Part shown: positions 1-64,000 of the stretch, piece after piece
Numbering within the stretch: position 1 is the stretch's first letter
Layout: every line of letters begins with the position of its first letter
Origin: a virus
Virus record (IMG/VR): IMGVR_UViG_3300045988_139196
Direction: 5' to 3' (one strand)
DNA: 64,000 nt
Position numbers and translations under genes: made by a program
The notes under the pieces: generated by a model
Database searches by the model: none
The model's input: only the letters and a program-made list of their open reading frames with translations
What the model was told of the DNA's origin: nothing

Positions 1-13
1 ATTTTTTTTGTTA

Positions 14-505
14 TTAATCGCACCACAATACTACTTGGTTTTGTTTTAGGCTTTTCTGCACATCAATAACTCTCTGATTGCTTGACCCTCGCCATTTTAA
101 TGTTATGTCACGTTTACTATCTTCGTATTGACCGTCAATGATTACATCAAGATACTCCATAATAGGCAAATCTTTAATTTCTTCCCACTTATAACCTGTA
201 TACAGCCATTGAGTTTTGGTAGGATGGCAATCTTTTATTAGTGCGGATATTGCACATACTATTTCACGATTATCGGGAAACAAAGGATCGCCGCCTGAAA
301 ATGTTATACCTGAAATATATGATTTGTCTAACTGGTTCCATATTTCAAAGATAGTATCAAGATCAAATGGTATACCACTATCTTTATTCCATGTCTGAGG
401 GTTTTGACAGTTTTTACAATGATGATTACAGCCTGATACCCAAAGGACAGTTCTAAGCCCGTCACCATTTAACATATCATCTTTGGTTATATTATGATAG
501 TTCAT
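14..505 (-). CDS. nrdG: anaerobic ribonucleotide reductase activating protein (radical SAM)
   Basis: 163-aa ORF with Cys cluster CNHHCKNCQN and a GGDPL motif. Its start overlaps the nrdD stop. Confidence 0.85.
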   Translation of the reverse strand: MNYHNITKDDMLNGDGLRTVLWVSGCNHHCKNCQNPQTWNKDSGIPFDLDTIFEIWNQLDKSYISGITFSGGDPLFPDNREIVCAISALIKDCHPTKTQWLYTGYKWEEIKDLPIMEYLDVIIDGQYEDSKRDITLKWRGSSNQRVIDVQKSLKQNQVVLWCD

Positions 506-1464
506 TACATACTCACCCTATCCTTTATCTCTGCAACCTTTGCGGCATTATATCTACTTTTACCATGTATTCTAGTAAAGCCTAAATAGCCATTCATTCG
601 ATCAATCTGAGTTATATTTTCCGACCCACACTTCGGGCATTTATCCATTTCTAGTTGTTCGTAACCACAATCCTCACAATATGATAATGCTAAATTTATA
701 CCCTCATAAAATCCGTAATCCATAGCACGTCTTACAAGTGTTTTTATAGCTTCCTTATTATACGATATAGGATAACGACAATACTGTATCTTTCCACCAT
801 TGAACAAATTCCAAAAACGCTTTTCAGTATCTTGTTTCTGAACTGGGGTAATATGTTCCCATACGCCACAATGGAATGAGTTGGAAACGTATGGTCTGTC
901 TGATACGCCCTCTATGATACCATACTTCTTGCGGAATTGTTCAACTTGAAGCCCACACAGGCTCTCAGCAGGAGTGCCGTAAATTGCGTATAGTATATGG
1001 TCTTGTTCTTTAAATTCATTTGTCTTGTCATTTATGTATTGCATTACTTCATAGGCAAAATCACTATCTTCTACAAGTGACTTACCATTATACAAATGCT
1101 GTAATTCGTTTAAAGCAGTGATACCAAAACTCATAGTCATAGCTGGAAGTATTGGTTTTATTTTATCATTAGGGTTGAGATTACCACCAAGAAAACCACC
1201 TTGAGTAAATCCCATTGGATTTGTTGATGCCTTTTTCTCTCCTAAAAATTCATATGTTCTTTTGTGCAGATTTCTTATAAGTTCGAGGTAATAATCAAGA
1301 ACTTCATAAAAATCTTTATTCTCCTGCCTTGCCTTTGCTAATATCATCGGTAAGTGTAATGATATTGCACCAAGATTAAATCTACCCTCAAAGACAGGGT
1401 AATCATTTTCGTCTTTTGGTTTCATGCCACCTTTTACAAACCATGGTGACAACGAAGCTCTACA
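505..1464 (-). CDS. nrdD: anaerobic ribonucleoside-triphosphate reductase, exon 3 (C-terminal part)
   Basis: Contains Zn-ribbon CEDCGYE..CPKCG and glycyl-radical-type motif RMNGYLGFTR. Joining to exon 2 restores ..SLMG|CRASLSPW. Junction placed by eye. Confidence 0.8.
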   Translation of the reverse strand, partial: CRASLSPWFVKGGMKPKDENDYPVFEGRFNLGAISLHLPMILAKARQENKDFYEVLDYYLELIRNLHKRTYEFLGEKKASTNPMGFTQGGFLGGNLNPNDKIKPILPAMTMSFGITALNELQHLYNGKSLVEDSDFAYEVMQYINDKTNEFKEQDHILYAIYGTPAESLCGLQVEQFRKKYGIIEGVSDRPYVSNSFHCGVWEHITPVQKQDTEKRFWNLFNGGKIQYCRYPISYNKEAIKTLVRRAMDYGFYEGINLALSYCEDCGYEQLEMDKCPKCGSENITQIDRMNGYLGFTRIHGKSRYNAAKVAEIKDRVSM

Positions 1465-2299
1465 CAATGGCATTATGCCATTGGACTATATCTTTACACA
1501 ACATTCTGTTACCAAATGTTGTGTACTTCGCTGTTCCACATAAGGAGTCGCACCTTATGTGTACTCTATTCACTTCTTCACACAAGTCTTTCACTTATGC
1601 TATGTTTTCGATAGTCTCTTGACGATTATCAAAATAACTAAAATAATAACCTAAATAATTTTTGGGAAGTTCCCCTTTTAAAACTCTTGCTATTTTATGT
1701 CTATCTAAGTTCAATACCCTACCACATTCTCTAATTGATGAAAAACTATCAACAATATTGTCGTCAAAATCAAATACAAACACCTTTGTTCTATTTTTGT
1801 GAATTCTGTTTCCACTGTGCCAACCATGCAGAACATTATATGAATTAGTACACCATTCCAAATTATCAATATTGTTGTTGGTTTTATTGCTATCAATATG
1901 ATTTATGTATTTATAATTATTAGGGTTTGGAATAAAACAATGTGCTATAATCACATGAACTCTATTATGATGTTGTTTATGATTTTCCATTCTATATTGA
2001 ACTTGCAAATATCCATCTGTACCGAGATATGGTTTTAATTTGCGCATAGTTCTTTTGCTGTATATGTTTAGTTCTTCGTCTACTAAGAAACCGTCATATT
2101 CTTTATATTCCTTCGTTTTGTCCTCTCCTTTTTGTCGGTTTATGTAAATTATTTAGTTATTTTGAATTTCGCACAGGATTTTTTTAGTCCCCTGTTAGCA
2201 CAATTCCTAATTATCATTTCCTATAATTCCTAAACGTGAATTGTACACCCTACATTTGTAGGTTTACGAAGTTTTAGATGAGCCGTAGTGTAATTTTTA
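1465..2299 (-). mobile_element. group I-like intron 1 in nrdD (carries an HNH ORF)
   Basis: About 835 nt separate two in-frame nrdD pieces. The 5' exon ends in GGT and the intron ends CATTG. Four collinear blocks are conserved with the dnaE intervening sequence. Boundaries are approximate. Confidence 0.65.
1595..2047 (-). CDS. HNH homing endonuclease (intron-encoded)
   Basis: Motif NHIDSNKTNNNIDNLEW..N (HNH_3 type), plus a C-terminal HTH-like IRECGRVLNLDRHKIARVL. Confidence 0.8.
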   Translation of the reverse strand: MRKLKPYLGTDGYLQVQYRMENHKQHHNRVHVIIAHCFIPNPNNYKYINHIDSNKTNNNIDNLEWCTNSYNVLHGWHSGNRIHKNRTKVFVFDFDDNIVDSFSSIRECGRVLNLDRHKIARVLKGELPKNYLGYYFSYFDNRQETIENIA

Positions 2300-2818
2300 A
2301 CCCATCAAACTAACAACTTTTCCATATTTCTTGTACATTTCAGGAATATAACCATCCCCTGTCAAAGATAAAAAATCTGGATACATTGCTTTACTGCTAC
2401 AATCAATGGCAACATCAAAAAGCCATTCCAACTTTTTACCTTTACCATGTAAATTTGCATCGTACAAAAACGTCAGCTTTGGAAATAGTACAGGTCTTTT
2501 AAAGCCCTCTTTTCCTTGTCCACCCATTCGTGTTTTTAATGCTACCTCGCTTGCCATGGTTTCCCACCTGCTTGTACCTATGCCAAAACTAATAGCGATG
2601 AAAGGATAATCGCCTCTTGACGATCCTACAGAATTAAATGCCATTTCCCATGATTGAAAGCCCTGTTCAAAATCCCGATAGACTTTTTTGGTTGCATATT
2701 CGTCGGCTTTATTCTTGTCACCGTTATCACATATGTTTAAATATTCGTCAACATATTTCTGATAACTTTTTTCGGCATATGGGGCTAAAAGAGTATCAAC
2801 TCTAGGTATTGTAAAACC
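2300..2818 (-). CDS. nrdD: anaerobic ribonucleotide reductase, exon 2 (middle part)
   Basis: ORF piece GFTIPRVDTLLAPY...KVVSLMG continues exon 1 (..QQYG|GFTIP) and exon 3. It has no start codon of its own except an artefactual TTG. Confidence 0.75.
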
Positions 2819-3686
2819 CAATGCAGATGTATATTTCTATACTGGATACCGCACTGCAACATATCTTCACAACCGCTAATTGTGCCTACTGTTTCAATTA
2901 TGTGCCAATCTCATAATCTACTCTACTCGATTACTTTCATAATAAAAGCTATAATATTATGATATTCTTTCGATGTCCTCTACACTCTCTAAATTCCATT
3001 TATATTAAATTCCATTGATAACCTTGAAGTAATAATTGCTTTTTATTGTTTGTATCTTGATAAAAGTCTTTACCTTTTAATCCAATATTTTTTCCCAATT
3101 CTTTTCTATCAAATGTTCCAACATAAATATTGTTTTTGTATAATTGATACATAAATCTTTTTGGCGATTTTTTATTTTTTAATGCTTTTCTCGTATTATT
3201 TTCTCTAGTTAATATTTGCAAATTTTCTATTGAATTATTTTGAGGATTTGCATCTATGTGATCGATCGTCAATTCCTGCGGAATATCCCCCATCAGTGTT
3301 TCATATACCAATCTATGTACTCGGTAATATTTCCTTATATGCCGATTATTTTCTATAAAAGAAAGGCATACTTCTAAATATCCATCTTTATCCACTTTAT
3401 AACAATGTTCTCTTGGTTGAAATATATTTATTCGCCCTTGTCCACCTTTAACTTTAGTAGTTATTACTTTGCCACTTTTGGTAACATAGTATCCGTCATA
3501 TTTAGTTTTATAAGCAATTTCATTTTCAAAAATTATTTCCTCCATAATTAAACCTCTCACTAATTTTCTTATGGAAATTAGATAGCACGGTATTACCATA
3601 TCAATTATGACTTAGGTTTCACCGTTAGCAACTTTCGTCACACCCTTTAGCAAGGTTAAGTAGGTTTTATTACGGCAATATTACTT
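2819..3686 (-). mobile_element. group I-like intron 2 in nrdD (carries an HNH ORF)
   Basis: About 868 nt lie between exons 1 and 2. The 5' exon ends GGT and the intron ends CATTG, as in intron 1. It contains GCTAACGGTG..CTAAGTC, similar to the other two introns. Confidence 0.6.
3000..3545 (-). CDS. HNH homing endonuclease (intron-encoded)
   Basis: Motif IDHIDANPQNNSIENLQILTRENN. The ATG at 3545 is preceded by GAGAGG. Confidence 0.8.
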   Translation of the reverse strand: MEEIIFENEIAYKTKYDGYYVTKSGKVITTKVKGGQGRINIFQPREHCYKVDKDGYLEVCLSFIENNRHIRKYYRVHRLVYETLMGDIPQELTIDHIDANPQNNSIENLQILTRENNTRKALKNKKSPKRFMYQLYKNNIYVGTFDRKELGKNIGLKGKDFYQDTNNKKQLLLQGYQWNLI

Positions 3687-4337
3687 ACCGTATTGTTGAC
3701 TAGCTGCCGACATTGTTACATCACTTATAACATCGAAGGCAACGTCAAGTGTCTTAGGCTCGTTATAATGAATATTACCCATTTCAAAGCCACCAGACAA
3801 AACATTTGCCATATCGAAAATACAACAGTTTATGCCGTCAAGTCTGTCTTTCTTATCATGAATATAGATATAACCGTCTCTAGCCGCCTGTCTTTCTTCA
3901 ACATTCAAGAAGAATTTATCATACAGGTTCTTGTTCAACTCACCATAAATCAAACTGCGCTGTGTGCTAGTCATAGTAGAATCAGTGTTGGCATTTGAAA
4001 CATCGCCAATATAACGAATACCTTGAGACTTGGTATATACATCGTCCATCATATGAACAAAATCTTTTTTATAATTTCTATACTGTCTATAACATTCACC
4101 TGATTTTGGATAAAGGTCAAGCAAAGTTCGTTCGACTATTGCGTGTATTGCCTCAACCGAAATACAATCATTTTCTAAATCTTCTTCCATTATGTAGTCC
4201 ATAACAGCGGAGCAAATTTTTTCATAATCTTTGTCCGAAAGATTTTCTAATGCCCTGCTAGCCGATTTACTACAGGCATTGATTATTTTTTGATAATCAA
4301 AATCTTCTAATGTTCCGTCCTTTTTTATTACTTTCAT
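3687..4337 (-). CDS. nrdD: anaerobic ribonucleotide reductase, exon 1 (ATP-cone and N-terminal part)
   Basis: Begins MKVIKKDGTLEDFDYQKI (ATP-cone-like) with SD AAGGAG upstream. The ORF stops 2 codons after the proposed 5' splice site. Confidence 0.8.
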
Positions 4338-4341
4338 TTTA

Positions 4342-5073
4342 TCACTCCTTGTTGTCACTTAAAACAAAATCTATTTTTTGTTCGCTTTCTATACTCTCTA
4401 TATTCTCTGGCTTTAAGTCTAATTCTATTTCTGTACCCATATCAGTTTTCATAATTATGTTAATTGCCTCATCAATATCATTCCAATTCCTACAACGATA
4501 TCTTTGGTGTAACATATGAGCGTTGTTTTCGTATGACTCAAACCCAAGTCTATTCCATGGATAATCAAATAAAATTTTATGATAATAGCCACCAACTAAA
4601 TTGTCTACGCAATCATCAATTAGAATATCAATATCTCCACTAAGCATTTGCTTGTTCTTTATAACTATTAGACTATCATACATATTTAAAAATGGGAGTT
4701 GTTCTTGTAACCACGTTGCTTTATTAGAAACATTCTGTGGGGCTGTAGCTGTTACTATGTAAATTTCACAACCCAAATCATGGTATTTCTTCAATGTAGC
4801 AACACAATTTTCAAGCACTTTTATGTTGTCCCATACCCTCTTATCCGTGAAATAGTCATAAAACTTGTCTTGAGATACATTTTTAAAGAACTGTCTCATA
4901 TTATAGGTAGTTATATTGGCAACGGACAAATTGTCATTATAGTCCTTATTATAAACATCAATAATGCTCTCTACTAAATTATTAATGACATTATCACAAT
5001 CCACACCAATACGCCACGGTCTAGGTCTTATCAGATTTGCTTTCAGTTCCATTGGCATTTTCCTCTTTATCAT
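4342..5073 (-). CDS. HAD-family 5'(3')-deoxyribonucleotidase-like protein
   Basis: Motifs IGVDCDNVINN (DxDxV), IVTA and LIDD. Confidence 0.6.
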   Translation of the reverse strand: MIKRKMPMELKANLIRPRPWRIGVDCDNVINNLVESIIDVYNKDYNDNLSVANITTYNMRQFFKNVSQDKFYDYFTDKRVWDNIKVLENCVATLKKYHDLGCEIYIVTATAPQNVSNKATWLQEQLPFLNMYDSLIVIKNKQMLSGDIDILIDDCVDNLVGGYYHKILFDYPWNRLGFESYENNAHMLHQRYRCRNWNDIDEAINIIMKTDMGTEIELDLKPENIESIESEQKIDFVLSDNKE

Positions 5074-5179
5074 TCTCGTTTAATTCATCAAGCATTTCGG
5101 TTACTGTTCTATAGGCTATTAGAAAACCAAGTACAAGCCCAACCAAAGCACCAATAATAAAATTAGCCATTCTTATCAT
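5021..5179 (-). CDS. small membrane protein (one TM helix, acidic tail)
   Basis: Internal start MIRMANFIIGALVGLVLGFLIAY. The longer listed ORF overlaps the upstream gene. Start is uncertain. Confidence 0.35.
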   Translation of the reverse strand: MIRMANFIIGALVGLVLGFLIAYRTVTEMLDELNENDKEENANGTESKSDKT

Positions 5180-5564
5180 GTTCCTTTCTGTATTTTTCGT
5201 ATTCATCTCTAATTTGCTCCAAAGTACAAATTTTATACGGTATATGTCTGTTGTCACAATACAAAACCTCCGTGCGACAGCCTTTAGAGGATTGCCAATC
5301 CTTTGAACAAATAATCATTTCATCTGCAAGTTCTTCAAGTAACAACAGGGTCATGTTCAACCCTTGCTCATAAGTGGTACAATCGTAAAGGTTGCCAAAC
5401 ATTGCACTAGGATTGAGATACAAATTCTCAGGGTGCATTATAGTTAATAGTTTTTGGCACTCATTTATTTTACTTAAATTTTCTTGCTTGCCACCATATG
5501 GGTGAGATAAGTAAACAATGCTATTATAATGTTCTTTGTTAATTATGTTCAGTTTCGGTATCAT
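5163..5564 (-). CDS. DUF1937 / nucleoside 2-deoxyribosyltransferase-like superfamily protein
   Basis: VYLSHPYGG near the N-terminus and DWQSSKGCRTE near the C-terminus match the family pattern from memory. Confidence 0.4.
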   Translation of the reverse strand: MIPKLNIINKEHYNSIVYLSHPYGGKQENLSKINECQKLLTIMHPENLYLNPSAMFGNLYDCTTYEQGLNMTLLLLEELADEMIICSKDWQSSKGCRTEVLYCDNRHIPYKICTLEQIRDEYEKYRKEHDKNG

Positions 5565-6138
5565 TATCTCCCTCCTGCTTGGCTATAATTCTTTTCACAT
5601 ATTTTTTTAGATTTTCATAAGCTGTGTTGATATTTTCATCATTATTGATAACGTAATCAACAGATGATTTGCAGTTTTTAAATTCTATCTTATCTTGTTC
5701 TGTACGTTTGCTGGTTTCTTTAAGTGCTTTATCAAAATTCTTGTACATTTTATGATAACGTCCAAACAAACGCTTGTACCGATTGATATACGAGCAATCT
5801 ATAAAAATAGAATAAATCTCTCTGTTGCCTTTGTACTTTTTGTGGAGTTCGTTAAGCCCTGTTTGGTCTACAACATACAAGTTATATGTATCATCGTCAA
5901 TTTGGCTTGCCGTTACTCCATAATGATTATCAAGATAATAGTTATATGCCACGATGTCATTAAGTGCCTTAAATTCTTTTTCTGAAACAAATGTATGTCC
6001 TTCTTCTCCTTTAAATCTAGGAGGACGTGTTGTATAAGATGGTATCTGCTTCATATTAAATTCTTTTTCAAGAATTTGTACAAGTGTTGATTTGCCACTT
6101 GCCGAAGCTCCAAGTATACAAAATAATGGTTTACTCAT
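5539..6138 (-). CDS. guanylate-kinase-like (d)NMP kinase
   Basis: P-loop GASASGKST and GMK-like signature TTRPPRFKGEEGHTFVS. Confidence 0.7.
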   Translation of the reverse strand: MSKPLFCILGASASGKSTLVQILEKEFNMKQIPSYTTRPPRFKGEEGHTFVSEKEFKALNDIVAYNYYLDNHYGVTASQIDDDTYNLYVVDQTGLNELHKKYKGNREIYSIFIDCSYINRYKRLFGRYHKMYKNFDKALKETSKRTEQDKIEFKNCKSSVDYVINNDENINTAYENLKKYVKRIIAKQEGDNDTETEHN

Positions 6139-7336
6139 CTGTGCCTCCTGTTATCAATTCTGAATATGGCAATGCCTTAATCCAATCACAAAAAGCTCTC
6201 CACTCATCAAGCTTATGGTTTTTACGAGACTTATAAATATTTGCCAGTACCTCGTAATTAAGCATGACCGTTGAACGTTGATTATAGCTTTCTGGTAGCA
6301 GTTGTAATATTGCGTACCATATTTGCTTTTTATTATCTTCATTATCACAACTAAGATAACTGTCACGCAATTCATTAAGAATATCGACAATAGGTCTTGC
6401 AACTTCTTCAAAAATATTTGTATTTTCGGCATATTTGTACTTGTCATTGATGATATTGATAATACAAGTATGAGATACACCATATTTTTTCGCTATTTCT
6501 CGTTTGCTTATTTTACCACTATCCCATAACAACTTAATTTCTTCACGCTGTTCTGCCGTGAATTTACCCTTGTATGTACCTGTACTTTTAGGCTGAAAAT
6601 CATTATTGTACGAGTGTCGAACATTTTCCTGTTGTGTTATCCATTCAAGGTTGTCAGCAGAATTATTCTGTTTGTTTCCATCTTTATGATTTACAACCTT
6701 ACTTTCTTCAAATCCGTCACAAAACACCAAGGCAACCAATCTATGTAATGGATACTGTTTCCCGTCAATGGTTGTAAACATATATCCGTCTTTGTGTAAA
6801 CTACCTGACAAAATCCTATTATATTTGTCATTTTTTATTCTTCCCAAATTGCTAACACTATAATGTGGATTTAAGGATTTCCACATCTCGTCTTTTTCAT
6901 CAAAATCAGGTTTGAATTGCTTAACCTCGTTTTTATATCCTGGCAACTTGTCAAAACTAAAGTCATTCATTTCAAAAGGCTTTGATAACAGTTTGTGCAT
7001 TTTTGAACAACTATTTCTAACTGTTCCAACCTTGTATGTATCATATTCAGCCCACCAATACAGTGGTGCTGTAATGTCAGCATACACCGTAATCATACGC
7101 ATAAACTTACGGTGGTCTGTACCAGATTTGACAAGCCTTTTCATAAGATCAAGATCATTATCCCCAATACAATATTTTTCTCTTAAATATTTATCGTTGG
7201 CAGCCGCTGGATTAGTCCCTGGTGCTCCTATTAAGTACCATTTGGTATCACTCTTATTCCAAGAGTTCATAGGATTACGCATACCTCTGATTGCTGCCTC
7301 CCAGCCCATTACTTTAACATTTTCAATTTTAATCAT
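6131..7336 (-). CDS. thyX: ThyX-like (flavin-dependent thymidylate synthase family) protein with in-frame HNH endonuclease insertion
   Basis: The N- and C-terminal parts look ThyX-like (GWEAAIRGMRNPMNSW, QRSTVMLNYEVLANIY..HKLDEW). The middle, about aa 150-305, carries NUMOD4-like YSVSNLGRIKN, HNH NHKDGNKQNNSADNLEW and an HTH ISKREIAKKYGVSHTCI. Confidence 0.55.
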   Translation of the reverse strand: MIKIENVKVMGWEAAIRGMRNPMNSWNKSDTKWYLIGAPGTNPAAANDKYLREKYCIGDNDLDLMKRLVKSGTDHRKFMRMITVYADITAPLYWWAEYDTYKVGTVRNSCSKMHKLLSKPFEMNDFSFDKLPGYKNEVKQFKPDFDEKDEMWKSLNPHYSVSNLGRIKNDKYNRILSGSLHKDGYMFTTIDGKQYPLHRLVALVFCDGFEESKVVNHKDGNKQNNSADNLEWITQQENVRHSYNNDFQPKSTGTYKGKFTAEQREEIKLLWDSGKISKREIAKKYGVSHTCIINIINDKYKYAENTNIFEEVARPIVDILNELRDSYLSCDNEDNKKQIWYAILQLLPESYNQRSTVMLNYEVLANIYKSRKNHKLDEWRAFCDWIKALPYSELITGGTDE

Positions 7337-7347
7337 CGTCTTTTCCT

Positions 7348-7596
7348 CTACTTTATAATAAATTCTGCGAACATTTCTTCTGCGTTCTTTTCGTGTTCTG
7401 TTGGCACAAACATTATTACCTCGTTTTCAAGGTCAAGTGCGAATATGCCCACTATACTGCTTGCATTTACGCAATAATGGCTCTGCTTCAGGTCTATAGT
7501 ATAGCCAACCATGTTCGCAAGTCTAATAAACTGCTGTACTTCTTTTACTGTAGTAAATCTAATTTTATATGCTGTATACTCCGTTACCATTTTCAT
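7348..7596 (-). CDS. HPr-like domain protein lacking the active-site His
   Basis: VNASSIVGIFALDL resembles the HPr VNAKSIMGxMSL motif. No His15-equivalent is visible. Confidence 0.45.
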   Translation of the reverse strand: MKMVTEYTAYKIRFTTVKEVQQFIRLANMVGYTIDLKQSHYCVNASSIVGIFALDLENEVIMFVPTEHEKNAEEMFAEFIIK

Positions 7597-7611
7597 CTGT
7601 CCTTTCTTTAT

Positions 7612-7827
7612 TTAATTTGTTGCCATAGCAATCATATAAGCTCTTTGTACGATTGCTTTATTCCTAGCTTTTGTTATCTTCTGTCTTTCTTTGGCTTGAA
7701 TGAGTTCGTCCTCACTCATAAAATATGTATCTAGTTCTCTACACTCTGACTTGTAACGTTTTAGCTGTCTGTTTTCCTCCTCTCTAGCTAAACGCTTTCT
7801 TTTTCCTGCTTTCTTGTCGTATGCCAA
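7612..7827 (-). CDS. hypothetical basic protein
   Basis: ORF only, packed in a same-strand operon. Confidence 0.5.
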   Translation of the reverse strand: MAYDKKAGKRKRLAREEENRQLKRYKSECRELDTYFMSEDELIQAKERQKITKARNKAIVQRAYMIAMATN

Positions 7828-7847
7828 TTTTTAAATTCACCTCTTTT

Positions 7848-8630
7848 CTAACTAAGTTTCTGAATTGATACAATGTTACCAGAATAATTGTCATAAGTAC
7901 CAATGTTGCCACTGCTCATAACATTAGGATCAAGTGCATATGTATCAACTATAAATTCAACCACGTTCTTAAAGCCGTTGCCTGTATCTCGATACTGATT
8001 ATTATAGTCAGTATGAATATCAGCTTTGCAATCGGCTAAAACAGCGGTGAATGAATTACCCATGTCGGTTGTAATTAGATAGCGTGTACCTATTTCTGTA
8101 CCGTAATAACTTCCTAAAGCAATACAAACATCATCACCTTGTCTGCGTATTCCTTGACTATCCGTCCAACAATTCAGTTGCAACTGATATTGCAGAGAAT
8201 TGATGTCCGTAATACAGGCATAATCCATATAGCCGTGAAATGAAGTATCACCTGCTGGGATATCGTAAGAAACAAGTTCTATTTCTGGCTCTGCTTCAGA
8301 CTTGGTAACTATCGTTGTAGTTTCAGTTACTTTATGGCTATACGGCTTTGTAGTTCTTGTTTCTTTAGTGGTTGTAGTAGATTTAGTATTTGTTTTTACT
8401 GTATTTTTTTTATTTTCTACCGATCTAGTTGTTGTGTTTTTAGTTATAGTGTTTGTGATAGTGGTAGTTGTATTAACTGTTGAATTATCGGCTTTGTTTC
8501 TTTCAAAATTGTGCTTGTAATCTTCGTTAATACCAATAACTTTTACAACTCCAAAACCGATAACTATTACGCAAATAGCAACTATAAGTTGTATTATTTG
8601 TTTTGTTGTCTCGTTTTTCTTTTTGTTCAT
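7848..8630 (-). CDS. membrane-anchored protein with Thr-rich linker and C-terminal globular domain (possible wall-binding or hydrolase fold)
   Basis: N-terminal TM helix IIQLIVAICVIVIGFGVV, a T-rich low-complexity linker, and a C-terminal domain of uncertain family. Confidence 0.55.
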   Translation of the reverse strand: MNKKKNETTKQIIQLIVAICVIVIGFGVVKVIGINEDYKHNFERNKADNSTVNTTTTITNTITKNTTTRSVENKKNTVKTNTKSTTTTKETRTTKPYSHKVTETTTIVTKSEAEPEIELVSYDIPAGDTSFHGYMDYACITDINSLQYQLQLNCWTDSQGIRRQGDDVCIALGSYYGTEIGTRYLITTDMGNSFTAVLADCKADIHTDYNNQYRDTGNGFKNVVEFIVDTYALDPNVMSSGNIGTYDNYSGNIVSIQKLS

Positions 8631-8636
8631 ATGTAT

Positions 8637-8948
8637 TTATTCCTCATCGTCACAATAGCAATGCTTGTTGTAATAATCTTCTCCGTCCATTTTTTCACAA
8701 GGAATATCATTGTATTCACACAAATCGTCAACGTCCATATTATGATTTGACAAATATTCAATAGCCTTTTCTCTGGCACATTCTTGGCAAAGTTCTTCCG
8801 AGTCATTGTCAATAATATAAAGCATATCAACCTCAGTTCCGCACTTATCACATATTAAAACACGATAATCTCGACCCATGTAACAATGACGGCAGGGAAG
8901 TCCAAGAGCAGTACAACCCACACAATCATTTCGTATCTCACTTGCCAT
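8637..8948 (-). CDS. Cys-rich (zinc-finger-like) acidic protein
   Basis: Several CxxC pairs (CVGC, CRHC, CDKC, CQEC). Confidence 0.55.
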   Translation of the reverse strand: MASEIRNDCVGCTALGLPCRHCYMGRDYRVLICDKCGTEVDMLYIIDNDSEELCQECAREKAIEYLSNHNMDVDDLCEYNDIPCEKMDGEDYYNKHCYCDDEE

Positions 8949-8957
8949 GTTTTTTAT

Positions 8958-9161
8958 TCACTCCTTTACTTCTTTGAATCTAGCGTAAAAGCTGTCATTA
9001 ATATCGTAAACATTGTCATATGTATTACAACTTTTTCTGCCATGACCGTCTATTAGTCTGCCATTTTTTACTTCGTATACTTTTCCTTCTTGAAAGTTAT
9101 GGGTGTCAAAGCAAGCCACCCATATACATTTCAAGAGAGTATTCCAAGCATTATTTAACAT
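8958..9161 (-). CDS. hypothetical protein
   Basis: ORF only. Confidence 0.45.
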   Translation of the reverse strand: MLNNAWNTLLKCIWVACFDTHNFQEGKVYEVKNGRLIDGHGRKSCNTYDNVYDINDSFYARFKEVKE

Positions 9162-10641
9162 TTTGTTTCCTTTCTAGTTTCAATATCAACCTCAAACAGC
9201 TTTCCAAATATGTAATAAAGTACATCAACCACAATAGAGTTACCTGCCTGTTTATAAAGTTGGCTGTCAGAACTAAAAGTTTGTGATCTATCAAATTGTT
9301 CATCAGTAAATCCCATAAGCCTATAACATTCTTTAGGAGTTAATTTACGAACTCTAAAGCTTTTGGCTTCGGGTTCAATTACAGCTTGGTTACAACTTGT
9401 AGTCAACGTTTGTACGCAACCCTTTCCGACCCTACCTCTTCTTGTCTTAGAATTAGGTTGCTCCAGATTTACACTGTCACCTTCATAATTTTCTGCATAG
9501 CCTTTCTTAGTTGCTTCTTTCACATAAGCTATTGGCTCTGCTATTTTAGGTTGCCTATTCCCACCTTGCATAATTTCCAATGCGGGAGAGCAGCCTCCTT
9601 TTGAATAAACTCTATTCATTTTATCATAATTATAATAATTTAAGCTACCAACTTGAATACAGCGATTAGTTTCAAGAATAGTATTATCAGTTGGAGCTAA
9701 AGCACTATTGGCTCTTAGGGTACTTGCTGTTCCATTAACATCTCTTGGTTTCCATATAGACCCTGTTCCTTTTGCAGTATGGCTCTCATTATGTTTAATA
9801 AAGCCTCGTATCATTGTATCTGTCAAATAATACTTTTCATCTACATTATCTTCAAGTACATCTTTAAGTCTGACTCCGTTATCAAAAGGTTGCGGAAATT
9901 CAAATTTTCCATCATCAATATCTTTGCGAATACTTATTGCGAACACTCTTTCTCTATTTTGAGGAACACCATAATCTTTAGCATTTAAAACTTTCCAATA
10001 TGTATTGTAACCAAGTTCATCAAACCAAGCCACCCATTCATCAAACTGTGGTTTAAACTTTTTACCCACAAGATTTTTGACATTTTCAAGCATTAGATAT
10101 TTTGGTAAAGCCAACATTTTGTCAGCTTTTCAAGTAGTCTTTGTACCTCATAGAGTAATCCCGAACGTGTTTTACCTTTTATAATACCTTCTTGCTTGCC
10201 ACTGACAGATACGCTCTGGCAAGGAAATGAATATGTCCAAAAATCAGCATAGTCAAGATGTTCGAGTTTACTAATGTCACCTAAATTCCTCGAAAGCTTA
10301 TTAGCGAGCCAATATTTTTCAAGCTCTTTTGATTTGCTATTTACAAATCTGTACCAATTATAAGGTTTATTTTTCTGAAAATCATATCCAAGATTAATTT
10401 CTGTAAGCTGTCTAGCCATTTCTTCTCTTGTAGGATATTCAGTATATGTATTTATAAGTTCTTCCGTAAGTCCACAATGAATAGACGCATATGCTAAAAC
10501 TGCATTATGATCTATGTCAGATGTATATTTAATTTCACGAGGTATTCCAAGCCTTTCTAATGCTGAAACTTGTGCGCCTATACCACTAAATAATTCGTTT
10601 ACTGTTATTTTTTCCGTTTTCACTATTTGTAAATCCTCCAA
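9155..10641 (-). pseudogene. dcm: DNA (cytosine-5) methyltransferase split by a frameshift near 10093-10117
   Basis: The upstream ORF has FSGIGAQ (motif I) and FPCQSVS (motif IV). The downstream ORF has ENVKNL, QNRERVF and GNSIVV. The frames overlap at ..CTGACAAAATGTTGG... The probable true start is GTG at 10623, after GGAGG. Confidence 0.8.
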
Positions 10642-10769
10642 TTTGTTCTTTATTGGAAGATAATTGCAATTATCATATTCACTCAGGTAGCTAATCTGAG
10701 CATTCCGTTTTGTTTTATCTCTTATTTTCTTAATAAAATGTTGGTTTTATTTATATGTATTTTTGTGCG

Positions 10770-11153
10770 TTACTTTACAAACTCTGCATTATCAGGTAAT
10801 CTATCTCGAAATTCTTTAGGTACTTCACCATTGTGCCATAAATTATTTGTTACGATAATTTCACCAGTATGTAATTTAATTTTAAATTCTCTACCACCAT
10901 ATCCCCTAAAAGGACTATCACTCATTGGGTGAGCTTTGTCTAAGTAATAACAAATGCCATTAATAATAACGTGTTCGTCCTTTTCTTTTATAATTTCAAG
11001 CCAGAACTTTTTATGGAAACATTCGCTACTATCACACACTTCGTCAAAAGGCTCTGCGTGACAGACTTTGTGGAACACTCGACCACAGATTTCACATTTT
11101 ATATTTTGAATATTACAATCCATTTGTTCGTCTCCTGCTTTTACATCAACCAC
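10770..11153 (-). CDS. Cys-rich hypothetical protein
   Basis: ORF with a CEICG..C..C cluster. Confidence 0.5.
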   Translation of the reverse strand: MVDVKAGDEQMDCNIQNIKCEICGRVFHKVCHAEPFDEVCDSSECFHKKFWLEIIKEKDEHVIINGICYYLDKAHPMSDSPFRGYGGREFKIKLHTGEIIVTNNLWHNGEVPKEFRDRLPDNAEFVK

Positions 11154-11458
11154 TTTCTATATTTTCTATCTTGCTTACGCTTAATCTTCTTTATGCGGTT
11201 GTATATATAGTTCTCATAATGCTCAAACTGCATAGCCTTTGCATAGCAATATAACCATACCACAAAAAAGGTTAAAACCACCATTACACTTACTATAGTT
11301 TTAGTATGATGTAAGCCGTATTCGTCATAGAAATGTGCCATAATTGGCATTGTTAAAACAAAAGCACAAAAAGAAATAATACAAATAATAGTATATATTG
11401 TCATTCGTGTTTTGCACCATTGTTTAGAATATTTCACTACTTTAATTTCTTTCATCAA
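11141..11458 (-). CDS. membrane protein (2 TM helices)
   Basis: Hydrophobic segments IYTIICIISFCAFVLTMPIM and IVSVMVVLTFFVVWLY. Confidence 0.5.
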   Translation of the reverse strand: MMKEIKVVKYSKQWCKTRMTIYTIICIISFCAFVLTMPIMAHFYDEYGLHHTKTIVSVMVVLTFFVVWLYCYAKAMQFEHYENYIYNRIKKIKRKQDRKYRKWLM

Positions 11459-11862
11459 TAAACCTCTTTATTGCCCTTTTGAGCATATTTCTCTATAACA
11501 AAAAGGTCAAATCCGTTTCTTACGAACTGTTTTGTAAGATCATGTTTTATGCTATTACCCAAATATGTATAGATATAACTCATTTGCTCCATTGTAAAAT
11601 TAGTTCCACAAATTTTATTGAAAGCATTAGTATTGTCTTGCCAATATCTCATAAGTCTTTTGTCTCGTGAATATCTTAACGCACAAGAGCAATCTCGACT
11701 TAGCCACTCACAAAGTTTTACCTTGAAATCTTCATTTGTTTTCACGTCGTCAAGCTGAATATAGACATTGAATTTTGGAATAAGAATAATCTCGTTATTT
11801 CGATTAATAAAGCTATTTGGGAAAACTTGCATTGCAAGTTTTATACTTTCCAGAAGTTTCAT
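11455..11862 (-). CDS. hypothetical protein
   Basis: ORF only, with start/stop overlap to its neighbour. Confidence 0.5.
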   Translation of the reverse strand: MKLLESIKLAMQVFPNSFINRNNEIILIPKFNVYIQLDDVKTNEDFKVKLCEWLSRDCSCALRYSRDKRLMRYWQDNTNAFNKICGTNFTMEQMSYIYTYLGNSIKHDLTKQFVRNGFDLFVIEKYAQKGNKEVY

Positions 11863-11873
11863 TCTGTCTCCTT

Positions 11874-12149
11874 TCAGCCAATTCCAATTCTTTCTTTGTA
11901 TTCGTCAAGTGTAATTTTGCCCATTTTATAATCTAAAAGTGATATAAATTCTTCTGTAGAAGTACTAAAGGGGAAATTGCAGTTGCGAAGTTCTTTTCTT
12001 ATCTTTTCTATCGCCTGCTCAAACGGAATATGCCACTTACTCTCGTTGACACAGATCTCCGAGATAATAAATTCCATATGTTGATATTGATTTATTAGGA
12101 ATATTAGTTGCTCTTTCGTAAGAGCGTTAAGAATTTTCTTTGAAATCAT
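11874..12149 (-). CDS. hypothetical protein
   Basis: ORF with GAGGTG upstream. Confidence 0.5.
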   Translation of the reverse strand: MISKKILNALTKEQLIFLINQYQHMEFIISEICVNESKWHIPFEQAIEKIRKELRNCNFPFSTSTEEFISLLDYKMGKITLDEYKERIGIG

Positions 12150-12316
12150 TTATGTCACCTCAGCCCTAAGTCATCAAGTGTTACAGGTGTGTAGTCATGC
12201 AACATACAACCTACATTTGCACACCTATAAGGGAAACCACGCTCTCTCATTTGTTTGGCATACTCATTAAAAGGTCTTGTATCTCTACCATTGTGAATAT
12301 GCCCATACAAATAAAA

Positions 12317-12913
12317 TTAAATCCACTCTATTGTTGGCAAGCCTTCATAATTATGTTCCCATACAAACCATGCAAAACACATAGTGCTTGCCCAAGGCTT
12401 CCCCTTTTCATCTACCTCACTACCATTACGCATTGGGTTTACTCTTTTAGAAAACACATAAATTGTTTTTATAGGAGTGTTTTCCCACATTTTCAATCTA
12501 TCTTGCCCTTCAAGAAGTTGGATTTTTGCAAACATAATAACTTTTTCATTTGCTAAATCCAATGATCGAAGAATAAATTCTTTTGCAAATTTGAACGGTG
12601 GATTGGTAATAATATTATCAAATTTGCGTTTGTAATTATATGTAAGAAAGTCAACGTTTGGAGTAATATCAATTCCAAAAGGACTATCTCTACTAACCAA
12701 ATCAGTAGATACAATTTCTGAATATGGATAAAATTCTTTGAGGACTTTTGATATATGCCCTTGACCAGCAGCAGGTTCGAGTATGCTACCAAATAATTTT
12801 TCTCTTTTTAAAATGGCTTCTGTCGCATTGAATGGTGTTGCGTAAAAATCATTAGTCACTCTTTCTCTTGTAGGAGACATTCCAGCTAGGCTTGTCCCCG
12901 TAAGTGTTTTCAT
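12317..12913 (-). CDS. small N6-adenine DNA methyltransferase (NPPF type)
   Basis: EPAAGQGHI (AdoMet motif) and NIITNPPF (catalytic motif). Confidence 0.75.
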   Translation of the reverse strand: MKTLTGTSLAGMSPTRERVTNDFYATPFNATEAILKREKLFGSILEPAAGQGHISKVLKEFYPYSEIVSTDLVSRDSPFGIDITPNVDFLTYNYKRKFDNIITNPPFKFAKEFILRSLDLANEKVIMFAKIQLLEGQDRLKMWENTPIKTIYVFSKRVNPMRNGSEVDEKGKPWASTMCFAWFVWEHNYEGLPTIEWI

Positions 12914-12928
12914 TAAATGTTGTCCTCC

Positions 12929-13765
12929 TCAATAGTTTGTAATCAAGACCTCTATATCTTTTGTCTTGTCTTTTTTCTGATAATTACAGTTTCCATAAGT
13001 AGTGTTTAAATAGTGGGTTTTATATCCATGACCTTCCGCCCAATCCTTTAACGTTAGGTTTGTTTTTAGGTTATTTGATAACGCCCATTTTACATTTGAA
13101 GTCGCAAGCATATCTCTTAAATCTTTCTCATCGGCATTAGTCCAACCGCCATTTTCATTATAGGTTGCCGTTGAATTAAAATACGGTGGATCGCAATACA
13201 GAAAATCATTTTCGCCAAACGCTACGCCGATGAACTCACGAAAATCAGCATTGGTGAACTTGCAGCCTTTATTGCTGATTGCTTCCGAAAATTCTATAAA
13301 CCTTTCTCTTAATGTAGGGTTAAAATATCTTTCTCCAAACGGCATATTAAATTCACCTTTTGAATTAAAACGCATCTGATTGTTAAAGGCGTAACAAATT
13401 AACACATATAAAATAACGGACTGTTTAGATTCCGACTCGTTAAAATAGCTGCGGAGTCTCAAATACCCATTCCTATTAATCTTTGATAGGTCATATTGCT
13501 TGATTATCTCATCTATTTCGTCAAGACTTTTATCGGTTCTATTTCTATGTATGTATTCGAGTATTTGGACTACAGGCAAATTCAAATCATTATAAACAAC
13601 CTCTTTCGCAGGAACATTAATTCCAACATTAAACCCACCGCCAAACAAGTCAATAAAAGTGTCAATATTTTTCGGAAACAATGGTAATATCTGCGGTAGA
13701 AGCTTGTATTTGCCACCTACATAATTGAGTGGCGATTTTATGTATTCTTGCTTTATCAGTATCAT
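12929..13765 (-). CDS. dam: Dam-family (D12 class) N6-adenine DNA methyltransferase
   Basis: NYVGGKYKLLPQI, DLFGGGFNVG and CDPPY motifs. Confidence 0.85.
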   Translation of the reverse strand: MILIKQEYIKSPLNYVGGKYKLLPQILPLFPKNIDTFIDLFGGGFNVGINVPAKEVVYNDLNLPVVQILEYIHRNRTDKSLDEIDEIIKQYDLSKINRNGYLRLRSYFNESESKQSVILYVLICYAFNNQMRFNSKGEFNMPFGERYFNPTLRERFIEFSEAISNKGCKFTNADFREFIGVAFGENDFLYCDPPYFNSTATYNENGGWTNADEKDLRDMLATSNVKWALSNNLKTNLTLKDWAEGHGYKTHYLNTTYGNCNYQKKDKTKDIEVLITNY

Positions 13766-13955
13766 CTCCTAAATAAAATTTCTCTTTTATTCAGATTTTA
13801 AGTGTCTAAAGGTGCGTATTTACGCTGTTTTAGGATATGCTAAAGTAGCGTATTTTCATTAATTTGCATTTTTAAATTAATTGCTTTATGCTTTCTTTTT
13901 TGCCTTTCCTTATAATAGACGTGTCCTTTGCTCCAACTACTGTTATACTCTCCAT

Positions 13956-14222
13956 TTATGTTTCGCATTTTATAACCCAAGATGGGTGTTCTTCATGAAT
14001 TATTCGTCTGGCTAAATCCCATTCTTCTGAGTTATATTGGAATGTAAGCCATAGCTGAAATAAGAGTCTGCCAGAACGCTTATACCGATACGACTCTTTC
14101 CAGTACTGAAAAGCCTTATAAATTCTATCATTTAAATTATCATAATAGCAATTACCAGTATTAAACATATCGGCTAAACTACGTTCTGAGATTTTTGATA
14201 TTATGTATTCTTCATTTGTCAT
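13956..14222 (-). CDS. hypothetical protein
   Basis: ORF only. Confidence 0.5.
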   Translation of the reverse strand: MTNEEYIISKISERSLADMFNTGNCYYDNLNDRIYKAFQYWKESYRYKRSGRLLFQLWLTFQYNSEEWDLARRIIHEEHPSWVIKCET

Positions 14223-14320
14223 GAATCATCTCTCTTTATGAACAAATAATCAGTTGAAATATCATCTATTACATTTTTAGCTGTCTCTTTAAACCATACA
14301 CTCAAATCTCTTTTAGTCAT
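14219..14320 (-). CDS. small ORF (33 aa) coupled at both ends
   Basis: Unlisted ORF MTKRDLSVWFKETAKNVIDDISTDYLFIKRDDS. It has ATGA-type overlaps with the YopX stop and with the next gene's start. Confidence 0.35.
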   Translation of the reverse strand: MTKRDLSVWFKETAKNVIDDISTDYLFIKRDDS

Positions 14321-14832
14321 TCGTGATCCTCCTCAATCTTTTCCATCATCTCAGGATTGTCATAAACGTTGCCAACGATAAAAGAGATACGTTCGCCATA
14401 GCAAGATTCGACTTCAAGTTCCGTAAGATCAATCGTATTAAAAAGATGATTCACTTTAAACGTTGGAGTGCCTACATCTGTCAGCTCCCAAGAAAGTGTT
14501 TCATCATTCCACCTTACATCCATAAATCTATCAGTGCCACAAGAAGTTACGTTAATTATATCTCCTTCAAAAATTTTCTTATCATACTTGTCTGTTAGCC
14601 CTGTGTATTGGCTGACGGTCTTAGGGTCTACTACATAAGAAATTAGCATTGTATCAACAAACTGCTTATAGTCATTGTCCTCAATCTCTATATTGTCGCA
14701 AATAATGTGTTCAAAATTAGCACCCTTGTCCTTGAAGTATGGGCGTTTCCTGACAACGTAATATCCACTTACCCATTTGCCATTGTCAGTGCGTTTGCCA
14801 CGAAATAATATTTTACGCATTGTCTTCATCAC
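14317..14832 (-). CDS. YopX-family phage protein
   Basis: FRGKRTDNGKWVSGYY near the N-terminus and IVGNVYDNPEMM near the C-terminus. Confidence 0.75.
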   Translation of the reverse strand: MMKTMRKILFRGKRTDNGKWVSGYYVVRKRPYFKDKGANFEHIICDNIEIEDNDYKQFVDTMLISYVVDPKTVSQYTGLTDKYDKKIFEGDIINVTSCGTDRFMDVRWNDETLSWELTDVGTPTFKVNHLFNTIDLTELEVESCYGERISFIVGNVYDNPEMMEKIEEDHE

Positions 14833-14849
14833 TCCTTGTTACCAAACTT

Positions 14850-15518
14850 TCAGTGCCATTTTCCAAGCACAAAACGCTCGTAAAACGTCCCCGTGTATAT
14901 CCTGTGATAGCGTTCTATCACCGCCCGATCAAGGGTCGGATTGTCCTCCAGCACGAAATGTCTGTAGATAAGCCGTTTTTCCTCCGCCTTGTCTATCCAC
15001 TCTTTCTTGAACCAGTGGTAAGGATTGTCAGGATTGCAGCTGAACCACAGCTTGCTCCCCGCCACTGAACACCTTGCCACAGCCTGCTCTATAAAGCTTC
15101 TGGGCATAAGTGCCGCCTCGTCAAGAAGCACCCCCGCAAGGGTCACGCCCTGGATAAGAGAGGGTGAGCCTTCGTCCCTGCCGCCAAAGTAGTAAAACCT
15201 GTTTTTCCTGCCGCAAAAGCTCACGTCCATATAGTTCTTTGAGGTGGCCTCCACAGCCGTCATGCCCATGGCTTTCATATACTCTCTGAGTGCAGGCAGG
15301 ATATTCCTTTTCAGCGACACGATAGTTTTTGAGCATAGCCCAAAAATGCACTCGTCAAAATTAGTCATCGCCCATGTCATAAAAGACGCCGACAAACAAA
15401 AGGTCTTGCCCGATCTGACCGCACCGTCACAGATTATCCCGTCGTAATCACTAAGCTCCCGTGCCGTCCACCATCTGAAAACAAACTTCTGATTTTCCGA
15501 CAACCTTGTTATTTTCAC
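14850..15518 (-). CDS. terminase large subunit, ATPase domain only (truncated, foreign GC)
   Basis: Walker A GAVRSGKT, Walker B LLDEAALM, and CNPDNPYHWF. It ends at ..FVLGKWH, where the nuclease domain should begin. GTG start overlaps the upstream stop (GTGA). Hand-counted 60-nt samples give about 50% GC. Confidence 0.7.
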   Translation of the reverse strand: MKITRLSENQKFVFRWWTARELSDYDGIICDGAVRSGKTFCLSASFMTWAMTNFDECIFGLCSKTIVSLKRNILPALREYMKAMGMTAVEATSKNYMDVSFCGRKNRFYYFGGRDEGSPSLIQGVTLAGVLLDEAALMPRSFIEQAVARCSVAGSKLWFSCNPDNPYHWFKKEWIDKAEEKRLIYRHFVLEDNPTLDRAVIERYHRIYTGTFYERFVLGKWH

Positions 15519-15856
15519 AAGCTATCACCGTCCATTCTTGCTCCGCAGTTAGGACAGTAATTATAGTAACAATGCCCACAATAATATGCCGTTTCAGTTA
15601 ATCCTTTGCATTCGGAACAAATCCATTGTTTATTGTCAATTGGGTCATTACCAAGTTTAAGCCACTTTCCACGCTTGACTTCCTGTACGTCTGTCACAGG
15701 TGCAGGCTTATTTTCTTTAAGGTAATGCATAACAGCTCCGTTTACCCCTGGCTCTACAGTGTGGCATTCCCCTTGCTCTTCAAGCGGACATCCTTTGCAA
15801 CTATGTGCTATGTAGCAATGTTCAAATGCCTTTATCGTTTCTTCTCTCGTCAGCAT
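15515..15856 (-). CDS. Cys-rich protein (N-terminal HC..C..CP module plus C-terminal zinc ribbon)
   Basis: CKGCP..C and CSEC..CGHC..CPNCG clusters. Translationally coupled to the terminase fragment. Confidence 0.55.
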   Translation of the reverse strand: MLTREETIKAFEHCYIAHSCKGCPLEEQGECHTVEPGVNGAVMHYLKENKPAPVTDVQEVKRGKWLKLGNDPIDNKQWICSECKGLTETAYYCGHCYYNYCPNCGARMDGDSL

Positions 15857-15983
15857 TTTTCTTCCTCCAATTCAAAACTATTCTTGTCTCTACTTATAAG
15901 TGCTTTAAGTGAACATGGTTTACAGTTGTATGTTATACAACATTTAGCCACATTTATGATATCTTCTTTTGTTAATTTCTTAT

Positions 15984-16502
15984 CTATTGCCGTTCTCCTT
16001 TGAAAAATTCTCTCGGTTCAAACCATTTATCTTTAATGATATTTCCTATTCCGACAACTAATCTATCTTCCTGTTTTACTCTAACATAATGACCTTTTAT
16101 ATCTTCCCATTTTGCAACGCCCACAACGTCCATAATTCTTGTAAGTGCTTCAAGTCCCTTTTCAGAACCTTCAAACGATGTTCCGTTGAAAAAAGCTAAG
16201 TTATAACCGCCAAAACTAGCTCCCCAGCCTAAGCCTTTAAGTGCTATAGAAAAGGTAAGGCAACAATGGTCGCCTATTTCCAGTGATACATCAGTTATTT
16301 TAGCGTTTTCATAAATAGTGTTAGTGTTGCTTTCTGCCGAAGATATATTTTTTATTACAGGTTTAGACTCATTTTCTTTTATGTAATTGGCGAAGCTAAG
16401 TTCACAATTTGTTTTATTAATACGAAACGGACAATTCTCACAAATACCTCCTGTTTCTACGCAGTGCTTTGCTGCTTCAAAAATCTCCTCTTTTGTCATC
16501 AT
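15984..16502 (-). CDS. hypothetical protein with the same N-terminal HC..C..CP module
   Basis: TKEEIFEAAKHCVETGGICENCPF parallels TREETIKAFEHCYIAHSCKGCPL in the neighbouring gene. Confidence 0.55.
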   Translation of the reverse strand: MMTKEEIFEAAKHCVETGGICENCPFRINKTNCELSFANYIKENESKPVIKNISSAESNTNTIYENAKITDVSLEIGDHCCLTFSIALKGLGWGASFGGYNLAFFNGTSFEGSEKGLEALTRIMDVVGVAKWEDIKGHYVRVKQEDRLVVGIGNIIKDKWFEPREFFKGERQ

Positions 16503-16612
16503 ATTCTACCTCTTTCTATAAATAAAACTAAATTTTTATTTATTACTGATTCATGTTTTTTCATATTCAGTATCTTTTGTATTATTTAATTTCCAGCTCA
16601 CAAAATCATTTC

Positions 16613-16828
16613 CTACAATTCAGCAAAATTAATAAGATTAAGTAAGTCCGTAACAGACATATCTTCCTCGTCTGCAACTTCTTTTAATTTCAGTAATGAT
16701 GTTTCAAAGCTATCTTCACAATCTATACAATCTATACCCTCACAGCCTTCAAAATTATCGTACCATTTGCAACATCTACATTTAAGTTTTCTTATCTCTT
16801 TATCCATTTCCATTTTACTCCTTATCAA
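16613..16828 (-). CDS. Cys-rich small protein
   Basis: ORF only; CRCC..C..C..C cluster. Confidence 0.45.
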   Translation of the reverse strand: MIRSKMEMDKEIRKLKCRCCKWYDNFEGCEGIDCIDCEDSFETSLLKLKEVADEEDMSVTDLLNLINFAEL

Positions 16829-16845
16829 GTATAAACTTTTTGTTA

Positions 16846-17133
16846 TTATTCTTGGTTTAGTATTTTCCTAGCATTTTTATATTTGTTATAGTCTTTAGTA
16901 ACTTCTCTGTTGCAATATTTATGTAGAATATCTTGCACAATAATTGTATCAGCTTGTGGAGGCGGCAAAGGGTCAACAATGTAGTAATCTTCGCCTAATA
17001 AATATTGACATAGCACATTTATTGCTAGTTGTGCATCTATTGCGGGTGCATATAAATTTTCCTTTGAATTATAAGAATCTAGCAACTTAAAATATTCTAT
17101 TTTAGTCTTTGTTAAAGTGTTGTTCTTTTTCAT
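16846..17133 (-). CDS. hypothetical protein
   Basis: ORF only. Confidence 0.5.
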   Translation of the reverse strand: MKKNNTLTKTKIEYFKLLDSYNSKENLYAPAIDAQLAINVLCQYLLGEDYYIVDPLPPPQADTIIVQDILHKYCNREVTKDYNKYKNARKILNQE

Positions 17134-17164
17134 TTGTTTACCTCAATAAAAGAAAACTTTTATA

Positions 17165-17593
17165 TTACTCATTCTTATCTTTCTTACCAAGTAGCCACTC
17201 AATCGAAGTTGGTTTTTCATCTTCCCAAGAACAAAGATTGTTTAAAATATTTGGGGATATTATGTTATCAACACAAAGAGAATTACCATCATGACTGTCC
17301 CATTTTTCCAAATCGTTTTTATAAGGAATTGTTGTATATACCCACAATGAATCTGAAATACTTAAATTTTTGTCACAAGCCAAGTATCTGTAACCAAGTA
17401 AATAAAGTCCTTCCAAAATAGTTTTCTGCTCGTCTGTTATCCTTGGTTTACCTAGTTTATTCGTCATATCGCCAATGATTGCACCTCTTACTGTAGGCTC
17501 ATCGGTTGTAAATTTTGGATTGGATATTCTTATGATAGTTTCGCCAGTCTTTCTTTCGGTCTCAATAGTGATTGTCTGCTTAAACTCTGACAT
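17165..17593 (-). CDS. hypothetical protein
   Basis: First ORF downstream of promoter copy A. Confidence 0.5.
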   Translation of the reverse strand: MSEFKQTITIETERKTGETIIRISNPKFTTDEPTVRGAIIGDMTNKLGKPRITDEQKTILEGLYLLGYRYLACDKNLSISDSLWVYTTIPYKNDLEKWDSHDGNSLCVDNIISPNILNNLCSWEDEKPTSIEWLLGKKDKNE

Positions 17594-17740
17594 ATGTATT
17601 TCCTTTCTGAATAAAGTAAAATCAACTTTTTATAAACTGTTTGCTTGTTATCTCTTGTACTTTACAAAGTCTTTTATTTTGTAAAACCATTTCTTAATCG
17701 CCTTTAGCACTCTTTAACCACCTTTCAGCATATTAATTTT

Positions 17741-17797
17741 ACTATGCTACTTTTGAGATTATATTTATAGTATACTACTACTTTTGAGATGTGTCAA
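17741..17797 (-). promoter_or_regulatory. conserved promoter/operator, copy A
   Basis: On the minus strand: TTGACA (17797-17792), 17 nt, TATACT (17774-17769). Two TCTCAAAAGTAG boxes sit 31 nt apart (17778-17789 and 17747-17758). Confidence 0.7.
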
Positions 17798-17821
17798 GTA
17801 TGCAAAATGTACAAATTTATA

Positions 17822-20053
17822 CTACGAAAACTGTACATTATTGTATAATAAACTTAACCAAGTGTTTCTTTGCGAAGCTTGTATTTTCAAACACCTTTGA
17901 AAAGCACTAGGCTCGGCAATCAACGCACATTTGGTTTTAGCTCTGGTAATCGCAGTATAAAGCATACAGCGGTCAAGCAGTTTGTAATGGGTATTGTCGA
18001 TCAGTACAATAACATTCTTAAAACCGCTACCTTGCGTTAAATGGCAAGTCAGACAGTAAGCCAACTCAATACTACTTAAATCATTTTGCAGGAAATCAAT
18101 TTCCTTGTCGGCAAATTTAATTGTAACAATATTCTGCTTCTTGCCGTCTTTAATTGTCTGTTCAATTTTTGTAATATAACCCATTTCTCCATTGAAAACA
18201 TTTCTATCATAGTCATTCGTTCTTTGAATAACTTTCGACCCAAGACGAAATGTCTTATTACCATACCTGATCTCAAGTGCAGTATCAGGTGGAATTATCA
18301 TATCTTGCAAGATAGAGTTGATTTCAAAAGAGCTATTTATCCTGTCCTTTTTACAAGGTGTCAAAATAATCGTTTCATCATAGCCGTCTTTCTTAGCTGC
18401 CATTGTATACAATTTAATAGCCAATTCACGCATACCTTCACGGCTTTCTCTGAACATATAGGTCATGTCTTGTAGCTCGCCAGTAACAACTTTTAGTTTT
18501 GGTTCAGGCAATGGGTTTTCTCCATTTCTAATTTTAACTGAGTCCGAAATAATACCTGACTTTTGAGCCTGTCTTAAAATCTTAGTCAGTTTACAACAAG
18601 TAAACACATTGCAATTAAGCAAATCATGAAAGATATTGCCACAGCCTATTGGCGGTAACTGACCGTCATCACCTACAATAATTACTTTTGCACCCTCTTT
18701 TATAGCAGAAACCAAGCTATAAAATAATGACGAATTAACCATTGAAGCTTCATCAAGTACGATAATATCGCTAGGCAATCTGTTGTCAGAGTTATAAACA
18801 AAACCTGTCTTGTTAAAACCAAGCAACCTATGAATTGTACTTGCGAATAAACCTGTTGCCTCGGTTATTCTAATCGCAGCTTTAGCAGACAAAGCACAAG
18901 CTGATATAGAATAGCTTTTATATATCTTTGTGAGTCCTCTTAAAATCGAGCTTTTACCTGTTCCTGCTCTACCTGTTATAAGCACTACAGGGCTGTTGCA
19001 AGCCTTATATATCTCTTGTTTTTGTTCGTCTGTATAGTAAAAACCTTGTTCTCTTTCTGCTTCTGAAATACCCTTTTCAATGTTAATCTTATAGTCTGTT
19101 TCTTGTTCATTGAGATTTTTTAGAATATTCAAAATAGATATTTCAGTTTTATATTGGCGTAATAGCCCTACCTTATTTTCTTCAAAATGTAGAAATATCT
19201 CATGTTGCTTTTGTGTGGATTTAAAGTTCTCGTACATTTCATAACAATCGTTTATATTATCTCTTACCGCATTATCCAATACTGACTCTAGCACATATGA
19301 ATGACCGTCATTATTTCCAGCACACTCAAGATAATACTTGATAAATGCCACAACTCTTTTGGTTGATATTCTGATATTTGGATTTAACTTTAATGCTAAA
19401 TCGTCCACTCTTTTAAAGCCTAAGCCATGAATTTCTGTCATAATATAAGGGTTATCAAGTAACTTTTCCTTCAATAATTGAGGGTTAGGTTCATTGGAAA
19501 TTAACTTACTTATCATGGCATACGTTACACCCAACGGCTGAAGCATAATAAGAATATCTGAAATAACATAGTTATTCAATATATTATCCTTTATCCTATT
19601 CCAACTCTTTTCGCCTATACCCTTGATTTTTGCGTAATCAATTTCTCTGTTATGAATAACATCATCAATTACATTTGGGTAGACAGCTAAGATGTTTTTT
19701 GCTTGCAGTTCTGTGACCTGAGTTTTCAAATATGCTATTTGTTGTTCTTCTGTCTTAGGCACATTTGCAGTAATAGAAATTGGTGTATACTGATACGAAT
19801 TATATTTGCTATTAAAGGAGCAAGTGACTTCGGCATTGTACTCGACACCGATTGTCAAGCGTTGCATTTTACCTGCCAATGTACTACCTTTTAACAGCCT
19901 TGGCTTGTCGCCAAAGGGATCGTCATAACAATCATAAAAATATGGAATGTCATCAGAAGTTGTTATAAAAGTATATACTCCCCAATTACTATTTTCATTA
20001 TAAAATCGCTCCTGTTGAGGAACGATTTTAAATTTATAGATTTTTTCTGCCAT
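17822..20053 (-). CDS. RecD-like SF1 DNA helicase
   Basis: GRAGTGKSS (Walker A), VLDEASMV, GDDGQLPPIG and a C-terminal LYTAITRAK. Start MAEKIYKF at 20053 follows AGGAAG. Confidence 0.8.
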   Translation of the reverse strand: MAEKIYKFKIVPQQERFYNENSNWGVYTFITTSDDIPYFYDCYDDPFGDKPRLLKGSTLAGKMQRLTIGVEYNAEVTCSFNSKYNSYQYTPISITANVPKTEEQQIAYLKTQVTELQAKNILAVYPNVIDDVIHNREIDYAKIKGIGEKSWNRIKDNILNNYVISDILIMLQPLGVTYAMISKLISNEPNPQLLKEKLLDNPYIMTEIHGLGFKRVDDLALKLNPNIRISTKRVVAFIKYYLECAGNNDGHSYVLESVLDNAVRDNINDCYEMYENFKSTQKQHEIFLHFEENKVGLLRQYKTEISILNILKNLNEQETDYKINIEKGISEAEREQGFYYTDEQKQEIYKACNSPVVLITGRAGTGKSSILRGLTKIYKSYSISACALSAKAAIRITEATGLFASTIHRLLGFNKTGFVYNSDNRLPSDIIVLDEASMVNSSLFYSLVSAIKEGAKVIIVGDDGQLPPIGCGNIFHDLLNCNVFTCCKLTKILRQAQKSGIISDSVKIRNGENPLPEPKLKVVTGELQDMTYMFRESREGMRELAIKLYTMAAKKDGYDETIILTPCKKDRINSSFEINSILQDMIIPPDTALEIRYGNKTFRLGSKVIQRTNDYDRNVFNGEMGYITKIEQTIKDGKKQNIVTIKFADKEIDFLQNDLSSIELAYCLTCHLTQGSGFKNVIVLIDNTHYKLLDRCMLYTAITRAKTKCALIAEPSAFQRCLKIQASQRNTWLSLLYNNVQFS

Positions 20054-22106
20054 GTCTTTTCTTCCTTTCTGAAAGCCACTCAGTATATGGTCGCATATCC
20101 TGTATTGTAACCTTATCTTCGTCTGTTTTTCTGCACTTAATAGCAACCTGAGAGCCTTTCTTAACCAAATCTTCATACTGTACAAGTTGACTATTCCAAA
20201 GAACACCCTCTATAATACCGAAAGTAGAGTAAATGTTCACAAAAGCAAATGGTTTTTTATTTCTGTCCTTTTTCTTTTGTACTCTGGAAATAACACCTAC
20301 AATAACGCAATCATTATCATTCTCAACGGCTTCAAATGCTGTTGTTAGATAGGGGAGTGCTTCTTCAAATGGATTATTGTGTATAAATATCTGTAATGCT
20401 TCAAACTCCCAAAAATCAGCGTTTTCAAGATATTTGTTATTGGTTGAAAGAAATTGTTTCAACCTATCTTCTTGCTGTAAATCAAACTTTTCTTTCTTTT
20501 TCTGATTTGCAAGAGTGAGTAACAAATCTTTGTCATAGTCATACTTGCCGTTACCGATACGATATTTTTCAATATCAATATCATAGTCAATAATAAGCTT
20601 GTTATATGTTGGCAACTTAGACAATTCTTTATACTCTAATGGTTTATACAATGACTTCAAATATTTTAACAAACAACTCTTTTTATCTTTCGTAGGTATT
20701 GCACCTGACTTCATTAAGTTAATAATTTGAGTTTTTGCCAGTGTTGTTCTTGACAGCAAGTCTTGAAGGTTTTTATACTTGCCGTTCTTCTCACGATCAG
20801 CAACAATCTCTTGGGCTATTCGTTCACCAATGCCTGTAATCGCAGAAAAACCAAACAGCACATTGTTATCGTAAATAGAAAAATCGACTTGCGATTTATT
20901 AATATGAGGTGGTAAAACAGTTACTCCAAACTGTTTAGAGTCTACAATGTATTTATTCACCATACCTGCCTTATCTTTGTTCAAATTAAATAGTGCTTTG
21001 AAAAAATAAACAGGATAATTTATTTTTAGATAAGCAGTTTGAAAGCATAGAACAGCGTAGCTATAACTATGCGATTTGTTGAACAGATAGCCACCTTTAG
21101 TTTTCAATTCTTCACTAATCGTTTTGGCAATTTCATGAGAATATCCATTGTCAATAATTTCTTGGTACAGTTTTTCTGACTCTTGCTTAACAAGTTCAAT
21201 ATTCTTTTTGCCTATCGCCTTGCGGAATAAGTCAGCTCCACCGTAGCTTCTGCCACCAAAAGTTCTTACAATATCCAAAAGTTGTTCCTGGTAGATTATG
21301 CAGCCGTAAGTGCTTTCCAAAATAGGCTTCATGTCGGGGTGTATATAGGTGACAAGTGAGGGGTCATGTTTACATTTAATAAACTCCTCCAAAGCTCCCA
21401 TTGAATCAGGTCTATACAATGCTAAAACAGCCGACAAATCTTCCATATTAGTTGCTTGTAGTCTGAGTAGTAAGTCTTTCATACCTGCACTTTCCACCTG
21501 AAACACACCATTCGTCAATGCTTTGTTTAACAGTTCAAATGGACTTCTATCATTTTCAAATTTGGGGTTGTTGATATTTATATCATATTCAGATAAGTGC
21601 AAGTCATTTTGAATTTCCTGTACCATTTTTAAGGTCTGAACACCAAGAATATCAAACTTAATAATGCCTATTTGTTCGACAAGCCTTTTATCAACTTGAA
21701 TGACGTGTTCTCCGTCAGAGCCTAGTTTCATTGCCATATAGTCGCTAATGTCAGTATCAACAATACCGACACCGCCTGCATGACAGCTAACTGTTTTAAC
21801 CCTACCACTTAATTTGCCTGCTATATCCAACAACTCACTGTATTCAGGGTGTTCGGATAAGTAGTTTATGTTGTTGTCAATACACTCTTGAAATGTATTG
21901 TACGAAAACTTTTTGGATAGTTTATCCCTTTCACCGTATTTAAAACCTAGTATCTTGCCAACATCTTTTATGGCAACAACAGGTGTTATATACGAGAAGT
22001 TTATAATTTGACAAACACGATTTTCACCATATTTGTCAATGAGATAATTTATTACTGTAGGTCTGTCTGAAACATCAATATCCAACTTTACTACCTTACA
22101 TTTCTG
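20034..22106 (-). CDS. dnaE: DNA polymerase III alpha-like, exon 2 (palm/fingers to C-terminus)
   Basis: KLDIDV, CHAGGVGI, FDILGVQTL, YRPDSMG, IYQEQ and FNKSHSYSYA motifs. The 5' boundary is approximate. Confidence 0.8.
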   Translation of the reverse strand, partial: QKCKVVKLDIDVSDRPTVINYLIDKYGENRVCQIINFSYITPVVAIKDVGKILGFKYGERDKLSKKFSYNTFQECIDNNINYLSEHPEYSELLDIAGKLSGRVKTVSCHAGGVGIVDTDISDYMAMKLGSDGEHVIQVDKRLVEQIGIIKFDILGVQTLKMVQEIQNDLHLSEYDININNPKFENDRSPFELLNKALTNGVFQVESAGMKDLLLRLQATNMEDLSAVLALYRPDSMGALEEFIKCKHDPSLVTYIHPDMKPILESTYGCIIYQEQLLDIVRTFGGRSYGGADLFRKAIGKKNIELVKQESEKLYQEIIDNGYSHEIAKTISEELKTKGGYLFNKSHSYSYAVLCFQTAYLKINYPVYFFKALFNLNKDKAGMVNKYIVDSKQFGVTVLPPHINKSQVDFSIYDNNVLFGFSAITGIGERIAQEIVADREKNGKYKNLQDLLSRTTLAKTQIINLMKSGAIPTKDKKSCLLKYLKSLYKPLEYKELSKLPTYNKLIIDYDIDIEKYRIGNGKYDYDKDLLLTLANQKKKEKFDLQQEDRLKQFLSTNNKYLENADFWEFEALQIFIHNNPFEEALPYLTTAFEAVENDNDCVIVGVISRVQKKKDRNKKPFAFVNIYSTFGIIEGVLWNSQLVQYEDLVKKGSQVAIKCRKTDEDKVTIQDMRPYTEWLSERKKRHGRKNL

Positions 22107-22854
22107 CAAGGAATAGACTATATCTTCACCATGCGTATTATAGTTTTAACAATACGTTTAGGTGTGTGGCACTTCGAGTCAAGAATTTCACTTAACCCTA
22201 CGCTCCTTTGAGCTAGTCGTTTGACGTTTTATATTTATGATTTAATAAGTGCTATACTTTTTATTAAATCATAAAATGTAACTTCGCACAGGATTGTCAT
22301 ATCGTCAGACAGAACGACTTAGACATTCCCTGTTAGCTAATTAACACACCGCCATTTCCTGCGGTTACAATTATAATAATTGTTTAATTAACACCCTATA
22401 TTTTATAGGTTCACCACACTTAACACATATGGTTTCCCATATGCTCGACCGAAAATCAATCTGGCATTGAAACTCTCTCAGGATTGAGGAACAATTTGTT
22501 ATTAACCATAGGCTCTTTATCCTATGCTCTGGAGGTTTCCCTCATTTTCATCTGTTGGTTACTTCCAACCCAGTTTAGACTATATTTTTCAAACTTCATT
22601 CATTTATTTAAAGTTTTTATTCCGTCTTCGTGGGAAATTATTGGCTCTAAAGTCTCATTTCCTAGTCGTTACACACTTTCTTTTATCACTAAAAGATTTG
22701 GCTCGGTATTCCCTTTATCTCACCTAGTTATAGGTTTAGGGTTTCTTAGTCAGCTTATTCGTCTATGGTCTTGTCTCATTATCGGTTTGCTCTCAATGAG
22801 AAGTCTTAGTTTGCTGATACCGAATTAACGGAATTTAACGAGTGCAACCTATCT
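22107..22854 (-). mobile_element. ORF-less group I-like intron in dnaE
   Basis: About 740 nt with no minus-strand ORF split dnaE inside the FER(F)LNPER region. It shares TTCGCACAGGATT, CCCTGTTAGC, CATTTCCT and an ACCCTA-loop-TAGGTT hairpin with nrdD intron 1. Boundaries are approximate. Confidence 0.6.
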
Positions 22855-24009
22855 ACGCTCAAAAATCAATCCATATTTAATAGGGTTAAGATCAGTTATA
22901 CCTATTGTATAACACACAAGGCTTCCTGCTCCAGAGCCACGTCCTGAACCTATTTTAACCCCATGAGTTTTCGAATAATTAATAAAGTCCCATACAATAA
23001 TGAAATAACCGTCAAAATTCATTTGATGAATAATGTTCATTTCATAGTCTAGTCGGTCTTTCATTATCTTCTGATCTTCTTTAGAAAGCTTGTCAAAATT
23101 TCTAGTTTTCCACCCCTCATTAATAAGGTGTAAAAGAAATTCATTATTAGACTTATATCCACTTGGTAAGGGGTATGTCGGTAACTGTGGGTCTTGAAAA
23201 GGCATATGTACTTCTTCTATCATATCAGCTAAAGCATTAGTCTGATTTAAACCTTTTGTAACATTATTTACCCCAATTTGTTTATCCATAGTTGTATGAA
23301 TTTCTTCTTCACTTTGCAGATAACAGCCCTCATAACTTTCTGACATTGTTTCAGTGTCATGTGCTATCTGAACGTGCCTACCCTGATAATATAAATCTTC
23401 CTTTGTGGCTGCGTGGCTATCTGTAGTAATTATGTATGGAGTGTTTGTTACCTCAGATAGTTTCAAAATCTTTTTATTGTAATTAGCCTGCTCCTCTGAT
23501 TTGTGAGATTGCATTTCCAAATAGAAATTAGGAAATGCCGATTTGTATTCTTCGATATACTTAACACAAATATTAAAATCACTTTCTTTAGCTAATTTTG
23601 AAGCCAAACAAGCAGAACAAATAATTAAATCTTCTGCATATGGAGTAATATCTGAAATCTGCACTCTAGGCTTAAAATAAAAATTTTCAAGATTTGACTT
23701 AGTGATAATTTTATTTAAAGCCTTTCTACCATTCTCATTTTTTGCAAGGGCAATAAGATGAAAATACTTGTTGTTTTTATCTTTTATAGCAGTATCGAAG
23801 CACTCGTACAGCTCTACGCCATATATCAACTTAATATCAGGATATTCTTTAGATAGCTGATCGAAATATATCCATGAATATTGGTTGCCATGTTCCGTAA
23901 CTGCGTATGCTTTAATACCGACTTTTCGGCATTGTTCAAGCATTTCTTTTGGTGTGCCATAGCCGTCCAACAATGAGTACATTGTATGGTCATGCAAAGA
24001 ACTGTACAT
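22855..24009 (-). CDS. dnaE: DNA polymerase III alpha-like, exon 1 (PHP domain)
   Basis: Begins MYSSLHDHTMYSLLDG (PHP) and ends ..GSGRGSGAGSLVCYTIGITDLNPIKYGLIFER. Confidence 0.85.
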
Positions 24010-25709
24010 TACCTTTCAACCTCCTCATATTTCAAAATAACTATTTGTGGGGTAATTACCCCCTTATATTCAGAAACATTTAATTGACATAGAGCATTAA
24101 TACACATTTCATCATCATATCCATTCAAAAAGTCTAATACTTTATCGTCACTAGGGTTGCAGAACTTGATAATTGCGATATTGTCATCGGTAATGAATTT
24201 CCATGTATCTTCATTTTTACCCATGACAACGCCTTGGCTATGCTCCAATACTATATTATTAATGACAAATAAAGGCTCTTTAATTCCTGTGCCGTAACAA
24301 TTCTCCAATGATGCAACATCAGAAATCATTCCAATATTAAATTCGTCATAATCAAAACAAAAATCTATTGGCAAAGGATTGTCTGAATCAATATTCTTAT
24401 TTAAAACTTTAATTGCTTCAGCCACGTTCTCAGCTTTTATCTCAAAACCGAAAGCATTTGCGTGACCTTGACACCAATTAAACAGACCTGTTTTAAGCAG
24501 ATCAGCCTTTAGGTCTAGTACATAGCTATTATCAAAGTTTCTAGCAGACCCTCTATATACATTATTTTCTTCGTCTTTGCGGAGTATCAAACAAGGTTTT
24601 TTCGCATAACTAGCCATTTTCATGGCTATTAATCCAGAAAATACACTTGGAATATTGTTGCCCTTTAAGAATAAAACTGTATTTTTGTCATTAGTTACGC
24701 TTTTCCTTAACGTAGGAAGTAACTTTTTCACTTGATTATCCTGTCTTGATTTAGCGTTTTTACAGAGTCTTACAACTCTTTGATAAATATTTTCTTTTGT
24801 AGTTTCACTTTCGCCACGTTTTTTATATTCAAATTCTTCGTCCTGCTCAATAAACGCTCTGAAAAGTAAGTCCTTTTCTTCCATATCACCGACTCTACAC
24901 ATGGCATTTATCAGGGAAGTAATGCAAAATGCAATAGTATGAGGATTAACCTTGCCTTTCATGGAATAATTTTGAGCATTAATAAATTCTTCAAAGCATT
25001 TATTTGTGACGTTATAAAGACCTTTATCAATTAGTCTTTTTGTTTCAAAAGAACGTAAATCCATGATATCCGATATATTAGCTAGTGCCACAAGGTCAAG
25101 GTAGTCATCGGCATAGTCGTTCCAATAATAATCATCAAGCGATTGTAGAAATTTATAGACTACTCCCGCACCGCACAATTCTTTATTAGAGTATTCTGAA
25201 CTACACTGATTGTTCACTATAACCGCATATGGGTTTGTTCTTTCAATATCATGGTGATCGAGAACAAGTATATCAATACCTTGTTCTGTCAACTGTTTGC
25301 ATTGTTCAGTATCATTGCTCCCTGCATCGGGAACAATCAACAATTTTGTGCTTTCAGGTATTTCTATCTCAGAAGAAATACCATGTTGCTTTCCAGAATG
25401 TATCAGATATGTAATATCAATTTCTTTGTTAAACCTTTTCAAATAAGAATACATCATAGCAGCACTGCACTGACCGTCAACATCGCAATCAACAATAATC
25501 GCCATTTTACTATTGCTTTTAATGTGTTTGTCAAGCATTTTAACAGCTTCATTAATGTTATCAAGATTATCGTAAGGGATTAGTACATCATCGGTTAAAT
25601 GAGTGTATTCACTAACGTTAGTTATTCCTCTATTAGTAAAAATAGATATTGGAATATGGTAATAATCATTATTGCCTATTATTTTATAATTCATGTTTTG
25701 TTGTTTCAC
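24009..25709 (-). CDS. DHH-family RecJ-like ssDNA exonuclease
   Basis: IVDCDVDGQCS (DHH motif I), PDAGSND and LDHHD motifs. Confidence 0.7.
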   Translation of the reverse strand: MKQQNMNYKIIGNNDYYHIPISIFTNRGITNVSEYTHLTDDVLIPYDNLDNINEAVKMLDKHIKSNSKMAIIVDCDVDGQCSAAMMYSYLKRFNKEIDITYLIHSGKQHGISSEIEIPESTKLLIVPDAGSNDTEQCKQLTEQGIDILVLDHHDIERTNPYAVIVNNQCSSEYSNKELCGAGVVYKFLQSLDDYYWNDYADDYLDLVALANISDIMDLRSFETKRLIDKGLYNVTNKCFEEFINAQNYSMKGKVNPHTIAFCITSLINAMCRVGDMEEKDLLFRAFIEQDEEFEYKKRGESETTKENIYQRVVRLCKNAKSRQDNQVKKLLPTLRKSVTNDKNTVLFLKGNNIPSVFSGLIAMKMASYAKKPCLILRKDEENNVYRGSARNFDNSYVLDLKADLLKTGLFNWCQGHANAFGFEIKAENVAEAIKVLNKNIDSDNPLPIDFCFDYDEFNIGMISDVASLENCYGTGIKEPLFVINNIVLEHSQGVVMGKNEDTWKFITDDNIAIIKFCNPSDDKVLDFLNGYDDEMCINALCQLNVSEYKGVITPQIVILKYEEVER

Positions 25710-26755
25710 TTCCCATTCTTTATAACTTGCGTGTATTTGGCAATCAACTGTTTAAACTTATCAGGATTATCTGTTGGACTTTCTTTTTCTTCTAGTAAAT
25801 TATCAGTGTCAACAATAGCACTTATCTGAATACAATCCAAAAATTTATCGGCTATATCGTTTAGTTCGTCTAAAGTTACGTCCTTGTCAAAACAAAATAT
25901 AATGTGAGAACTTAACCTTATCAGCATATTTATTTGATATTGGCTTATTTTTTTTCCACAAGTTGCTACACAATTCTTTATTCCCATGTTCCAAAGTTGC
26001 ATAACACCTTTTTCAGCTTCAACCACATAAACGTAGCCTGTCCGAGCTATATATTTTTCGGATAAATAAAGTCCATATAATAGTCTAGCTCTGTTACAAC
26101 GCTCCAAATATATATACTTAACTCTTTGCTCTTCTTCTGTCATTTCTTCTTGCTTTAAAAATAACCTACCCTTAACACCGACTAATGTTCCCATTTCATC
26201 TCTTACAGGAATTGTAATTCGATTGGAAACATCGTCATAACCTATTTCAAACAGCATTTGAGTATCATATGAGATATTATCTTTCAAAAAATAATCATTA
26301 ACGGCAGGGAAGTAGTATGATAGAACATTTTCCTTAATCGGCTTTAAAGGTTGCATTTCTTCGTAATTAGACTCATCATCTGCCATTTCAGAAATAAATT
26401 TCGTGAATTTTAGACTTTCAGGCAAATCGTCATACTCGTCTTTGTAATAGTCGATATTGCACCAACTACAAACTTTACGAATAGCTTCGTAAAACGTACA
26501 GTTACAAAAAAACTGCACAAGGTCAAAAATATCTATCTTATCCGAGCCTGTATTATTGTGTATTTCTCGTGTGTAGTCAACAGTTGAAAGACCTTCATTG
26601 AGATAAACAGTGATCGCCCCTTGATTATCTCCATCAGGATTGCCACACTGAACATAACCTGCTTTACAAGAAATATGGTGACAACCTATTTCGTCAAGTA
26701 TGACAGGAACATAATTGTTCTCTAGTATCGTTTCTTTGAGGACAGAGATATCCAT
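25706..26755 (-). CDS. DNA primase (zinc finger plus TOPRIM)
   Basis: CHHISCK..CGNPDGDN, then VVEAEKGVMQLW and CFDKD (TOPRIM acidic motifs). Confidence 0.7.
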   Translation of the reverse strand: MDISVLKETILENNYVPVILDEIGCHHISCKAGYVQCGNPDGDNQGAITVYLNEGLSTVDYTREIHNNTGSDKIDIFDLVQFFCNCTFYEAIRKVCSWCNIDYYKDEYDDLPESLKFTKFISEMADDESNYEEMQPLKPIKENVLSYYFPAVNDYFLKDNISYDTQMLFEIGYDDVSNRITIPVRDEMGTLVGVKGRLFLKQEEMTEEEQRVKYIYLERCNRARLLYGLYLSEKYIARTGYVYVVEAEKGVMQLWNMGIKNCVATCGKKISQYQINMLIRLSSHIIFCFDKDVTLDELNDIADKFLDCIQISAIVDTDNLLEEKESPTDNPDKFKQLIAKYTQVIKNGK

Positions 26756-26762
26756 TTTATCC

Positions 26763-28295
26763 TCACTTTCTTCTTAATTCTCCGACTTCATACCAAGTGT
26801 TCAAATCTAGGTCAACTTCAAATACAACTTTCTTTTTACAACCAAATCTGTTTTTGTCTACATTACCTACATAATACCTCTTACCAACTTTAAGTTCACA
26901 TTCAACATCTTTGCCCCATTCAGCATCATGCTGAACATAACGATATTTATGAAAATCGCCAACAGATATTTCTTTAAACAGTGTCATAGTCCATATAATA
27001 TGCTTTAACTGTTTTGCGTTAGCAATATTATTAGAATTTAATTCATCGGGTTTACAAAACTCCGTATCGTCTGTGAGCTGAATTGAAAGATACCCAAACA
27101 TATTTAACTGTTTTGCCAAGTCAGTGAGTTTTGTTACTGTTGCTTTTAAAGCTGCCCAATCCCCTGTGGCTTGCGTGTCTTGCTTGCAGGTATCGTAAAA
27201 GAAGTATTTTGCACCATGAGTTAAGTTCGCTTTTCGTATTTCAAACTCCAATGTCTTATCATCATAACCGCCAGCCATATCTTTAACGAGAATTAGCTCA
27301 TTAGTTTCAGCCTCAATCCATTCAGCAATTTTCATTATTTTGTTATATTCCTCTGAATTTTCAGCGACCCTTTGAATGTACTCTTGCAAAGTTTCTGTTG
27401 ACTCTCCCCAATCGTCTGTTTTCTGATATATGTATTCACCTGATTTATCCTTGTATAGACCAAGTGTTAATTCCTTTTCAGGCTTCTTTAATTTGATGCC
27501 GTGTAACTTTTGAAACTCAACATTGTTTATACACGTTGTAATTAAACACTTTCTGAGATCGTCCACACCCATTTCATTAAGCATAACAAAGACTCTTTCA
27601 TGTTTGACAAGTGTTAAATATGCAATGATTTTTGTCATAAATCGTGATTTTCCTGCGTTAGAAAGCATACCAATAGCCATTGTCGAGCCTAGTTTGCAAC
27701 CTCTAAATATGTCATTTAGAATAGGAAAGGGAAGTGACACACCCAAATCAGGCTTCTCCATACACGCAATAAGCGATTGCTTAATATGACTATTCAGAAT
27801 TTCGGCTTCTTGATTTGTCAAGATCACCGTATGTATTCTATCTGCTTTACCTCTAATTAATCTATAGATGTCTGAAGCCGTAAATTGTTCAAACTTTTTA
27901 TGTTGTACAATTTTTGTAATATCAAAGCCATTCCTTTGATATTCTCTCAACAAAGAATACTTTTTAATGATTTCCTGATACTTACCAATATCATCAGTTA
28001 TAGCAATTTTCATCCAACTGTCAAGAGTTTTCCAACCACCATATTTTTTGTACAAAGAAAGTCTTTCAGGCTCTTCTGAAAAATAAGTTAAAATAGTAGT
28101 TTTATTGAATGTTTGTGTCCTAGTTTTGTAGATTATTTCAGCCGAATCGTAAAAAAAACGAGTGACTTCATCTGAAAAATCGTATTTACTACGGATATAT
28201 TGTCCGTAATTTACAAGTAAATCAGGCTGTTTGTAAATGCAACCCACAAATAGAACTTCGGTAGGAACGTTTGTTATAATATCCATGTTTGTCAC
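26763..28295 (-). CDS. DnaB-like replicative helicase
   Basis: P-loop GMLSNAGKSRFM and a RecA-like C-terminal domain. Lies next to the primase. Confidence 0.65.
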   Translation of the reverse strand: MTNMDIITNVPTEVLFVGCIYKQPDLLVNYGQYIRSKYDFSDEVTRFFYDSAEIIYKTRTQTFNKTTILTYFSEEPERLSLYKKYGGWKTLDSWMKIAITDDIGKYQEIIKKYSLLREYQRNGFDITKIVQHKKFEQFTASDIYRLIRGKADRIHTVILTNQEAEILNSHIKQSLIACMEKPDLGVSLPFPILNDIFRGCKLGSTMAIGMLSNAGKSRFMTKIIAYLTLVKHERVFVMLNEMGVDDLRKCLITTCINNVEFQKLHGIKLKKPEKELTLGLYKDKSGEYIYQKTDDWGESTETLQEYIQRVAENSEEYNKIMKIAEWIEAETNELILVKDMAGGYDDKTLEFEIRKANLTHGAKYFFYDTCKQDTQATGDWAALKATVTKLTDLAKQLNMFGYLSIQLTDDTEFCKPDELNSNNIANAKQLKHIIWTMTLFKEISVGDFHKYRYVQHDAEWGKDVECELKVGKRYYVGNVDKNRFGCKKKVVFEVDLDLNTWYEVGELRRK

Positions 28296-28299
28296 CTAC

Positions 28300-28803
28300 C
28301 TAAATTTCATCAATAATGCTGTCAATATCAAGGCTATCATTATTGTTATCACGTTCTTTGGGAAATTTTGATGTTGCAATTTTTTCATAATCTATATTAA
28401 CTTGTTCTTCGCTTGTACCTGTTTTAGCCAATGCCTGTTCTTCTTTCCATTTCAAATAACCGTCATATTTAGACAATATAATAGCAAGGTCATATGTAAT
28501 TAACGCTGCACCTTCGATTTTTTTACCTTTACGAGTATTAAACTCATGTATCTTGCGGAGAAATGACATTTTCTTTCGCCACATATCCCATAAATCTTCG
28601 ACAGGAACAGGTTTATTCAAATTCTTATAAGTGCCTTTATACACCTTATCAAGATTTACAAAAAAATATTTTGGCAAGAATGAAATATCATATTGTTTAT
28701 ATAGCCAATCTGTAAATTGTATTCTTGTTTTTTTGTCCTGTTTGTCTTTCTCTATCTGTTCTTTTGTTCTTCTTTTTGCCAAGTATTTCACCGCCTTAAT
28801 CAA
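28300..28803 (-). CDS. hypothetical replication-module protein
   Basis: ORF only; sits between the ATPase and helicase genes. Confidence 0.5.
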   Translation of the reverse strand: MIKAVKYLAKRRTKEQIEKDKQDKKTRIQFTDWLYKQYDISFLPKYFFVNLDKVYKGTYKNLNKPVPVEDLWDMWRKKMSFLRKIHEFNTRKGKKIEGAALITYDLAIILSKYDGYLKWKEEQALAKTGTSEEQVNIDYEKIATSKFPKERDNNNDSLDIDSIIDEI

Positions 28804-28859
28804 AATAACTAAATAAAGGCAAGTGAGGGAATAACCCTCACTGCTTCATTTATAAAAAA

Positions 28860-30029
28860 TTAAATCTTAGAAATAACTTCAAGAACCCTTTCAAGAGTCT
28901 TAATATCTGTAATCTTCTTCATTTCTGTTGACTTAACAGGCAGACTTTCGGCAGAAAGAGCCTCCTTTGCCTTTGTCTTACCGACAGGATTAAGACTTTT
29001 CATAACGGCTGAAATCTTATCAAGAAGTTCTGTTGTCTGATTTTCGGCAGAGTTTTCATTTGTTTCAATACTATCAACTGGTTCTCCAACCTTGCCCATA
29101 ACTTCCTTTGTATAAATATCCTGCTCAATATCGACAGCCTTTGTGAGATCATTCTTAACAGAAAACTCTTTCTTGTCCTTTGTTCTATCAATAATCACCT
29201 GCCAATCAACAAGTGACAAATCTTCAACTGTTTCCTTGTCGTGGACACCTGTTCTGTCCTTGCTGATATACGCACAGAAATTGTTATCCTCATTAATGTA
29301 CATTCTTACAACAGTTTTAACATTATAGTTCATCTGCTTAAAGCCGTCAGGAATTTTTCTGCCTGTTGCAACACTTGTAATCTTGCCGTCATCACCCTTT
29401 ACTGAAACCTTTTCGTCTGTTTCTCTTGCGGTCACAATAAAGTGTGCGCCACAAGACATAAGATCAAGTATCAAGTCCTGTCCCTTAAAATTGATTGTCT
29501 GATAATCACGAAGTTCCAATCCTGCATTTTCAATGGCAACAAGTTTTTCATCACCAATAAGCTCTTTCTTCTTTGCCTTAACGCCATTTCTCTTTTTAGA
29601 CAGCTCCACGAGTGCCTGCTTAGTTGTTAGGTTAAGAATAGTTGTACCATCAACTACAATAGCATCAGCTCTGAATGGGTTACCATCTCCGTCAAGTACA
29701 ATTTCATCTGTTTCATTACCCTCGTCATCGAGAACGTGAAAATCTTCCTTGTTCTTAACTTTATTTATGTATTCTCTTGTTTCACCGAGAGACTGCGTGT
29801 ACACGATATAAATATTCTCAGTGTTAATGCCATCAGCTTCAAGTCCACCGATAAAATCATCAATAGAGCCGTTCTCATTATCTATGTAAAGAACTCTAAA
29901 CGGCTTGCCGTCAGGTCTTTTAAAATAAGCAAGCTGCAAGGCAAGCGTTGACTTGCCTGTACCTTCTTCTCCAAAAAGTATCATCTGAAGCTTACTCTGT
30001 GTCTGTGCTGCTTTTCTTGCTCTAGCCAT
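28860..30029 (-). CDS. Sak4-like / RecA-fold AAA ATPase
   Basis: Walker A GEEGTGKST and Walker B-like VVDGTT. Confidence 0.6.
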   Translation of the reverse strand: MARARKAAQTQSKLQMILFGEEGTGKSTLALQLAYFKRPDGKPFRVLYIDNENGSIDDFIGGLEADGINTENIYIVYTQSLGETREYINKVKNKEDFHVLDDEGNETDEIVLDGDGNPFRADAIVVDGTTILNLTTKQALVELSKKRNGVKAKKKELIGDEKLVAIENAGLELRDYQTINFKGQDLILDLMSCGAHFIVTARETDEKVSVKGDDGKITSVATGRKIPDGFKQMNYNVKTVVRMYINEDNNFCAYISKDRTGVHDKETVEDLSLVDWQVIIDRTKDKKEFSVKNDLTKAVDIEQDIYTKEVMGKVGEPVDSIETNENSAENQTTELLDKISAVMKSLNPVGKTKAKEALSAESLPVKSTEMKKITDIKTLERVLEVISKI

Positions 30030-30086
30030 ATTTTTATCTCCTTTTATTTTATCGTTTCGTTATCAATAATGGTTAGTAATAACAAT

Positions 30087-31130
30087 TTACCACTCATCGT
30101 CCTCGTCTGTCAGATCATTGTCTGAAACAGAACCCCAGTCATTATCATCAGAGCCAAAGTCCTTATTTGCATTTTCGGTAGCCTTTGTCTTTGCCACAGC
30201 CTTGTCAATTATCTCCTCCGAATATAGCTCTGTATCTACGCTATCCTTATCAGCTCCGGTAATCAGAAGTATTCTCTTTGTTGGATTGTTTACTCTATCC
30301 ATAGGGTTGCTTTCGCCCCAACCGTCATCATCATCTTCCTCAATTTCTTCAATATCATGTTCTATCACAATATCACCAAAGACCTTGAGGGCTGTATATG
30401 GCTTGAGCTTTCTTAGAGTGCTTGCAAACTTTGATTTACTCTTGTCAATAACGAACTCCGCATCTTCTATAAAATTGTAAGTTACAATCTTTGCAGATAC
30501 AGTGAAGTTACCCTCGTCATTCTTTTCAATGCCCATGAACACGATGACCTGCTCGAAATTGCCAATTACATTGAAGTCCTCTGCATCAAAATCTACGTCC
30601 TTGCAAAGTGAAATCTGTGACGGAACAAATCTGGTCTGGTGTCTATCCTGATAGGTGGAAAACTCATTCTTTCCTCTGACAAATACGGACATACCGTCCT
30701 TTGCATTATCTGCTATGTACTTACAAGCATCATATTCGACAAGTATTTTCTTATCATTTCCTTCCTTGCCCATTGAGTCAACCACCTTTGTCAAGCCAAG
30801 ATTAATTCCAATAGGTCTAAAGTCCTTTTTGTTAAATGTAAATCTGTCAGCCCACTTTACCTTTTCTGTTGTTGTCTTTCTATCCTTACCTTTGCCCTCG
30901 GTCTTAGAAAAATATACTACGTCTCTTTCCATACCATTAAGGTTTATGTATACAGACTTATTCTTATCAATTTCAACTCCTACATTAACCATTCTCATAG
31001 GCTTGCCTGTAGAGGTTGTCAACTCCGTATAGAACTTGTCCTTATCACAGCCTGTCAGCTTACCTCTGATCTGAAAACTGCCCTTTGTTTCCTGAAGTCC
31101 AAGACCCTTATTATTTTTCTTTTCAGCCAT
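30087..31130 (-). CDS. putative single-stranded DNA-binding protein
   Basis: Highly acidic C-terminal tail ..DNDLTDEDDEW, typical of SSB tips. Position in the replication module supports the call. Confidence 0.45.
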   Translation of the reverse strand: MAEKKNNKGLGLQETKGSFQIRGKLTGCDKDKFYTELTTSTGKPMRMVNVGVEIDKNKSVYINLNGMERDVVYFSKTEGKGKDRKTTTEKVKWADRFTFNKKDFRPIGINLGLTKVVDSMGKEGNDKKILVEYDACKYIADNAKDGMSVFVRGKNEFSTYQDRHQTRFVPSQISLCKDVDFDAEDFNVIGNFEQVIVFMGIEKNDEGNFTVSAKIVTYNFIEDAEFVIDKSKSKFASTLRKLKPYTALKVFGDIVIEHDIEEIEEDDDDGWGESNPMDRVNNPTKRILLITGADKDSVDTELYSEEIIDKAVAKTKATENANKDFGSDDNDWGSVSDNDLTDEDDEW

Positions 31131-31167
31131 ATTTTTATCTCCTTTTATTTATCAGATTTTGTTGTCA

Positions 31168-31195
31168 AATAAAATTATCATAATAAAATTATCAT
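31168..31195. repeat. perfect 14-nt tandem duplication AATAAAATTATCAT x2 upstream of the SSB-like gene
   Basis: Read directly at 31168-31181 and 31182-31195. Confidence 0.8.
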
Positions 31196-31249
31196 TTTGT
31201 GAACTCAAAATCACACCATCTTATCATGCCTTCTTTCTTATCGTTGATA

Positions 31250-31870
31250 CTACTTTGTGTTCATGTTGTCAAGTTCTTCATGTAACGCAATTCCGAAATT
31301 ATTCAGTGACTCTGCTACCCATGTATCAGCAATATCATATCTATGGATCAAATTATATATTGCCTTATTTACATCAGAGTGCGAAAACTGCTTATCGCAT
31401 CTATACTCAGATTTTTCTTTAGGGTTTATTTTAGTATCAAAAAAACGTATCTCTTTATTATCACAACTAGCGTTAGGAAAATATATTCTAGCCAAGGCAA
31501 GCAAAGCACCAATATATGCACTATATGTATCATCAGAACAACATTTTGAAGTGCCAACTCTTACTACCTTGCCGTATTCTTTCATTTTGGCAACCGTTGT
31601 CTTGTCGTGGAAAGTAATCTGAATTTCACGGTCAATATCAGACGATATTTTTTTTAGACAATTGGCAAAGTTACTATAAATATAAAACATACCATCGCCG
31701 CCACCACCATTTGGCTTAATTGTTTGGTATCTAATCATTCTCTTGTTGTTTACATACTCTATTGTTCTAATCCTTATTACGTTTCCAGTTTCGGTCATTC
31801 TATTACCGAAACTATCTAAACCAACCCGATAAAGTTCTCCAATCTTAAATTTTCTTTTGTTCATGCTCAT
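31250..31870 (-). CDS. hypothetical protein
   Basis: ORF with AAGGAG upstream. Confidence 0.55.
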   Translation of the reverse strand: MSMNKRKFKIGELYRVGLDSFGNRMTETGNVIRIRTIEYVNNKRMIRYQTIKPNGGGGDGMFYIYSNFANCLKKISSDIDREIQITFHDKTTVAKMKEYGKVVRVGTSKCCSDDTYSAYIGALLALARIYFPNASCDNKEIRFFDTKINPKEKSEYRCDKQFSHSDVNKAIYNLIHRYDIADTWVAESLNNFGIALHEELDNMNTK

Positions 31871-31993
31871 TAAACTCCTTTATTTTTTTCTATGATAAAA
31901 TGTGTATTTGAACGCTCTTTTTAGAGCGGAATTAAAAATAAAATCTATGTCAACAGCATGGCTGCTGGTTGCTGAAACATTGTAGTAAACACT

Positions 31994-32395
31994 CTAACGA
32001 AGAATGTGCCAAGGTAGATTATTCTTACTACAAAACAATAATTCATTCCATATTTGTTGTGATATTATCTCAATATCAGGATGTTTACGCATTTGCTCAA
32101 ATATTTCCTTTGTTTCTTCAACCGTAAATTTGCCATAAACATTCTGAAACCACTTTGCCAATGTTTTATTAGTATCTTTCGGAAATAAAAATTTAAGTTC
32201 ATCTGCTTTTAAAATGCTATATGTACCAAAGATATTGTAAAACATATTATGCTTTGAATTAAATCTAGCTACATCAGTTTCCCTTGTTCTAAGATTATCT
32301 GTCTTAACCGCACCAAATATCTCTGCAACTGCACATAACTCTTTATCAAAACGACCATAACTCGCACTACCACTATATTTATAATCCATACCCAT
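31994..32395 (-). CDS. hypothetical protein
   Basis: ORF only. Confidence 0.5.
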   Translation of the reverse strand: MGMDYKYSGSASYGRFDKELCAVAEIFGAVKTDNLRTRETDVARFNSKHNMFYNIFGTYSILKADELKFLFPKDTNKTLAKWFQNVYGKFTVEETKEIFEQMRKHPDIEIISQQIWNELLFCSKNNLPWHILR

Positions 32396-32403
32396 ATAAT
32401 CAC

Positions 32404-32898
32404 CTACTTTACAAGTTCAAAATATTTTACGAAATCTTCCCAAACAATGTTTATTGTACCGCCTAATATATTAGTTTCATATTTAGGTTTCCAAGCAATG
32501 GGGCGTAAAGCAACATAAATAATAGTTATATATTCATTAATGGGTATAATCTTTGTATATGAAAAGAGTATGTCAATAGTAAATTCAGTATTTGTTGGTA
32601 TTGTTTCTATAAAAGCACCCTCAAAAATAGAGTCATTAAAAATATAATCTTTAATACATCTATATTTTCTTCCTTTTATATATTTATTAACAACATTAAG
32701 ATAGTCATTCTTTTCGCCATATCTCTTTAATTCTCTATCTGTTGCCCATCTTCTTGTATTATCAGAAAGGTCTACAAGATAATTGTCATTTATATAATAA
32801 ACAACTTTACCTATCATAGGCTTGGTAAAAGAACTTACATATATTACTTTATCTCCTATATCATATCCACTAAATCTATCATATCCACTAAATCTCAT
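32404..32898 (-). CDS. hypothetical protein (starts MRFSGYDRFSGYD)
   Basis: The ATG at 32898 follows GGAGGG. An 18-nt perfect tandem duplication (32859-32894) encodes RFSGYD twice. Confidence 0.5.
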   Translation of the reverse strand: MRFSGYDRFSGYDIGDKVIYVSSFTKPMIGKVVYYINDNYLVDLSDNTRRWATDRELKRYGEKNDYLNVVNKYIKGRKYRCIKDYIFNDSIFEGAFIETIPTNTEFTIDILFSYTKIIPINEYITIIYVALRPIAWKPKYETNILGGTINIVWEDFVKYFELVK

Positions 32899-32900
32899 TT

Positions 32901-33371
32901 TTACCCTCCAAAATAAAGCCACCACTTAGAAGCTTTTGCATTTATCTGCTTTTCCTTCAACTCAGTTATCTTCTTATTATTATCTTGATACACCTTTATC
33001 TGTTTCTTTACGAGTTCATCTGATTTTAAATCAGGATAAAGGCTTACAAGAGTAATAGAACTTTCAGAAGAAGTCATTGCATATGTATCACTTTCATATT
33101 CTTGATACTGCTTTACAACTGTATCAATTTGTTCTTCAATTTGATTATTTTGTTGTTCGTACATAGTAATCATTTCTACTGTATATTTAGATTTTACAAC
33201 CGAAGCTGTAAATCCTAATGTTGCAAATAAACAAGTAATTGTTGTAAAACTGAACAGGATTAAAGAAGTAAACCAACCTGCTGTATCCTTTCCAGCTTCA
33301 TTACCTTTCTTATTAAATATTATAGAAATAATAAGCATAGTGATTGATATAATAAATAAAAGTATAATCAT
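32901..33371 (-). CDS. membrane protein (2 TM helices plus coiled-coil tail)
   Basis: Hydrophobic N-terminal segments. Confidence 0.55.
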   Translation of the reverse strand: MIILLFIISITMLIISIIFNKKGNEAGKDTAGWFTSLILFSFTTITCLFATLGFTASVVKSKYTVEMITMYEQQNNQIEEQIDTVVKQYQEYESDTYAMTSSESSITLVSLYPDLKSDELVKKQIKVYQDNNKKITELKEKQINAKASKWWLYFGG

Positions 33372-33458
33372 ATATAATTCTCCTCATATGTAAAATGTAA
33401 ACTAAGTGATAGTTTGTGTATAAATTGTGTATAAAAGATGAGATATGCGTTAATGGCG

Positions 33459-33487
33459 TTGACAAGTTAATTGACCCATGTTATAAT
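33459..33487 (+). promoter_or_regulatory. consensus sigma-A-type promoter with extended -10
   Basis: TTGACA (33459-33464), 17 nt, then TGtTATAAT (the -10 is 33482-33487). Confidence 0.75.
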
Positions 33488-33534
33488 AAAACAAAAAGGT
33501 AAACAACTTGAAGTAAACAAAAGGTGGTGAAAAT

Positions 33535-33696
33535 ATGTTAGAAATATTCAATAGTTTACTAAGTGTAATATTGTTTATAGGCAATATGTGTAAACAACTA
33601 ATAATCAACGTTCCATTCTTGGGATTTGTTCTTATTGCCCCGATCGTAACAGGTATCTTTAAATTTATAAACCACAAAGTCAATAAATACATCTAA
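33535..33696 (+). CDS. 53-aa hydrophobic peptide (type I toxin-like or small membrane protein)
   Basis: Unlisted ORF MLEIFNSLLSVILFIGNMCKQLIINVPFLGFVLIAPIVTGIFKFINHKVNKYI. SD AAAGGTGGTGA lies 5 nt upstream. It has its own promoter and terminator and runs opposite to all neighbours. Confidence 0.65.
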   Translation: MLEIFNSLLSVILFIGNMCKQLIINVPFLGFVLIAPIVTGIFKFINHKVNKYI

Positions 33697-33707
33697 TATT
33701 CATTCGT

Positions 33708-33738
33708 AAGCCACTCTTTTGAGTGGCTTATTTTTTTG
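33708..33738 (+). terminator. intrinsic terminator
   Basis: AAGCCACTC-TTTT-GAGTGGCTT followed by ATTTTTTTG. Confidence 0.75.
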
Positions 33739-33739
33739 T

Positions 33740-34009
33740 TTATTCATCGCCACAGACCCAATTTTTCAGTTCGTCTGCTGATTTCTCGCACGTTGGTTTC
33801 ATCTTAAAGAATTTCCAATGTGAACCATAGTCCACCATAAGTTCCATATCTTTAAACCAATAACGCCTATAGCGTTCTACATTACACAATGCGTTGTCTA
33901 TGATGTAATCATTAATAGCCTGATTACATTCTTGTGGAGTTTTGTAACTCCCTATAATCTTTTTGCTTATACTTTTCTCACCGTATTTCATCAAGTAAAG
34001 TTTAATCAT
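33740..34009 (-). CDS. hypothetical protein
   Basis: ORF only. Confidence 0.5.
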   Translation of the reverse strand: MIKLYLMKYGEKSISKKIIGSYKTPQECNQAINDYIIDNALCNVERYRRYWFKDMELMVDYGSHWKFFKMKPTCEKSADELKNWVCGDE

Positions 34010-34073
34010 TTTATCACCACCTTTGTTTTACGTTATTTTATATTTGTAACCTAAAATACGTTACAAAATATTT

Positions 34074-34149
34074 TGGTTGGACTAGCTGGATTCGAACCAG
34101 CGGAATGAGAGAGTCAAAGTCTCTTGCCTTACCACTTGGCTATAGTCCA
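34074..34149 (-). tRNA. tRNA-Gln (UUG), CCA encoded
   Basis: Hand-folded cloverleaf: acceptor TGGACTA/TAGTCCA, anticodon stem AGAGA/TCTCT, loop CTTTGAC, T-arm GGTTCGAATCC. Confidence 0.85.
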
Positions 34150-34262
34150 ATATTAGCACTGCTTTCACAGTGCTTTTTGTTCACCTGCCTTTACAAATCA
34201 GTTTGCAATTTGTAATCAACTAATCGATGAACCGTTATCGTTGTCGGCAACCGTAACCGACT

Positions 34263-34338
34263 TGGTGCAACTTAGGGGACTCGAACCCCTGACCCTTTGA
34301 TTAAAAGTCAAATGCTCTACCAACTGAGCTAAAGTTGC
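34263..34338 (-). tRNA. tRNA-Lys (UUU), CCA encoded
   Basis: Acceptor GCAACTT/AAGTTGC, D-arm AGCTCAGTTGGTAGAGC, loop CTTTTAA, T-arm GGTTCGAGTCC. Confidence 0.85.
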
Positions 34339-34429
34339 AAGTGCAGGTATCACACTACATTCCCTTATGGTGGGATAAGCTCTGTACCTGCTATGCCAAT
34401 TTGCTTTGTACGGCATTGGCAAACTGTAC

Positions 34430-34514
34430 TGGTGTCACTGACGAGACTCGAACTCGCATGGATTTTTCCGAGGAATTTTAAGTTCCTTGTGTATACCTAT
34501 TCCACCACAGTGAC
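34430..34514 (-). tRNA. tRNA-Leu (UAA), long variable arm, CCA encoded
   Basis: Acceptor GTCACTG/CAGTGAC, anticodon stem AGGAA/TTCCT, loop CTTAAAA, a 13-nt variable region, T-arm GAGTTCGAGTCTC. Confidence 0.8.
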
Positions 34515-34532
34515 ACGTCTTATGTTAATTCT

Positions 34533-34589
34533 ACCGTGCTACATTTGAGATTATGATTATAGTATACTACTACTTTTGAGATGTGTCAA
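34533..34589 (-). promoter_or_regulatory. conserved promoter/operator, copy B (drives the tRNA cluster)
   Basis: On the minus strand: TTGACA (34589-34584), 17 nt, TATACT (34566-34561). Boxes TCTCAAAAGTAG (34570-34581) and TCTCAAATGTAG (34539-34550). Confidence 0.7.
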
Positions 34590-34675
34590 CATGTATAGAC
34601 CAAAGTTTACAAAATATTAATAATTATAGATAATAAAAAAACGAGACCTTAACGATCTCGTTTCTGTGTTAAAAT

Positions 34676-35677
34676 TTAGATTTTTGATCTCTTAGAACAT
34701 TGCTCCAAATATATTTTATATTCTTGCACAATACCCTTACGAGTTAAATTATAATCAAAGAAATCTAATGCTTGACTCAAGTTCTTGCCATTCTTACCCC
34801 CAATATCTTCCGTTCTGTACACGTTTAATAAATATTTATTCGCTCTATAAAAGAAACCCGATTTACTGATAATATTTAATTTCAGGTAGATTTTTGGCAC
34901 AATAATTCTCCTAATACTATTAACAACATTAACCGAGCTAGTGCCACTGGATATAGGACGAAATAAATAATCATTTGTGTTATATGCTTTTGATATGTTA
35001 GTATTATTATATGTGGTTACATCTCTCGATTTACCACAGATATTTTGCGGTTCTTTCCCAAAATGCAATGAATAAATATTATTACATAACTCTTTATGCA
35101 GCATATTAGATACATCTGAAAAATATTCAGAGGTTAAATCTATTGTTTGCCTTTTCCCATTCTGCTGTTTTACCCATAGAACCTGCCTATCAATATCGTA
35201 GTCGCCTTTTTTTATTTTAGATAAAGCACTTTTTGGAACTCCAATCCATAATAAATGGCACATTAACTTGATGTAACAGGAATACGCACTTACCTCTACT
35301 GACCATATGTCTATATCAGGGTTATTCATCGCCTTGTCAATAGCATCATTCAGTTCTTCAATATCAGTGATAAAATTTACTTGAAATTGTATATCTTCAA
35401 TATCGCAATTTATATCTGCAAAACTGAGCCAACTCTTTAGCAGCATTTTACTGATCCTAAAACTACCAAGAGTCGAATTATCTTTTAAAAAGTTAGCAAT
35501 ATTATCATGAAGTGTCTTTTCTTCATTGTATTTTTTCAAAAAACTGTTCAAAGTTGATGCTTTTTTCTTTAACGTTGTATCGCTGGTAATATTCGCTTCC
35601 TTTTCGATATATTGATGTATCGAAAATTCCAACTCTTCTTTTGTCATAATAAAACCGTCCTTCCGAATATAATACAT
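34676..35677 (-). CDS. hypothetical 333-aa protein downstream of mazF-like gene
   Basis: ORF only. A faint integrase-like segment (LLWIGVPKSAL..IDR) has no catalytic motifs. Confidence 0.5.
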   Translation of the reverse strand: MYYIRKDGFIMTKEELEFSIHQYIEKEANITSDTTLKKKASTLNSFLKKYNEEKTLHDNIANFLKDNSTLGSFRISKMLLKSWLSFADINCDIEDIQFQVNFITDIEELNDAIDKAMNNPDIDIWSVEVSAYSCYIKLMCHLLWIGVPKSALSKIKKGDYDIDRQVLWVKQQNGKRQTIDLTSEYFSDVSNMLHKELCNNIYSLHFGKEPQNICGKSRDVTTYNNTNISKAYNTNDYLFRPISSGTSSVNVVNSIRRIIVPKIYLKLNIISKSGFFYRANKYLLNVYRTEDIGGKNGKNLSQALDFFDYNLTRKGIVQEYKIYLEQCSKRSKI

Positions 35678-35753
35678 ATAACAAAAAGCAATCTATTATA
35701 GGAAAATATTGTACTAATTATTATATGTATTATACCAAAAAAACGGTTAAAAG

Positions 35754-36179
35754 TCAAGCTAGTTTTTGGTTAGCACTAACATCGTGTGAAGTTAATGCAA
35801 GAGAAATGCAAATTGCTTGAGAGATTCTTCTCATTTCATTCGGAGTTAAGTGACCCAAATAATTAACTATCTTTGTCTTGCTAATCGTAGCAAGTTGTTC
35901 ACATAGAACGACGCTTGTTTTAGCCACTCCACTCGTTTTGTTAAGCAGGACATGAGTAGGGAAGTATGTTTTATTTTTTGAAACATTTGATGTTAGCGGT
36001 GCGACTATTAAACATGGTGAATATTTATTTCCAATGTTATTTTGCACAACTATTGCTGGACGCACCCCTGCCTGTACAGAACCTCCTACATCAGGAAAGC
36101 TTACCAAAATCAAATCTCCTCTTGTTATCTCTCTGTCACATATTTTTGTGTTATTTTCTTTAAAACAAATTTTTTCCAT
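35754..36179 (-). CDS. mazF: MazF/PemK-family endoribonuclease toxin-like protein
   Basis: GDLILVSFP..GVRPAIVVQNN..LIVAPLTS..THV..CEQLATISK pattern. The ATG at 36179 follows AGGAGG. Confidence 0.8.
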   Translation of the reverse strand: MEKICFKENNTKICDREITRGDLILVSFPDVGGSVQAGVRPAIVVQNNIGNKYSPCLIVAPLTSNVSKNKTYFPTHVLLNKTSGVAKTSVVLCEQLATISKTKIVNYLGHLTPNEMRRISQAICISLALTSHDVSANQKLA

Positions 36180-36305
36180 AAACAACGTCCTCCTTTCTTT
36201 TTATTTAACGTTTTGTTGTTGTCGTTGTTTATTTTTCTTCTTTTTCTATATTATAACCGTACAACTTTTAATATTCATTGTATTTTGATGAATATAATGT
36301 TAAAT

Positions 36306-37166
36306 CTATCTTAATATTTCCATTGAGCCTAAATCATTTCCAAACATAGAAATATTAAGCGTTGCTATCTTTTCTCTTTTCTCAAAAATATTACACAAAT
36401 TAATGATAATTGGCTCTATGTAGCTTTTCTTGTAAAACATATCTGCATTAAATTTGCTCAAGCATCTATTCTCTTGCAAACTCCACAAGCCAATAAAACA
36501 TTTCTTATGCAGCTTGTCATACATTATATAGGGTGTAGCGGCTCGATTATGGTCAACAGCCAAAGTTCCGCAATCGAGTATTTCGCATAGCTTATCTATA
36601 TTTAGCAATTCAAAATATAGATATTGCAAGTTACTGATCTGACTCTTATTAAGATTGCCTAGTGCATATGTGTCGATAAGTAATGTAATCTTATCATTCT
36701 CAACGCTTGACCTAGTTTCATCAATATAATCTTCTTTCAGTAATTCCGTAATTTCAACCCACTGCTTTTTCTCTAGCGGAAAGAGTGGCATAGAAGCCAC
36801 TAAACGTTCAGGAACGTATCGGCAGGAAATAGTTAAAGTGACATCATGTATTCCTATTATAATAGTATCTCTTGCAATGCTTATAATAGCTGATGAAAAG
36901 TCATATTCAAGCCGACCAATCGTCATGCAGTAATCAAGTAGAACTAAATCTTGTGTCCTGTCTAGCTCCAAGCATAGAAAACCATGATCTATCCCACAAA
37001 TATCTTGTAAATCCTCAAAACCACCCCTATATTCTTCTTTAATAATTGGATTGTCAGTTAGCTTCAGAGCTGTTCCGTATATTTTGTCATTATTTTTGTT
37101 GTTTGTAAGTATAAATTCGTTATAGCATTTATTGCATACTAATTTTATTAATTCTTGTAAGACCAT
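36306..37166 (-). CDS. hypothetical 286-aa protein (first gene of the mazF-containing cassette)
   Basis: ORF only. It has its own promoter with a palindromic operator. Confidence 0.55.
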   Translation of the reverse strand: MVLQELIKLVCNKCYNEFILTNNKNNDKIYGTALKLTDNPIIKEEYRGGFEDLQDICGIDHGFLCLELDRTQDLVLLDYCMTIGRLEYDFSSAIISIARDTIIIGIHDVTLTISCRYVPERLVASMPLFPLEKKQWVEITELLKEDYIDETRSSVENDKITLLIDTYALGNLNKSQISNLQYLYFELLNIDKLCEILDCGTLAVDHNRAATPYIMYDKLHKKCFIGLWSLQENRCLSKFNADMFYKKSYIEPIIINLCNIFEKREKIATLNISMFGNDLGSMEILR

Positions 37167-37201
37167 TTTTACAACTCCCTTTTAATTTTAATCTTTGTAA
37201 A

Positions 37202-37255
37202 AGAACATCTGTTCTAATATGCTTATACTATACTATAAAACAAATGTTCTGTCAA
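37202..37255 (-). promoter_or_regulatory. promoter with GAAC-N4-GTTC (Cheo/LexA-box-like) palindrome
   Basis: On the minus strand: TTGACA (37255-37250), 17 nt, TATAGT (37232-37227). The perfect palindrome AGAACATCTGTTCT (37202-37215) lies just downstream, and a half-site GAACATTTGTTT lies in the spacer. Confidence 0.6.
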
Positions 37256-37399
37256 GTGATTTATGTCCATTATTTTGTACAGTATATTTTACCACACAAT
37301 TAAGGTAAATATTAGTAAAACTAATTCCCACTGCCTTAATTTTATCACCATTCAATACTTAAATCAATGATAAATTATTCCCAAAAATAAATACACGAT

Positions 37400-37582
37400 T
37401 TAACAGCGACAATAGTTTCTTCGGAAGTTCCATACAATTCCGATATAAACTTCTTTTCGGGTTGATGGGAATGAAAAAGACTCTCCATTCTCATTTACCC
37501 ATATCTCATGCGACCCCTTACCTCTGCGTGAGTATGAAAACCCACGCTCGGCAAGCAGTCTTTTAAATTTGTTTATGTTCAT
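37400..37582 (-). CDS. hicA: HicA-like protein
   Basis: KRLLAERGFSYSRRGKGSHEIWVNENGESFSFP matches the HicA/YcfA pattern. Start MNINKF is at 37582. Confidence 0.65.
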   Translation of the reverse strand: MNINKFKRLLAERGFSYSRRGKGSHEIWVNENGESFSFPSTRKEVYIGIVWNFRRNYCRC

Positions 37583-37649
37583 TTTGTTGTTGTTCCTTTC
37601 TTTTCTAATTTTTGCAAGATTTGAAAACAAAACTTGCATTTTATTTACT

Positions 37650-38426
37650 TTAGTTTGTTGTATTACACTTTCTCAACATTCTAATAATTCCACTCTGACC
37701 CTTTGGCGTTACCATAGGAGTGAGTCCTATTCTGACTGCGCCATTCTGTATGTATGAGCTTTCTTTAAGCTGAAACCATGGCTGAGTGTCTATGTACCTT
37801 TGATAAGGCATATTCTTATGACCGTCCTTACAGCCTAACACTTTCTTTTCTCTCAAAAAATTAAATAGCCTTGTTCTGCCTATCTTTATTCCGTTCTTAG
37901 TTGCCAACTTTGCCATGTCGTTCATTGATATACAATCTTCAGAAGTTTGTATATGACTTGCAAAGTCCACAAGAGGTTTATCCTGCTCTATCTTATTATT
38001 AAGCTGTCTGATCGTTGATAGATTGAGCCTGAACAATTCTCTCGTCTGAGCATCGGCATTTGGCAGATAGGTGTTAATGAACATCTCGTCATTGGCTACA
38101 TAACCGCCTGTCTTGCGTATAGTCGGGAGAACTTCTGAAGTGACCCAACGTTTAAATGTTTTAGCCTTTGGTAGCTTACTTCCGAGAATAAGAGAATACA
38201 AGCCAGACTCATTAATGATAGTCATTGTTTGCTTTCCACCAAGGACGCCCTGAAATGGGGCGTCATTTTTATCATCATCATCAACGTGCCTTGCAATGGC
38301 ATTTCTTGCCTTTGTATACCCCAAAATCTCAGCCACATCTTTTCCGACAAACCAAGGCTCTCCGTCCTTAACTATTGTCCTCACTGTTCCAAATTCCTTG
38401 TTTGTGAATGTTTTAATTCCGTCCAT
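37650..38426 (-). CDS. BRO-N / KilAC-type phage antirepressor
   Basis: FTNKEFGTVRTIVKDGEPWFVGKDVAEILGY (Bro-N) and a C-terminal ..MNDMAKL..GRTRLFNFLREKKVL (KilAC-like). The ATG at 38426 follows AAAGGA. Confidence 0.8.
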   Translation of the reverse strand: MDGIKTFTNKEFGTVRTIVKDGEPWFVGKDVAEILGYTKARNAIARHVDDDDKNDAPFQGVLGGKQTMTIINESGLYSLILGSKLPKAKTFKRWVTSEVLPTIRKTGGYVANDEMFINTYLPNADAQTRELFRLNLSTIRQLNNKIEQDKPLVDFASHIQTSEDCISMNDMAKLATKNGIKIGRTRLFNFLREKKVLGCKDGHKNMPYQRYIDTQPWFQLKESSYIQNGAVRIGLTPMVTPKGQSGIIRMLRKCNTTN

Positions 38427-38517
38427 TTTCTTTGTCCTTTCTGTTCTTAATTTACATTGTTGTTTGAAATTTCCTGCTTGCAAGCATAAAAATACACTAT
38501 TGTCAAAGAAATAGTTC

Positions 38518-38546
38518 TTGACAGCAGTGTTTACTCATGATATAAT
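38518..38546 (+). promoter_or_regulatory. perfect consensus promoter for the antisense sRNA
   Basis: TTGACA (38518-38523), 17 nt, TATAAT (38541-38546). Confidence 0.75.
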
Positions 38547-38552
38547 ATATTT

Positions 38553-38661
38553 ACCAGAAGTAACACTTGTCAAAACACCATTACTATAAGTAATGTGCTT
38601 GTGTACTTTTGTTCACCTGACAACTCTGCTTGACTTTCCACGGACAGCAGAGTTGTTTTTT
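38553..38661 (+). ncRNA. candidate sRNA of about 110 nt, antisense to the RHH-antirepressor intercistronic region
   Basis: Runs from the consensus promoter to the terminator ACAACTCTGCT-loop-AGCAGAGTTGT plus T6 (38620-38661). Internal hairpin CATTACT-ATA-AGTAATG. No SD-preceded ORF. Confidence 0.6.
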
Positions 38662-38842
38662 ATTTGCCAACAATAGTTTTAGTTTCGTTTAGCCTTAGTA
38701 CCAATTCAAACTTGTCATCTACATACATTTTCATGAATGTTTCCAACAAATCGTTCATTTTAATGCCGTTAATAGCACATTTTGACTTGAACTGATTTTG
38801 AATTTCGCTGTCTATTGTTGTTGTGAACGGTTTTCTATCCAT
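38660..38842 (-). CDS. Arc/CopG-like ribbon-helix-helix protein
   Basis: 60 aa with a beta-alpha-alpha pattern: KPFTTTIDSEIQNQFKSKCAINGIKMNDLLETFMKMY. Confidence 0.6.
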   Translation of the reverse strand: MDRKPFTTTIDSEIQNQFKSKCAINGIKMNDLLETFMKMYVDDKFELVLRLNETKTIVGK

Positions 38843-38870
38843 TATTATTTTCTCACCTGCCTTTTATTAT

Positions 38871-38899
38871 AGTATAATTTATTTTTATATGTTTGTCAA
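38871..38899 (-). promoter_or_regulatory. promoter of the RHH-antirepressor operon
   Basis: On the minus strand: TTGACA (38899-38894), 17 nt, TATACT (38876-38871). Confidence 0.65.
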
Positions 38900-39076
38900 C
38901 CATATAAAAATAAAAATCTTTCACAAAATTCTAGCGTATTTTTTGTTGAAATACACAATTTTAGTTTCTGAGATATTACACTTAAACCCTAAATCTTGAT
39001 TTTCAGCCTAAAATATGCTAAAATTTTCTTATAAAAAGTAATTCTAATTAATCTTAGAAATTGGAGGAAATAAAAA

Positions 39077-39736
39077 ATGAGCAAAATAAAATTAATTCTT
39101 ATCGCACTCATGACAATATTAGCATTGTCCTCATGTAATAGTAAAACAACAAGTTCCATATCTGACAGTAATTTCACTACCACTACAACAATTACAACAA
39201 CCACCACTCCCACAACAACTTCTCATACTTTGACAACAACCAAACCATCAACTACCACAACCACTTCCAAATCATCAACTACTACCACAACGACTACAAC
39301 CACAACGACAACTACAACTACCACGCATGATTATAGTTCTGAAATAAGTGCTTTAGAGCAAGAAAATAATCGCCTACAGGGTGAAATCTCCACCTATCAG
39401 AACGAAATAAACAATGAGCAATCTGATATTTCCATCTATGAAATCTATAAATCGGATGCCGAAGATGATGTTGAGGAGGCTAAAATACAGCTTGAAAACG
39501 CCAATAAGAAAATGGTTAAAGTTTATGGTGATGGCGGTTGGACTACAGAAGTTGACTCAGAAGCAGTTTCAAAGGCTCAATCTCACTTAGACGATTGCCA
39601 AAGAGTTGTTGACGTGTACAATGAACTTATATCAGAAAGTCAAAGTAATATTGATTATTATAACACTTGTATATCCAATAATCAAAGTTCCATTGAAAGC
39701 AATAATAGTCTTATAAACGATTATCGTAGCAGATAA
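39077..39736 (+). CDS. lipoprotein with Thr-rich linker and coiled-coil domain
   Basis: Signal peptide with lipobox LALSSC, a poly-T/S linker, and heptad-like QNEINNEQ repeats. SD GGAGGA upstream. Confidence 0.75.
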   Translation: MSKIKLILIALMTILALSSCNSKTTSSISDSNFTTTTTITTTTTPTTTSHTLTTTKPSTTTTTSKSSTTTTTTTTTTTTTTTTHDYSSEISALEQENNRLQGEISTYQNEINNEQSDISIYEIYKSDAEDDVEEAKIQLENANKKMVKVYGDGGWTTEVDSEAVSKAQSHLDDCQRVVDVYNELISESQSNIDYYNTCISNNQSSIESNNSLINDYRSR

Positions 39737-39758
39737 TCATAAAACAGGAGGTAATACC

Positions 39759-40118
39759 ATGAAGAAAATTTGTTCCATTCTTGTGATTGCAATAGGAATA
39801 ACACTATTTGTGATAGGTTATACAACAAAAATTCCAAGCAAAAATTTAACCACATTTTCAATTTTGGAAGGTGACAAGTATAGTGCCATTGACGAATATG
39901 TTGGCGGTGACGCTTACAACTATATCATAGGAGCTTCACTTGTCAGCGGTAAAATAGCCGCTGCGAAAATTGAGAGAGTAATTTTCATATCCACTGGCTC
40001 ATTAATTTTCTCCATTGGCATAATTGGTTTTGCATTTTCATTTAAAACCAAAGAAAAGAAACCTAAAGAAAAAAAAGATGTTGGCGAGCAGGGTGACTTG
40101 TCACAAACTAACGAATAA
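39759..40118 (+). CDS. membrane protein (about 3 TM helices)
   Basis: Hydrophobic segments; SD AGGAGG upstream. Confidence 0.65.
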   Translation: MKKICSILVIAIGITLFVIGYTTKIPSKNLTTFSILEGDKYSAIDEYVGGDAYNYIIGASLVSGKIAAAKIERVIFISTGSLIFSIGIIGFAFSFKTKEKKPKEKKDVGEQGDLSQTNE

Positions 40119-40144
40119 AATTTACAAAGTTCCACAAAATAGTA

Positions 40145-40173
40145 TTGACAAAATGAGTATAGTATGCTATACT
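40145..40173 (+). promoter_or_regulatory. promoter of type III TA locus 1
   Basis: TTGACA, 17 nt, TATACT. Confidence 0.75.
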
Positions 40174-40202
40174 ATAAATGATGAAAGGTAGTTATTTACC
40201 AT

Positions 40203-40292
40203 TTCCGCTTACCAATATGCGGGATATAAATGGTTGGGTTGAAAGTTTTCCGCTTACCAATATGCGGGATATAAATGGTTGGGTTGAAAGTT
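40203..40292 (+). ncRNA. type III antitoxin-like RNA: two perfect 45-nt direct repeats
   Basis: TTCCGCTTACCAATATGCGGGATATAAATGGTTGGGTTGAAAGTT occurs at 40203-40247 and 40248-40292, plus a 2-nt partial third copy. Confidence 0.8.
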
Positions 40293-40294
40293 TT

Positions 40295-40327
40295 AAGCCT
40301 TGCCGTTGTGGCAGGGCTTTTAATTTT
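40295..40327 (+). terminator. intrinsic terminator between RNA repeats and toxin gene
   Basis: AAGCCTTGCC-GTTGT-GGCAGGGCTT followed by TTAATTTT. Confidence 0.75.
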
Positions 40328-40342
40328 GGAAGGTGAAAAATA

Positions 40343-40849
40343 ATGGTTGAACATGGCTTTTATATAATTGATGATTTATTCTTCAAGAAATTTAACGACC
40401 CTTTTCTAAAAGGAAATAAATCCGAAAATCGTCCTCATTACTATTGTTTTAAAGATACTAATGAAGGACTATATTGGATAATTCCTTTAAGCTCACGCAT
40501 TAACAAGTATCAAAAGATAATCAACCAACGCTTAAAAAATCATAAGCCATGTGATATATTACATATTTGTACTCTGAGCAATGGAAAACAAAGTGTATTT
40601 TTAATACAAGATATGTTTCCCATTACTCAAAAATATATCAAGCGTAAATATACCATTAATTCCAATCACCTCATTCTTAAAAATCAAAATGAAATACGAA
40701 TTATTAAACAAAAAGCTGAACGTATTCTTAATCAGATCAATCGAGGTCAACATTGTATTACAACTTGTGCCGATGTATTATCTATCAAAAAAGAACTGCT
40801 GTTAGAACTACAGATAGAAACTCAAACAGCGGACACTCTGACTTGTTGA
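40343..40849 (+). CDS. ToxN/AbiQ-family type III toxin (endoribonuclease-like), copy 1
   Basis: GFYIIDD..F, ENRPHYYCF, GLYWIIPLSSR and FLIQDMFPIT match the ToxN/AbiQ pattern. SD GGAAGGTGA upstream. Confidence 0.8.
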   Translation: MVEHGFYIIDDLFFKKFNDPFLKGNKSENRPHYYCFKDTNEGLYWIIPLSSRINKYQKIINQRLKNHKPCDILHICTLSNGKQSVFLIQDMFPITQKYIKRKYTINSNHLILKNQNEIRIIKQKAERILNQINRGQHCITTCADVLSIKKELLLELQIETQTADTLTC

Positions 40850-40901
40850 TTTGTGTTTTTTGAATTTGCATAAAATTCCATTCAAAACTTTTTGAAAAGC
40901 A

Positions 40902-40930
40902 TTGACAAATTGACAATAGTATGCTATACT
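40902..40930 (+). promoter_or_regulatory. promoter of type III TA locus 2
   Basis: TTGACA, 17 nt, TATACT. The 27 nt at 40918-40944 are identical to 40161-40187. Confidence 0.75.
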
Positions 40931-40962
40931 ATAAATGATGAAAGATTATCTCTATCATCTCT

Positions 40963-41087
40963 AATTTACGCTTCGCAATGTGCGACACAGAAACATTGTA
41001 GATACAATTACGTTTCACAATGTACGGCAAAGTAACATTGTAGTATTCAATTTACGCTTCGCAATGTGCGACACAGAAACATTGTAG
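40963..41087 (+). ncRNA. type III antitoxin-like RNA: about 2.9 copies of a 43-nt repeat
   Basis: Units start at 40963, 41006 and 41049. Units 1 and 3 are identical over 39 nt (AATTTACGCTTCGCAATGTGCGACACAGAAACATTGTAG). Unit 2 is diverged. Confidence 0.8.
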
Positions 41088-41089
41088 TG

Positions 41090-41132
41090 ATGCTGTCATT
41101 TTGGTTAATCTGAAGTGACAGCATATTTTTTT
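41090..41132 (+). terminator. intrinsic terminator between repeats and toxin gene
   Basis: ATGCTGTCA-17 nt-TGACAGCAT followed by ATTTTTTT. Confidence 0.7.
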
Positions 41133-41151
41133 GTATTAGGAGTGTCAAAAT

Positions 41152-41640
41152 ATGACGGAACATGGTATGTACTTTATTACACCCGACTATTATCAACTTA
41201 TTCGAGATGTAGGAGGAACTTGGAATGATTGCAAGGAAAGACCCATTGTTTGTTTGATTAAGTCCACCGAAAATTCCAAATTGTATTGGGCAATACCTGT
41301 AGGCAAAGTAAATCATCGTGACACTAAAGCTATTAATCGTATTTATTCCTATATAAACAAAGATCCAAGAAATATTGCTTCTTGCTTTTATCACATTGGC
41401 AAGACAACCACCAAATCTATTTTCTTTATTAGTGATGCTTTTCCTGTAACAGATGTCTACATAGACAGAATTTATGAGGGCTATGATAAACAACAATATG
41501 TCATTGAAAACAATAATCTTCTGTCTGCTCTGAAATATAAGCTCCAAAGAATTTTAAGTTATGAAAATGCTAATCCAAATTTCTTCCGTCAGCATATTAC
41601 CGATGTTAAAAGAAAACTATTAGACGAAATTAACAATTAA
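41152..41640 (+). CDS. ToxN/AbiQ-family type III toxin, copy 2 (diverged paralogue)
   Basis: GMYFITPDYY, KERPIVCLI, KLYWAIPVGK and FFISDAFPVT. SD AGGAG upstream. Confidence 0.75.
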   Translation: MTEHGMYFITPDYYQLIRDVGGTWNDCKERPIVCLIKSTENSKLYWAIPVGKVNHRDTKAINRIYSYINKDPRNIASCFYHIGKTTTKSIFFISDAFPVTDVYIDRIYEGYDKQQYVIENNNLLSALKYKLQRILSYENANPNFFRQHITDVKRKLLDEINN

Positions 41641-41657
41641 ACAAAAGAGGTATTCTT

Positions 41658-41990
41658 ATGTCCGAAATTAAATCAATAACAGACCAAGAAATATTATCAT
41701 ACTGGAACTCAATTAAATCCGTAAGAGGAGTTGCTATTAAACTCGGTATCTCGTGGCAAAGAGTTATGAAAAGTCTTTCTAGTTTAGGTATTATAGTTAA
41801 TAATACCCACGCCAAAATCACTCAATACCACAAAGAAGGGAAGTCGGCTAATGAGATTGCCAACTTAATGAATATGAACGTTAATGTTGTGAAAGCCTAT
41901 CTCCCACGCAACAGACCTCAATACAAGGTTAATCAATCTAAAAATGCTCTAGCAGTACAGAGGAGTAAAGAACGCCACAAGAAACGCTAA
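41658..41990 (+). CDS. DNA-binding protein with two HTH-like repeats
   Basis: VRGVAIKLGISWQRVMKSL and SANEIANLMNMNVNVVKAYL. Confidence 0.5.
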   Translation: MSEIKSITDQEILSYWNSIKSVRGVAIKLGISWQRVMKSLSSLGIIVNNTHAKITQYHKEGKSANEIANLMNMNVNVVKAYLPRNRPQYKVNQSKNALAVQRSKERHKKR

Positions 41991-42012
41991 AGGGACTTTT
42001 AAAAGTCCCTTT
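41989..42012. terminator. bidirectional hairpin terminator
   Basis: Palindrome AAAGGGACTTTT/AAAAGTCCCTTT between convergent genes, with a T-run on the plus side. Confidence 0.65.
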
Positions 42013-42873
42013 TTATTTTACATACTTATCCACAACTTCCTTGCCCACTTCCATTTTTAACATTTGCTCTTTTACGAGTCTGCTATCGCAGCCACTATAA
42101 TGTTGCTCAGTTATCCTCAAATCAGAATGTCCTAAGCTCTGACAGGCAATACGCAAATCTCTAATAACATCTTCACTGCCTTTTTGAATACAACTAATAT
42201 AAACGGAATGTGTCTGCCTAAAGCTGTGAGTGCTATATTTACCTTCTATGCCATGTTTGGCGGTTATATTCTTTAGAAATGTTGTAACGGAATTAAGTTC
42301 CATAGGAGCTATTCTGAGTAGTCTGCCGTTCCAATCATACTTCTCATTAGTATATATAATTTCTTCTTCTCCGTCCTCATTCAAGAAAATGTCCTCAATA
42401 TACTTCCTCTTACGTTCTCCACTCTGAAAAATATAATCTTCTGGGTCAAGTCCATAATACTTGATTATAAAACTCAGCATTTTCTTCACAGTATCACAAA
42501 GCCATGCCGTTCTCCATTTGTCCGTCTTGTCCTCTTGTAATGTCAAGTAATCTACAATTTTGCCGTTGTTATCGGTTAAATCCTTGACCCTCAAGGTCAT
42601 TATATCTCCGTAACGATAGCCTAAGTTACAAGCAAAAATTATAATATTTGCCTTGAAATATTTTTTGTTCTGAAACAAATCTTCCAAGAGAACATTCAGA
42701 TCATCGGGTCTGAACCAACTCGCAGACTTCTGCTTGCTTTCTTTATGCTTCGTAATAGCATTTCTGTGACCTTTTTTTCGTTTTGGCTGTTTTGTTATCT
42801 GTATTCCTGTCAGAAGTCTATCCGATAAATCGAAAATTTTGCAAGTTTGAGCTGTACTAATATTCATTTTCAT
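42013..42873 (-). CDS. tyrosine recombinase / phage integrase family
   Basis: GYRYGDI (Arg), HSFRQTH (HxxR) and LGHSDLRITEQHY (His..Tyr). Confidence 0.8.
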   Translation of the reverse strand: MKMNISTAQTCKIFDLSDRLLTGIQITKQPKRKKGHRNAITKHKESKQKSASWFRPDDLNVLLEDLFQNKKYFKANIIIFACNLGYRYGDIMTLRVKDLTDNNGKIVDYLTLQEDKTDKWRTAWLCDTVKKMLSFIIKYYGLDPEDYIFQSGERKRKYIEDIFLNEDGEEEIIYTNEKYDWNGRLLRIAPMELNSVTTFLKNITAKHGIEGKYSTHSFRQTHSVYISCIQKGSEDVIRDLRIACQSLGHSDLRITEQHYSGCDSRLVKEQMLKMEVGKEVVDKYVK

Positions 42874-42882
42874 TCACTCCCA

Positions 42883-43143
42883 TCATATACACAATGTAAA
42901 TATTATTCCTGCTATCAACATAACGCTTGTAAAGAGCAAGCCAAAACCACCATAGACAACGTTCTTCACTATCATTCTAACTTTTCTCTGGCGTTCTTCT
43001 CTGAGCCTTTGACGGCGTTTTGCTTTTAAATATGCCTTCCGCATATTATAATCTTGTTCTTCCTCTATCTTCCGTAGCTCTTCTTTACGATCGTTGTCTA
43101 GCATTTTCACAAAAAGTAATGTATTCGTATTTTCATTTTTCAT
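42883..43143 (-). CDS. tail-anchored membrane protein with basic coiled-coil
   Basis: Start MKNENTN follows AGGAGG. C-terminal TM segment GGFGLLFTSVMLIAGIIFTLCI. Confidence 0.55.
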   Translation of the reverse strand: MKNENTNTLLFVKMLDNDRKEELRKIEEEQDYNMRKAYLKAKRRQRLREERQRKVRMIVKNVVYGGFGLLFTSVMLIAGIIFTLCI

Positions 43144-43176
43144 ATTTATTCCTCCTATATTTATTCCTGCATAAAG

Positions 43177-43215
43177 AAATACTCCTATCAATCAATGTGA
43201 TTAATAGGAGTATTT
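43177..43215 (-). terminator. hairpin terminator (12-bp stem)
   Basis: AAATACTCCTAT-15 nt-ATAGGAGTATTT. The U-tract on the minus strand is weak. Confidence 0.45.
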
Positions 43216-43251
43216 ATATTTATTATATTAGTTTTATACACACAATCGCTT

Positions 43252-43806
43252 TCATATTGCAAGTAAACTGTCTATTTCTGCAAGTCTTTTAAGAAGCTTT
43301 TCACGCTCCACTTTTAAGCTTTCCACGTCTATATCAGATACGAGTTTAACGCCCTCGTGGTCTTTGATTTTGCTATAAATCGTTTCAGGAACACCTTTTA
43401 CACGAACGATTGTGTTCTTATCAGCCGCTATTCTAGGACTTTTGGCAGAGCCACCCGAAGTGGCAAAGCCACCGTTTATAAGCATTGCATTGTCGGAGAA
43501 AATAACCTCTCTGTCACGATAAAGTCTTTTCAGAACAACGATTGAGCCAACTCTGATTTCTCCGTCCTCGTAACCCTCAGTATAAGTGTCGAGGTCAAGA
43601 TCTACTGTGACAGTGCTAACCGCACCAAGTTCTCCGCATTCACCATAGCATTCGATGAGTAACGCCTTGACAGCTTCCTTGTTCTCCTCTGGGAAGACCC
43701 AGCAAGGGGCGTTCCACTTGCCCTGTATCTGCTTTGCCCCTGCGACAAAGCTCTTGTTATACGGACTGTTTACCTTGATTGTCTCGTTTTCAACTGTAAC
43801 TTTCAT
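43252..43806 (-). CDS. hypothetical protein, elevated GC
   Basis: ORF only. A hand-counted 60-nt sample (43441-43500) is about 50% GC. Confidence 0.55.
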   Translation of the reverse strand: MKVTVENETIKVNSPYNKSFVAGAKQIQGKWNAPCWVFPEENKEAVKALLIECYGECGELGAVSTVTVDLDLDTYTEGYEDGEIRVGSIVVLKRLYRDREVIFSDNAMLINGGFATSGGSAKSPRIAADKNTIVRVKGVPETIYSKIKDHEGVKLVSDIDVESLKVEREKLLKRLAEIDSLLAI

Positions 43807-43829
43807 GTTTTATCTCCTATTATATTATA

Positions 43830-44105
43830 TTACTTCTTATTGTCAGGGATCTTAGCCCACATTTTCTCTCGATAAGCCAACTCTTGGCTATAGGTTTCAT
43901 GCCATTGCTTATCCAGTTCTTTTCGTTCCTCAAGCGTAAGACTTCTACCCTCATCAATAGCCTTATAAAAGGCGTCATCATAAATCTTTTGAGCTTTGTC
44001 AAAAGCTCCAATTGGATTGTATTTTCTGTTAATTTCTCTCCGCTTATTTTCACTATGGTTCACACATAGATAAATAATAATCAAAATGATTGTTGCTAGT
44101 AACAA
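43830..44105 (-). CDS. membrane-anchored small protein
   Basis: N-terminal TM segment MLLATIILIIIYLCV. Confidence 0.5.
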   Translation of the reverse strand: MLLATIILIIIYLCVNHSENKRREINRKYNPIGAFDKAQKIYDDAFYKAIDEGRSLTLEERKELDKQWHETYSQELAYREKMWAKIPDNKK

Positions 44106-44185
44106 TGTTTATTCCTCCTCATTCAGCTCATGCTCGTTGTAAATTTCTTCATTATTTCTAATTAATTATACCACAAAATTCCTCA

Positions 44186-44398
44186 TTAGTCAACTAGAAT
44201 TTTGTCGAAAACGTCCATAAAATCGGACAGTATGGCTATTTTTATTAACCACGTTTTACACTCGTCATCAGTATAGCCGCTACACTTCATTTGTGCGATA
44301 TGTAATCTAATACGCTCATTCCGTTCCAATGATCTGATACGTTCCATAAGACGCTTATCAGGGTGCTGTATTACCATGTTATTCTGCTTTTCTATCAT
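44186..44398 (-). CDS. hypothetical protein
   Basis: Start MIEKQNN follows GGAGGA. The listed TTG start lies inside the SD. Confidence 0.5.
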   Translation of the reverse strand: MIEKQNNMVIQHPDKRLMERIRSLERNERIRLHIAQMKCSGYTDDECKTWLIKIAILSDFMDVFDKILVD

Positions 44399-44416
44399 AT
44401 AAAATTCCTCCAAAAA

Positions 44417-44503
44417 TTAATTATGGAAATGTTTAAAAGCTTCTTCTTTATCAGTACATATTGTTCCATTAGTAGTTATGAATGTGTGAATTTCTTTTAT
44501 CAT
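44417..44503 (-). CDS. 28-aa mini-paralogue of the two following genes
   Basis: Unlisted ORF MIKEIHTFITTNGTICTDKEEAFKHFHN after AGAGGAG. It matches the N-termini of the 44539 and 45076 gene products. Confidence 0.4.
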   Translation of the reverse strand: MIKEIHTFITTNGTICTDKEEAFKHFHN

Positions 44504-44538
44504 AAGTAATAATTCTCCTCTGTATAAACTTCTTTTAA

Positions 44539-45048
44539 TTAAATAAACCTATTCAAATTTTTCATCATATCCTCTAAGTTAGTTATTTTCTTCTTATAAT
44601 GGTCAAGTAAAATTATGTTATATTCTGTTGGTGGGCAAGTACTGTATTTAGACATAGTTTCATGCCAACTTGTTATAATGTCTTTCATATAATTCAATTG
44701 ATGGTTAGTACCGATTTCATACCAGCCCACACCCTTAAAGCTATTTGAATTAAAATAATATGCATCAATTTCATCATCTGTAAGATAAGCAAGCATTGCA
44801 ACAAAGTTAAAAGCATCTTTATTTTCGATATAAACATAATCTGCCTCATACCAAATATCTTTTGCAAGAGCTTTCAAGTTTTTGTCTTTAGGTATTTCCC
44901 AATAAGGTTCATCATCGTACTTATCATATCCAACAAGCTTAAACTTCATTACATCTTTATTTGTTTTAAGTTCATGTGTAAGAGCTTCTTCAGCACTCTT
45001 AAATTCCTTACCATCTGTTGTCTTAAAATATTCGATATGCTCAATCAT
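44539..45048 (-). CDS. hypothetical protein, paralogue family member
   Basis: MIEHIEYFKTTDGKEFKSAEEALTHE.., AFNFVAML and FKGVGWY are shared with the next gene. Confidence 0.6.
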   Translation of the reverse strand: MIEHIEYFKTTDGKEFKSAEEALTHELKTNKDVMKFKLVGYDKYDDEPYWEIPKDKNLKALAKDIWYEADYVYIENKDAFNFVAMLAYLTDDEIDAYYFNSNSFKGVGWYEIGTNHQLNYMKDIITSWHETMSKYSTCPPTEYNIILLDHYKKKITNLEDMMKNLNRFI

Positions 45049-45075
45049 TTATATTCTCCTTCAAGTTAAAAAAAA

Positions 45076-45624
45076 TTAAAAATGCTTATTGATATAACTA
45101 AATTCCGTAATTAAATCCGATAATACTTCTTTATCCTCTTCTAAAATATGGAGATTGATGTCAGTTTTATGCTTATTGTAGTTAGCTTCATCTACTTTTA
45201 CAGCAACTTCTAGTGTGTGTAAAACATCAATCATAAATTCAAATTTTTCTTCATAAAACATAGAGTATGCTCTATACCAACCAGTACCTTTAAATTTTGT
45301 ATAGCTTGCACACTTTTTATTATAATTAACCATATCTTCTGTGCTAGGTAAATAATAGACTAGATTACAAGCAAAATTAAAAGCTTCTTCATTTCCAAAA
45401 TAAATATATGTGGTTGTATTAGGATAAAATATACTTAGTGCAAGATGAAATAAATCTGTAAAGTCTATATCCACTTTATTATATCGGTCAGTCATAACAT
45501 TATAAGTTACAATTACAATGTCTTTAACTTTTTCATTTATTTCAAGTTCGTGATTAAAAGCCTCTTCTTTACTAGTAAAAGTTTTATTATCACTTGTTGT
45601 GAAACATTCTGTATGGGTAAACAT
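45076..45624 (-). CDS. hypothetical protein, paralogue family member
   Basis: MFTHTECFTTSDNKTFTSKEEAFNHE.., AFNFACNL and FKGTGWY. Confidence 0.6.
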   Translation of the reverse strand: MFTHTECFTTSDNKTFTSKEEAFNHELEINEKVKDIVIVTYNVMTDRYNKVDIDFTDLFHLALSIFYPNTTTYIYFGNEEAFNFACNLVYYLPSTEDMVNYNKKCASYTKFKGTGWYRAYSMFYEEKFEFMIDVLHTLEVAVKVDEANYNKHKTDINLHILEEDKEVLSDLITEFSYINKHF

Positions 45625-45646
45625 ATACTTATCCTTTCTATATCAG

Positions 45647-46061
45647 TTATAGCTTTATTACATTATCTTCTATAAATTTATTTAAGTTTCTATCAGCTTC
45701 ATAGAGTTTATCTAATTCCTTACGACAATCTTTAAGTAATGTTTCTTTTAAACTCTCTAAACAAGCATAATCACTTTTTTCAATATCTTCAATTATCTTT
45801 TTGAGATGTTTAATAATTTCAGAAAATAGGTATAGTCTGAATCATAACAAATGTGTTCTGCAAGGGTAATAAGGTCATTGAATTCCTTATCAACTTCCTG
45901 ACAACGCTTTTTGTAAATAGGGATATACCTTATAATTTTAAATAGTTTTGCCCAATCGTTTGTTTTAAGTTCCCATTCAAGAGCTTTCTTTATATCCGTA
46001 AATTTTCATTATCTGTTGTAATAATATAATCTCTGTTATCTTCATTAAAAATTGTAATCAT
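45647..46061 (-). pseudogene. gene broken by two frameshifts (or homopolymer sequencing errors)
   Basis: Three consecutive reading pieces lie in three frames: MITIFNEDNRDYIITTDNENLRI*, then ..KKALEWELKTNDW..LNISKR*, then ..IIEDIEKSDYACLESL..IEDNVIKL*. Only the first piece has a start and SD. Confidence 0.5.
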
Positions 46062-46075
46062 AAACTTTATCCTTA

Positions 46076-46441
46076 TTACATACACTCCCTATGTTCTCTG
46101 TTTAGATTATTATCCACAATATCATCAAACCATCTTCCACCAACTTCAAATCTTCTCCTAATAAGAGTATTAGCATTTTCAATATCTGAAAGCATAATAG
46201 AAACAATAGTGCAATCACTAGGATAAGCATTATCTTTAGTAAGACCATATTCATTATTCATTACTTTACCTTTGATAACATAAACATTCACATTATCTTC
46301 TGTCTTAGCTGTTTCATTTATCCAATCAAGAAAATCTGGAATTGATTCTTCGCAAAGTCCTTCAATAGTCAGAGCACTATCATTATAAAGCTTATCAAGC
46401 ATTTCCTTATCTGTAACTCTAATAGTATTATAATTAATCAT
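46076..46441 (-). CDS. hypothetical protein
   Basis: Start MINYNTI follows GGAGGA. Confidence 0.55.
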   Translation of the reverse strand: MINYNTIRVTDKEMLDKLYNDSALTIEGLCEESIPDFLDWINETAKTEDNVNVYVIKGKVMNNEYGLTKDNAYPSDCTIVSIMLSDIENANTLIRRRFEVGGRWFDDIVDNNLNREHRECM

Positions 46442-46465
46442 AATTAATTCCTCCAAAAAATATAT

Positions 46466-47047
46466 TTAGTTGTACTTCTTTGCTAGTTCTTCAAGGTCAT
46501 TCTGTATATCACAATTCTTAGCATATACACAACTTAGAACGTCCATAACCTTTGCAACACTGTTGGAAAGTTCATCATTATTATATTTATTTACAACTTT
46601 CAGCAATTCATCAAAAGCGTGTTTAACGTCTAAATCTAGGTCATTACCATAAACATATTCATCTTCCTTTATGTCAAGACCATTCAAATAGTCATTTAGT
46701 TCACGGAACTGTTTAAACTCAGAAGAAGCAAGTTTAGCTTCATAGTCTTTAACTCGATTACAAAGATAAGATGGATTTACAAATGCAAATATGTGATTAT
46801 CGTCCAGTTTATACTTAGCAAGTTCACCGAACAACTCATAAGATTTATTAAGTAGTTTGCCACTTGCTACATACACATCAGCTCCAGAACGCAAATTGGC
46901 AAATTTGTGTATCTCTTTCATAAACTTAGGCAAATCATCTTCTGAATTAAGTTCCATATATACAGATGCTTCACTATACATAAGACCGAACTTACAATCT
47001 ATATAGTCCATATCTTTTTCATCATCAAGTTTTATTATATTATACAT
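46466..47047 (-). CDS. hypothetical acidic protein
   Basis: ORF only. Confidence 0.55.
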   Translation of the reverse strand: MYNIIKLDDEKDMDYIDCKFGLMYSEASVYMELNSEDDLPKFMKEIHKFANLRSGADVYVASGKLLNKSYELFGELAKYKLDDNHIFAFVNPSYLCNRVKDYEAKLASSEFKQFRELNDYLNGLDIKEDEYVYGNDLDLDVKHAFDELLKVVNKYNNDELSNSVAKVMDVLSCVYAKNCDIQNDLEELAKKYN

Positions 47048-47067
47048 ATTTATTACCTCTAGCTTTC

Positions 47068-47376
47068 TTAATTATATTTATCTACCTCAGCCATTACTTC
47101 CTTGATAAAGTTAGTAATAATTTGCTTCTTACGTTCTTCATTCTTATAATAAAAGTTATCTGTGACATATGTAGTAACAAGAGTTACAAGTTTCTCTTTA
47201 GAACTGAATGTGTCTATAAAATCACAATGGGTATGAGGAATATTGTACATATCTTCCTCTGTATAAACATAGTTACTAGGATACAACTTATCATTGATTT
47301 CTTCTGTATCCAAACATATAATCAAATTCTTATCAACAGGGCTTGTATAATGTTCATAAAGCTTAAATGTTTTCAT
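47068..47376 (-). CDS. hypothetical protein
   Basis: Start MKTFKLY follows GGAGG. Confidence 0.55.
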   Translation of the reverse strand: MKTFKLYEHYTSPVDKNLIICLDTEEINDKLYPSNYVYTEEDMYNIPHTHCDFIDTFSSKEKLVTLVTTYVTDNFYYKNEERKKQIITNFIKEVMAEVDKYN

Positions 47377-47395
47377 GGTTAAAACCTCCAATTTA

Positions 47396-47605
47396 TCACC
47401 TTTTATAGCTATCTACGTTCCAAACATTTATGCTGAAAACGTCATTATAAATATCGTCAATACCTGACACTTCTGCACAGTTCATATCTTCTGGAATATC
47501 TCCATAATCTCCGTTATAAACCATTTTTTCTCCGTCGTCCGTCCATATCTGAATGTGCTGATTATCAGGGTCAAGAAATAGTTGCATAATATCACGAACT
47601 GTCAT
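47396..47605 (-). CDS. hypothetical acidic protein
   Basis: ORF only. Confidence 0.5.
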   Translation of the reverse strand: MTVRDIMQLFLDPDNQHIQIWTDDGEKMVYNGDYGDIPEDMNCAEVSGIDDIYNDVFSINVWNVDSYKR

Positions 47606-47607
47606 AG

Positions 47608-47943
47608 TTAGATTACCTCCTCTTTAATCTCGACAACTCCAAACGGATTATCTTTTCTGCCCTCAAAATAAGCGTAACACTCACTGATTATACAGCCATT
47701 TTGATATGAACTGAGATCATTCACGTTCATCTTCTCACCATTTGCATTAAATAGCTCATATCTATCTATATAATTGCTAGTGCCATAAAGAATAAAAGTA
47801 CACTTAGTTTCTGTTAATGGATCTAAAATACTATTGATCTCATCATCAGTGATATTTGGATTTTCTGCTTCCCAAATTTTCCGTAAACACTCAGTATCAT
47901 TAATAGTAAATGTCACCTTGCGTGTATTTCCGTATTTGTTCAT
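47608..47943 (-). CDS. hypothetical protein
   Basis: Start MNKYGNT follows GAGGAGG. Confidence 0.55.
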   Translation of the reverse strand: MNKYGNTRKVTFTINDTECLRKIWEAENPNITDDEINSILDPLTETKCTFILYGTSNYIDRYELFNANGEKMNVNDLSSYQNGCIISECYAYFEGRKDNPFGVVEIKEEVI

Positions 47944-47947
47944 TGTC

Positions 47948-48304
47948 TTATTCCTCCTCATCGTCATCTATATGTTCGAGTTCATCAGCGACTTTTAGCA
48001 AAAACTCCTTTATACTATCAGCATCATCAATTAATACTCTTATACTGTCAGGCACTCCGCTTTTCCCTCTTAAATCAACCCACATTGCAGCGTGTTCATC
48101 AGCATCAAAAATCATCGCCATTTCTCTAAATGCTCTTATAAAGTCTTTAGAAGTACCGTTGTAAAAAACAGTTTCAACAACATCTTCTCCAGCATCGGAA
48201 TAAAATTCTACCTCTTGAAAAAATTCATTATTATCAGCTTCATATTTCTCCGATAATTTAATCCTATTGTTTCCCAAAACCTTAGTAATCTTTTTGTTTA
48301 ACAT
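47948..48304 (-). CDS. hypothetical acidic protein
   Basis: Start MLNKKIT follows GGAGG. Confidence 0.55.
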   Translation of the reverse strand: MLNKKITKVLGNNRIKLSEKYEADNNEFFQEVEFYSDAGEDVVETVFYNGTSKDFIRAFREMAMIFDADEHAAMWVDLRGKSGVPDSIRVLIDDADSIKEFLLKVADELEHIDDDEEE

Positions 48305-48373
48305 AATAAGACCTCCGTTAATATATTTTTCCATTGCTATACATATAAATGAATGGTACTCTTTACAAGTATC

Positions 48374-48413
48374 TCCCTTGCTCCGAGTATATAAGAGGGG
48401 AATAATTCCCCTC
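48374..48413 (-). repeat. intergenic hairpin plus TATATAC element, copy D
   Basis: Minus-strand reading: GAGGGG-AATTATT-CCCCTC, then TTATATACTC, then AGAGTACCAT 22 nt further on. Confidence 0.55.
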
Positions 48414-48419
48414 AGAATG

Positions 48420-48602
48420 TTAAATCAATCCATTTTCTTTGAACTCTCTTATCAGCCCGTATTGTGTGCCAAGCTTTCTAAGTTTATTTTGTATTTCAGC
48501 TAATTCCGCATAGCTTATTGAGCTTTCTGACAAATCAGCTTGTAATTGTATTGCAAGTTCTCTTGTTCTTGCTTTTCCTCTTGTGTATTTATTAATATTC
48601 AT
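48420..48602 (-). CDS. hypothetical small protein
   Basis: ORF only. Confidence 0.45.
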   Translation of the reverse strand: MNINKYTRGKARTRELAIQLQADLSESSISYAELAEIQNKLRKLGTQYGLIREFKENGLI

Positions 48603-48620
48603 GATTAGACTATCTCCTCT

Positions 48621-48986
48621 TTAATAGTATTCATTGAGATACTTGCTTTCAAGTTTTTTAACTTTTTCCGTTATACTGCTTTTATCCTTGCAAATGTCTA
48701 TAAAGTCAGCAGTATTACACATATTCAAGAGTTTATAATACTTTTCTTCAACAGTATATTTATTCCAAAAGATTAAATATTCCTCTCTCTGTTGCTTTGC
48801 GGCTTGTTCAATCCTTTTCATATCCTCACATGGAATGTAGTCTGTAGATACGTACAATTTGATTATTCCATTTGCGCTTATATGTGCTATCTGCTTACAG
48901 TCTTTATGTTCCATTACGGCTTTATTACATACTGTAATGCCGTTTCCTAAACAGCACATAAATAATTCAAAGTTCCGTTTGCTCAT
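48621..48986 (-). CDS. hypothetical protein
   Basis: Start MSKRNFE follows GAGGAGG. Confidence 0.55.
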   Translation of the reverse strand: MSKRNFELFMCCLGNGITVCNKAVMEHKDCKQIAHISANGIIKLYVSTDYIPCEDMKRIEQAAKQQREEYLIFWNKYTVEEKYYKLLNMCNTADFIDICKDKSSITEKVKKLESKYLNEYY

Positions 48987-48990
48987 ATAA

Positions 48991-49212
48991 TCAAGCCTCC
49001 TCATCGTCAAGACCATCGTCTATAAGGTCATCAATCTCCAGCTCATAACATAGGTCATTCAAGACCGCTTCTTGAGCAACTATATAACGATAAACATCAC
49101 GCTTTTTAGTGTTCTTTTTATCATTGTTATATTCCTTGTCTGCATACTCAAGTGCTTCCACTGTCTCGTTATACATTTTTATAATAATCTTAATCATTTC
49201 TTCTCTTGTCAT
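48991..49212 (-). CDS. hypothetical acidic protein
   Basis: ORF only. Confidence 0.5.
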   Translation of the reverse strand: MTREEMIKIIIKMYNETVEALEYADKEYNNDKKNTKKRDVYRYIVAQEAVLNDLCYELEIDDLIDDGLDDEEA

Positions 49213-49239
49213 GGTTAACTCCTCCTCAAAACAGATATT

Positions 49240-49620
49240 TTATTTAGATTTGTTTTGCATCTCAAACTCTTCTAATTCCTCCCAATCAATTTCATCATAA
49301 TACGTTTCAGGGTATTGCCAATCAACGCCCTCATAAACGAAAACGGCTCTCCATTTAATATTGTCGCATAATTCCATGAAGTCAAGCTTTGTATACGTTG
49401 CTACATCTTCAAGCAAGCCGTTTTCATCGGTTTCGTCATAGTATTCAGGTATATAGCAGATCTCGTCATTTGCAAGTTCATCAAAGCTTTTGTCTGACTT
49501 ATACACATACCCTTGATCGGTGCAGAAAAAACCTATTTGATCTTCAAAATCACGTTTTTTAATACCTTGTTTAAGCAAGGTGTCTATTTTTTCTCTTGTT
49601 AAATATGGCTTATTACTCAT
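49240..49620 (-). CDS. hypothetical acidic protein
   Basis: ORF only. Confidence 0.5.
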   Translation of the reverse strand: MSNKPYLTREKIDTLLKQGIKKRDFEDQIGFFCTDQGYVYKSDKSFDELANDEICYIPEYYDETDENGLLEDVATYTKLDFMELCDNIKWRAVFVYEGVDWQYPETYYDEIDWEELEEFEMQNKSK

Positions 49621-49635
49621 GGTTTACCTCCTTGT

Positions 49636-50787
49636 TTATTTATACCATGTTGATTTTACGTCATTTAGATTTATCGGGCAAAGTAACATAAGCTGACTAT
49701 TATATTTATTTTCCTCAACATTTTTGAAGACTATAGGTTTCGATGCTCCACTATGGAACATTTTAATTCTGTCGCCCTCAAGATTTTTAATAGCATCCGT
49801 AAAGTATGTGAGATGATAGCCGCTAGTCTCAGAAATATTCAAGCCCTCAATATCAATGCTTCCATAAGGTGAGACAAGTCCATTATTCTTGATTGCAAAC
49901 ATATCCATAGTCTTTTTAACTCTAATCTCTTTAAAGTATTTCAAGTTTTCAAGCATATTCTTTTTCTCAAATTCAAATTCAGAGCTAAAACTACATGGAA
50001 TAGCTGCCTCCCATTTGAAATACTGCCCTTCAAGATTCCTGCTCAAGAGCGTAAAATCTTCCGACACAAGATTAAATGCTGTTATATCCTTAAACGATAT
50101 AATATCACATTCACCCTTTTTGAATTGCTTTAAAATTGAAAATGTGTTATTATTTATTGTAAACTCATTTTTAAAGCTCAAGCCGTTATCTTCCGTATCA
50201 GTGCTGATTGCAAGTCTATAGCCGTCAAGAGCTACCATTTTATTTGCCTTAAAATTAATACCTCTTAATATAGGCTTGAGATCGTCTTGTGTGTATATAG
50301 CATAGCTGATTGAATTACAACGCTCCATAAGCTTCTCAATCGTGTATGTATGTTGCTCAAGGATATTTGAATTATTTGAATTAATATTATCAATCCAAAC
50401 TTTTCCAAGATGTGCAAAAAGAGAATGTGCATCATTATCATTTACATCAGTTATTCCAGCTTTAAATGACTTTTTGCCGTCCTCAAAGTTGCACGCTTTA
50501 TCACTATCAAACGTGATAATTGTATCGCTGCCCTTGAAATATTTAAGAGCCTTTATAACTCTTTTCACGTCCTCAAGAGCAAACATGATCTTGTCATCGG
50601 TTATACAGCTTATAGTCTTACAGCCGATAACCTCCAGATTATTTGCGGAAATTTTCATTTTTCCGTCCTCAGCCTGGATAAACGCACTCCGCAAAAGATA
50701 GTCAGATGATTTTGTGTTAATGATCTTTTCCACCTGCTCGAGGGCTGCTACAAGGTTCTTTGTGTTTACTATAATTTTCGTGTTCAT
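49636..50787 (-). CDS. dnaN: DNA polymerase III beta sliding-clamp-like protein
   Basis: 383 aa. The N-terminus NTKNLVAALEQVEKIINTKSS.YLLRSAFIQAEDGKMKISANNLEV follows the DnaN pattern, and the length fits. Confidence 0.6.
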   Translation of the reverse strand: MNTKIIVNTKNLVAALEQVEKIINTKSSDYLLRSAFIQAEDGKMKISANNLEVIGCKTISCITDDKIMFALEDVKRVIKALKYFKGSDTIITFDSDKACNFEDGKKSFKAGITDVNDNDAHSLFAHLGKVWIDNINSNNSNILEQHTYTIEKLMERCNSISYAIYTQDDLKPILRGINFKANKMVALDGYRLAISTDTEDNGLSFKNEFTINNNTFSILKQFKKGECDIISFKDITAFNLVSEDFTLLSRNLEGQYFKWEAAIPCSFSSEFEFEKKNMLENLKYFKEIRVKKTMDMFAIKNNGLVSPYGSIDIEGLNISETSGYHLTYFTDAIKNLEGDRIKMFHSGASKPIVFKNVEENKYNSQLMLLCPINLNDVKSTWYK

Positions 50788-50810
50788 GATTTTTTACCTC
50801 CGTATTGTTA

Positions 50811-51194
50811 TTAGTATCTACATTTTACGATCTGAATTATTCCAGACTTAATGCACAAGTCGGCTAGTTCGTCTTGTTCTTTAACCTTGTTGATTTCAGC
50901 TTGGAATATCTCAGGATTTTTAATTGCATACTTTTCCACAAAATCATTTTTTCTGAGATTATAGAGAAAATAATAGTTCCCATCAACGGCTACAAGCCTA
51001 TTGTAAAAATCCATAACTTTGATATTTTTCTTTCTCAACTTATATGCAACTTCAAATAAAGTTCGAGGAGGCAATAAGTTATTAATAACATTACAATTCT
51101 TTATAACTCCTTTTGTCTTGCCGTTATCGCCCTTCACTGTAATTGACGTTTTGCCGATTTTTATTTCCTCTCCGTTGATTTTTGTAATTTCCAT
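50811..51194 (-). CDS. hypothetical protein
   Basis: ORF only. Confidence 0.5.
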   Translation of the reverse strand: MEITKINGEEIKIGKTSITVKGDNGKTKGVIKNCNVINNLLPPRTLFEVAYKLRKKNIKVMDFYNRLVAVDGNYYFLYNLRKNDFVEKYAIKNPEIFQAEINKVKEQDELADLCIKSGIIQIVKCRY

Positions 51195-51268
51195 AAAATT
51201 TGACCTCCGTATTTTAAAATAAATGTTTTATTCGCTTTTCAAGCGTGTTATATGGTACTCTCAACGAC

Positions 51269-51314
51269 TTCATGCGGTCATTTTGAGTATATAGGGCGGC
51301 TTGTGTAACCGCCC
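51269..51314 (-). repeat. intergenic hairpin plus TATATAC element, copy A
   Basis: Minus-strand reading: GGGCGG-loop-CCGCCC, then TATATACTC..CCGCATGAAG..AGAGTACCAT. Confidence 0.55.
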
Positions 51315-51328
51315 TCAGATCGTGTGTA

Positions 51329-51859
51329 TTATGCTTTTTCAGATCGCTCACATGGTATATCAGTGAGAACATAATCCCAGCTTGTACCCCAATGAGTGAC
51401 GCCCCACACATATAGATCTAAAGTTTCATTGTAGTATACTATTTCGTTAGTATATTCTTCAAGGATACTAGCACCTTGTTCAGAAATGATGAAGTATTGA
51501 AATATTTCTGAATACTGTTCACTGTTTTTAAGATCGTCAATTTCATTTTCCAATTCTGAAATTAATTCAAGATTGTCTTCTGCCTCTGCCTCCTCTAAGC
51601 GTTCTTGCAATTCTTCCAGTTTATCGGCGTATTCCTCATAATCAAGCGTATTGCCTTCTGAGTCCTCATAAGTTACATCAGAACCGCCAACCATGTCCCA
51701 GTAGCCGATCTCAGCCGTTGTTGATAAAATGTCATTGCACATAACAGCATCAAATGACTTTGCAAGCGTTGCATAGTCAACAAAACCATTTTGCTTACCA
51801 TAGTCTGAAATCTCGTTTCCACAAAAATGTGTGCCGAATATTGTTTGTGTTTTTGCCAT
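51329..51859 (-). CDS. highly acidic hypothetical protein (possible DNA mimic or anti-restriction; speculative)
   Basis: ORF with a long E/D-rich central helix. No diagnostic motif recognised. Confidence 0.5.
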   Translation of the reverse strand: MAKTQTIFGTHFCGNEISDYGKQNGFVDYATLAKSFDAVMCNDILSTTAEIGYWDMVGGSDVTYEDSEGNTLDYEEYADKLEELQERLEEAEAEDNLELISELENEIDDLKNSEQYSEIFQYFIISEQGASILEEYTNEIVYYNETLDLYVWGVTHWGTSWDYVLTDIPCERSEKA

Positions 51860-51921
51860 AAAAATTCCTCCTCAAATATGTATCATTTTGGTTTATCTAT
51901 GTTGTATGGTGTGTTTATTTT

Positions 51922-51964
51922 CCTCGTGCGGAAAATTCCCACATATACCGCCCTTTATGGGCGG
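51922..51964 (-). repeat. intergenic hairpin plus TATAT element, copy C
   Basis: Minus-strand reading: CCGCCC-ATAAA-GGGCGG, then TATATG..CCGCACGAGG. Confidence 0.5.
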
Positions 51965-51970
51965 TTGTCA

Positions 51971-52183
51971 CTAAATCATTTTAAATGTAAATTTCACATT
52001 ATGAATGTGATCTGAATTATATCCACCTCCAGCAATCGCCCTCAGATCATCTCTAATGTATGATTTAATGTGATCCATGCCATAGAAATGATCGGGGTTA
52101 ATGGTATATGTATCGCTGAATGTAAATATCTTGCCTGGATACCATTTAGGCACACTCTTAATATTTGGATGCTTCTCATCCAT
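51971..52183 (-). CDS. hypothetical protein
   Basis: ORF only. Confidence 0.45.
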   Translation of the reverse strand: MDEKHPNIKSVPKWYPGKIFTFSDTYTINPDHFYGMDHIKSYIRDDLRAIAGGGYNSDHIHNVKFTFKMI

Positions 52184-52298
52184 GGTGTACTTGATTTACG
52201 CAAAGATCTTAATTTTGCTACTCATAATAATTGACCTCCTCAAAGTCTTAAAGTTGTATGTTGTATAACGTGTAAATAATGGTTATGGTATCCGCTCC

Positions 52299-52340
52299 AC
52301 CTCATGCGGTTTTGTGGATATAAGGGCGTATAAACGCCCC
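52299..52340 (-). repeat. intergenic hairpin plus TATAT element, copy B
   Basis: Minus-strand reading: GGGCG-TTTATA-CGCCC, then TTATATCC..CCGCATGAGG. Confidence 0.5.
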
Positions 52341-52341
52341 T

Positions 52342-52611
52342 TTAAGCGTGTAAATACGCTTCTTTTTGGCTCATTTTTGTAACGCTATTGGCAGCGTGCA
52401 AAACGCTTTGCGGGATTCTATAGCCACAAATAACGTATTTGTCAAGGCGTGTGCTATAGCCTATTGAATAGTTCCAGCCGTAAACACCAGCGTTATAATA
52501 ATTAGTGCTATCGGTATAGGCATCAATGCTGCTATCATCAACAAGAATAAGGTCTTGACCGCTGATTATATTTTTTGCATCCATGTTTGTGATTTTTTTT
52601 GATGTATACAT
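52342..52611 (-). CDS. hypothetical protein (first gene of the leftward block)
   Basis: ORF with GGAGG upstream and a long A/C-rich leader. Confidence 0.5.
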   Translation of the reverse strand: MYTSKKITNMDAKNIISGQDLILVDDSSIDAYTDSTNYYNAGVYGWNYSIGYSTRLDKYVICGYRIPQSVLHAANSVTKMSQKEAYLHA

Positions 52612-52777
52612 AAAATTACCTCCATTTTTTTGGTTTACGTTTGTTTTTTTGTTTTTTTGTTTTGTCTGTTGTCTTATTTCTTTTGTTTTACTGTTCTACA
52701 CTTGACTTTTTATTTCTTTTGTGTTATCTTAAAATATGGTTGATTAAATTCAGATCATTGCACTGGATTCAATCGTA

Positions 52778-52798
52778 TAGCGGTTAAAATAACCGCTA
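52778..52798. repeat. perfect palindrome TAGCGGTTA-AAA-TAACCGCTA
   Basis: Read directly. GCGGTTA/GCGGTAA-like words recur at about 53072, 53266, 54045 and 54358. Confidence 0.7.
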
Positions 52799-53230
52799 AA
52801 AGTTTAGGTAAACTATTAGCAAGATCCCTTTTTTTATATCCCAGAAATTCGAAAAACTGGATTAAAAACATTTTGAGCCTATCGTTTTTAAGATTTTCAC
52901 CGCCTACATTTGACGTTGTTCAATTCGGTTTTAGCCGGTTCGTACGGTGAAATATTTGATTTTCAAGTTGCAAAAATTTATTACTAGCCGTCACATGACC
53001 TTGCAAAAGTCAACTAGATTTTTTGTTGTGCGGTTGTCAACTCTTTTCATTTTAGATTTTCCGCTTTTTAGTGCTAGCGGTAAACTTACTTGTATCTGGT
53101 AAAGGGTTTTGCTTTTTGGTTTTTGGTTTATTCCCTTCCCTTACTGTAATTATATTATAACACATGGCGTCATGTATTACAATTGACTTTTTGCACAAAC
53201 ATGGAGTCATGTATTTATATAACTTGCACA

Positions 53231-53737
53231 CACAATATATAGTGCATATTATTGTATTTTTGAATGATAACCGCTATATATAGTGATACTATGATTTATA
53301 AACGAAACTAAAATATTTGTAAGAAGTTACAAATATATAATTGAAATGAGGTTTAAAATTGGACAATATAAACAAAAAGAAGATAGAGTATAATGCTGCA
53401 TACACTGCCAAAAATTACAAAAAATTATCGGTTAATGTGAAGCCCACAGATTATGCGGCTATTGACAATTATTGTAAAAAATCAAATATTAGCAAAGCTA
53501 AATTTATTGTAAAATGTTGTAAACACTGTATAGATCATGATATTAGTTTTGATGATTAACTAGACCACAATATATAGTTGTTAATACAGTATTTATTACT
53601 TGTAATACACAATATACAGTATGCTTATATCTTGAGTTATAAGGCTACTAGCAAGCGTTATATACTGTTGTATATATGGGTGGTATGTTATACTTGATAG
53701 CCGTTAAAATGAATTTTAGAGCATACAATATATAGTG
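53231..53737. repeat. five dispersed copies of a 14-nt motif (consensus CACAATATATAGTG) flanking the RHH gene
   Basis: Copies at 53231-53244, 53272-53285 (CGCTATATATAGTG), 53566-53579, 53608-53621 and 53724-53737. Confidence 0.65.
53359..53559 (+). CDS. ribbon-helix-helix (CopG/Arc-like) protein
   Basis: 66 aa with a TTG start 7 nt after GAGG. YNAAYTAKNYKKLSVNVKPTDYAAIDNYCKKSNISKAKFIVKC fits the RHH pattern common in Firmicute plasmids and phages. Confidence 0.55.
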   Translation: MDNINKKKIEYNAAYTAKNYKKLSVNVKPTDYAAIDNYCKKSNISKAKFIVKCCKHCIDHDISFDD

Positions 53738-55537
53738 GTATTATAGTGTGTTATATATCGTGAGCTTGCAAGCGGTGATATTGCAAGGGATCTTGACGTG
53801 TATATGTTTGTATGTATATATGTATGTGTACAAATATTTGGACTGTTGTAAACGTGATTTTATTGAAATAAGTGTACGATTTTTTGGACTTATAAGGATC
53901 TTTGAATGATCCTTTACTAATGGTTGCTAGTCAATTTGCATAATTTTATTAGTTGATTTTGTGCAATTTGCTAGTTTAAAATAGGGATTGAGTATTGAAT
54001 TTAAAGTGTATTTTAGTGAGTATTTACCACTTTGGCGGTAAATATGGAGTGAAATAGGGAATTGATAGGTTAAAATATTAATATAAAATGTTCAAATTTT
54101 AAAGATGATGATTAAGGGCGTTCGGTATATCGAATAGTAACCACCGATAAATATATTTAGCAAAAATCAAATATTAATAATAAACAAATATACTAAAAGT
54201 CAATTATTAACTTAATCAATAATTGATAAAAATCAAATATTATAAAGTCAATTGAGCTTGTATGAAGTCGGTAGAAATTATATTAACATTCTATGAATTG
54301 TGATACAATTATTTATATATGTGTTTTTGGCAAAAAGGCATATAAACCACGCAAATAAGCGGTTTTATGAATATGGTAAAGTAATTAATTAAAAAGACTT
54401 GTAGGGGTATCTTTACATTTATGGGAACATATGGAAACAAGATTATCCCCTTAGTAGTTCCACTCTATCCACACGCCCCAAAACCAAATCTAAAATCAAA
54501 ATAGCACTTTTTAAAATTCCTGCACACTATCCCACTACCCCACCAAAAAACCAAATTTTCATTCGATAATGCGTTCGAGTAAACCTCGTATCTATGCCAT
54601 TTTTTAAACTTTTTCAAACCCAAAAATATACTTAAATACACCGAAACACACCAAAATTAACTTGTAAACATTATTTCTATACCATAAGAAAACAACCTAT
54701 CACTCCCAAAAAATACACTCCATTAAAGACTATAATAGGTCTTATTTTTTTGTCCTAAAATGGCTATAAATCTAGTTTTACACTTAAACAATCACTCATT
54801 TAAAATTCAATTTTAATTCACTGTCAACTTATTAAATTACACTTCAGAAATAATATACTATCACCGAAACATCTCAAAACAATAAAAAACCATCAAAAAA
54901 ATCATTTATAAAACTCATAAAATAACCTATTGTAAAAACGAAAAAACGTTTTTACGCCTTGATTTACAAGCAAAAACAACGAATATGCTATCGTAATTTT
55001 ACCGAACGCTCCGAAATAAAATGCTTAGACGAAAACAAAATGTTTAAGTAGTTGCCAGACAACTCATGCAAACAATAATCTTTCAACTGAAAAAATATCT
55101 GTGAAGATTAGCGTGACCGTAGGGAACGATAATCAAACAGGGAAGTTATATACGAGCGTAGCGAGAATATAACTGACTAGCTGTGCGCAGCACAATAATA
55201 AATACAAAGCTTCTTCAATAACATAATGTCAATACATTATCATTAATTATCATTATCGGTCATTATCGCTTTATTGCTCAATAGATATAACCACCTTAAT
55301 AGATGTAATCACAATGATCTTCATTTTATGTTAGTTAATTTCATGTAAGTCATTTAATGTTCTATCCTACATTATTTAATTTTTAATTTCACTTTCCCTG
55401 AACCTCTCTTATTTTCTGATTTTTAAATTTTATTTCACTTGCCTTGGCTTATAACCTCTAAAAATGCAATTGACTTAATTGCCTCAATGTAAACAACAAA
55501 TTAACACAAAAGTTACATATTTATGTTCAACTCACTA

Positions 55538-55588
55538 TTGACACATCTCAAAAGTAGTAGTATAATAACCGTAGTATCTCAAAAGTAG
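55538..55588 (+). promoter_or_regulatory. conserved promoter/operator, copy C (starts the rightward block)
   Basis: TTGACA (55538-55543), 17 nt, TATAAT (55561-55566). TCTCAAAAGTAG boxes at 55546-55557 and 55577-55588. Confidence 0.75.
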
Positions 55589-55751
55589 CATACTAAACTT
55601 ATGATATTAATATATCATATTGATTATTAGTTGTCAACAAGAAATTTATTCCTGTAAACAATTAATATTTAGAAGAAAAAACCTACACGCTTTAGCGGGT
55701 AGGAAGGATTCTCTTATTACTAAAGATATCTAATATTATTCTACTCTACAC

Positions 55752-55826
55752 TTTGACCTACACTTTTAGTATACAGATTGCACACTTTTTTGCATTTTGA
55801 CCTACACTTTTGGTATACAGATTGCA
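55752..55826 (+). repeat. two 31-nt direct repeats, period 44
   Basis: TTTGACCTACACTTTT(A/G)GTATACAGATTGCA at 55752-55782 and 55796-55826. Confidence 0.8.
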
Positions 55827-55904
55827 AAAATGGCGGACTAACAATAAATGGAAGACAGCAATAAAAGGTGGTGACAAATCATAACTGACAATTATTTTGT
55901 AAAA

Positions 55905-56654
55905 ATGCCCAAGAAATATATATACGCTGACTCAGCAGACAACTTTGAAATTTTATTGTATCGCTGTCTTAGTTACCTATATGAAACTAGAACAAGGACG
56001 GTAGGTACATCTATAAATGAAATTTTGGAATTGTGTCATTGTTCCATTTATAGTAAAGGTAACAGAGAAAATACTCATAGGATAAAAGCACTTTTCAATA
56101 TTTTTATTGCTAGGTCAGATTTGACTTGGGACAACCAATGTGACTATAAATCATCAAATAATGTCAATGCAAACGCTCATTTAAGATTCAAGGTCAACAA
56201 AGCGGTGTTTGATCCTCCAGATAATTTCGTAATATTATACGACACAGAATGGGACAAACTAATGTCTATTTCAAATAGGCTGTCTAAGTCAATACTTCTT
56301 CGTGTTTACTTATACATAAAGTCATGGAACTTTCAGAATACAGAAATTATAACAGAGAGTGTTTGTGGTTGTTACAAGAAAGAAACGATAATGGCAGAAG
56401 AATTACATATGTCGGTCAGACAGTTAGACAACTATTTAAAGGCATTATGTGATAATGGGCTAATAGTCAAGCATATTACAGGCTCTTATATAAAGAATGG
56501 CAAGGTCTATAATGCTCCTAACGTTTATGTGCTTAGTTCAGATCTGAACGTACAACAACATATCCGAGAAGCTGTTGACAGACTAAAGTACACCTATAAG
56601 GTAGATGAATTTCTACCAATGACACATAAGAACAAGAAAATTAGAAAGGATTGA
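55905..56654 (+). CDS. winged-helix DNA-binding protein (possible replication initiator or regulator)
   Basis: ETIMAEELHMSVRQLDNYLKALCDNGLIVKH resembles a wHTH. It is the first gene beside the repeat-rich noncoding region. Confidence 0.45.
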   Translation: MPKKYIYADSADNFEILLYRCLSYLYETRTRTVGTSINEILELCHCSIYSKGNRENTHRIKALFNIFIARSDLTWDNQCDYKSSNNVNANAHLRFKVNKAVFDPPDNFVILYDTEWDKLMSISNRLSKSILLRVYLYIKSWNFQNTEIITESVCGCYKKETIMAEELHMSVRQLDNYLKALCDNGLIVKHITGSYIKNGKVYNAPNVYVLSSDLNVQQHIREAVDRLKYTYKVDEFLPMTHKNKKIRKD

Positions 56655-57505
56655 TAAACGTGATAGATAATAAGATTATAGTATTTGAAAACGAGGACTT
56701 TGGAGAACTTAGAACGGTTGAGATTGACGGAGAAGTTTGGTTTGTAGGTAAGGACGTGGCAATGATATTGGGTTATGGAAATGGAAAAGTTAAAAGTAAG
56801 GCTTTAGCTAACGCTATAAAAGATCATGTAGATATTGAAGATAAAAGGTTCTTAAACTATGATGAACTTAAAGCGTACCAAAATGGTGACCTTAAAAATA
56901 TTAGCCACTATGGAATGACAATTATAAATGAAAGCGGTCTATATTCTCTTGTATTTGGAAGTAAATTGTCAACCGCAAAGAATTTCAAACACTGGGTAAC
57001 TTCTGAGGTTCTTCCTTCACTTCGTAAAACTGGTACATATAATACGCAGGCTTTTGAAGAATTAAAAGCAGAGGTAATAAATCTCAAAGAAGAATTAGAG
57101 AAAAACAAATTACCCAAGAAAACATATAGTCCATGGTTTGGTCGTATGCACCCTAAATATAAATTAATAGAAGATAGTCTTGGTATTACTAGGGGTGCAT
57201 TGTATAGAGAAATTCTTAAAGAGCTTGCTAACAGATACGGACTTGATACATACCAAATAGAACAAGACTATTTGTATGAAAATTGTTTGGATAAATGTTA
57301 TCCTCTTGACCCATATCAGTGTGTTCCGCAATATCGCAATATGATAGAAGATATTATTAATGAGTATTTAATCAGTAACAGTTTAGCTGATAAAAACGAT
57401 ATTATTGCAACTAAGAAATATAAGACAATTTTTTCAAAAACTAATTCTAAGACTGATTTTAATGAGTCTTACTTTAACACAGAGGACGGTGAAAACAATG
57501 AGTAG
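56651..57505 (+). CDS. BRO-N domain protein
   Basis: FENEDFGELRTVEIDGEVWFVGKDVAMILGY. An alternative GTG start at 60 is 56660. Confidence 0.75.
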   Translation: MINVIDNKIIVFENEDFGELRTVEIDGEVWFVGKDVAMILGYGNGKVKSKALANAIKDHVDIEDKRFLNYDELKAYQNGDLKNISHYGMTIINESGLYSLVFGSKLSTAKNFKHWVTSEVLPSLRKTGTYNTQAFEELKAEVINLKEELEKNKLPKKTYSPWFGRMHPKYKLIEDSLGITRGALYREILKELANRYGLDTYQIEQDYLYENCLDKCYPLDPYQCVPQYRNMIEDIINEYLISNSLADKNDIIATKKYKTIFSKTNSKTDFNESYFNTEDGENNE

Positions 57506-57668
57506 AAATCGCAAAACAACTTCTTTACAACAACTATTCCCTGAAGATTATATATACGAGGTTCAGGACAAGCCTTTAGACGACAATGAAGAATATTTAA
57601 GGTTTCGCAGTGAGTATTGGACTATGCTGGCTGAAACTGACGATACATACAAAGAAGATTATATGTAA
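57498..57668 (+). CDS. small hypothetical protein (56 aa)
   Basis: The ATG at 57498 overlaps the upstream gene's end. The listed longer ORF lies inside the upstream gene. Confidence 0.45.
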   Translation: MSRNRKTTSLQQLFPEDYIYEVQDKPLDDNEEYLRFRSEYWTMLAETDDTYKEDYM

Positions 57669-57691
57669 GATAAAATAAAGGAGACAACAAA

Positions 57692-58396
57692 ATGAACAAT
57701 TTGAAACTTGTAGAAACAGACATATTTAATGAAATCGCAACTTGTGACTTTTGGGGTAACGCCAACAATGAGTATCTTGTCACAAGAGAACAGATTGGTA
57801 GAGCATTGGGCTATAGTAATCCTGCAAATGCAATTAAAAATATCCATTTAAAGCATAAAGAAAGGTTAGATAAATTTTCAACTCAGCTCACTTCAAAACA
57901 AATTGAAGGAAATAGACAGATTGAGCGTAAAAGAACATTTTATAATTTACAAGGTGTTTTACTTATCATTCAATATTCACAAGTACCTGAGCAATTAAAA
58001 GAAAATTTATTGACAAAAATCAAAAGCAAAATGGGTAATAAGGAAATCGTTGTAATTACAGAACGCAAAGAATTGAATTTTATTAATGATTTGGAGGAGA
58101 TTTTGTCAGTTTTTCTGATTAAAGGAATCAGACAATTTCGCATAGGAAATAAATATAGAATCGACTATTACATTCCCACTATAAAAGTTGCCATTGAATA
58201 TGATGAAAATTCTCACAAGCTTTACAACCAAGATGAAGAAATAATGCGTGAAACTTTTATAAAAGAGCAATTAGGTTGTAAATTTATTAGGATATCAGAC
58301 GATTACAATAATAATAAAGGAATAGGTCTAGTCATAAAGAAATTAATAAATTGGGGTATTTTAAAATCAGGACTGGAGGTAATGAACAATGCCTAG
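57692..58396 (+). CDS. BRO-N domain protein fused to a PD-(D/E)XK-like (Vsr/DUF559-like) nuclease module
   Basis: N-terminal ..YLVTREQIGRALGYSNPANAI (Bro-N). C-terminal YRIDYYIPTIKVAIEYDENSH...LGCKFIRIS (D..E.D/E pattern). Confidence 0.55.
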   Translation: MNNLKLVETDIFNEIATCDFWGNANNEYLVTREQIGRALGYSNPANAIKNIHLKHKERLDKFSTQLTSKQIEGNRQIERKRTFYNLQGVLLIIQYSQVPEQLKENLLTKIKSKMGNKEIVVITERKELNFINDLEEILSVFLIKGIRQFRIGNKYRIDYYIPTIKVAIEYDENSHKLYNQDEEIMRETFIKEQLGCKFIRISDDYNNNKGIGLVIKKLINWGILKSGLEVMNNA

Positions 58397-58640
58397 ACTA
58401 ACAAAACTTACAGAGAGTGAGTATGCCAATGGTGTATTCGCAGAAGCCAAAAGAATAAACAATAACGAGACAATTCGTAAACAACCGCCTACAGAACAGC
58501 AAGTTAGATTGTGTCTTAGAGTGTTAAGAGATTTTCACATACATATAAACAAGGATAATATTCCTAGATTTAAAAGTGTTCAGGAATTAGAGCTTTGGCA
58601 AAAGAAAATGATACACAATAAATTATATGACAATAACTAA
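58389..58640 (+). CDS. hypothetical protein
   Basis: ORF only. Confidence 0.5.
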   Translation: MPRLTKLTESEYANGVFAEAKRINNNETIRKQPPTEQQVRLCLRVLRDFHIHINKDNIPRFKSVQELELWQKKMIHNKLYDNN

Positions 58641-58659
58641 AACGGAAAGGTAGATTAAA

Positions 58660-59697
58660 ATGACAGAAAACAACAAAACTATGGTAACAGTATTTGAGAG
58701 CAAAGATTTTGGCAAGGTAAGAACGGTAGATATTGATAACAAGATTTACTTTTGCGGTTCTGATGTGGCAAAGGCGTTGGGGTATTCAAGACCAGCGGAC
58801 GCAATAACATCTCATTGTAAAGGGGTCTGCGTTTTACCGACCCCTTCGGCTGGAGGTGTACAGAAAACAAAATTCATTTCAGAGGGTGACGTTTATCGTC
58901 TTATAGCACATAGTAAACTCCCTTCCGCAGAACGCTTTGAGAGTTGGATATTTGACGAGGTACTTCCAACTATACATAAAACAGGCAGTTATATTGCGGC
59001 AGGCTCGGAAAAAGACAATGAACTAAAACTATTGCAAGCTACGGTTACTCAGCTTCAGAATATGTTACTTGCATTATCGGCTAAGAAAATACCAAATGAA
59101 AAAGCTTTGAACATATGGAAGAAACAAATTAGCACTCCGCTTATAGTGAAGTTACAGGATAATGCTTTACGAACTACAGGTGAGGTTGTTGAGTTTGCAG
59201 ATATGCTACATAGAGTTTATACTCAAATGACTTCAATGTTTGGCTTTTGTACTGTTACGGCTCTTAGTGAGTTTACAGATAAGTACAATTGTGATTGTAC
59301 TACAATACAGCCAAGTATTATAAATGCTATTGCGGATAATCATGTATATCAGGCTTGGTTTACTCAGGCTTGTAATCAGCTTATGATTTGTGTAGGTAAT
59401 GGGGATAGGTTTACATCTGACGATGGTTGTACTTATAATGCTACACAGTTTACTTTAGAGGACAGCTTTGATTTTATTGCTTACACACTGGCAGAGGTTA
59501 TGAATGATAGATCGGCTCATCATGCACACACGCTGTCTATGGTTTATAAGAAGATAAACTCCACGAGAGGTTGGCATAATCAAATGACTAGGAAGAAGGC
59601 AAAGACTAAGAAAGATGTAATATTGTCTGATAGAAAACAGTTTACTAAATTTGTGTTAGCTAGCAATGAAATTATAAAGGAATTGAGAAGGAGTTAA
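58660..59697 (+). CDS. BRO-N domain protein
   Basis: FESKDFGKVRTVDIDNKIYFCGSDVAKALGYSRPADAI. Confidence 0.75.
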   Translation: MTENNKTMVTVFESKDFGKVRTVDIDNKIYFCGSDVAKALGYSRPADAITSHCKGVCVLPTPSAGGVQKTKFISEGDVYRLIAHSKLPSAERFESWIFDEVLPTIHKTGSYIAAGSEKDNELKLLQATVTQLQNMLLALSAKKIPNEKALNIWKKQISTPLIVKLQDNALRTTGEVVEFADMLHRVYTQMTSMFGFCTVTALSEFTDKYNCDCTTIQPSIINAIADNHVYQAWFTQACNQLMICVGNGDRFTSDDGCTYNATQFTLEDSFDFIAYTLAEVMNDRSAHHAHTLSMVYKKINSTRGWHNQMTRKKAKTKKDVILSDRKQFTKFVLASNEIIKELRRS

Positions 59698-59701
59698 ATT
59701 T

Positions 59702-60004
59702 ATGAGAACATATACGGTAACAAGCAAAGTAACCGCAGAGGAACGTGAGGTTACAATTAACATTTCATGCGAGAATGGCGAGTGGGTCGCTAATTTGTAT
59801 ACCTGCATTGAGAAGTATGCTAACAAATGTAAAAAGCAAGGCTGGAAACAGATTGATGAAACAAGACACACTGACGGTACGTTTATCGGAGCTACATTTA
59901 TTGCTCCTGCCAAAGCCATTAGTATTAGAAACGCTCACCCAACTAAAAGAGTTATCTCAGAAGAACATAAACAAAAGCTTTTAGCTGCGAGAAATAAAGA
60001 TTAG
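59702..60004 (+). CDS. hypothetical protein
   Basis: ORF only. Confidence 0.5.
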   Translation: MRTYTVTSKVTAEEREVTINISCENGEWVANLYTCIEKYANKCKKQGWKQIDETRHTDGTFIGATFIAPAKAISIRNAHPTKRVISEEHKQKLLAARNKD

Positions 60005-60013
60005 TTAAAATTG

Positions 60014-60105
60014 TACATTAATTGTGTTAATTTTACAGCTAAATTGTTTTGAGTATAATTTTACTTGTAAAGTATTACTCTTTAAAATTTAACACAATTA
60101 ATGTA
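60014..60105. repeat. 17-bp perfect inverted repeat flanking a 58-nt spacer, upstream of the RNAP-like gene
   Basis: TACATTAATTGTGTTAA (60014-60030) and TTAACACAATTAATGTA (60089-60105). The spacer contains GAGTATAAT. Confidence 0.75.
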
Positions 60106-60158
60106 TGTTCCTGACGGTAGAACGTAGATTATGATAGATATAAAGATAGGAGATATAA

Positions 60159-62834
60159 ATGGCATTAAATAAACTATATTATGTGTATGGACTTGACACA
60201 GCTTGTTTTTACACTGATAAAGAAAATGAGATTGAAAAGTATTTACTAAAGGCTAGGCGTGTTAAGAACAGATTTAAACAGAGGTACGTTGATAATAAAA
60301 ACAATCTTTCGCCAAAGAGACAAAAGCTCTATCAGCAATTAAATAAACTCGTTATAAGGCTAAAGTCTGAATTGAAAGAAGAATTACATAAAAACATAGG
60401 ACTAACTCGAAACGTGAGAATGGATAAGATCGTTGACAAAAACGGAGAGCCGTCTATTAGAAAGAGGGTTTCTATTTTTGATAGTTCTTTGACAAGATAT
60501 TTTGGCTTAAAGGAAAGAGAATTTAATACCGAGATACTTATAATTAAGGTCTATTTTTACGATGTAGCTGAGAGCATTGTTAAAAATGGTTTTTATATGA
60601 ATGGCTATAAATATAAATTTTTCTCGGCTTCAGCAGGGCAGATAAGAACAAAAAAACTTGTTGCGGTTAGAGAAGATTTGTTGCTTAAATATTGGAATGC
60701 CTTGACCGCTGGCTTAACCGTGGAGAAAATCAACAAGTTGGGCGGTATGAATATTAACAAATATTTAGCATATTTGGCTTTATGCAATTCTGCAACAGAC
60801 CTATGGGAAGATTTTAACATTGATCGTTGTATTGTTGTTGATGATTTTGAAAATGTAATTCATGATACGGTTGATTTTATAGACGATAAAACCTACGAGA
60901 TTACAAGAGTAACGAAAGATTTAGATTTTACACAAACTGATGGCTGTGGAATGATTTTACCATATCTAACTGATAGAAATTTTATGGTTAGACTACCGTG
61001 GATAAAGGGTTTATTGGCTAAATTTGATTTCGTAAAATTCATTAAGGATAACAATGCAACAGGAATCGTAAAAGATATTTATGGCACAACTCACAATATA
61101 ATTGATGAAAATATTCAGATAATTTTCACTAAGAGCCAGTTAAAAATGTGGAAATATTTTGACAGTTGGGAAGAGTATAAAAACAATTTTAAAAAATATG
61201 GCTGTACCGCAGGTATATGTAATCGTGAAGAAAGCGTAATATCAGACTCGGTTATAAATTATCAGATGATACAAACTCTAGCTGATATGACGGATAGCGA
61301 AATAAAAGAATTGGCAAAAAGTAACATAGAAGAAATAGATAAAATTGCCTCTGATGTACCAACAATGCTCAAAGTTTTTGGAGCTGATAAATCTAATTGT
61401 TATAAAACTGGTTTTCAAAAGTGCCTTGAAATTTATCCTGAATTGCTTTCTGACTTATATTGCAGGAGTATGTTAAAAGATATAAAAAAGAAAAAAGAGA
61501 AAGAATTATGGTCTGCACGTTTTGATATGGGTGGTAAATATAGCTTTGTCATACCAGATTTGTATGCGTTTTGTGAATGGCTGTTTTTGGGGATAAAAAA
61601 TCCAATGGGTCTTTTACAGAATGGTGAAGTATGTTGTAAGTTGTACAATGACAATGAAAAATTAGATTGTCTTAGAAGTCCCCACTTGTATATAGAACAC
61701 CCAATAAGAATAAATAAAACACAATTTGATTGGTTTGATACCAATGCTATTTACATAAGTTCTCATGACCTTATTTCAAGAATAGTACAATGCGATTTTG
61801 ATGGAGATAAATTGCTTGTGACAAATAATTCAACGTTGGTTAGCATAGCAGAAAGAAATATGAATGGTATTGTTCCTTTATTTTACAATATGCGTAAGGC
61901 AGCGGCAGAAGAAATATCAGTGAGTTCTTTATTTAAAGGCTTGTTACTAGCATATAATGGAGGCAATATTGGTACACCGAGTAACAATATTACAAAAATA
62001 TGGAATAGTGGCAAAATGAATAATGAAAAAATGCAAGCTGTTAAATGGTTAGTGGCAGAAGTAAATTATACTATAGACTATGCTAAAACGTTGTACAAAC
62101 CACAAAGACCTGAAAAGGTTGACAAAATTATCAAGCAATACACTAAAAACAAAATACCTTATTTTTTTATGTATGCCAAGGGCAAAAAGAAAGAACAGGT
62201 AAAACCATTGTCTTTATGCACTGTTGATAGAGTTAAAATGCTTTGTCCCAAAAGAAAAATCAACTTTAATTTTACAAACTCAAATATCGGCAAATTTGAT
62301 TATAAGGTTTTGATGAATAATCCAGATATAGAATTTAATCAAAACATTGCAGACAAATATAAAGAAATATCAAGTACGTTAAATTTTAAACATACAGATG
62401 ATAGCAAAATGAATAATTATCTTGCGGTGTTTGATGATGCAAAAAGCAAATTATTCAGTTTACCATATTCCAAAAACGTAATTATTGATAATATTATCAT
62501 TGATTTGTTCCACAATAGGCGTACCGCTTTAAAGAAAACATTTTGGCTCTTATTTGGTGACGAGGTGTACAATAACATAAAAAGAAATATTGGTAGTAAT
62601 TTTATACAATGCGAAAAATGTCATAAAAGATTTTATAAACATAGTTCCAATGAAAAATATTGCAATAAGTGCAAGGGTTATCAAAAAATTAAAACAAAAA
62701 CTTTGATCTGCTGTGATTGTGGTAAGGAGTTTGCGGTAGATAGTCAAAGTCGAAAAATTAGGTGTGAAGAATGCCACAAAAAAGAAAGAAGCAGGATAAA
62801 TAAAAACTATCGAGAAAAGACCAGTTCGTTTTAA
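60159..62834 (+). CDS. yonO: YonO-like single-subunit two-barrel RNA polymerase (RdRP/YonO family) with C-terminal zinc ribbons
   Basis: 891 aa. Catalytic-type QCDFDGDKLLV preceded by LRSPHLYIEHPIRI; upstream FFSASAGQIRTKK resembles the first-barrel motif. C-terminal CEKC..CNKC and CCDC..CEEC clusters. Confidence 0.6.
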   Translation: MALNKLYYVYGLDTACFYTDKENEIEKYLLKARRVKNRFKQRYVDNKNNLSPKRQKLYQQLNKLVIRLKSELKEELHKNIGLTRNVRMDKIVDKNGEPSIRKRVSIFDSSLTRYFGLKEREFNTEILIIKVYFYDVAESIVKNGFYMNGYKYKFFSASAGQIRTKKLVAVREDLLLKYWNALTAGLTVEKINKLGGMNINKYLAYLALCNSATDLWEDFNIDRCIVVDDFENVIHDTVDFIDDKTYEITRVTKDLDFTQTDGCGMILPYLTDRNFMVRLPWIKGLLAKFDFVKFIKDNNATGIVKDIYGTTHNIIDENIQIIFTKSQLKMWKYFDSWEEYKNNFKKYGCTAGICNREESVISDSVINYQMIQTLADMTDSEIKELAKSNIEEIDKIASDVPTMLKVFGADKSNCYKTGFQKCLEIYPELLSDLYCRSMLKDIKKKKEKELWSARFDMGGKYSFVIPDLYAFCEWLFLGIKNPMGLLQNGEVCCKLYNDNEKLDCLRSPHLYIEHPIRINKTQFDWFDTNAIYISSHDLISRIVQCDFDGDKLLVTNNSTLVSIAERNMNGIVPLFYNMRKAAAEEISVSSLFKGLLLAYNGGNIGTPSNNITKIWNSGKMNNEKMQAVKWLVAEVNYTIDYAKTLYKPQRPEKVDKIIKQYTKNKIPYFFMYAKGKKKEQVKPLSLCTVDRVKMLCPKRKINFNFTNSNIGKFDYKVLMNNPDIEFNQNIADKYKEISSTLNFKHTDDSKMNNYLAVFDDAKSKLFSLPYSKNVIIDNIIIDLFHNRRTALKKTFWLLFGDEVYNNIKRNIGSNFIQCEKCHKRFYKHSSNEKYCNKCKGYQKIKTKTLICCDCGKEFAVDSQSRKIRCEECHKKERSRINKNYREKTSSF

Positions 62835-62848
62835 ATAGAAAATGGACA

Positions 62849-62887
62849 AATACCTCGCAAATACGTTGTTTGCGAGGTATTTTTTTG
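62849..62887 (+). terminator. intrinsic terminator
   Basis: AATACCTCGCAAA-loop-TTTGCGAGGTAT followed by TTTTTTTG. Confidence 0.8.
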
Positions 62888-63073
62888 TCTAAAATGCTTA
62901 AAAATCGCTACCCATATGGAAAGAGTATTTTGCTAATTTACAAATCTAAAGAGTAATTTTTTCTTTTTAAGCAAATAAACATACTAATCCATAATATATT
63001 ATAACACGCACAAAGTCAATATTCAATAGGCATTGTGTACAAAATTAAAATTGAAAAGGTGGTTATTTTACAC

Positions 63074-63241
63074 ATGATTTTCGTCACAAAGGACGAGGCG
63101 GATTATCTTCGTCAGAACATTAAGAACGTTAAGATTTTCAAAACGTGCCGTCTGAAAAACAATGGCTCTAATCGTGGTAAGAGATACGCAGAGGAAACAT
63201 CTGCGGTTGTTAATCTGCTTGCCAAGTACAGAGCTGATTAA
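63074..63241 (+). CDS. small hypothetical protein (55 aa)
   Basis: Start MIFVTKDEADYL follows AAGGTGG. Confidence 0.45.
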   Translation: MIFVTKDEADYLRQNIKNVKIFKTCRLKNNGSNRGKRYAEETSAVVNLLAKYRAD

Positions 63242-63314
63242 AAAAATATCTTACAGTACGTCTGTAAGGGTGGGTATATCCCACTAACTTATTTAGAAAA
63301 GGAATTTATTTTTT

Positions 63315-63938
63315 ATGACAGTAACAGAAGAACTTCCAATTTCCATTGTAGATAGTTTGGATAAGAGAACATATCCTACGCCTGAAGAGTATAACTATTG
63401 GAAATCGAGAGAAAACAGAACATTTTTTATTGATTACGAGGTAGATGAGTTTTATAACCTCATTGAATTAAGCAAAGTTATTATTCAGATGAACATGGAA
63501 GAAAGAGAAATTAAAAATCCAAAGCCAATCTTTATTTTCATTCATAGTTATGGTGGAGATATAGAACAGGCAAATTATTTTTGTGACCTGATACAGAGTA
63601 GTCATATTCCTATCGTTACTATTGGAATGGGTGTTGCTATGAGTGCAGGCTTTCTTATTTTTCTTGCTGGCAAGCGTAGATATGCGTTTGAACATTGCCA
63701 AATGCTCGTTCATCAAGGCTCTACTGCTTTTCAGGGTAGTGCTGCTGAAATTGAGGAAGCTCAGAAAAATTATAAGAAACAGCTTGAGGGCATGAAGTCA
63801 TATATCCTCGCAAGGACGGACATTGATGAAAAGACTTTTAATAAAAATAGAAATAAAGATTGGTATTTATCTCGTGATGAACTTGTGAAGTACAAAGTGG
63901 TCGATAAGATTGTCACATCGTTTGATGAAATTAATTAG
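63315..63938 (+). CDS. ClpP-family serine protease (likely prohead protease)
   Basis: IHSYGGDIEQA, GVAMSAGFLIFLAG (Ser) and MLVHQG (His). Confidence 0.8.
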   Translation: MTVTEELPISIVDSLDKRTYPTPEEYNYWKSRENRTFFIDYEVDEFYNLIELSKVIIQMNMEEREIKNPKPIFIFIHSYGGDIEQANYFCDLIQSSHIPIVTIGMGVAMSAGFLIFLAGKRRYAFEHCQMLVHQGSTAFQGSAAEIEEAQKNYKKQLEGMKSYILARTDIDEKTFNKNRNKDWYLSRDELVKYKVVDKIVTSFDEIN

Positions 63939-63949
63939 GCGGTGTTATC

Positions 63950-64000
63950 ATGGGCAAGAAAAATAATAATACAATAACCTCGTATGATAACCCACCTGAG
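63950..64000 (+). CDS. 5' end of a further ORF (partial)
   Basis: ATG after AGGCGG; the ORF runs off the window. Confidence 0.3.
   Translation, partial: MGKKNNNTITSYDNPPE

Follow-up and report, generated by a model that had tools for sequence, protein, structure and literature searches.

Among SPbeta-like phages of Bacillus, a LexA-controlled antirepressor co-evolves with SroF. SroF binds as a monomer (bioRxiv 10.1101/2025.11.27.690993), and MrpR, in which recombinase catalytic residues are missing (PMC10516654 Table 3), is altered at G136 in the heat-sensitive c2 mutant (PMC10516654). As for the type III toxin-antitoxin system CptIN, one report describes plasmid stabilisation (PMC4627078), and phage protection was not seen in the only published test (PMC3401426).

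Judged from its sequence, the region at 33459-43215 is not a foreign insertion: it is the lysogeny-control and accessory-gene region of an SPbeta-like gut phage, a distant relative of SPbeta itself. The window referred to below is the whole 64-kb stretch of DNA that was analysed. We consider it probable that this region serves lysogeny management and accessory functions in a temperate phage of the SPbeta type that infects gut Oscillospiraceae, with a swappable immunity cassette at its core. That apparent core function, a repressor matched to its operators, was overlooked by the original prediction, which took the region for an accessory island interrupting the early block.

Genome position and conservation

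Gene order in the window follows that of SPbeta from yorL to yorF, on through yoq/yop and as far as yonO, and thus the region occupies the site of the SPbeta lysogeny-management genes. Like the yop-yoq region, it separates the replication genes from the gene for a YonO-type RNA polymerase, which this phage carries as SPbeta-like phages do. Its location is the same in about 40 metagenomic relatives and in a Hominimerdicola aceti prophage, which indicates that the backbone of the region is conserved. This backbone, composed of p286-MazF-p333, HicA, Ant, HTH and Int, is syntenic in every relative that reaches the region and in a more distant relative carrying allele C. Among 19 relatives, cptIN-1, cptIN-2, the ribbon-helix-helix (RHH) gene, the lipoprotein and the membrane protein vary in presence and absence, and the left border is highly variable. 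In one relative with the same right flank, the DNA on the island side is unrelated. The anticipated prophage state is borne out by a 447 kb H. aceti contig on which phage genes flank int on both sides; homologues, that of p333 among them, lie on a 516 kb contig and on one of 219 kb, lengths that suggest chromosomal integration. No AimR/AimP-like pair was seen within the window.

Nearly every gene originally listed is found in its place, and gene orientation does change repeatedly (Table 1). Strong promoters and terminators of the host type are present in the region, as had been proposed: 11 of the window's 18 near-consensus promoters (at least 11 of 12 positions matching) fall within 33.4-44.3 kb, against 0.6 +/- 0.75 predicted for that interval by a Markov model, and terminator-like hairpins number 14 against 4.8 +/- 2.2 expected. 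Counting all weak promoter matches gives no excess (62 versus 55 +/- 7.5 expected). GC content shows no anomaly across the region, and the supposedly GC-rich gene beside the recombinase is only mildly so (0.39 versus about 0.33).

Table 1. Features of the region and of the two related promoters elsewhere in the window
Feature	Position	Strand	Remarks
Early promoter with paired operators	17730-17797	-	second copy, outside the region; both 13-mers exact
Small unit	33459-33731	+	promoter, 53-aa ORF, terminator hairpin
Promoter of small unit	33459-33487	+	12/12 with TG extension
Hydrophobic ORF	33535-33696	+	53 aa
Terminator hairpin of small unit	33706-33731	+	
p89	33740-34009	-	small early protein; PHROG 1174
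tRNA-Gln(UUG), tRNA-Lys(UUU), tRNA-Leu(UAA)	34074-34514	-	
Early promoter with paired operators	34522-34589	-	TTGACA, ATCTCAAAAGTAG in spacer, TATACT, then ATCTCAAATGTAG 31 nt after first copy
Terminator hairpin	34637-34665	-	3' of p333
p333	34676-35677	-	degenerate tyrosine-recombinase fold, MrpR/YopR/SroF-like
Near-consensus promoter	35729-35757	-	TTGACT-17-TATAAT, TG-extended; within mazF 3' end
MazF/PemK endoribonuclease toxin	35754-36185	-	Pfam 2e-27
p286	36306-37166	-	first gene of cassette operon; narrow family
p286 promoter and LexA-like boxes	37202-37255	-	near-consensus promoter 37255-37227
LexA-like box	37202-37215	-	AGAACAGATGTTCT; just past -10 of p286 promoter
Second LexA-like box	spacer of p286 promoter	-	GAACATTTGTTT
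HicA-like toxin domain	37400-37639	-	GSH motif; marginal, 28.0 bits vs gathering score 27
Antirepressor-type protein	37650-38483	-	Bro-N + KilAC (ANT), Pfam
Back-to-back overlapping near-consensus promoters	38518-38573	both	38518-38546 + (12/12); 38573-38544 - (11/12), drives ant
Arc-like RHH gene	38660-38842	-	PHROG 1e-10; unit 38660-38899, in 7/19 relatives
RHH promoter	38899-38871	-	
Lipoprotein-like protein	39077-39736	+	Thr-rich coiled coil; in 16/19 relatives
Membrane protein	39759-40118	+	119 aa; in 12/19 relatives
cptIN-1 cassette	40145-40849	+	
cptIN-1 promoter	40145-40173	+	
cptIN-1 CptI repeats	40202-40294	+	2.1 x 45 nt
cptIN-1 terminator	40295-40319	+	
cptN of cptIN-1	40343-40849	+	4RMO E 6e-51
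cptIN-2 cassette	40902-41640	+	
cptIN-2 promoter	40902-40930	+	
cptIN-2 repeats	40963-41088	+	2.9 x 44 nt; Rfam RF02920 Fusobacteriales-1
cptIN-2 terminator	41090-41124	+	
Divergent cptN-like gene of cptIN-2	41152-41640	+	
Multi-HTH protein	41658-41990	+	110 aa; weakly Cbp1-like
Bidirectional terminator	41989-42012	both	past HTH gene
Short tyrosine recombinase	42013-42873	-	286 aa; Pfam 1e-10
p102 and p184	42883-43806	-	p102, C-terminal transmembrane segment; p184, PHROG 18108, mildly GC-rich
Early promoter with paired operators	55538-55588	+	third copy, outside the region; 12/12

It is unlikely, in our judgement, that the region is a horizontally acquired moron or defence island within the early region, holding dispensable genes for exclusion or lysogen host fitness. 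Such an origin would fit the strong independent promoters and terminators, the four RNase-toxin genes, the cassettes that come and go among the 19 relatives, the variable left border and the unrelated DNA in the one relative, but the backbone is syntenic out to the allele-C relative, the position is that of SPbeta's own yop-yoq region, GC content is unremarkable and PADLOC recognised none of the region's proteins. In addition, an element of the region co-varies with distant early-promoter operators, which points to a core regulatory function rather than an accessory one. The proposal of an island interrupting the early block thus gives way to SPbeta-like collinearity, whereas that of a variable hotspot holds for individual cassettes and not for the backbone; conservation and synteny in all relatives, the pattern set against an island at the outset, is found in the backbone alone. 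The moron-like character finds support in the toxins and in several variable, self-contained cassettes, but probably does not extend to the leftmost 1.1 kb. A defence or exclusion role for the region is plausible, and the toxins may act in defence or addiction.

A putative immunity cassette

Our main new result is that p286, MazF and p333 appear to form a swappable immunity cassette of 2.5 kb (window 34519-37062). Within it, p333, a distant homologue of MrpR/SroF, the repressor of SPbeta, is a probable integrase-shaped master repressor, predicted to bind DNA and probably expressed from what would be a constitutive promoter at the mazF 3' end. With the more diverse alignment, p333 matches the YopR/MrpR family in hhalign at 89% (E 2.3e-6, 166 columns), and with a shallower alignment at 69% (E 4e-5); its G146 is aligned to MrpR G136. 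Where a recombinase has its catalytic Arg, Glu, His and Arg, p333 carries V/P, A, N and S/K, and so p333 and MrpR are alike in missing the recombinase catalytic residues. The AF2 model is poor (pLDDT 55), and the top eight Foldseek matches to this poor model, at E 0.04-0.3, all belong to the tyrosine recombinases, crystal structure 8bj6 of YopR ranking second. NCBIfam XerA is matched at 1.4e-4. Neither p333 nor 12 family members had a Pfam match at E <= 0.01, the MrpR domains PF22822 and PF22823 included; BLASTP of p333 against YopR was not significant, and searching PDB sequences with a profile found nothing.

The repressor assignment draws on a 13-nt motif whose five exact copies and one single-mismatch copy form three pairs with 31-nt spacing on three early promoters, each with 11 or 12 of the 12 consensus positions matched. 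The element next to p333 shares 90% identity with the 68-nt element at 17730-17797, which tracks the p333 allele in relatives, and the third promoter drives the rightward operon toward the YonO-type RNA polymerase gene. At the site adjoining p333, motif A is present in 12/12 allele A loci and motif B in 23/23 allele B loci, a pattern for which physical linkage could account. At the distal site about 20 kb away, the third promoter at 55538-55588, the motif-allele split is 11/11 versus 0/18 (Fisher 2.9e-8), and the identity of the neighbouring gene there shows no such division by allele. With allele C goes a third motif, AAAAGATGTA, again with 31-nt spacing. The box is non-palindromic, consistent with the monomeric binding mode of SroF. 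HTH110 and RHH60, the other DNA-binding candidates of the region, show no co-variation with the allele. Since the operators track p286 and MazF equally well, sequence alone does not single out the binding protein.

Alternatively, the repeats might be duplicated strong promoters, or might be bound by a different factor, p286 for example, with p333 a decayed integrase relic and the association a product of lineage structure. The missing Pfam match, the poor structure model and the joint co-variation of the three cassette genes would suit this explanation, which we nevertheless find improbable: p333 is kept as an intact ORF with conserved motifs in three alleles sharing 33-55% identity and comes with a near-consensus promoter and a terminator of its own, and three distinct motifs share one 31-nt geometry over the -35/-10 region. 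The independence of flanking gene identity from allele at the distal site and the failure of HTH110 and RHH60 to co-vary argue in the same direction, and p286, as a presumably LexA-repressed gene, is unlikely to be a maintenance repressor.

The operon of p286 and mazF is likely a DNA-damage-inducible toxin operon, its SOS control being suggested by the LexA-like boxes at its promoter. The only GAAC-N4-GTTC in the 64 kb is the box directly past the p286 -10, although one such box per 64 kb, its position aside, has no significance (0.65 expected); it is kept in 33/33 relatives and also in allele C. MazF, for which the ATG at 36179 is the likelier start, resembles the MazF structures of S. aureus and B. 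subtilis (about 45% similar, E 1e-23), and no MazE-like gene lies beside it. We propose p286 as a candidate antirepressor, SOS-induced and allele-specific, and/or a candidate MazF antitoxin because it co-varies with p333, as well as with MazF. At 286 aa it is far larger than Sar (~72 aa), and it has no recognisable fold, AF2 and Foldseek being uninformative.

Under the immunity-cassette reading, p333 made from its own sigma-A promoter would bind as monomers to non-palindromic boxes, arranged as direct pairs 31 nt apart with one box between the -35 and -10 elements and the other just past the -10, on at least three strong early promoters (17.8, 34.6 and 55.5 kb). With the boxes occupied, the tRNA/replication operons running leftward would be shut off, along with the rightward operon toward the phage RNA polymerase. 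DNA damage would switch on p286 and mazF, as their strong promoter is overlapped by LexA-like boxes; p286 could then act as the cognate antirepressor and/or MazF antidote, and MazF may aid cell commitment. The surrounding modules, each independently promoted and terminated, would be expressed in the lysogen by host RNA polymerase: the arc-ant pair, the HicA-like toxin, the lipoprotein, the membrane protein, two CptIN cassettes (each with promoter, tandem RNA antitoxin array, terminator and CptN RNase), the HTH protein and the intact short tyrosine recombinase.

Surrounding modules

At the left edge, the three tRNAs are the first genes past the operator-bearing promoter. Because the leftmost 1.1 kb (tRNAs and p89) is downstream of this repressor-controlled-looking promoter, these genes probably belong to a lytic early operon rather than being lysogen-expressed morons; p89 varies among relatives independently of the immunity allele. 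The 53-aa ORF unit, present in only some relatives, is antisense within the leftward early transcript, and its layout resembles that of an exclusion peptide or a type I toxin.

The HicA-like gene is conserved across all relatives, with no HicB-like gene beside it. The KilAC part of the antirepressor-type protein is 32% identical to SPbeta YoqD, and the arc-ant arrangement resembles P22 immI. The sRNA proposed for this module was not confirmed: a rightward 12/12 promoter runs antisense to the RHH gene, but it has no terminator downstream. The lipoprotein-like and membrane proteins, which gave no informative family match in Pfam, PHROG or NCBIfam, are candidates for surface or exclusion functions.

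Both type III loci are CptIN-like cassettes of RNA antitoxin and toxin, absent from several relatives; in the relatives compared, the repeats and the toxin of cptIN-1 either occur together or are both missing. The 50-nt promoter region of cptIN-2 is 90% identical to that of cptIN-1, and the "Fusobacteriales-1" RNA, listed in Rfam as cis-regulatory, is the repeat array of cptIN-2. The HTH protein is probably co-transcribed with cptN-2. The tyrosine recombinase retains a complete catalytic set (R87, H216/R219, H249, Y), sits inside the prophage, not beside an attachment site, and has no similarity to YopR or YopP.

That the region is a plasmid-prophage maintenance block, with the toxin-antitoxin loci as addiction modules and the recombinase for dimer resolution in the manner of phd/doc and Cre of P1, is very improbable: the complete yet displaced recombinase, the related large clostridial plasmid prophages with type III systems (the C. 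botulinum phage D-1873 group, PMC3401426, and Clostridioides pCD1602_4, which has the same RNA and toxin) and the plasmid stabilisation described for CptIN fit it, but the 447, 516 and 219 kb contigs, the dispensability of the cptIN cassettes in several relatives and a non-exhaustive look in the window in which partition genes were not noticed speak against it. At the right edge, p102 and p184 lie 5' of int in one leftward operon, with promoters at 43846 and 44193.

A conserved, probable lysogeny-control region with exchangeable modules

The best-supported reading of the stretch at 33459-43215 is that it controls lysogeny in an SPbeta-like phage of the gut and is composed of an exchangeable repressor, operator, and SOS cassette together with mobile toxin-antitoxin and surface-protein modules. 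SPbeta-like phages encode the single-subunit RNA polymerase YonO, to which an 891-aa protein encoded far to the right of the stretch is 42-45% identical, and the leftward block at 17.8-31 kb (helicase/exonuclease, split DNA polymerase, RecJ, primase, DnaB, and Sak4) has the gene order of SPbeta yorL to yorG. Because the order of the replication block matches that of SPbeta, the stretch occupies the position of the SPbeta yop-yoq region, home to the arbitrium genes, to the Ant-like YoqD, and to the master repressor YopR/MrpR/SroF in its sro operon.

Megablast of the stretch against GenBank phages returned no relative, and IMG/VR yielded about 40, on contigs of 85-116 kb. A relative in Hominimerdicola aceti Sanger_31 (Oscillospiraceae) lies on a 447 kb contig and is collinear for 10 kb on each side of the recombinase gene. 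The backbone order p333 (candidate repressor), MazF, p286, HicA, Ant (the Bro-N/KilAC protein), HTH protein, and Int (tyrosine recombinase) is kept in every relative that reaches the region, and likewise in a more compact, more distant relative. The original prediction had described an accessory island interrupting the early genes, a description that it took conservation and synteny in all relatives, together with purely lytic expression, to contradict. Since all relatives reaching the region share the backbone and its order, the stretch is not an insertion, and the island reading is partly refuted; its GC content (0.30-0.36 vs a window mean of about 0.33) is not distinct either. Individual cassettes do vary, and the prediction was right about expression of the units by host polymerase, their prophage setting, and the variable toxin cassettes among them, but it missed the apparent core function.

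Variation is found at the level of single units. Among the 19 relatives spanning ant to the HTH gene, 11 have only cptIN-2 (the second of two type III toxin-antitoxin loci), five have both loci, two have only cptIN-1, and one has neither; seven carry the Arc-like RHH gene, 16 the lipoprotein gene, and 12 the gene for the membrane protein. Genes lying between p206 and the tRNAs are highly variable, and contig ends among relatives are inconsistent with one another. When all proteins of the stretch were compared by tblastn with SPbeta yonO-yorK, the KilAC domain of Ant was the sole match. Prophage moron and defense hotspots, such as those of P2/P4-like phages, resemble the stretch in that self-contained promoter/terminator cassettes vary between otherwise near-identical phages. 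Here, by contrast, single cassettes vary within a conserved regulatory backbone, and a PADLOC search of ten proteins of the stretch gave no meaningful match and no known defense system.

Two relatives illustrate other arrangements. In L107, which has allele C of the p333 cassette, the region is far more compact (Int, CptN2-like, Ant-like, HicA, XRE, p286, MazF, and p333), with a 64-aa XRE-type HTH gene between hicA and p286 (4065-4259; ENA ERZ27274832 k119_72603). In L042, at 10500-20507 of a 272 kb contig (IMGVR_UViG_3300045988_153522), the right-flank genes p169 to p193 are retained at 92-98% amino acid identity; the island side consists of 10 kb of unrelated genes, including those for 819-aa and 498-aa proteins without a functional assignment and a beta-solenoid protein, and no tRNAs.

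Gene content and transcription units

Nearly every item of the predicted gene inventory was recovered by ORF mapping, a tRNA scan, and domain searches (see table). The claim that almost every unit has its own promoter and terminator depends on how promoters are counted. Near-consensus sites are strongly enriched: of the 18 promoters in the window that match at least 11 of 12 consensus positions, 11 fall in 33.4-44.3 kb (17% of the sequence), where a Markov model of that stretch predicts 0.6 +/- 0.75. Terminator-like hairpins are enriched as well (14 vs 4.8 +/- 2.2 expected), but with weak sigma-A matches included there is no excess (62 vs 55 +/- 7.5 expected). An sRNA proposed within the RHH/antirepressor module found no substantiation in the promoter and terminator evidence.

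The HicA assignment is marginal; the copy in a relative is listed, weakly, as HicA_toxin, and no candidate HicB antitoxin was found between 37166 and 37400 or upstream. The unit of the small hydrophobic ORF lies antisense within the leftward early transcript and has a type I toxin-like layout; SPbeta carries bsrG/SR4 and yonT/SR6.

Features of the lysogeny-control region and of related sites elsewhere in the window
Feature	Position	Strand	Evidence or remark
Operator promoter	17797-17769	-	
Split DNA polymerase (PHROG 405)	20034-24009	-	ORFs 22849-24009 and 20034-22109, ~740 nt apart
Exact 26-nt repeat	30024-30049 and 31125-31150		
53-aa hydrophobic ORF	within 33459-33731	+	Perfect promoter and own terminator
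tRNAs (three)			tRNA scan
Swapped segment	34519-37062		DNA comparison of relatives
Operator promoter	34589-34561	-	Right after p333 terminator; drives tRNAs and leftward early/replication genes
p333	34676-35677	-	Candidate repressor
PemK/MazF toxin	35754-36185	-	Pfam 2e-27
p286-mazF gap	36186-36305	-	120 nt, A-rich, untranslated
p286	36306-37166	-	Candidate antirepressor
LexA-like box	37202-37215		AGAACAGATGTTCT
HicA domain			Marginal: 28.0 bits vs Pfam gathering score 27
Bro-N/KilAC antirepressor and Arc-like RHH protein			Domain searches
Thr-rich lipoprotein-like protein and small membrane protein			
cptIN-1	40145-40849		Tandem repeats and toxin
cptIN-1 hairpin and T-run	40295-40319		11 bp; between repeats and toxin
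cptIN-2	40902-41640		Tandem repeats and toxin
HTH110 (HTH protein)	41658-41990		
Int (tyrosine recombinase)	42013-42873		Pfam 1e-10
Nearly ORF-free stretch	52600-55500		~3 kb; GC skew sign change
Small RHH-like ORF	53359-53559		Sole ORF of the nearly ORF-free stretch
Operator promoter	55538-55566	+	Drives rightward operon towards RNA polymerase gene
Facing promoters	55538-55637	+ and -	12/12 (+) and 11/12 (-) consensus positions
Two tandem 34-nt elements	55749-55826	+	Upstream of first rightward gene (55905)
YonO-like RNA polymerase	60159-62834		891 aa

A candidate repressor related to MrpR/YopR/SroF

In the relatives, p333, MazF, and p286 come linked, in two versions: allele A, with at least 86-95% identity to the window, and allele B, with 33%, 62%, and 36% identity for p333, MazF, and p286, respectively. 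p333 has no Pfam, PHROG, or PADLOC match and no homologue in GenBank phages, and p333 with 12 family members gave no Pfam match at E <= 0.01, the MrpR domains PF22822 and PF22823 included, both of which are carried by all YopR homologues. The family is rare, numbering 15 clusters in a set of 1.84 billion representatives. Searches of PDB sequences, whether by profile or by single sequence, gave nothing significant for p333, p286, or Int.

Several lines of evidence nevertheless tie p333 to the integrase-fold repressors MrpR/YopR/SroF as a probable remote homologue. Aligned with the YopR family by hhalign, it scored 69% (E 4e-5), and a more diverse p333 alignment raised this to 89.1% (E 2.3e-6) with 166 collinear columns over the catalytic-like (CAT-like) domain. 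In this register, p333 G146-V-P, with V147/P148 at the Arg-I position, falls on MrpR G136-V137-S138, where G136 is the residue altered in the heat-inducible c2 allele (PMC10516654). Similarly, N268...S271/K272 at the His and Arg-II positions falls on MrpR N254...V257/R258, and the Glu position reads A. Thus, by this register, the active-site residues absent from MrpR are absent from p333 as well. The NCBIfam XerA model matches p333 residues 24-196 (1.4e-4). An AF2 model (pLDDT 55) is confident for an N-terminal four-helix domain and poor for the remainder; with this poor model, the best 8 Foldseek matches are all tyrosine recombinases, the YopR crystal structure being second (E 0.04-0.35).

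The closest known system is that of SPbeta and phi3T, in which the sro (yopM-R) operon, the integrase-fold repressor, SPBRE boxes, and the LexA-controlled Sar have been described (PMC10516654; PMC8612738; bioRxiv 10.1101/2025.11.27.690993). The two share the genome position between replication genes and yonO; a repressor (here a candidate) of equal length and two-domain layout with loss at the same catalytic positions; a repeated non-palindromic box in several early promoters; repressors that are allele-specific, each matched by a partner gene that co-varies and is preceded by an SOS box (here a putative one); and a nearby Ant (YoqD-like) gene. They differ in that the homology of p333 is visible by profile-profile comparison only, the Pfam MrpR models being without a match; that the boxes here are paired at a fixed 31-nt spacing; that the partner here is the upstream 286-aa p286, of unrecognized fold, whereas that of SPbeta is a downstream 72-aa protein; that a MazF gene lies inside the cassette; that AimR/AimP were not found within the window; and that the host is a Clostridia gut anaerobe rather than Bacillus. 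Integrase-fold master repressors of the MrpR/SroF type are known so far from Bacillus SPbeta-like phages only. If confirmed, a highly divergent, unannotated family would do the same job in abundant human-gut Oscillospiraceae phages.

Predicted operators follow the p333 allele

Motif A, the 13-mer ATCTCAAAAGTAG, has five exact copies in the window and a sixth with one mismatch. They are arranged as three pairs at 31-nt spacing, each on a near-consensus promoter (operator promoters in the table), with one copy filling the -35/-10 spacer and the other 3' of the -10. MrpR, for comparison, binds a repeated element in about 10 SPbeta promoters, including those before replication genes and beside yonO.

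The motif changes with the cassette. At the proximal site, beside p333, motif A occurs at 12/12 allele-A loci and 0/23 allele-B loci, and motif B (ATTAAACGAGTA within TTGACAACTATTAA..., also 31 nt apart) at 23/23 allele-B loci and 0/12 allele-A loci. Some 20 kb from p333, the distal site provides the stronger test of this association: motif A is found in 11/11 allele-A contigs and motif B in 18/18 allele-B contigs (Fisher 2.9e-8). Because the identity of the adjacent gene is not sorted by allele (83-99% for A, 90-98% for B), the distal association is not simple clonal structure. At the 17.8 kb site the motif matches the allele in 4/4 cases for A and 4/6 for B. Allele C, whose p333 is 55% identical, has a third repeat, AAAAGATGTA, with the same 31-nt spacing at the equivalent promoter. 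If confirmed, these would be three exchangeable immunity types with predicted operators readable straight from DNA; a cultured lysogen, H. aceti Sanger_31, exists.

Neither HTH110 nor the RHH protein tracks the allele. As p286 and MazF both do, we propose p333 as the binding protein from its fold and homology. SroF binds as a monomer that encircles DNA (bioRxiv 10.1101/2025.11.27.690993), and the non-palindromic boxes would be compatible with SroF-like binding of this kind by p333.

At the rightward operator promoter, two near-consensus promoters face each other and the second operator copy lies between their start sites, so one repressor-bound site could block both directions. Slightly downstream are two tandem 34-nt elements, CACTTTGACCTACACTTTT[A/G]GTATACAGATTGCA, of which relatives have differing versions; the pair may thus serve as another variable site of regulation or as a promoter for the phage RNAP.

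A probable SOS input and a MazF within the proposed immunity cassette

The promoter shared by p286 and mazF is probably under SOS (LexA) control. The LexA-like box is the sole GAAC-N4-GTTC in the 64 kb and lies directly 3' of the -10 of the near-consensus promoter preceding p286, the spacer of which also holds GAACATTTGTTT in allele A. The box is kept in 33/33 relatives across both alleles, with differing neighboring bases, and its counterpart in allele C is AGAACAAATGTTCT. Bacillus SPbeta-like phages are induced via the LexA-controlled antirepressor Sar, which coevolves with SroF, and by analogy p286 would be the best candidate for a cognate antirepressor. From its position upstream of mazF, p286 is also a candidate MazF antitoxin. 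Its AF2 model has a pLDDT of 62, and the Foldseek matches are meaningless (probability <= 0.2). As another potential Sar-like antirepressor we considered p89, one ORF downstream of the repressor, and rejected it because p89 variants do not track the p333 allele.

The toxin itself is well supported. It matches the S. aureus and B. subtilis MazF structures at E 1e-23 with the catalytic Arg and Thr kept, and the alignment with S. aureus MazF retains the GVRP and ...T motifs. A MazE/PemI antitoxin was sought beside mazF, with no small ORF found in the 120-nt upstream gap and no MazE or AbrB-like match for p286. A strong ribosome-binding site in that gap favors ATG 36179 over TTG 36185 as the mazF start. 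The sequence UACAU shows no bias in either direction in phage transcripts or p333 mRNA, an uninformative result; this MazF may recognize another site.

That the cassette includes a MazF of the B. subtilis type is intriguing, given that arbitrium phages work through the MazF of their host (PMC10769878). The parallel is that this MazF belongs to the B. subtilis EndoA/S. aureus MazF subfamily and is physically tied to an SPbeta-like repressor operon; the difference is that the toxin here is phage-encoded, and no MazE, AimX, or YosL homologue was recognized. Phage MazF behind an SOS box in a repressor cassette, if confirmed, would offer a handle on the unexplained role of MazF in SPbeta-type decisions. 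A bolder proposal, which we think rather improbable, is that p286-mazF-p333 forms a complete, exchangeable lysis-lysogeny switch for which the phage supplies its own MazF in cis, an RNase that Bacillus arbitrium phages take from their host. Cleavage of LexA would set free both MazF and p286, the latter as an allele-specific antirepressor; together they would disable the integrase-fold repressor and remodel the transcriptome. Were this true, SroF-type repressor logic and its link to MazF would be of ancient origin and common among Bacillota phages far outside Bacillus.

Two predicted type III toxin-antitoxin cassettes

Both type III loci have the canonical layout of promoter, tandem repeats, terminator, and toxin gene, and their 50-nt promoter regions are 90% identical. 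The cptIN-1 toxin matches CptN (PDB 4RMO) over residues 1-150 (phmmer, E 6e-51). Its promoter matches 11/12 consensus positions with a TG extension, and its 45-nt repeats (2.1 copies, 100% identical) are found if and only if the toxin is found among the 19 relatives. CptIN loci have 40-48 nt tandem repeats in 1.9-3.4 copies directly upstream of the toxin (PMC3401426, Table 2), and the repeats here resemble those of the Eubacterium rectale system, in which two genetic repeats give rise to a 45-nt pseudoknot (PMC4627078). By these sequence features, cptIN-1 is predicted to be a bona fide CptIN.

The cptIN-2 toxin is placed in a putative divergent CptN subfamily: it reaches E 1.2e-15 with the NCBIfam CptIN model (57.7 bits, below the cut-off of 90) and E 1e-4 with 4RMO, and is about 30% identical to CptN-1. 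Upstream of the toxin are 44-nt repeats (2.9 copies), then a 15-bp hairpin and T-run. The repeats correspond over the full length to Rfam RF02920, Fusobacteriales-1 (88.7 bits vs a gathering threshold of 52.1), which Rfam lists as cis-regulatory. In Clostridioides phage pCD1602_4, too, the RNA directly precedes a toxin, one with 58.6% identity to that of locus 2; it accompanies the toxin in the window, H. aceti, and pCD1602_4 and is absent from relatives without the toxin. RF02920 is thus most likely the antitoxin repeat array of this CptN subfamily, which, if confirmed, affects genome annotation of Fusobacteriales-1. In folding of a single CptI repeat, z-scores were not significant, as expected of pseudoknots, and the terminators alone stood out.

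The loci share the canonical architecture of E. rectale CptIN (4RMO; PMC3401426; PMC4627078). They differ from it in being phage-carried, in standing in tandem with near-identical promoters, and, for locus 2, in a toxin below the NCBIfam cut-off and an RNA listed by Rfam as cis-regulatory. All 33 cptIN loci of a 2012 census were chromosomal (PMC3401426), a 2025 survey reported no phage type III systems besides one toxIN and its own tenpIN hits, and GenBank phage records gave no canonical CptN. If confirmed, our findings mean that CptIN systems travel on phages as mobile cassettes.

Recombinase, antirepressor, and observations elsewhere in the window

Int has the full R-K-H-R-H-Y set; against XerD, R87, H216/R219, and H249 are aligned and the Tyr is one position off. 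The Int gene of the H. aceti prophage has 10 kb of collinear phage genes on each side, which places it away from a prophage end beside attP. We also considered Int as an MrpR-like repressor, and dropped the idea because BLASTP against SPbeta YopR and YopP finds nothing and the catalytic residues are intact.

The antirepressor module recalls arc-ant of the P22 immI region. An Arc-like RHH gene lies directly upstream of the antirepressor gene, each has its own promoter, and an opposing promoter lies between them. Unlike in P22, there is no evident sar-like antisense RNA, since the opposing promoter fails to cover the ribosome-binding site of ant, and the RHH gene is missing in 12/19 relatives.

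Three observations concern other parts of the window. The split in the DNA polymerase gene looks like an intron or homing-element interruption. The nearly ORF-free stretch left of the rightward operon could be an origin, attP, or packaging region. Finally, two neighboring early genes, the Sak4-like gene and p347, share the exact 26-nt repeat over their ribosome-binding sites and starts.

Follow-up and report, generated by a model that had tools for sequence, protein, structure and literature searches.

A 64-kb stretch of phage DNA (the window, meaning the whole stretch analysed) appears to carry a three-part control cassette in which a small antisense RNA attenuates transcription of an antirepressor-type cargo gene; we consider this the best explanation of the locus and a reasonably probable one. 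As far as sequence can tell, the arrangement is that of the classic immI switch of phage P22, with a repressor gene that regulates itself first, then a convergent gene for a small RNA, then an antirepressor-like gene. Many Firmicutes phages have this cassette as well, so that it most likely is a genuine module of RNA-based control that has gone undescribed. The phage itself is roughly 100 kb, comes from the gut, and probably has a Firmicutes host. Its genome is that of a phage, with a helicase, RecJ, a sliding clamp, and tRNAs, and the genes around the cassette are accessory and defence genes, among them MazF, HicA, and two type III toxin-antitoxin-like pairs. The elements themselves, their conservation, the strand to which the hairpin belongs, and the alternative structures of the leader were all obtained in silico, and the features are as follows:

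37400-37639, minus strand: HicA-like toxin gene directly downstream of the cargo (PF07927, E = 2.4e-6)
37650-38426, minus strand: Bro-N + ANT/KilAC antirepressor-type gene of 258 aa, the regulated cargo (Pfam and PHROG 130)
38485-38530, minus strand: intrinsic terminator on the sense strand (attenuator) with a stem of 15 bp, 38530-38515 / 38510-38494, then AUUUUUAUG (-13.1 kcal/mol)
38518-38546, plus strand: promoter of the antisense small RNA, TTGACA-17-TGaTATAAT, perfect consensus with extended -10
38526-38567, minus strand: antiterminator of the sense leader, a helix with arms 38567-38552 and 38542-38526 (predicted by minimum free energy for the free leader and for nascent transcripts)
38544-38573, minus strand: promoter-like site, TTGACA-18-TATATT, overlapping the small-RNA promoter
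38553-38664, plus strand: predicted antisense small RNA of ~110 nt (from its fold and homologous loci; ends predicted)
38660-38842, minus strand: 60-aa ribbon-helix-helix (RHH) protein, Arc-like, presumed autorepressor (PHROG 3180 'Arc-like repressor', E = 1.4e-10)
38871-38899, minus strand: RHH operon promoter, TTGACA-17-TATACT (homologous promoters lie upstream of nearly all RHH homologues)
38878-38914, no strand assigned: candidate RHH operator, a 37-bp palindrome (18+18 bp, 94% complementary) centred on the -35 hexamer

All elements listed in the original prediction were found where it had placed them. The plus-strand promoter matches the consensus at 12 of 12 positions and adds a TGn extended -10; the strong terminator said to follow it has a perfect 11-bp stem (38620-38630 / 38646-38656) and then TTTTTTATTT. 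The minus-strand promoter is present at 38899-38871 ahead of the 60-aa RHH gene, and the BRO-N/KilAC gene lies downstream (Bro-N, E = 1.8e-30; ANT/KilAC, E = 5e-21) across a gap of exactly the 233 nt originally given. Two further elements had been overlooked: the minus-strand promoter-like site (38573-38544) and the intrinsic terminator on the sense strand (38494-38530).

The small-RNA promoter stands out against its background. Perfect TTGACA-17-TATAAT-type sites number three in the 64-kb window against 0.07 expected, two of the three combining TGn with zero mismatches, and among 300 shuffles of the region none scored as well as this promoter. The transcript that we infer to start there would comprise a short 5' tail, stem-loop 1 (38555-38611), a terminator stem-loop 2 (38619-38657), and a U-run (38657-38664) that overlaps the RHH stop codon. 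A simple terminator scanner overlooked this terminator because its loop is 15 nt long. Folding of a plus-strand RNA of 116 nt gave -32.4 kcal/mol (z = -4.0), and the predicted small RNA can pair without mismatch with the first ~110 nt of the spacer mRNA. An Rfam scan of the window returned nothing relevant, and a permissive scan of 38300-39100 gave no gathering-level match, the best sub-threshold hits being eukaryotic snoRNA and miRNA models (E = 0.6-8).

Comparison with about 25 distinct loci carrying RHH homologues indicates a module that is conserved and not fortuitous, although some of these loci are mutually related, so that locus counts overstate their independence. They came from alignment-based scans (a single-sequence genome scan gave none) and comprise Lachnospiraceae and Acetatifactor metagenome-assembled genomes, Bacillus, Anaerosolibacter, Sarcina, and viral and metagenome contigs. 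The small-RNA architecture is the same in ~20 homologous loci: a hairpin whose U-run is on the antisense strand starts at most 8 nt from the RHH stop (18 of 25 loci), and the antisense promoter ends 57-113 nt from that stop. Compensatory changes were found in 10 of the 11 stem pairs; the stem covariation score is 0.651 versus 0.329 in shuffles, a value reached in none of 500 shuffles, and no shifted-register control rose above 0.358. Covariation of the stem together with its bias towards G·U over A·C pairs (37 versus 5) assigns the hairpin to the antisense strand. In several loci the cassette is an insert among unrelated phage genes. A further 18 IMG/VR viral contigs are 98-100% identical to the window in the cassette region, and for this reason they lend no independent support to the attenuator specific to the window and are useless for covariation.

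These data bear directly on the reading that there is no functional small RNA at all, in which the hairpin would end the RHH transcript, the plus-strand promoter would be fortuitous, and the cargo would be transcribed from the site at 38573-38544. That site does match at 11 of 12 positions, above chance for the window (p = 0.003), and the AT-rich DNA yields many low-grade promoter matches (24 versus 17 expected). Such a reading nevertheless is very improbable: the U-run is on the antisense side, with no sense-oriented U-run after the RHH gene; the excess of G·U pairs points the same way; in 20 of 21 loci the hairpin folds more stably when read on the antisense strand (mean -19.5 versus -13.6 kcal/mol, Wilcoxon p = 9e-5); and a promoter better than shuffles (p <= 0.05) is found at the antisense position in 15 of 25 loci but on the sense strand in one. 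Moreover, a transcript starting at ~38537 would be without the antiterminator arm and should end at 38485-38493. As a terminator for the RHH gene the hairpin was ruled out by the strand evidence, that is, the G·U bias and the stability asymmetry. The minus-strand site is the sole significant sense-strand site among the 25 loci, and its TTGACA coincides with the antiterminator arm that mimics the 3' arm of the terminator. It could be the cargo's own promoter, and probably is a by-product of the RNA switch, its function being uncertain; between the attenuator and the cargo ATG there is no minus-strand promoter-like site.

A convergent small RNA within an accessory region rich in toxin-antitoxin genes also calls to mind a type I toxin-antitoxin system, in which the spacer would encode a small toxic peptide and the RNA would counter it as antitoxin. 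This we hold to be exceedingly improbable, as the sense-strand ORFs of the spacer have 3 and 11 codons and no Shine-Dalgarno sequence (SD), the 27-codon ORF of the plus strand also is without SD and extends through the terminator, and none of the spacer ORFs is conserved in the relatives. The type I candidate was rejected because neither strand offers a translatable small ORF in the spacer.

The protein that would govern the operon promoter has 21 homologues and no Pfam match at E <= 0.01. Its AlphaFold2 monomer has helices at residues 12-24 and 29-41, with moderate confidence (pLDDT 67); searches of the PDB by sequence and with Foldseek from the model gave weak matches (E from 0.1 to 9), the best of them mostly RHH proteins: SvtR, ParG, RelB, DinJ, AmrZ, and CopG. 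The palindrome over the -35 hexamer suggests that the RHH protein shuts its own promoter by binding there, and most RHH homologues have AAACATAT/ATATGTTT repeats that overlap their promoters. The exact operator half-site CATATAAAAAT occurs once within the 64-kb window, where no further half-sites above chance, and thus no wider RHH regulon, were found.

The cargo is placed by its family (PHROG 130, 'anti-repressor Ant', E = 1.9e-82), and its antirepressor activity is presumed from that family name; no target repressor for it was identified within the window. The cargos of close homologues are all of antirepressor type: Bro-N + ANT; Bro-N alone; ORF6N + ORF6C; AntA + ORF6C; and ORF6N alone. The HicA-like gene possibly belongs to the same transcript. 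A second Bro-N gene of the window (58660-59697) has no similar module beside it. In a BLAST search of 50,697 phage records only the Bro-N coding part was matched (66-77% identity), the intergenic region being found in no known phage.

Of immediate interest for the mode of control is the leader between the two genes. The SD of the cargo (~38435-38439; ATG at 38426-38424) lies outside the predicted small RNA (38553 to ~38664), so the earlier view that control works without occlusion of the ribosome-binding site stands as regards the uncovered SD; the most likely mode, attenuation at the sense-strand terminator, had not been foreseen, this terminator having gone unseen. The leader is predicted to form mutually exclusive antiterminator and terminator structures (a thermodynamic prediction with a shuffle control), and the 5' arm of the antiterminator sits inside the small RNA's target. 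The lower stem of the attenuator has a probability of 0.04 as long as the leader is free and of 0.98 once the target is blocked, and only 1% of 300 shuffled targets matched the native sequence in this switching. In folds of nascent transcripts the antiterminator arises first. In the free leader, the fold that contains the terminator costs only 0.4 kcal/mol more than the minimum-free-energy fold, so the case for attenuation rests on folding order and ensemble probabilities and not on a large energy gap. The -35 hexamer of the small-RNA promoter falls within the 5' arm of the attenuator, whose U-run is at 38485-38493. Since the small RNA's target region disrupts an intrinsic terminator in the leader, antisense-induced attenuation, as in pIP501 and pT181, is the best model.

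On this model the strong promoter at 38899-38871 would drive the RHH gene and then read-through into the Bro-N/KilAC gene, until RHH protein on the -35 palindrome turns the operon promoter off. The extended -10 promoter in the 233-nt spacer would fire in the opposite direction, yielding a ~110-nt RNA that ends at the hairpin and U-run abutting the RHH stop. In free mRNA the target of this RNA would pair with the 5' arm and U-run of the terminator at 38494-38530, so that RNA polymerase continues into the cargo gene; with the small RNA on its target, the full terminator would form and transcription would stop ~60 nt ahead of the cargo start codon, production of RHH protein continuing meanwhile. 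The expected outcome is cargo expression as a brief, self-limiting pulse, to which cleavage of the duplex by RNase III and collision of convergent polymerases probably contribute.

In place of attenuation, sequestration of the ribosome-binding site seems to operate in many relatives. Among 18 other loci, 10 have a native target that outdoes at least 96% of shuffles in keeping the cargo SD open, and blocking of the target closes it, as in locus L059, where the unpaired probability of the SD falls from 0.82 to 0.11; in L026 the small RNA overlaps the SD directly. The predicted switch effect is absent in L019, L049, L051, and L053, and L022 has an SD hairpin with or without blocking of the target; in the window, L019, L022, and L074 the SD or start was assigned by eye or left out of the switch analysis. 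With several relatives lacking a predicted terminator or SD switch, a mechanism independent of structure would cover the whole family, and a real small RNA could repress the cargo without attenuation in one of two ways: RNase III would cut the ~110-bp duplex and so part the RHH message, which is stable, from a cargo message that is not, or polymerases on their way from the RHH promoter would be blocked or dislodged by convergent transcription from the antisense promoter, which is very strong. The two promoters indeed converge with ~350 bp between them, the antisense one being of perfect consensus, and in pIP501 convergent transcription measurably alters the antisense promoter (PMC4981023). We nonetheless judge this account unlikely, given that the target is tuned far above shuffles to disrupt the terminator or open the SD, a tuning needed by neither mechanism; both, besides, can coexist with attenuation.

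Improbable, too, is that the small RNA acts mainly in trans, whereby a resident prophage would produce it constitutively and so silence the homologous cassette of an incoming related phage, the RNA serving as a determinant of immunity or exclusion whose specificity is set by its loops. Consistent with such a role are the large terminator loops (13-20 nt), whose sequence classes diverge among loci where the DNA-reading residues of the RHH protein are nearly invariant, the MazF, HicA, and type III toxin-antitoxin-like genes near the cassette, and the standing of P22 immI as an immunity region (PMC2629481). Against it, lysogeny is unproven, with one recognisable tyrosine recombinase and no CI-type repressor found; the idea is compatible with attenuation of the cargo, from which it differs in emphasis alone.

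Taken jointly, these readings would describe an undescribed portable unit of RHH protein plus countertranscript that doubles as a trans-acting, sequence-specific immunity small RNA, a combination that we put forward as a tentative possibility. If true, almost any downstream gene in Firmicutes phages and prophages could be placed under 'pulse then silence' by RNA refolding, the form of which would vary by lineage: a terminator here; SD sequestration in others; direct SD overlap in a few. It would also have arisen independently of both P22 immI and plasmid CopG/RNAII, or else share a very ancient origin with them. Attenuation of the cargo by the small RNA, the preferred reading, matters in its own right, as control of antirepressors determines the choice of a temperate phage between silence and killing of its host. 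To our knowledge, well-studied RNA-based control of antirepressors is restricted to enterobacterial phages, namely P22 sar and P1 c4, and within the literature covered, which was incomplete, we found no report of an antirepressor controlled by antisense RNA in Gram-positive phages. Sequence comparison indicates that gut Firmicutes phages have a conserved, unannotated small-RNA gene that may do a similar job with non-homologous parts and plasmid-style attenuation logic. It lends itself to annotation as an RNA family (promoter, two stem-loops, and terminator at a fixed position beside a recognisable 60-aa protein) and could serve as a compact natural pulse generator, reusable in Gram-positive synthetic biology.

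The resemblance to P22 immI, claimed in the original prediction, is one of order, which is conserved across divergent loci and equals that of X01916 (arc 370-531, a hairpin directly after the arc stop, and ant 600-1502), and not of homology, the Arc and Ant families being unmatched. In both systems an RHH repressor gene would be co-transcribed with a downstream antirepressor gene, with a convergent small-RNA gene between them; a large-loop hairpin directly follows the RHH stop (X01916; here read from sequence); the RHH operator, here a candidate, overlaps the operon promoter; and, as in the P22 'ant moron' (PMC2629481), several loci have the cassette inserted amid unrelated phage genes. The window RHH protein agrees with Arc (PF03869) in fold class alone (hhalign probability 0.2%), and its antirepressor matches P22 Ant at a BLASTP E of 0.33, with P22_AR_N/P22_AR_C domains there versus Bro-N + ANT/KilAC here. 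The spacer is 68 nt in P22 versus 233 nt here. In P22 the antisense RNA lies over the antirepressor's ribosome-binding site, as here it does only in the related locus L026, whereas the small RNA of the window falls ~115 nt short of the SD and would, by prediction, work via the terminator. Inspection of the surroundings of the module, with a Pfam search of the neighbouring gene (39077-39736, plus strand), revealed neither a second repressor resembling Mnt nor a divergent promoter; by eye, the N-terminus of that gene's product resembles a lipoprotein's, and Pfam matches it to no RHH or Mnt family. Because its proteins are not homologous to P22 Arc and Ant, the cassette is an analogue of immI and of pMV158 CopG-RNAII, and a member of neither.

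By analogy, the closest mechanistic relatives would be the copy-control cassettes of Gram-positive plasmids, pMV158 CopG-RNAII and pIP501 CopR-RNAIII. With copG-rnaII-repB of pMV158 our cassette would share a small RHH autorepressor co-transcribed with the regulated gene (both presumed here); an intergenic countertranscript, here predicted, with an intrinsic terminator at its end; a target upstream of the translation signals and not over them, which in pMV158 is the mRNA just upstream of those of repB; and a single-stranded 5' tail ahead of the hairpin (PMC4485353). The distance from target end to SD is ~115 nt in the window and 35-50 nt in most relatives. It differs in its cargo (a phage antirepressor-type protein here, a replication initiator there), in its RNA (~110 nt with two stem-loops, versus 48 nt and one stem-loop in RNAII), and in the predicted attenuation, RNAII being an inhibitor of translation; the structural match of CopG to the window RHH protein is weak (Foldseek E = 8.5). 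With pIP501 and pT181 it shares a long leader before the regulated gene (329 bp in pIP501, where RNAIII induces attenuation; PMC4981023), an antisense RNA of ~100-140 nt complementary to the leader and not to the ribosome-binding site (PMC4981023, PMC5415839), and a protein repressor, here presumed, acting on the sense promoter, with convergent promoters (PMC4981023, PMC5415839). As proposed here, the antisense RNA would likewise flip the choice between antiterminator and terminator. Those systems are plasmid replicons and ours is a phage, whose presumed repressor is an RHH protein encoded by the upstream gene of the shared transcript. Plasmid copy control and phage developmental control would thereby have converged on a similar regulatory design in one more case.

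The module contains every element that the original prediction placed here, namely a gene for a ribbon-helix-helix (RHH) protein, a convergent small-RNA gene and a downstream Bro-N/KilAC gene, hereafter the cargo:

38899-38871, minus strand: promoter match TTGACA-17-TATACT of the RHH operon
38660-38842, minus strand: RHH ORF of 60 codons, PHROG 3180 'Arc-like repressor' (E = 1.4e-10)
38620-38630 / 38646-38656, plus strand: perfect 11-bp terminator stem, then TTTTTTATTT, running into the RHH stop codon
38518-38546, plus strand: small-RNA promoter TTGACA-17-TATAAT with TGn extension, inside the spacer
38426-38424, minus strand: ATG of the cargo protein (258 aa, Bro-N + ANT/KilAC), after a 233-nt spacer

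Perfect sites of the small-RNA promoter type number three in the 64 kb against 0.07 expected, and only two carry TGn with no mismatch. Among the further strong promoter matches that were followed up, those at 33459, 40145 and 40902 each lie ahead of an obvious transcription unit; the phage therefore does use such promoters. The only other perfect TTGACA-17-TGnTATAAT promoter of the window (33459-33735 region) drives an ORF of ~50 aa, small and hydrophobic, with a clean terminator behind it; this unit is opposed in direction to the long minus-strand gene block. The fold of the predicted RNA (~110 nt) consists of a long 5' stem-loop and the terminator (-32.4 kcal/mol, z = -4.0), and no Rfam family was found for it.

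Because near-identical contigs carry no comparative information, we collected RHH homologues at 44-85% identity together with their loci. The set comprises ~25 distinct loci from Lachnospiraceae and Acetatifactor metagenome-assembled genomes, with Bacillus, Anaerosolibacter, Ureibacillus and Sarcina genomes included; some are mutually related, and locus counts overstate independence. A hairpin starts at most 8 nt from the RHH stop codon in 18 of 25 loci, and its U-run, on the antisense strand, comes from the final, lysine-rich codons of the RHH gene. The hairpin's stem sequences vary among loci while pairing is kept, with compensatory changes at 10 of 11 aligned pairs; the covariation score is 0.651 versus 0.329 in shuffles, of which none in 500 reaches that value, and slid registers never score above 0.358. 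G·U pairs, which can pair only in the antisense RNA, number 37 versus 5 A·C combinations, and the antisense strand gives the more stable hairpin in 20 of 21 loci (mean -19.5 versus -13.6 kcal/mol, p = 9e-5). An antisense-strand promoter, often with TGn, ends 57-113 nt away from the RHH stop codon; it is better than 95% of shuffles in 15/25 loci, as against 1/25 for the sense strand. The predicted RNAs are built alike: a short 5' tail leads into a small stem-loop, and the loop of the terminator hairpin is unusually large. Terminator position, covariation, strand bias, promoter and shared architecture thus argue strongly against the hairpin being no more than the end of the RHH transcript. We consider it very probable that the convergent small-RNA gene exists, and likely that its RNA represses the cargo.

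The sense leader of the window holds an intrinsic terminator, an element absent from the original prediction, and a promoter-like site:

38530-38515 / 38510-38494, minus strand: intrinsic terminator with a 15-bp stem, then AUUUUUAUG
38573-38544, minus strand: promoter-like site, the sole significant sense-strand site among the 25 loci

The -35 hexamer of the small-RNA promoter sits within the terminator's 5' arm. In the free leader, an antiterminator helix (38567-38552 with 38542-38526) occupies the terminator's lower stem, and the terminator's U-run pairs with 38610-38601; both partners, the antiterminator arm and 38610-38601, fall inside the small RNA's target, i.e. the complementary stretch of spacer mRNA. 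When nascent transcripts are folded, the antiterminator appears at lengths that do not yet include the terminator's 3' arm. For the lower stem, the ensemble probability rises from 0.04 in the free leader to 0.98 once the target is blocked, and among 300 dinucleotide-shuffled targets just 1% match the native one in suppressing the terminator. For the free leader, the most favourable fold with the terminator lies only 0.4 kcal/mol above the minimum; the attenuation prediction is therefore kinetic and probabilistic, and not one of a large energy difference. As proposed, the antiterminator would prevent the terminator in the free leader, and the small RNA on its target would let it form, attenuating transcription before the cargo. 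We give roughly even chances that attenuation would be the main route of repression in this phage. The promoter-like site is likely a by-product of mimicry, since the antiterminator arm must mimic the terminator's 3' arm and both read UUGACA.

Of 18 other loci, 10 have a native target that keeps the ribosome-binding site (SD) of the cargo unpaired beyond at least 96% of shuffled targets, and blocking the target closes it, as in these RHH-homologue loci (SD unpaired, free to blocked):

L059: 0.82 to 0.11
L080: 0.94 to 0.33
L082: 0.81 to 0.17
L077: 0.73 to 0.07
L057: 0.44 to 0.07

At L026, as in P22, there is direct overlap between the RNA and the SD; at L022 an SD-containing hairpin plus U-run is present in both states; and for L019, L049, L051 and L053 no refolding effect is predicted. 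With the switch in 10 of 18 loci and not in others, repression by RNA refolding is therefore predicted to be common in the family, not universal. In the window, the sequence CTTGACTTTCCAC makes up the loop of the small RNA's terminator (38631-38645); in L022 (region compared: 3260-3316) it serves as -35 region for the promoter of the small RNA, and the SD-hairpin loop of that locus, GGAAAGU, is complementary to the loop of its own small RNA. This hints at a second kissing site or a recombination scar.

The RHH ORF is without a Pfam match. Its AlphaFold2 model has two helices, residues 12-24 and 29-41 (pLDDT 67), and the N-terminal segment ahead of them would form the strand of a ribbon-helix-helix dimer. 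Matches to solved structures are weak. RHH proteins supply the best hit by sequence, the best two by fold and several further ones: SvtR, ParG, RelB, DinJ, AmrZ and CopG. In nearly all homologues, AAACATAT/ATATGTTT repeats lie over the -35 hexamer, spacer or -10 hexamer of the RHH promoter. The window has an 18+18-bp palindrome with the -35 hexamer at its centre, the exact half-site of this palindrome is found nowhere else in the window, and the DNA-reading N-terminal strand FTTTI is invariant across the family. Autoregulation by the RHH protein can therefore be inferred on good grounds. We likewise infer the RNA ends, RHH binding and the antirepressor activity of the cargo.

Every close homologue has an antirepressor-type gene downstream as its cargo, with the domain make-up shuffled:

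Window and L022: Bro-N + ANT
L019: Bro-N alone
L026: ORF6N + ORF6C
L057: AntA + ORF6C
L074: ORF6N

More distant RHH homologues have unrelated small genes as cargo; the regulatory part thus behaves as one unit, moving with a cargo that can be swapped. Directly after the Bro-N gene lies a HicA-like toxin gene (37400-37639), with no recognisable HicB nearby. An inverted repeat, TGCAAG-N14-CTTGCA, at its start (about 37612-37637) and the related palindrome GCTTGCAAGC at 38476-38485, after the attenuator U-run, could be sites of some regulator.

The window comes from a phage genome of about 85-108 kb and ~33% G+C; it has long minus-strand gene blocks (DnaB-like helicase, RecJ, exonuclease V/Dda-like helicase, sliding clamp) and three tRNA genes. 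The same region recurs at 95-100% identity in 18 IMG/VR contigs and several human-gut metagenome contigs; among deposited phage genomes, none is similar outside the Bro-N coding sequence. The window also holds an intron:

22094-22388, minus strand: group I intron RF00028 (53.8 bits), between ORFs 20034-22109 and 22849-24009

This intron probably interrupts a single replication gene. The module is housed in an accessory stretch with MazF/PemK, HicA, a tyrosine recombinase and two type III toxin-antitoxin-like pairs. Of 34676-35677 and 42013-42873, only the latter gives a hit to the phage integrase family (PF00589, E = 1.3e-10); no family was matched by the former, a 333-aa ORF adjoining the tRNA cluster. 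At 53359-53559 stands another small ORF (66 aa) that looks by eye like an RHH gene, and a second Bro-N gene (345 aa) at 58660-59697 is without an RHH or antisense module upstream. The two toxin-antitoxin-like pairs contain:

40145-40173: promoter TTGACA-17-TATACT (TGn), within the 40145-40849 pair
40202-40294: perfect tandem repeat, 45 nt x 2.1, after that promoter
40902-40930: second promoter, ahead of a 44-nt x 2.9 repeat
41152-41640: ORF after the 44-nt repeat, PHROG 33519

The ORF after the 45-nt repeat has a weak ToxN match (PF13958, E = 1e-3), and 40145-40849 looks like a type III toxin-antitoxin pair. The 44-nt repeat matches Rfam Fusobacteriales-1 (RF02920, 88.7 bits, 40964-41085); with an ORF following the repeat, the arrangement suggests an RNA antitoxin, belonging to a ToxIN-like system, as the role of this Rfam motif.

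P22 immI, read from X01916, has arc at 370-531 and ant at 600-1502; the 68-nt spacer between them opens on a hairpin with a large loop. This gene order and hairpin placement are identical to those of the window; the proteins are not homologous (P22 Ant is P22_AR_N/P22_AR_C and Arc is PF03869); inspection revealed no Mnt-like gene adjoining the module. In the literature, our coverage of which is incomplete, we found no description of a comparable cassette in Gram-positive phages. Sar blocks the ribosome-binding site of ant (PMC7968456), whereas the window's small RNA stops short of the cargo SD, as had been claimed. The evidence supports the immI-like interpretation, here refined to antisense-induced attenuation and extended to a conserved family. 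In plasmid pMV158, repB is controlled by the RHH protein CopG and the 48-nt RNAII, which targets the mRNA immediately ahead of the translation signals (PMC4485353); in pIP501, the 136-nt RNAIII induces attenuation within a leader of 329 bp, with convergent transcription also playing a part (PMC4981023). By analogy, the cassette resembles immI in layout and probably in usage, and would work most like these plasmid circuits.

What the first reader, a model, noticed from the sequence alone, without database searches (positions are those of the whole stretch)
40145..40849. Type III toxin-antitoxin locus 1: two 45-nt RNA repeats, a terminator, and a ToxN/AbiQ-like toxin
All four parts of the canonical type III TA layout can be read directly. 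There is a consensus promoter (TTGACA, 17 nt, TATACT; 40145-40173). Two perfect head-to-tail 45-nt repeats follow (40203-40292). Next comes a GC-rich hairpin with a T-run (40295-40327). Finally there is an SD-preceded 168-aa ORF with the motif order of ToxN/AbiQ endoribonucleases (FY.I.., RP...., LYWIIPLSS, DMFPI). Known systems of this kind (ToxIN of Pectobacterium, AbiQ/antiQ of Lactococcus, the CptIN and TenpIN families) use exactly this promoter-repeats-terminator-toxin design. The toxin processes the repeats into an inhibitory RNA. The 45-nt unit and its sequence are not ones I recognise.
Basis: partly seen in the sequence, partly recalled or inferred. Interest (0 to 1): 0.85.

Follow-up and report, generated by a model that had tools for sequence, protein, structure and literature searches.

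The report
CptIN toxin-antitoxin locus on prophage
This is a standard RNA-antitoxin/RNase-toxin pair of the already described CptIN family, sitting beside a second, more divergent pair in a widespread prophage of a human-gut Clostridia bacterium; the module is ordinary and only its phage location and tandem partner are mildly new.

Summary
In detail: consensus promoter (40145-40173), 45-nt x 2.1 perfect tandem repeat (40202-40294), terminator hairpin (40295-40319 plus U-rich tail), SD and 168-aa ORF (40343-40849). The type III TA reading is right, but the family is CptIN, not ToxIN/AbiQ, and the repeat is not novel. The toxin scores 168.9 bits on NCBIfam CptIN (cutoff 90) and E=6e-51 to crystallised CptN of Eubacterium rectale (PDB 4RMO, 52% identity). 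The 45-nt unit is 38/45 identical to CptI_Er. Six of the 7 differences are three changes that keep pairs in the two pseudoknot stems, and the A-minor-twist loop and both cleavage tails are identical. Across 54 distinct CptI units the pseudoknot is 98.7% paired with covariation. The toxin is under purifying selection (pN/pS 0.11) with invariant catalytic residues. The context is new: the locus lies in an accessory-gene island of a prevalent integrated prophage (Hominimerdicola aceti lineage), in tandem with a divergent CptN-like locus. Relatives carry either locus, both, or a nonsense toxin. Side result: the second locus's repeats are Rfam 'Fusobacteriales-1', filed as cis-regulatory, which accompanies that toxin family in 18/20 divergent loci and forms a CptI-like pseudoknot. 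Verdict: new member of a known kind.

The parts
40103..40144 (+). Left edge of the mosaic TA1 module
   Evidence: Homology to relatives that lack the upstream lipoprotein and membrane genes (L001, L002, L010, L014) begins at window 40103.
40145..40173 (+). Sigma-70-type promoter TTGACA-17-TATACT with TG extended -10; predicted TSS about 40180
   Evidence: 11/12 match; conserved in 17 relatives with full upstream sequence. A 28-bp core (40160-40187) is duplicated exactly at 40917-40944 in front of locus 2, with 0 expected by chance.
40198..40242 (+). CptI antitoxin unit 1 (5' variant: ACCA instead of AAGU at positions 1-4, so no canonical upstream cleavage context)
   Evidence: 35/45 identical to CptI_Er; identical to unit 2 from position 5 on.
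40243..40287 (+). CptI antitoxin unit 2, a full 45-nt unit bounded by two GUUGA^AAGU cleavage contexts (predicted cuts after 40242 and after 40287)
   Evidence: 38/45 identical to CptI_Er; the differences keep pairs 7:26, 10:23 and 17:38; L2 loop 27-35 and both tails identical. Pseudoknot covariation on 54 units.
40288..40294 (+). Partial third unit (AAGUUUU) that supplies the 3' cleavage context
   Evidence: Sequence; the same AAGT context follows the last unit in the bacterial CptIN loci.
40295..40327 (+). Intrinsic terminator (11-bp stem, U-rich tail) between antitoxin and toxin
   Evidence: dG -19.3, z -4.65; an equivalent hairpin is present in the bacterial CptIN loci.
40328..40335 (+). 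Shine-Dalgarno GGAAGGTG
   Evidence: Sequence; 7 nt before the ATG.
40343..40849 (+). cptN toxin gene, 168 aa endoribonuclease (S50-S51-R52 triad, N80, S84, Y103)
   Evidence: NF047359 168.9 bits; 4RMO_A E=6e-51; 52% identity; pN/pS 0.11 and catalytic residues invariant in 12 alleles.
40850..41644 (+). Second type III TA cassette in tandem: promoter 40902-40930, 44-nt x 2.9 repeats 40963-41088 (Rfam Fusobacteriales-1), terminator 41090-41124, 162-aa CptN-like toxin 41152-41640
   Evidence: Clean indel relative to one-locus phages. The association and the pseudoknot were tested.
41658..41990 (+). 110-aa HTH protein gene, 17-32 nt after the last toxin gene in every relative, probably co-transcribed; ends at the bidirectional terminator 41989-42012

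Best explanation
[quoted passage not shown] A strong constitutive promoter transcribes two 45-nt CptI repeats. The terminator stops most transcripts, so antitoxin RNA is made in excess over toxin mRNA. Read-through produces CptN, an endoribonuclease. CptN cuts the repeat precursor after A45 (GUUGA^AAGU; predicted after 40242 and 40287) and stays bound to the processed H-type pseudoknot in an inactive 2:2 complex. When transcription of the locus stops, the labile RNA decays and free CptN cleaves cellular or phage RNA, arresting growth. The locus sits in a reverse-oriented accessory (moron-type) island next to the integrase of a prevalent integrated prophage of an Oscillospiraceae gut bacterium. 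Its most likely benefit there is protecting the lysogen against other phages by abortive infection (about 0.5), with stabilisation of the prophage as a by-product or alternative (about 0.3). Shown here: homology, architecture, RNA fold conservation, purifying selection, prophage context. Inferred: cleavage sites, complex stoichiometry, toxicity, trigger and biological role.
For: Toxin: NF047359 CptIN 168.9 bits vs cutoff 90; PDB 4RMO CptN E=6e-51 over residues 1-150; 52% identity; 921 relatives, some named 'CptIN family toxin'. The catalytic residues reported for CptN_Er (S51 S52 R53, S85, Y104; PMC4627078) are conserved as S50 S51 R52, S84, Y103, and D81 is N80. RNA: 45 nt x 2.1, inside the family range of 40-48 nt and 1.9-3.4 copies (PMC3401426). 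It is 38/45 identical to CptI_Er, with differences at 7:26, 10:23 and 17:38 that keep pairing, an identical L2 loop including A29/U30 (mutations of these abolished antitoxicity), and identical tails. 70 of 74 diverse CptN loci have a 45-47-nt array upstream. On 54 distinct units S1+S2 are 98.7% paired, 4 pairs change on both sides, 0/500 shuffles reach the score, and slid registers give 22-44%. Promoter and terminator. Selection: ORF intact in all 21 relatives examined, pN/pS 0.11. Context: phage replication and head genes; region embedded in contigs up to 3.2 Mb and in an H. aceti isolate contig; +-strand island with its own promoters and terminators beside the integrase.
Against: There are no experimental data for this locus: transcription, processing, toxicity and neutralisation are all inferred. 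The first unit lacks the canonical 5' cleavage context, so only one unit is bounded by two sites. L1 is U13 where at least 90% of family units, and CptI_Er, have G13, which stacks on G35 in the crystal structure. Asp81 of CptN_Er is Asn here. For the proposed role: the two CptIN systems tested so far gave no phage resistance in E. coli, whereas CptIN_Er did stabilise plasmids (PMC3401426, PMC4627078, PMC5086642). One relative (L110) has a nonsense toxin and others (L108) lack the locus, so it is dispensable for the phage. PADLOC has no matching model.
Confidence: 0.88

Rival explanations
1. Same molecular module, but its selected function is addiction. It would stabilise the prophage, or an episomal form of it, by killing or arresting cells that lose it, rather than defending against other phages.
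For: CptIN_Er raised plasmid retention to 100% in E. coli, and no Abi was found for the two CptIN systems tested. The phage has its own replication machinery and only a short (286-aa) tyrosine recombinase. The only GenBank phage record with a CptN-like gene has a plasmid-style name, pCD1602_4. The same 6-kb region also carries PemK/MazF-like and HicA-like toxin genes.
Against: The element lies inside contigs of 215 kb to 3.2 Mb, so it is integrated, and segregational loss is less of an issue there. The cassette is freely gained and lost among otherwise near-identical prophages, as is typical of defence hot spots. The published Abi tests used only coliphages in E. coli.
Confidence: 0.3
2. The phage keeps the locus mainly for its RNA. 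The phage-made CptI would act as a decoy that neutralises a host-encoded CptN defence (as with pseudo-ToxI in phage PhiTE), and the toxin gene would be incidental.
For: CptI sequences are unusually conserved across hosts (mean column identity 91%; the window unit is 2-5 nt from several bacterial units) while the toxins are only 51-65% identical. L110 keeps perfect repeats with a nonsense toxin.
Against: The toxin ORF is intact in all 21 relatives examined, with pN/pS 0.11 and invariant catalytic residues; L110 is the only nonsense allele seen. CptI antitoxins were shown to be highly selective even between very similar RNAs (PMC4627078). No host CptIN locus was identified here.
Confidence: 0.05
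3. The locus is an inactive relic: the repeats and ORF persist only through recent common descent.
For: Relatives are very close (95-100% protein identity). One nonsense allele (L110), one damaged terminator with a mutated unit (L003) and single-unit variants (L005, L009) exist.
Against: pS is about 0.08-0.13 against pN of about 0.01, which shows enough divergence to detect purifying selection. The repeats are essentially invariant while synonymous sites vary. The promoter, terminator, SD and catalytic residues are all intact.
Confidence: 0.03
4. It is a member of the ToxIN/AbiQ family, as in the first reader's title, or of an unrecognised new type III family with a novel antitoxin.
For: Weak Pfam ToxN_toxin similarity (E=9.6e-4); the general architecture is shared by all type III families.
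Against: ToxN_toxin at 19.8 bits is below the gathering score of 25; TenpIN scores 17.2 bits vs cutoff 90; CptIN scores 168.9 bits. The RNA is 84% identical to CptI_Er, and the 45-nt length and pseudoknot are those of CptI, unlike the 36-nt ToxI.
Confidence: 0.02

Closest known systems
CptIN of Eubacterium rectale (PDB 4RMO; Rao et al. 2015, PMC4627078)
   Same: Same family by profile and sequence (E=6e-51, 52% identity). Same layout: promoter, two 45-nt repeats, terminator, toxin. RNA 38/45 identical with the same S1/S2 pairs, identical L2 A-minor-twist loop and identical cleavage tails. Ser-Ser-Arg triad, Ser and Tyr of the active site conserved.
   Different: L1 is U13 rather than G13; Asp81 is Asn80; the toxin has a 17-aa longer, variable C-terminus. 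The two units are identical from position 5 on, whereas most bacterial loci have two units that differ by paired changes. The first unit lacks the upstream cleavage context. The locus is carried by a prophage, in tandem with a second locus and followed by an HTH gene, whereas cptIN_Er is described as chromosomal.
cptIN family as defined by Blower et al. 2012 (PMC3401426)
   Same: Repeat length (40-48 nt), copy number (1.9-3.4) and toxin length (45-213 aa) all fit; the host is in Clostridia like most members.
   Different: All 33 original members were recorded as chromosomal, with none on phage or plasmid. This one is on a phage that also occurs as viral contigs of 62-108 kb.
ToxIN of Pectobacterium atrosepticum and AbiQ/antiQ of Lactococcus lactis
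   Same: Same operating principle: the toxin processes its own repeat RNA into pseudoknots that inhibit it, and a terminator sets the ratio. The toxin fold and catalytic logic are related.
   Different: 36-nt (ToxI) and about 35-nt (antiQ) repeats in more copies; heterohexameric triangle rather than a 2:2 tetramer; under 15% toxin identity reported; the Pfam ToxN_toxin model is not met here. Those systems are plasmid-borne with proven Abi activity.
toxIN on Clostridium botulinum prophage (phage D-1873) and tenpIN loci in viral genomes (PMC12283969)
   Same: Type III TA systems carried by phages or prophages.
   Different: Different families (toxIN, tenpIN). The 2025 survey states that no other type III systems had been reported in phages. 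Canonical CptN is rare in IMG/VR (27 loci, 14 from this phage family) and nearly absent from GenBank phages.
Rfam RF02920 Fusobacteriales-1 RNA (relevant to the tandem partner, locus 2)
   Same: The locus 2 repeat array matches at 88.7 bits (gathering score 52.1).
   Different: Rfam files it as a cis-regulatory motif made of hairpins. Here it behaves as the antitoxin array of a CptN-like toxin family and has an additional covarying pseudoknot stem.

Membership tests
CptIN (type III TA) | Toxin homologous to CptN above the curated family threshold | tested here: met
   NF047359 equivalog 168.9 bits vs cutoff 90, covering profile 2-150/150; 4RMO_A E=6e-51.
CptIN (type III TA) | Tandem direct repeats of 40-48 nt, about 2-3 copies, immediately upstream of the toxin on the same strand | tested here: met
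   45 nt x 2.1, 100% identity, 40202-40294; family ranges from PMC3401426.
CptIN (type III TA) | Rho-independent terminator between repeats and toxin gene | tested here: met
   40295-40319 plus U-rich tail; dG -19.3, z -4.65. Termination itself was not measured.
CptIN (type III TA) | Repeat RNA folds as the CptI H-type pseudoknot (S1, 1-nt L1, S2, 9-nt A-rich L2 with A29/U30) | tested here: met
   All 10 S1/S2 pairs can form in the window unit. Three pairs differ from CptI_Er but stay paired; L2 is identical. Family covariation: 98.7% paired, 0/500 shuffles. The tertiary A-minor twist cannot be tested in silico.
CptIN (type III TA) | Conserved RNase active site (Ser-Ser-Arg triad; Asp81, Ser85, Tyr104 in CptN_Er) | tested here: met
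   S50 S51 R52, S84, Y103 conserved; D81 is N80; all invariant in 12 phage alleles.
CptIN (type III TA) | Toxin cleaves the precursor after A45 and forms an inhibited 2:2 complex with processed CptI | not testable with these tools
   The GUUGA^AAGU contexts are present at 40238-40246 and 40283-40291; processing is inferred from PMC4627078.
CptIN (type III TA) | Toxin is growth-inhibitory and is neutralised by the cognate repeats | not testable with these tools
   Needs a kill/rescue assay. Indirect support: purifying selection on the toxin (pN/pS 0.11).
ToxIN / AbiQ | Toxin matches the ToxN/AbiQ family model above threshold | tested here: not met
   PF13958 ToxN_toxin 19.8 bits, below the gathering score of 25; no PADLOC model hit.
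ToxIN / AbiQ | Antitoxin repeats of 31-62 nt (mean 38; 36 nt in ToxI_Pa) forming the ToxI-type triplex pseudoknot | tested here: not met
   45 nt lies inside the broad toxIN length range, but the unit sequence and fold are those of CptI, not ToxI.
TenpIN | Toxin matches the TenpN family model | tested here: not met
   NF047358 17.2 bits vs cutoff 90.
Prophage-encoded defence / accessory (moron) island | Located in an integrated temperate phage, with its own promoter and terminator, oriented against the flanking phage genes, and variable among close relatives | tested here: met
   Phage genes; integrated in contigs up to 3.2 Mb; +-strand island 39077-41990 among - strand genes; cassette presence/absence and mosaic breakpoints at 40103 and 40849/41644. 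Defence activity was not tested.

The most novel reading that the evidence does not exclude
The slot next to the integrase of this very common gut prophage is an exchangeable array of mutually orthogonal type III TA cassettes: canonical CptIN, plus a CptN-like subfamily with no functional annotation whose antitoxin is the orphan Rfam motif Fusobacteriales-1. The cassettes share a duplicated promoter/leader block that both drives them and mediates their gain and loss by recombination. On this reading, prophage-mediated exclusion of competing phages is the natural role of CptIN, which has been unknown since 2012. The co-transcribed HTH protein and the inverted repeat over the -10 could add transcriptional control, which has not been described for type III systems.
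Probability: 0.3. Interest if true: 0.55.

Novelty: new member of a known kind. Interest (0 to 1): 0.3.

Why it matters
The module itself adds nothing mechanistic. It is a close relative of a crystallised system, and NCBI's current family model would name it automatically. Its value lies in the context. (1) CptIN has no established biological role, and the two tested systems gave no phage resistance in E. coli. A canonical, selectively maintained CptIN in a prevalent prophage whose apparent host species has a sequenced isolate (Hominimerdicola aceti) offers a natural setting to test Abi against addiction. (2) Natural variants already exist: either locus alone, both, a nonsense toxin, and one or two repeats. 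These are ready-made genetic controls. (3) The tandem partner links an orphan Rfam 'cis-regulatory' motif to a large toxin family that no source names functionally, and it adds a pseudoknot stem that the Rfam model lacks. That is a useful correction to annotation.

Tried and rejected
PADLOC gave no hit for either toxin. Rfam has no family matching the locus 1 repeats, only noise below threshold. Megablast of 36000-46000 against GenBank phages and PLSDB plasmids found nothing. The Blower 2012 supplementary table with all repeat sequences is not held as text, so I could not check whether this exact locus was catalogued; I recovered the CptI_Er sequence from a primer in PMC4627078 instead. My first register for the comparison with CptI_Er was off by one and gave a spurious 16-17/45 identity; this was corrected. 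Nested MFE folding of the 45-nt unit recovers only S1 and is not better than shuffles (z -0.22), as expected for a pseudoknot, so it says nothing either way. I searched for further copies of the promoter block or its inverted repeat elsewhere in the phage, as a possible operator, and found only the two TA promoters; the regulator idea stays untested. TRF does not detect the diverged array in L102, whereas Rfam does. I first assumed L001 was the source contig of the window and then rejected this: identity is 99.4% and L001 lacks 38550-40103. The 52-aa ORFs overlapping the repeats on both strands were dismissed: there is no SD, the + strand ATG lies upstream of the predicted TSS, and variation between units is pairwise-compensatory, not codon-like.
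Full report
OBSERVATION. The region reads as the first-stage reader described it.
- Promoter: a sigma-70-type site, TTGACA-17-TATACT with a TG extended -10, at 40145-40173. It matches 11/12 and is one of the two best sites in 3.5 kb.
- Repeat: Tandem Repeats Finder reports a 45-nt unit, 2.1 copies, 100% identity, at 40202-40294, score 186. Only one other array in the 64-kb window has a period above 30, and it lies directly downstream.
- Terminator: an 11-bp, G+C-rich hairpin at 40295-40319 followed by UUAAUUUU meets the terminator pattern. It folds at -19.3 kcal/mol (z = -4.65).
- Toxin gene: the SD GGAAGGTG precedes the ATG at 40343 by 7 nt, and the ORF runs to 40849 (168 aa).

WHAT THE TOXIN IS. 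The protein scores 168.9 bits on the NCBIfam equivalog model NF047359, 'type III toxin-antitoxin system CptIN family toxin' (cutoff 90). It scores 17.2 bits on TenpIN, 19.8 bits on Pfam ToxN_toxin, below the gathering score of 25, and nothing in PADLOC. Its only PDB relative is CptN of Eubacterium rectale (4RMO), with E = 6e-51 over residues 1-150 and 52% identity. The residues that Rao et al. (PMC4627078) assign to the active site are Ser51-Ser52-Arg53, Ser85 and Tyr104. They are conserved here as S50-S51-R52, S84 and Y103, and Asp81 is Asn80. The big protein database holds 921 relatives, mostly 52-63% identical and from Lachnospiraceae, Oscillospiraceae and Ruminococcus. Several are already named CptIN family toxin. 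The toxin is therefore a CptN, not a ToxN or AbiQ.

WHAT THE RNA IS. The family range is 40-48 nt and 1.9-3.4 copies (PMC3401426), and the crystallised CptI_Er is a 45-nt H-type pseudoknot derived from two genetic repeats. I recovered CptI_Er from the cloning primer in PMC4627078. In its register the window unit 40243-40287 is 38/45 identical. The seven differences are informative:
- A7-U26 becomes U7.G26, A10-U23 becomes G10-C23 and G17-C38 becomes A17-U38. All three changes keep pairs in stems S1 and S2.
- The seventh difference is the single L1 nucleotide (G13 to U).
- The 9-nt L2 loop (AUAUAAAUG) is identical. It forms the A-minor twist, and the A29U and delta-U30 mutants lost antitoxicity.
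- Both single-stranded tails, which carry the cleavage site after A45, are identical.
To go beyond one comparison I pulled 80 CptN loci from the genome collection. 70 of 74 with enough upstream sequence have a tandem array of period 45 (67 loci), 46 (2) or 47 (1). On the 54 distinct units the published pseudoknot is 98.7% paired and 4 of 10 pairs change on both sides. No shuffle out of 500 reaches the observed covariation, and every slid register drops to 22-44% paired. The RNA is more conserved (84-96%) than the protein (51-65%). Nested folding recovers only S1 and is uninformative, as expected for a pseudoknot.

HOW IT MOST LIKELY WORKS. By homology with CptIN_Er (inference), the promoter drives the repeats and the terminator keeps antitoxin in excess over toxin mRNA. 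CptN cuts after A45, which is predicted after 40242 and after 40287, and remains bound to the processed pseudoknot in an inactive heterotetramer. Loss of transcription would free the toxin. One detail differs from most bacterial loci. The first unit (40198-40242) begins ACCA rather than AAGU, so only the second unit is bounded by two canonical sites. A weaker look-alike context (GAUGA^AAGG) lies in the leader at 40181-40189. Relatives with only one unit exist (L005, L009), and a single unit is sufficient for antitoxicity in CptIN_Er.

IS IT FUNCTIONAL? The ORF is intact in all 21 relatives examined. These comprise 12 distinct alleles, with pooled pN/pS = 0.11 and all six active-site positions invariant. 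The repeats are almost invariant across the same phages. Among the ten further relatives fetched later, one prophage (L110) has Q83* with perfect repeats. L003 has a damaged second unit and a damaged terminator. These are the expected sporadic decay products, not the rule.

CONTEXT. The window is a tailed-phage genome. It encodes a DNA polymerase (in two ORFs), a DnaB-like helicase, a RecJ-like exonuclease, an exonuclease V/Dda-like helicase, a clamp, HNH endonucleases, methyltransferases, an anaerobic RNR, a head maturation protease, three anti-repressors, a short tyrosine recombinase and three tRNAs. Nearly all genes are on the - strand. The TA loci sit in a +-strand island (39077-41990) that ends at a bidirectional terminator next to the integrase gene. 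Close relatives are viral contigs of 62-108 kb and metagenome contigs. The same region is embedded in contigs of 215 kb to 3.2 Mb and in a 448-kb contig of the isolate Hominimerdicola aceti, family Oscillospiraceae. It is therefore an integrated prophage, and a common one: the exact toxin-2 sequence is listed in 2,483 index blocks. A PemK/MazF-like gene and a HicA-like gene lie within 5 kb.

Phage carriage of canonical CptN is unusual in the record.
- All 33 loci of Blower et al. were chromosomal.
- A 2025 survey says that no type III system other than one toxIN had been reported in phages before its own tenpIN hits.
- GenBank phages give one distant hit, and PLSDB gives 22 distant plasmid hits.
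- IMG/VR gives 27 loci, of which 14 are from this phage family.
- PHROGs holds the family as phrog_33519, 'unknown function'.

THE TANDEM PARTNER AND THE SLOT. Directly after the toxin-1 stop codon comes a second complete cassette (about 40850-41644). It has a promoter whose 28-bp core is identical to that of locus 1, 44-nt x 2.9 repeats, a terminator and a 162-aa toxin. That toxin is 30% identical to toxin 1 and scores only 57.7 bits on the CptIN model. Among relatives the slot occurs in four states:
- Both loci.
- Locus 1 alone, with a clean indel between the toxin-1 stop codon and the RBS of the HTH gene.
- Locus 2 alone (L108), where promoter 1 is fused to the locus 2 repeats. This is the product expected of recombination between the two promoter blocks.
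- Locus 1 with a nonsense toxin.
Homology to relatives that lack the upstream lipoprotein and membrane genes starts at 40103, so each TA unit behaves as a mosaic module.

SIDE RESULT ON LOCUS 2. Its repeat array matches Rfam RF02920 'Fusobacteriales-1' at 88.7 bits (gathering score 52.1). Rfam files this family as cis-regulatory. I found no paper in the library that names it, and the main text of the defining paper does not discuss it. The motif lies upstream of toxin-2-type genes in the H. aceti copy and in Clostridioides phage pCD1602_4. It also does so in 18 of 20 divergent (37-63% identical) family members on viral contigs, always on the toxin strand and just before the start codon. The toxin family has 665 relatives with no functional name, and its profile finds CptN 4RMO at E = 5.9e-9. 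Each unit can form the CptI topology. A 3-bp stem S1, absent from the Rfam model, covaries in all three units: 8 of its 9 pairs change on both sides and 97-100% of cells are paired. For the whole structure 0/500 shuffles reach the score. The motif is therefore very probably a type III antitoxin.

BIOLOGICAL ROLE (inferred). The locus has its own strong promoter and sits in a reverse-oriented island beside the integrase. It is gained and lost as a cassette among near-identical prophages, and it has other toxin genes as neighbours. These features fit a lysogen-expressed accessory module. I favour defence of the lysogen by abortive infection (about 0.5). Prophage addiction is the main alternative (about 0.3), because plasmid stabilisation is the only phenotype so far shown for a CptIN. 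A decoy role for the RNA and an inactive relic are unlikely given the selection on the toxin and the reported selectivity of CptI.

VERDICT. This is a real, very probably functional, canonical CptIN type III TA locus and a new member of a known kind. The family label needs correcting from ToxN/AbiQ-like to CptN, and the implied novelty of the repeat is not supported. The moderate interest comes from the prophage address, the polymorphic tandem cassette array and the Rfam reassignment of the neighbour.

Noticed in passing
window 40850-41644 (repeats 40963-41088; toxin 41152-41640); also L021, L102, L144-L168: The second type III TA cassette's repeat array matches Rfam RF02920 'Fusobacteriales-1' (filed as Cis-reg). 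The motif precedes toxin-2-family genes in 18/20 divergent viral loci. A 3-bp pseudoknot stem missing from the Rfam model covaries (8 of 9 pairs change on both sides), giving a CptI-like H-type fold. The toxin family (665 relatives) has no functional name in any source.
   Followed up: yes
window 41152-41640 (toxin 2), alignment A5: The toxin-2 family lacks the Ser-Ser of the CptN catalytic triad: an invariant Gly51 and Asn/Lys align there, followed by a 3-residue insertion. His55-Arg56 are invariant and Arg56 aligns with CptN_Er Arg53. It scores below the NCBIfam CptIN cutoff (57.7 vs 90), so it looks like a distinct subfamily with a remodelled active site.
   Followed up: partly
window 40103-41644 compared with L001-L021 and L103-L112: The TA slot is polymorphic among near-identical prophages: both loci, TA1 only, TA2 only (L108, a promoter-to-promoter recombination product), TA1 toxin Q83* with perfect repeats (L110), one instead of two CptI units (L005, L009), a damaged terminator plus mutated unit (L003), and U13 to G in both units (L002).
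   Followed up: yes
window 40160-40187 and 40917-40944: The two TA promoters share an identical 28-bp core that includes the inverted repeat TAGTAT-GCT-ATACTA over the -10 element. It occurs nowhere else in the window. It may be an operator or simply a duplicated promoter. In bacterial CptIN loci a different inverted repeat flanks the -10 and seems to covary (e.g. CTTTGTAC...GTACAAAG against CCTTGTAATT...AATTACAAAGG).
   Followed up: partly
window 41658-41990: A 110-aa protein with weak HTH-type hits follows the last toxin gene by 17-32 nt, with its own RBS, in every relative whichever cassettes are present. It ends at a bidirectional terminator (41989-42012). It is probably co-transcribed with toxin read-through transcripts; its function is unknown.
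   Followed up: no
window 39077-39736 and 39759-40118: A 219-aa predicted lipoprotein (LSSC lipobox-like signal, long Thr-rich linker, coiled-coil C-terminus) and a 119-aa membrane protein open the +-strand island. Both are absent from L001, L002, L010 and L014, where other sequence replaces 38550-40103. They are candidates for superinfection-exclusion or surface-modification genes.
   Followed up: partly
window 35754-36185 and 37400-37639 (- strand): A PemK/MazF-like toxin gene (Pfam 95.9 bits) and a HicA-like toxin gene (28 bits, just above the gathering score of 27) lie within 5 kb of the CptIN loci, so this prophage region carries four RNase-type TA toxins. Their antitoxin partners were not identified.
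   Followed up: partly
window 20034-22109 and 22849-24009 (- strand): The phage DNA polymerase (phrog_405) is split into two ORFs covering profile positions 44-433 and 447-1066, separated by about 740 bp (22110-22848). This could be an intron, a homing-endonuclease insertion or a genuinely split gene.
   Followed up: no
window 34074-34514 (- strand): A cluster of three phage-borne tRNA genes (Gln-UUG, Lys-UUU, Leu-UAA).
   Followed up: no
L101 (Fusobacterium polymorphum plasmid pKKCOM1330A, NZ_CP084160.1): Another tandem pair of type III loci. A 47-nt x 2.9 array precedes a 289-aa 'hypothetical protein' with an N-terminal CptN-like domain. It is followed by a 37-nt x 3.4 array and an annotated ToxN/AbiQ toxin. 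Tandem stacking of different type III families may be recurrent.
   Followed up: partly
L023-L100 (bacterial CptIN loci): In most bacterial loci the two CptI units of one array differ from each other by paired, pair-preserving changes (ACCAC..GUGGU with GACCG..GGUCGG against ACCGC..GCGGU with GACCA..GGUUGG). In this phage the two units are identical from position 5 on. Whether the two unit types have distinct roles is unknown.
   Followed up: no
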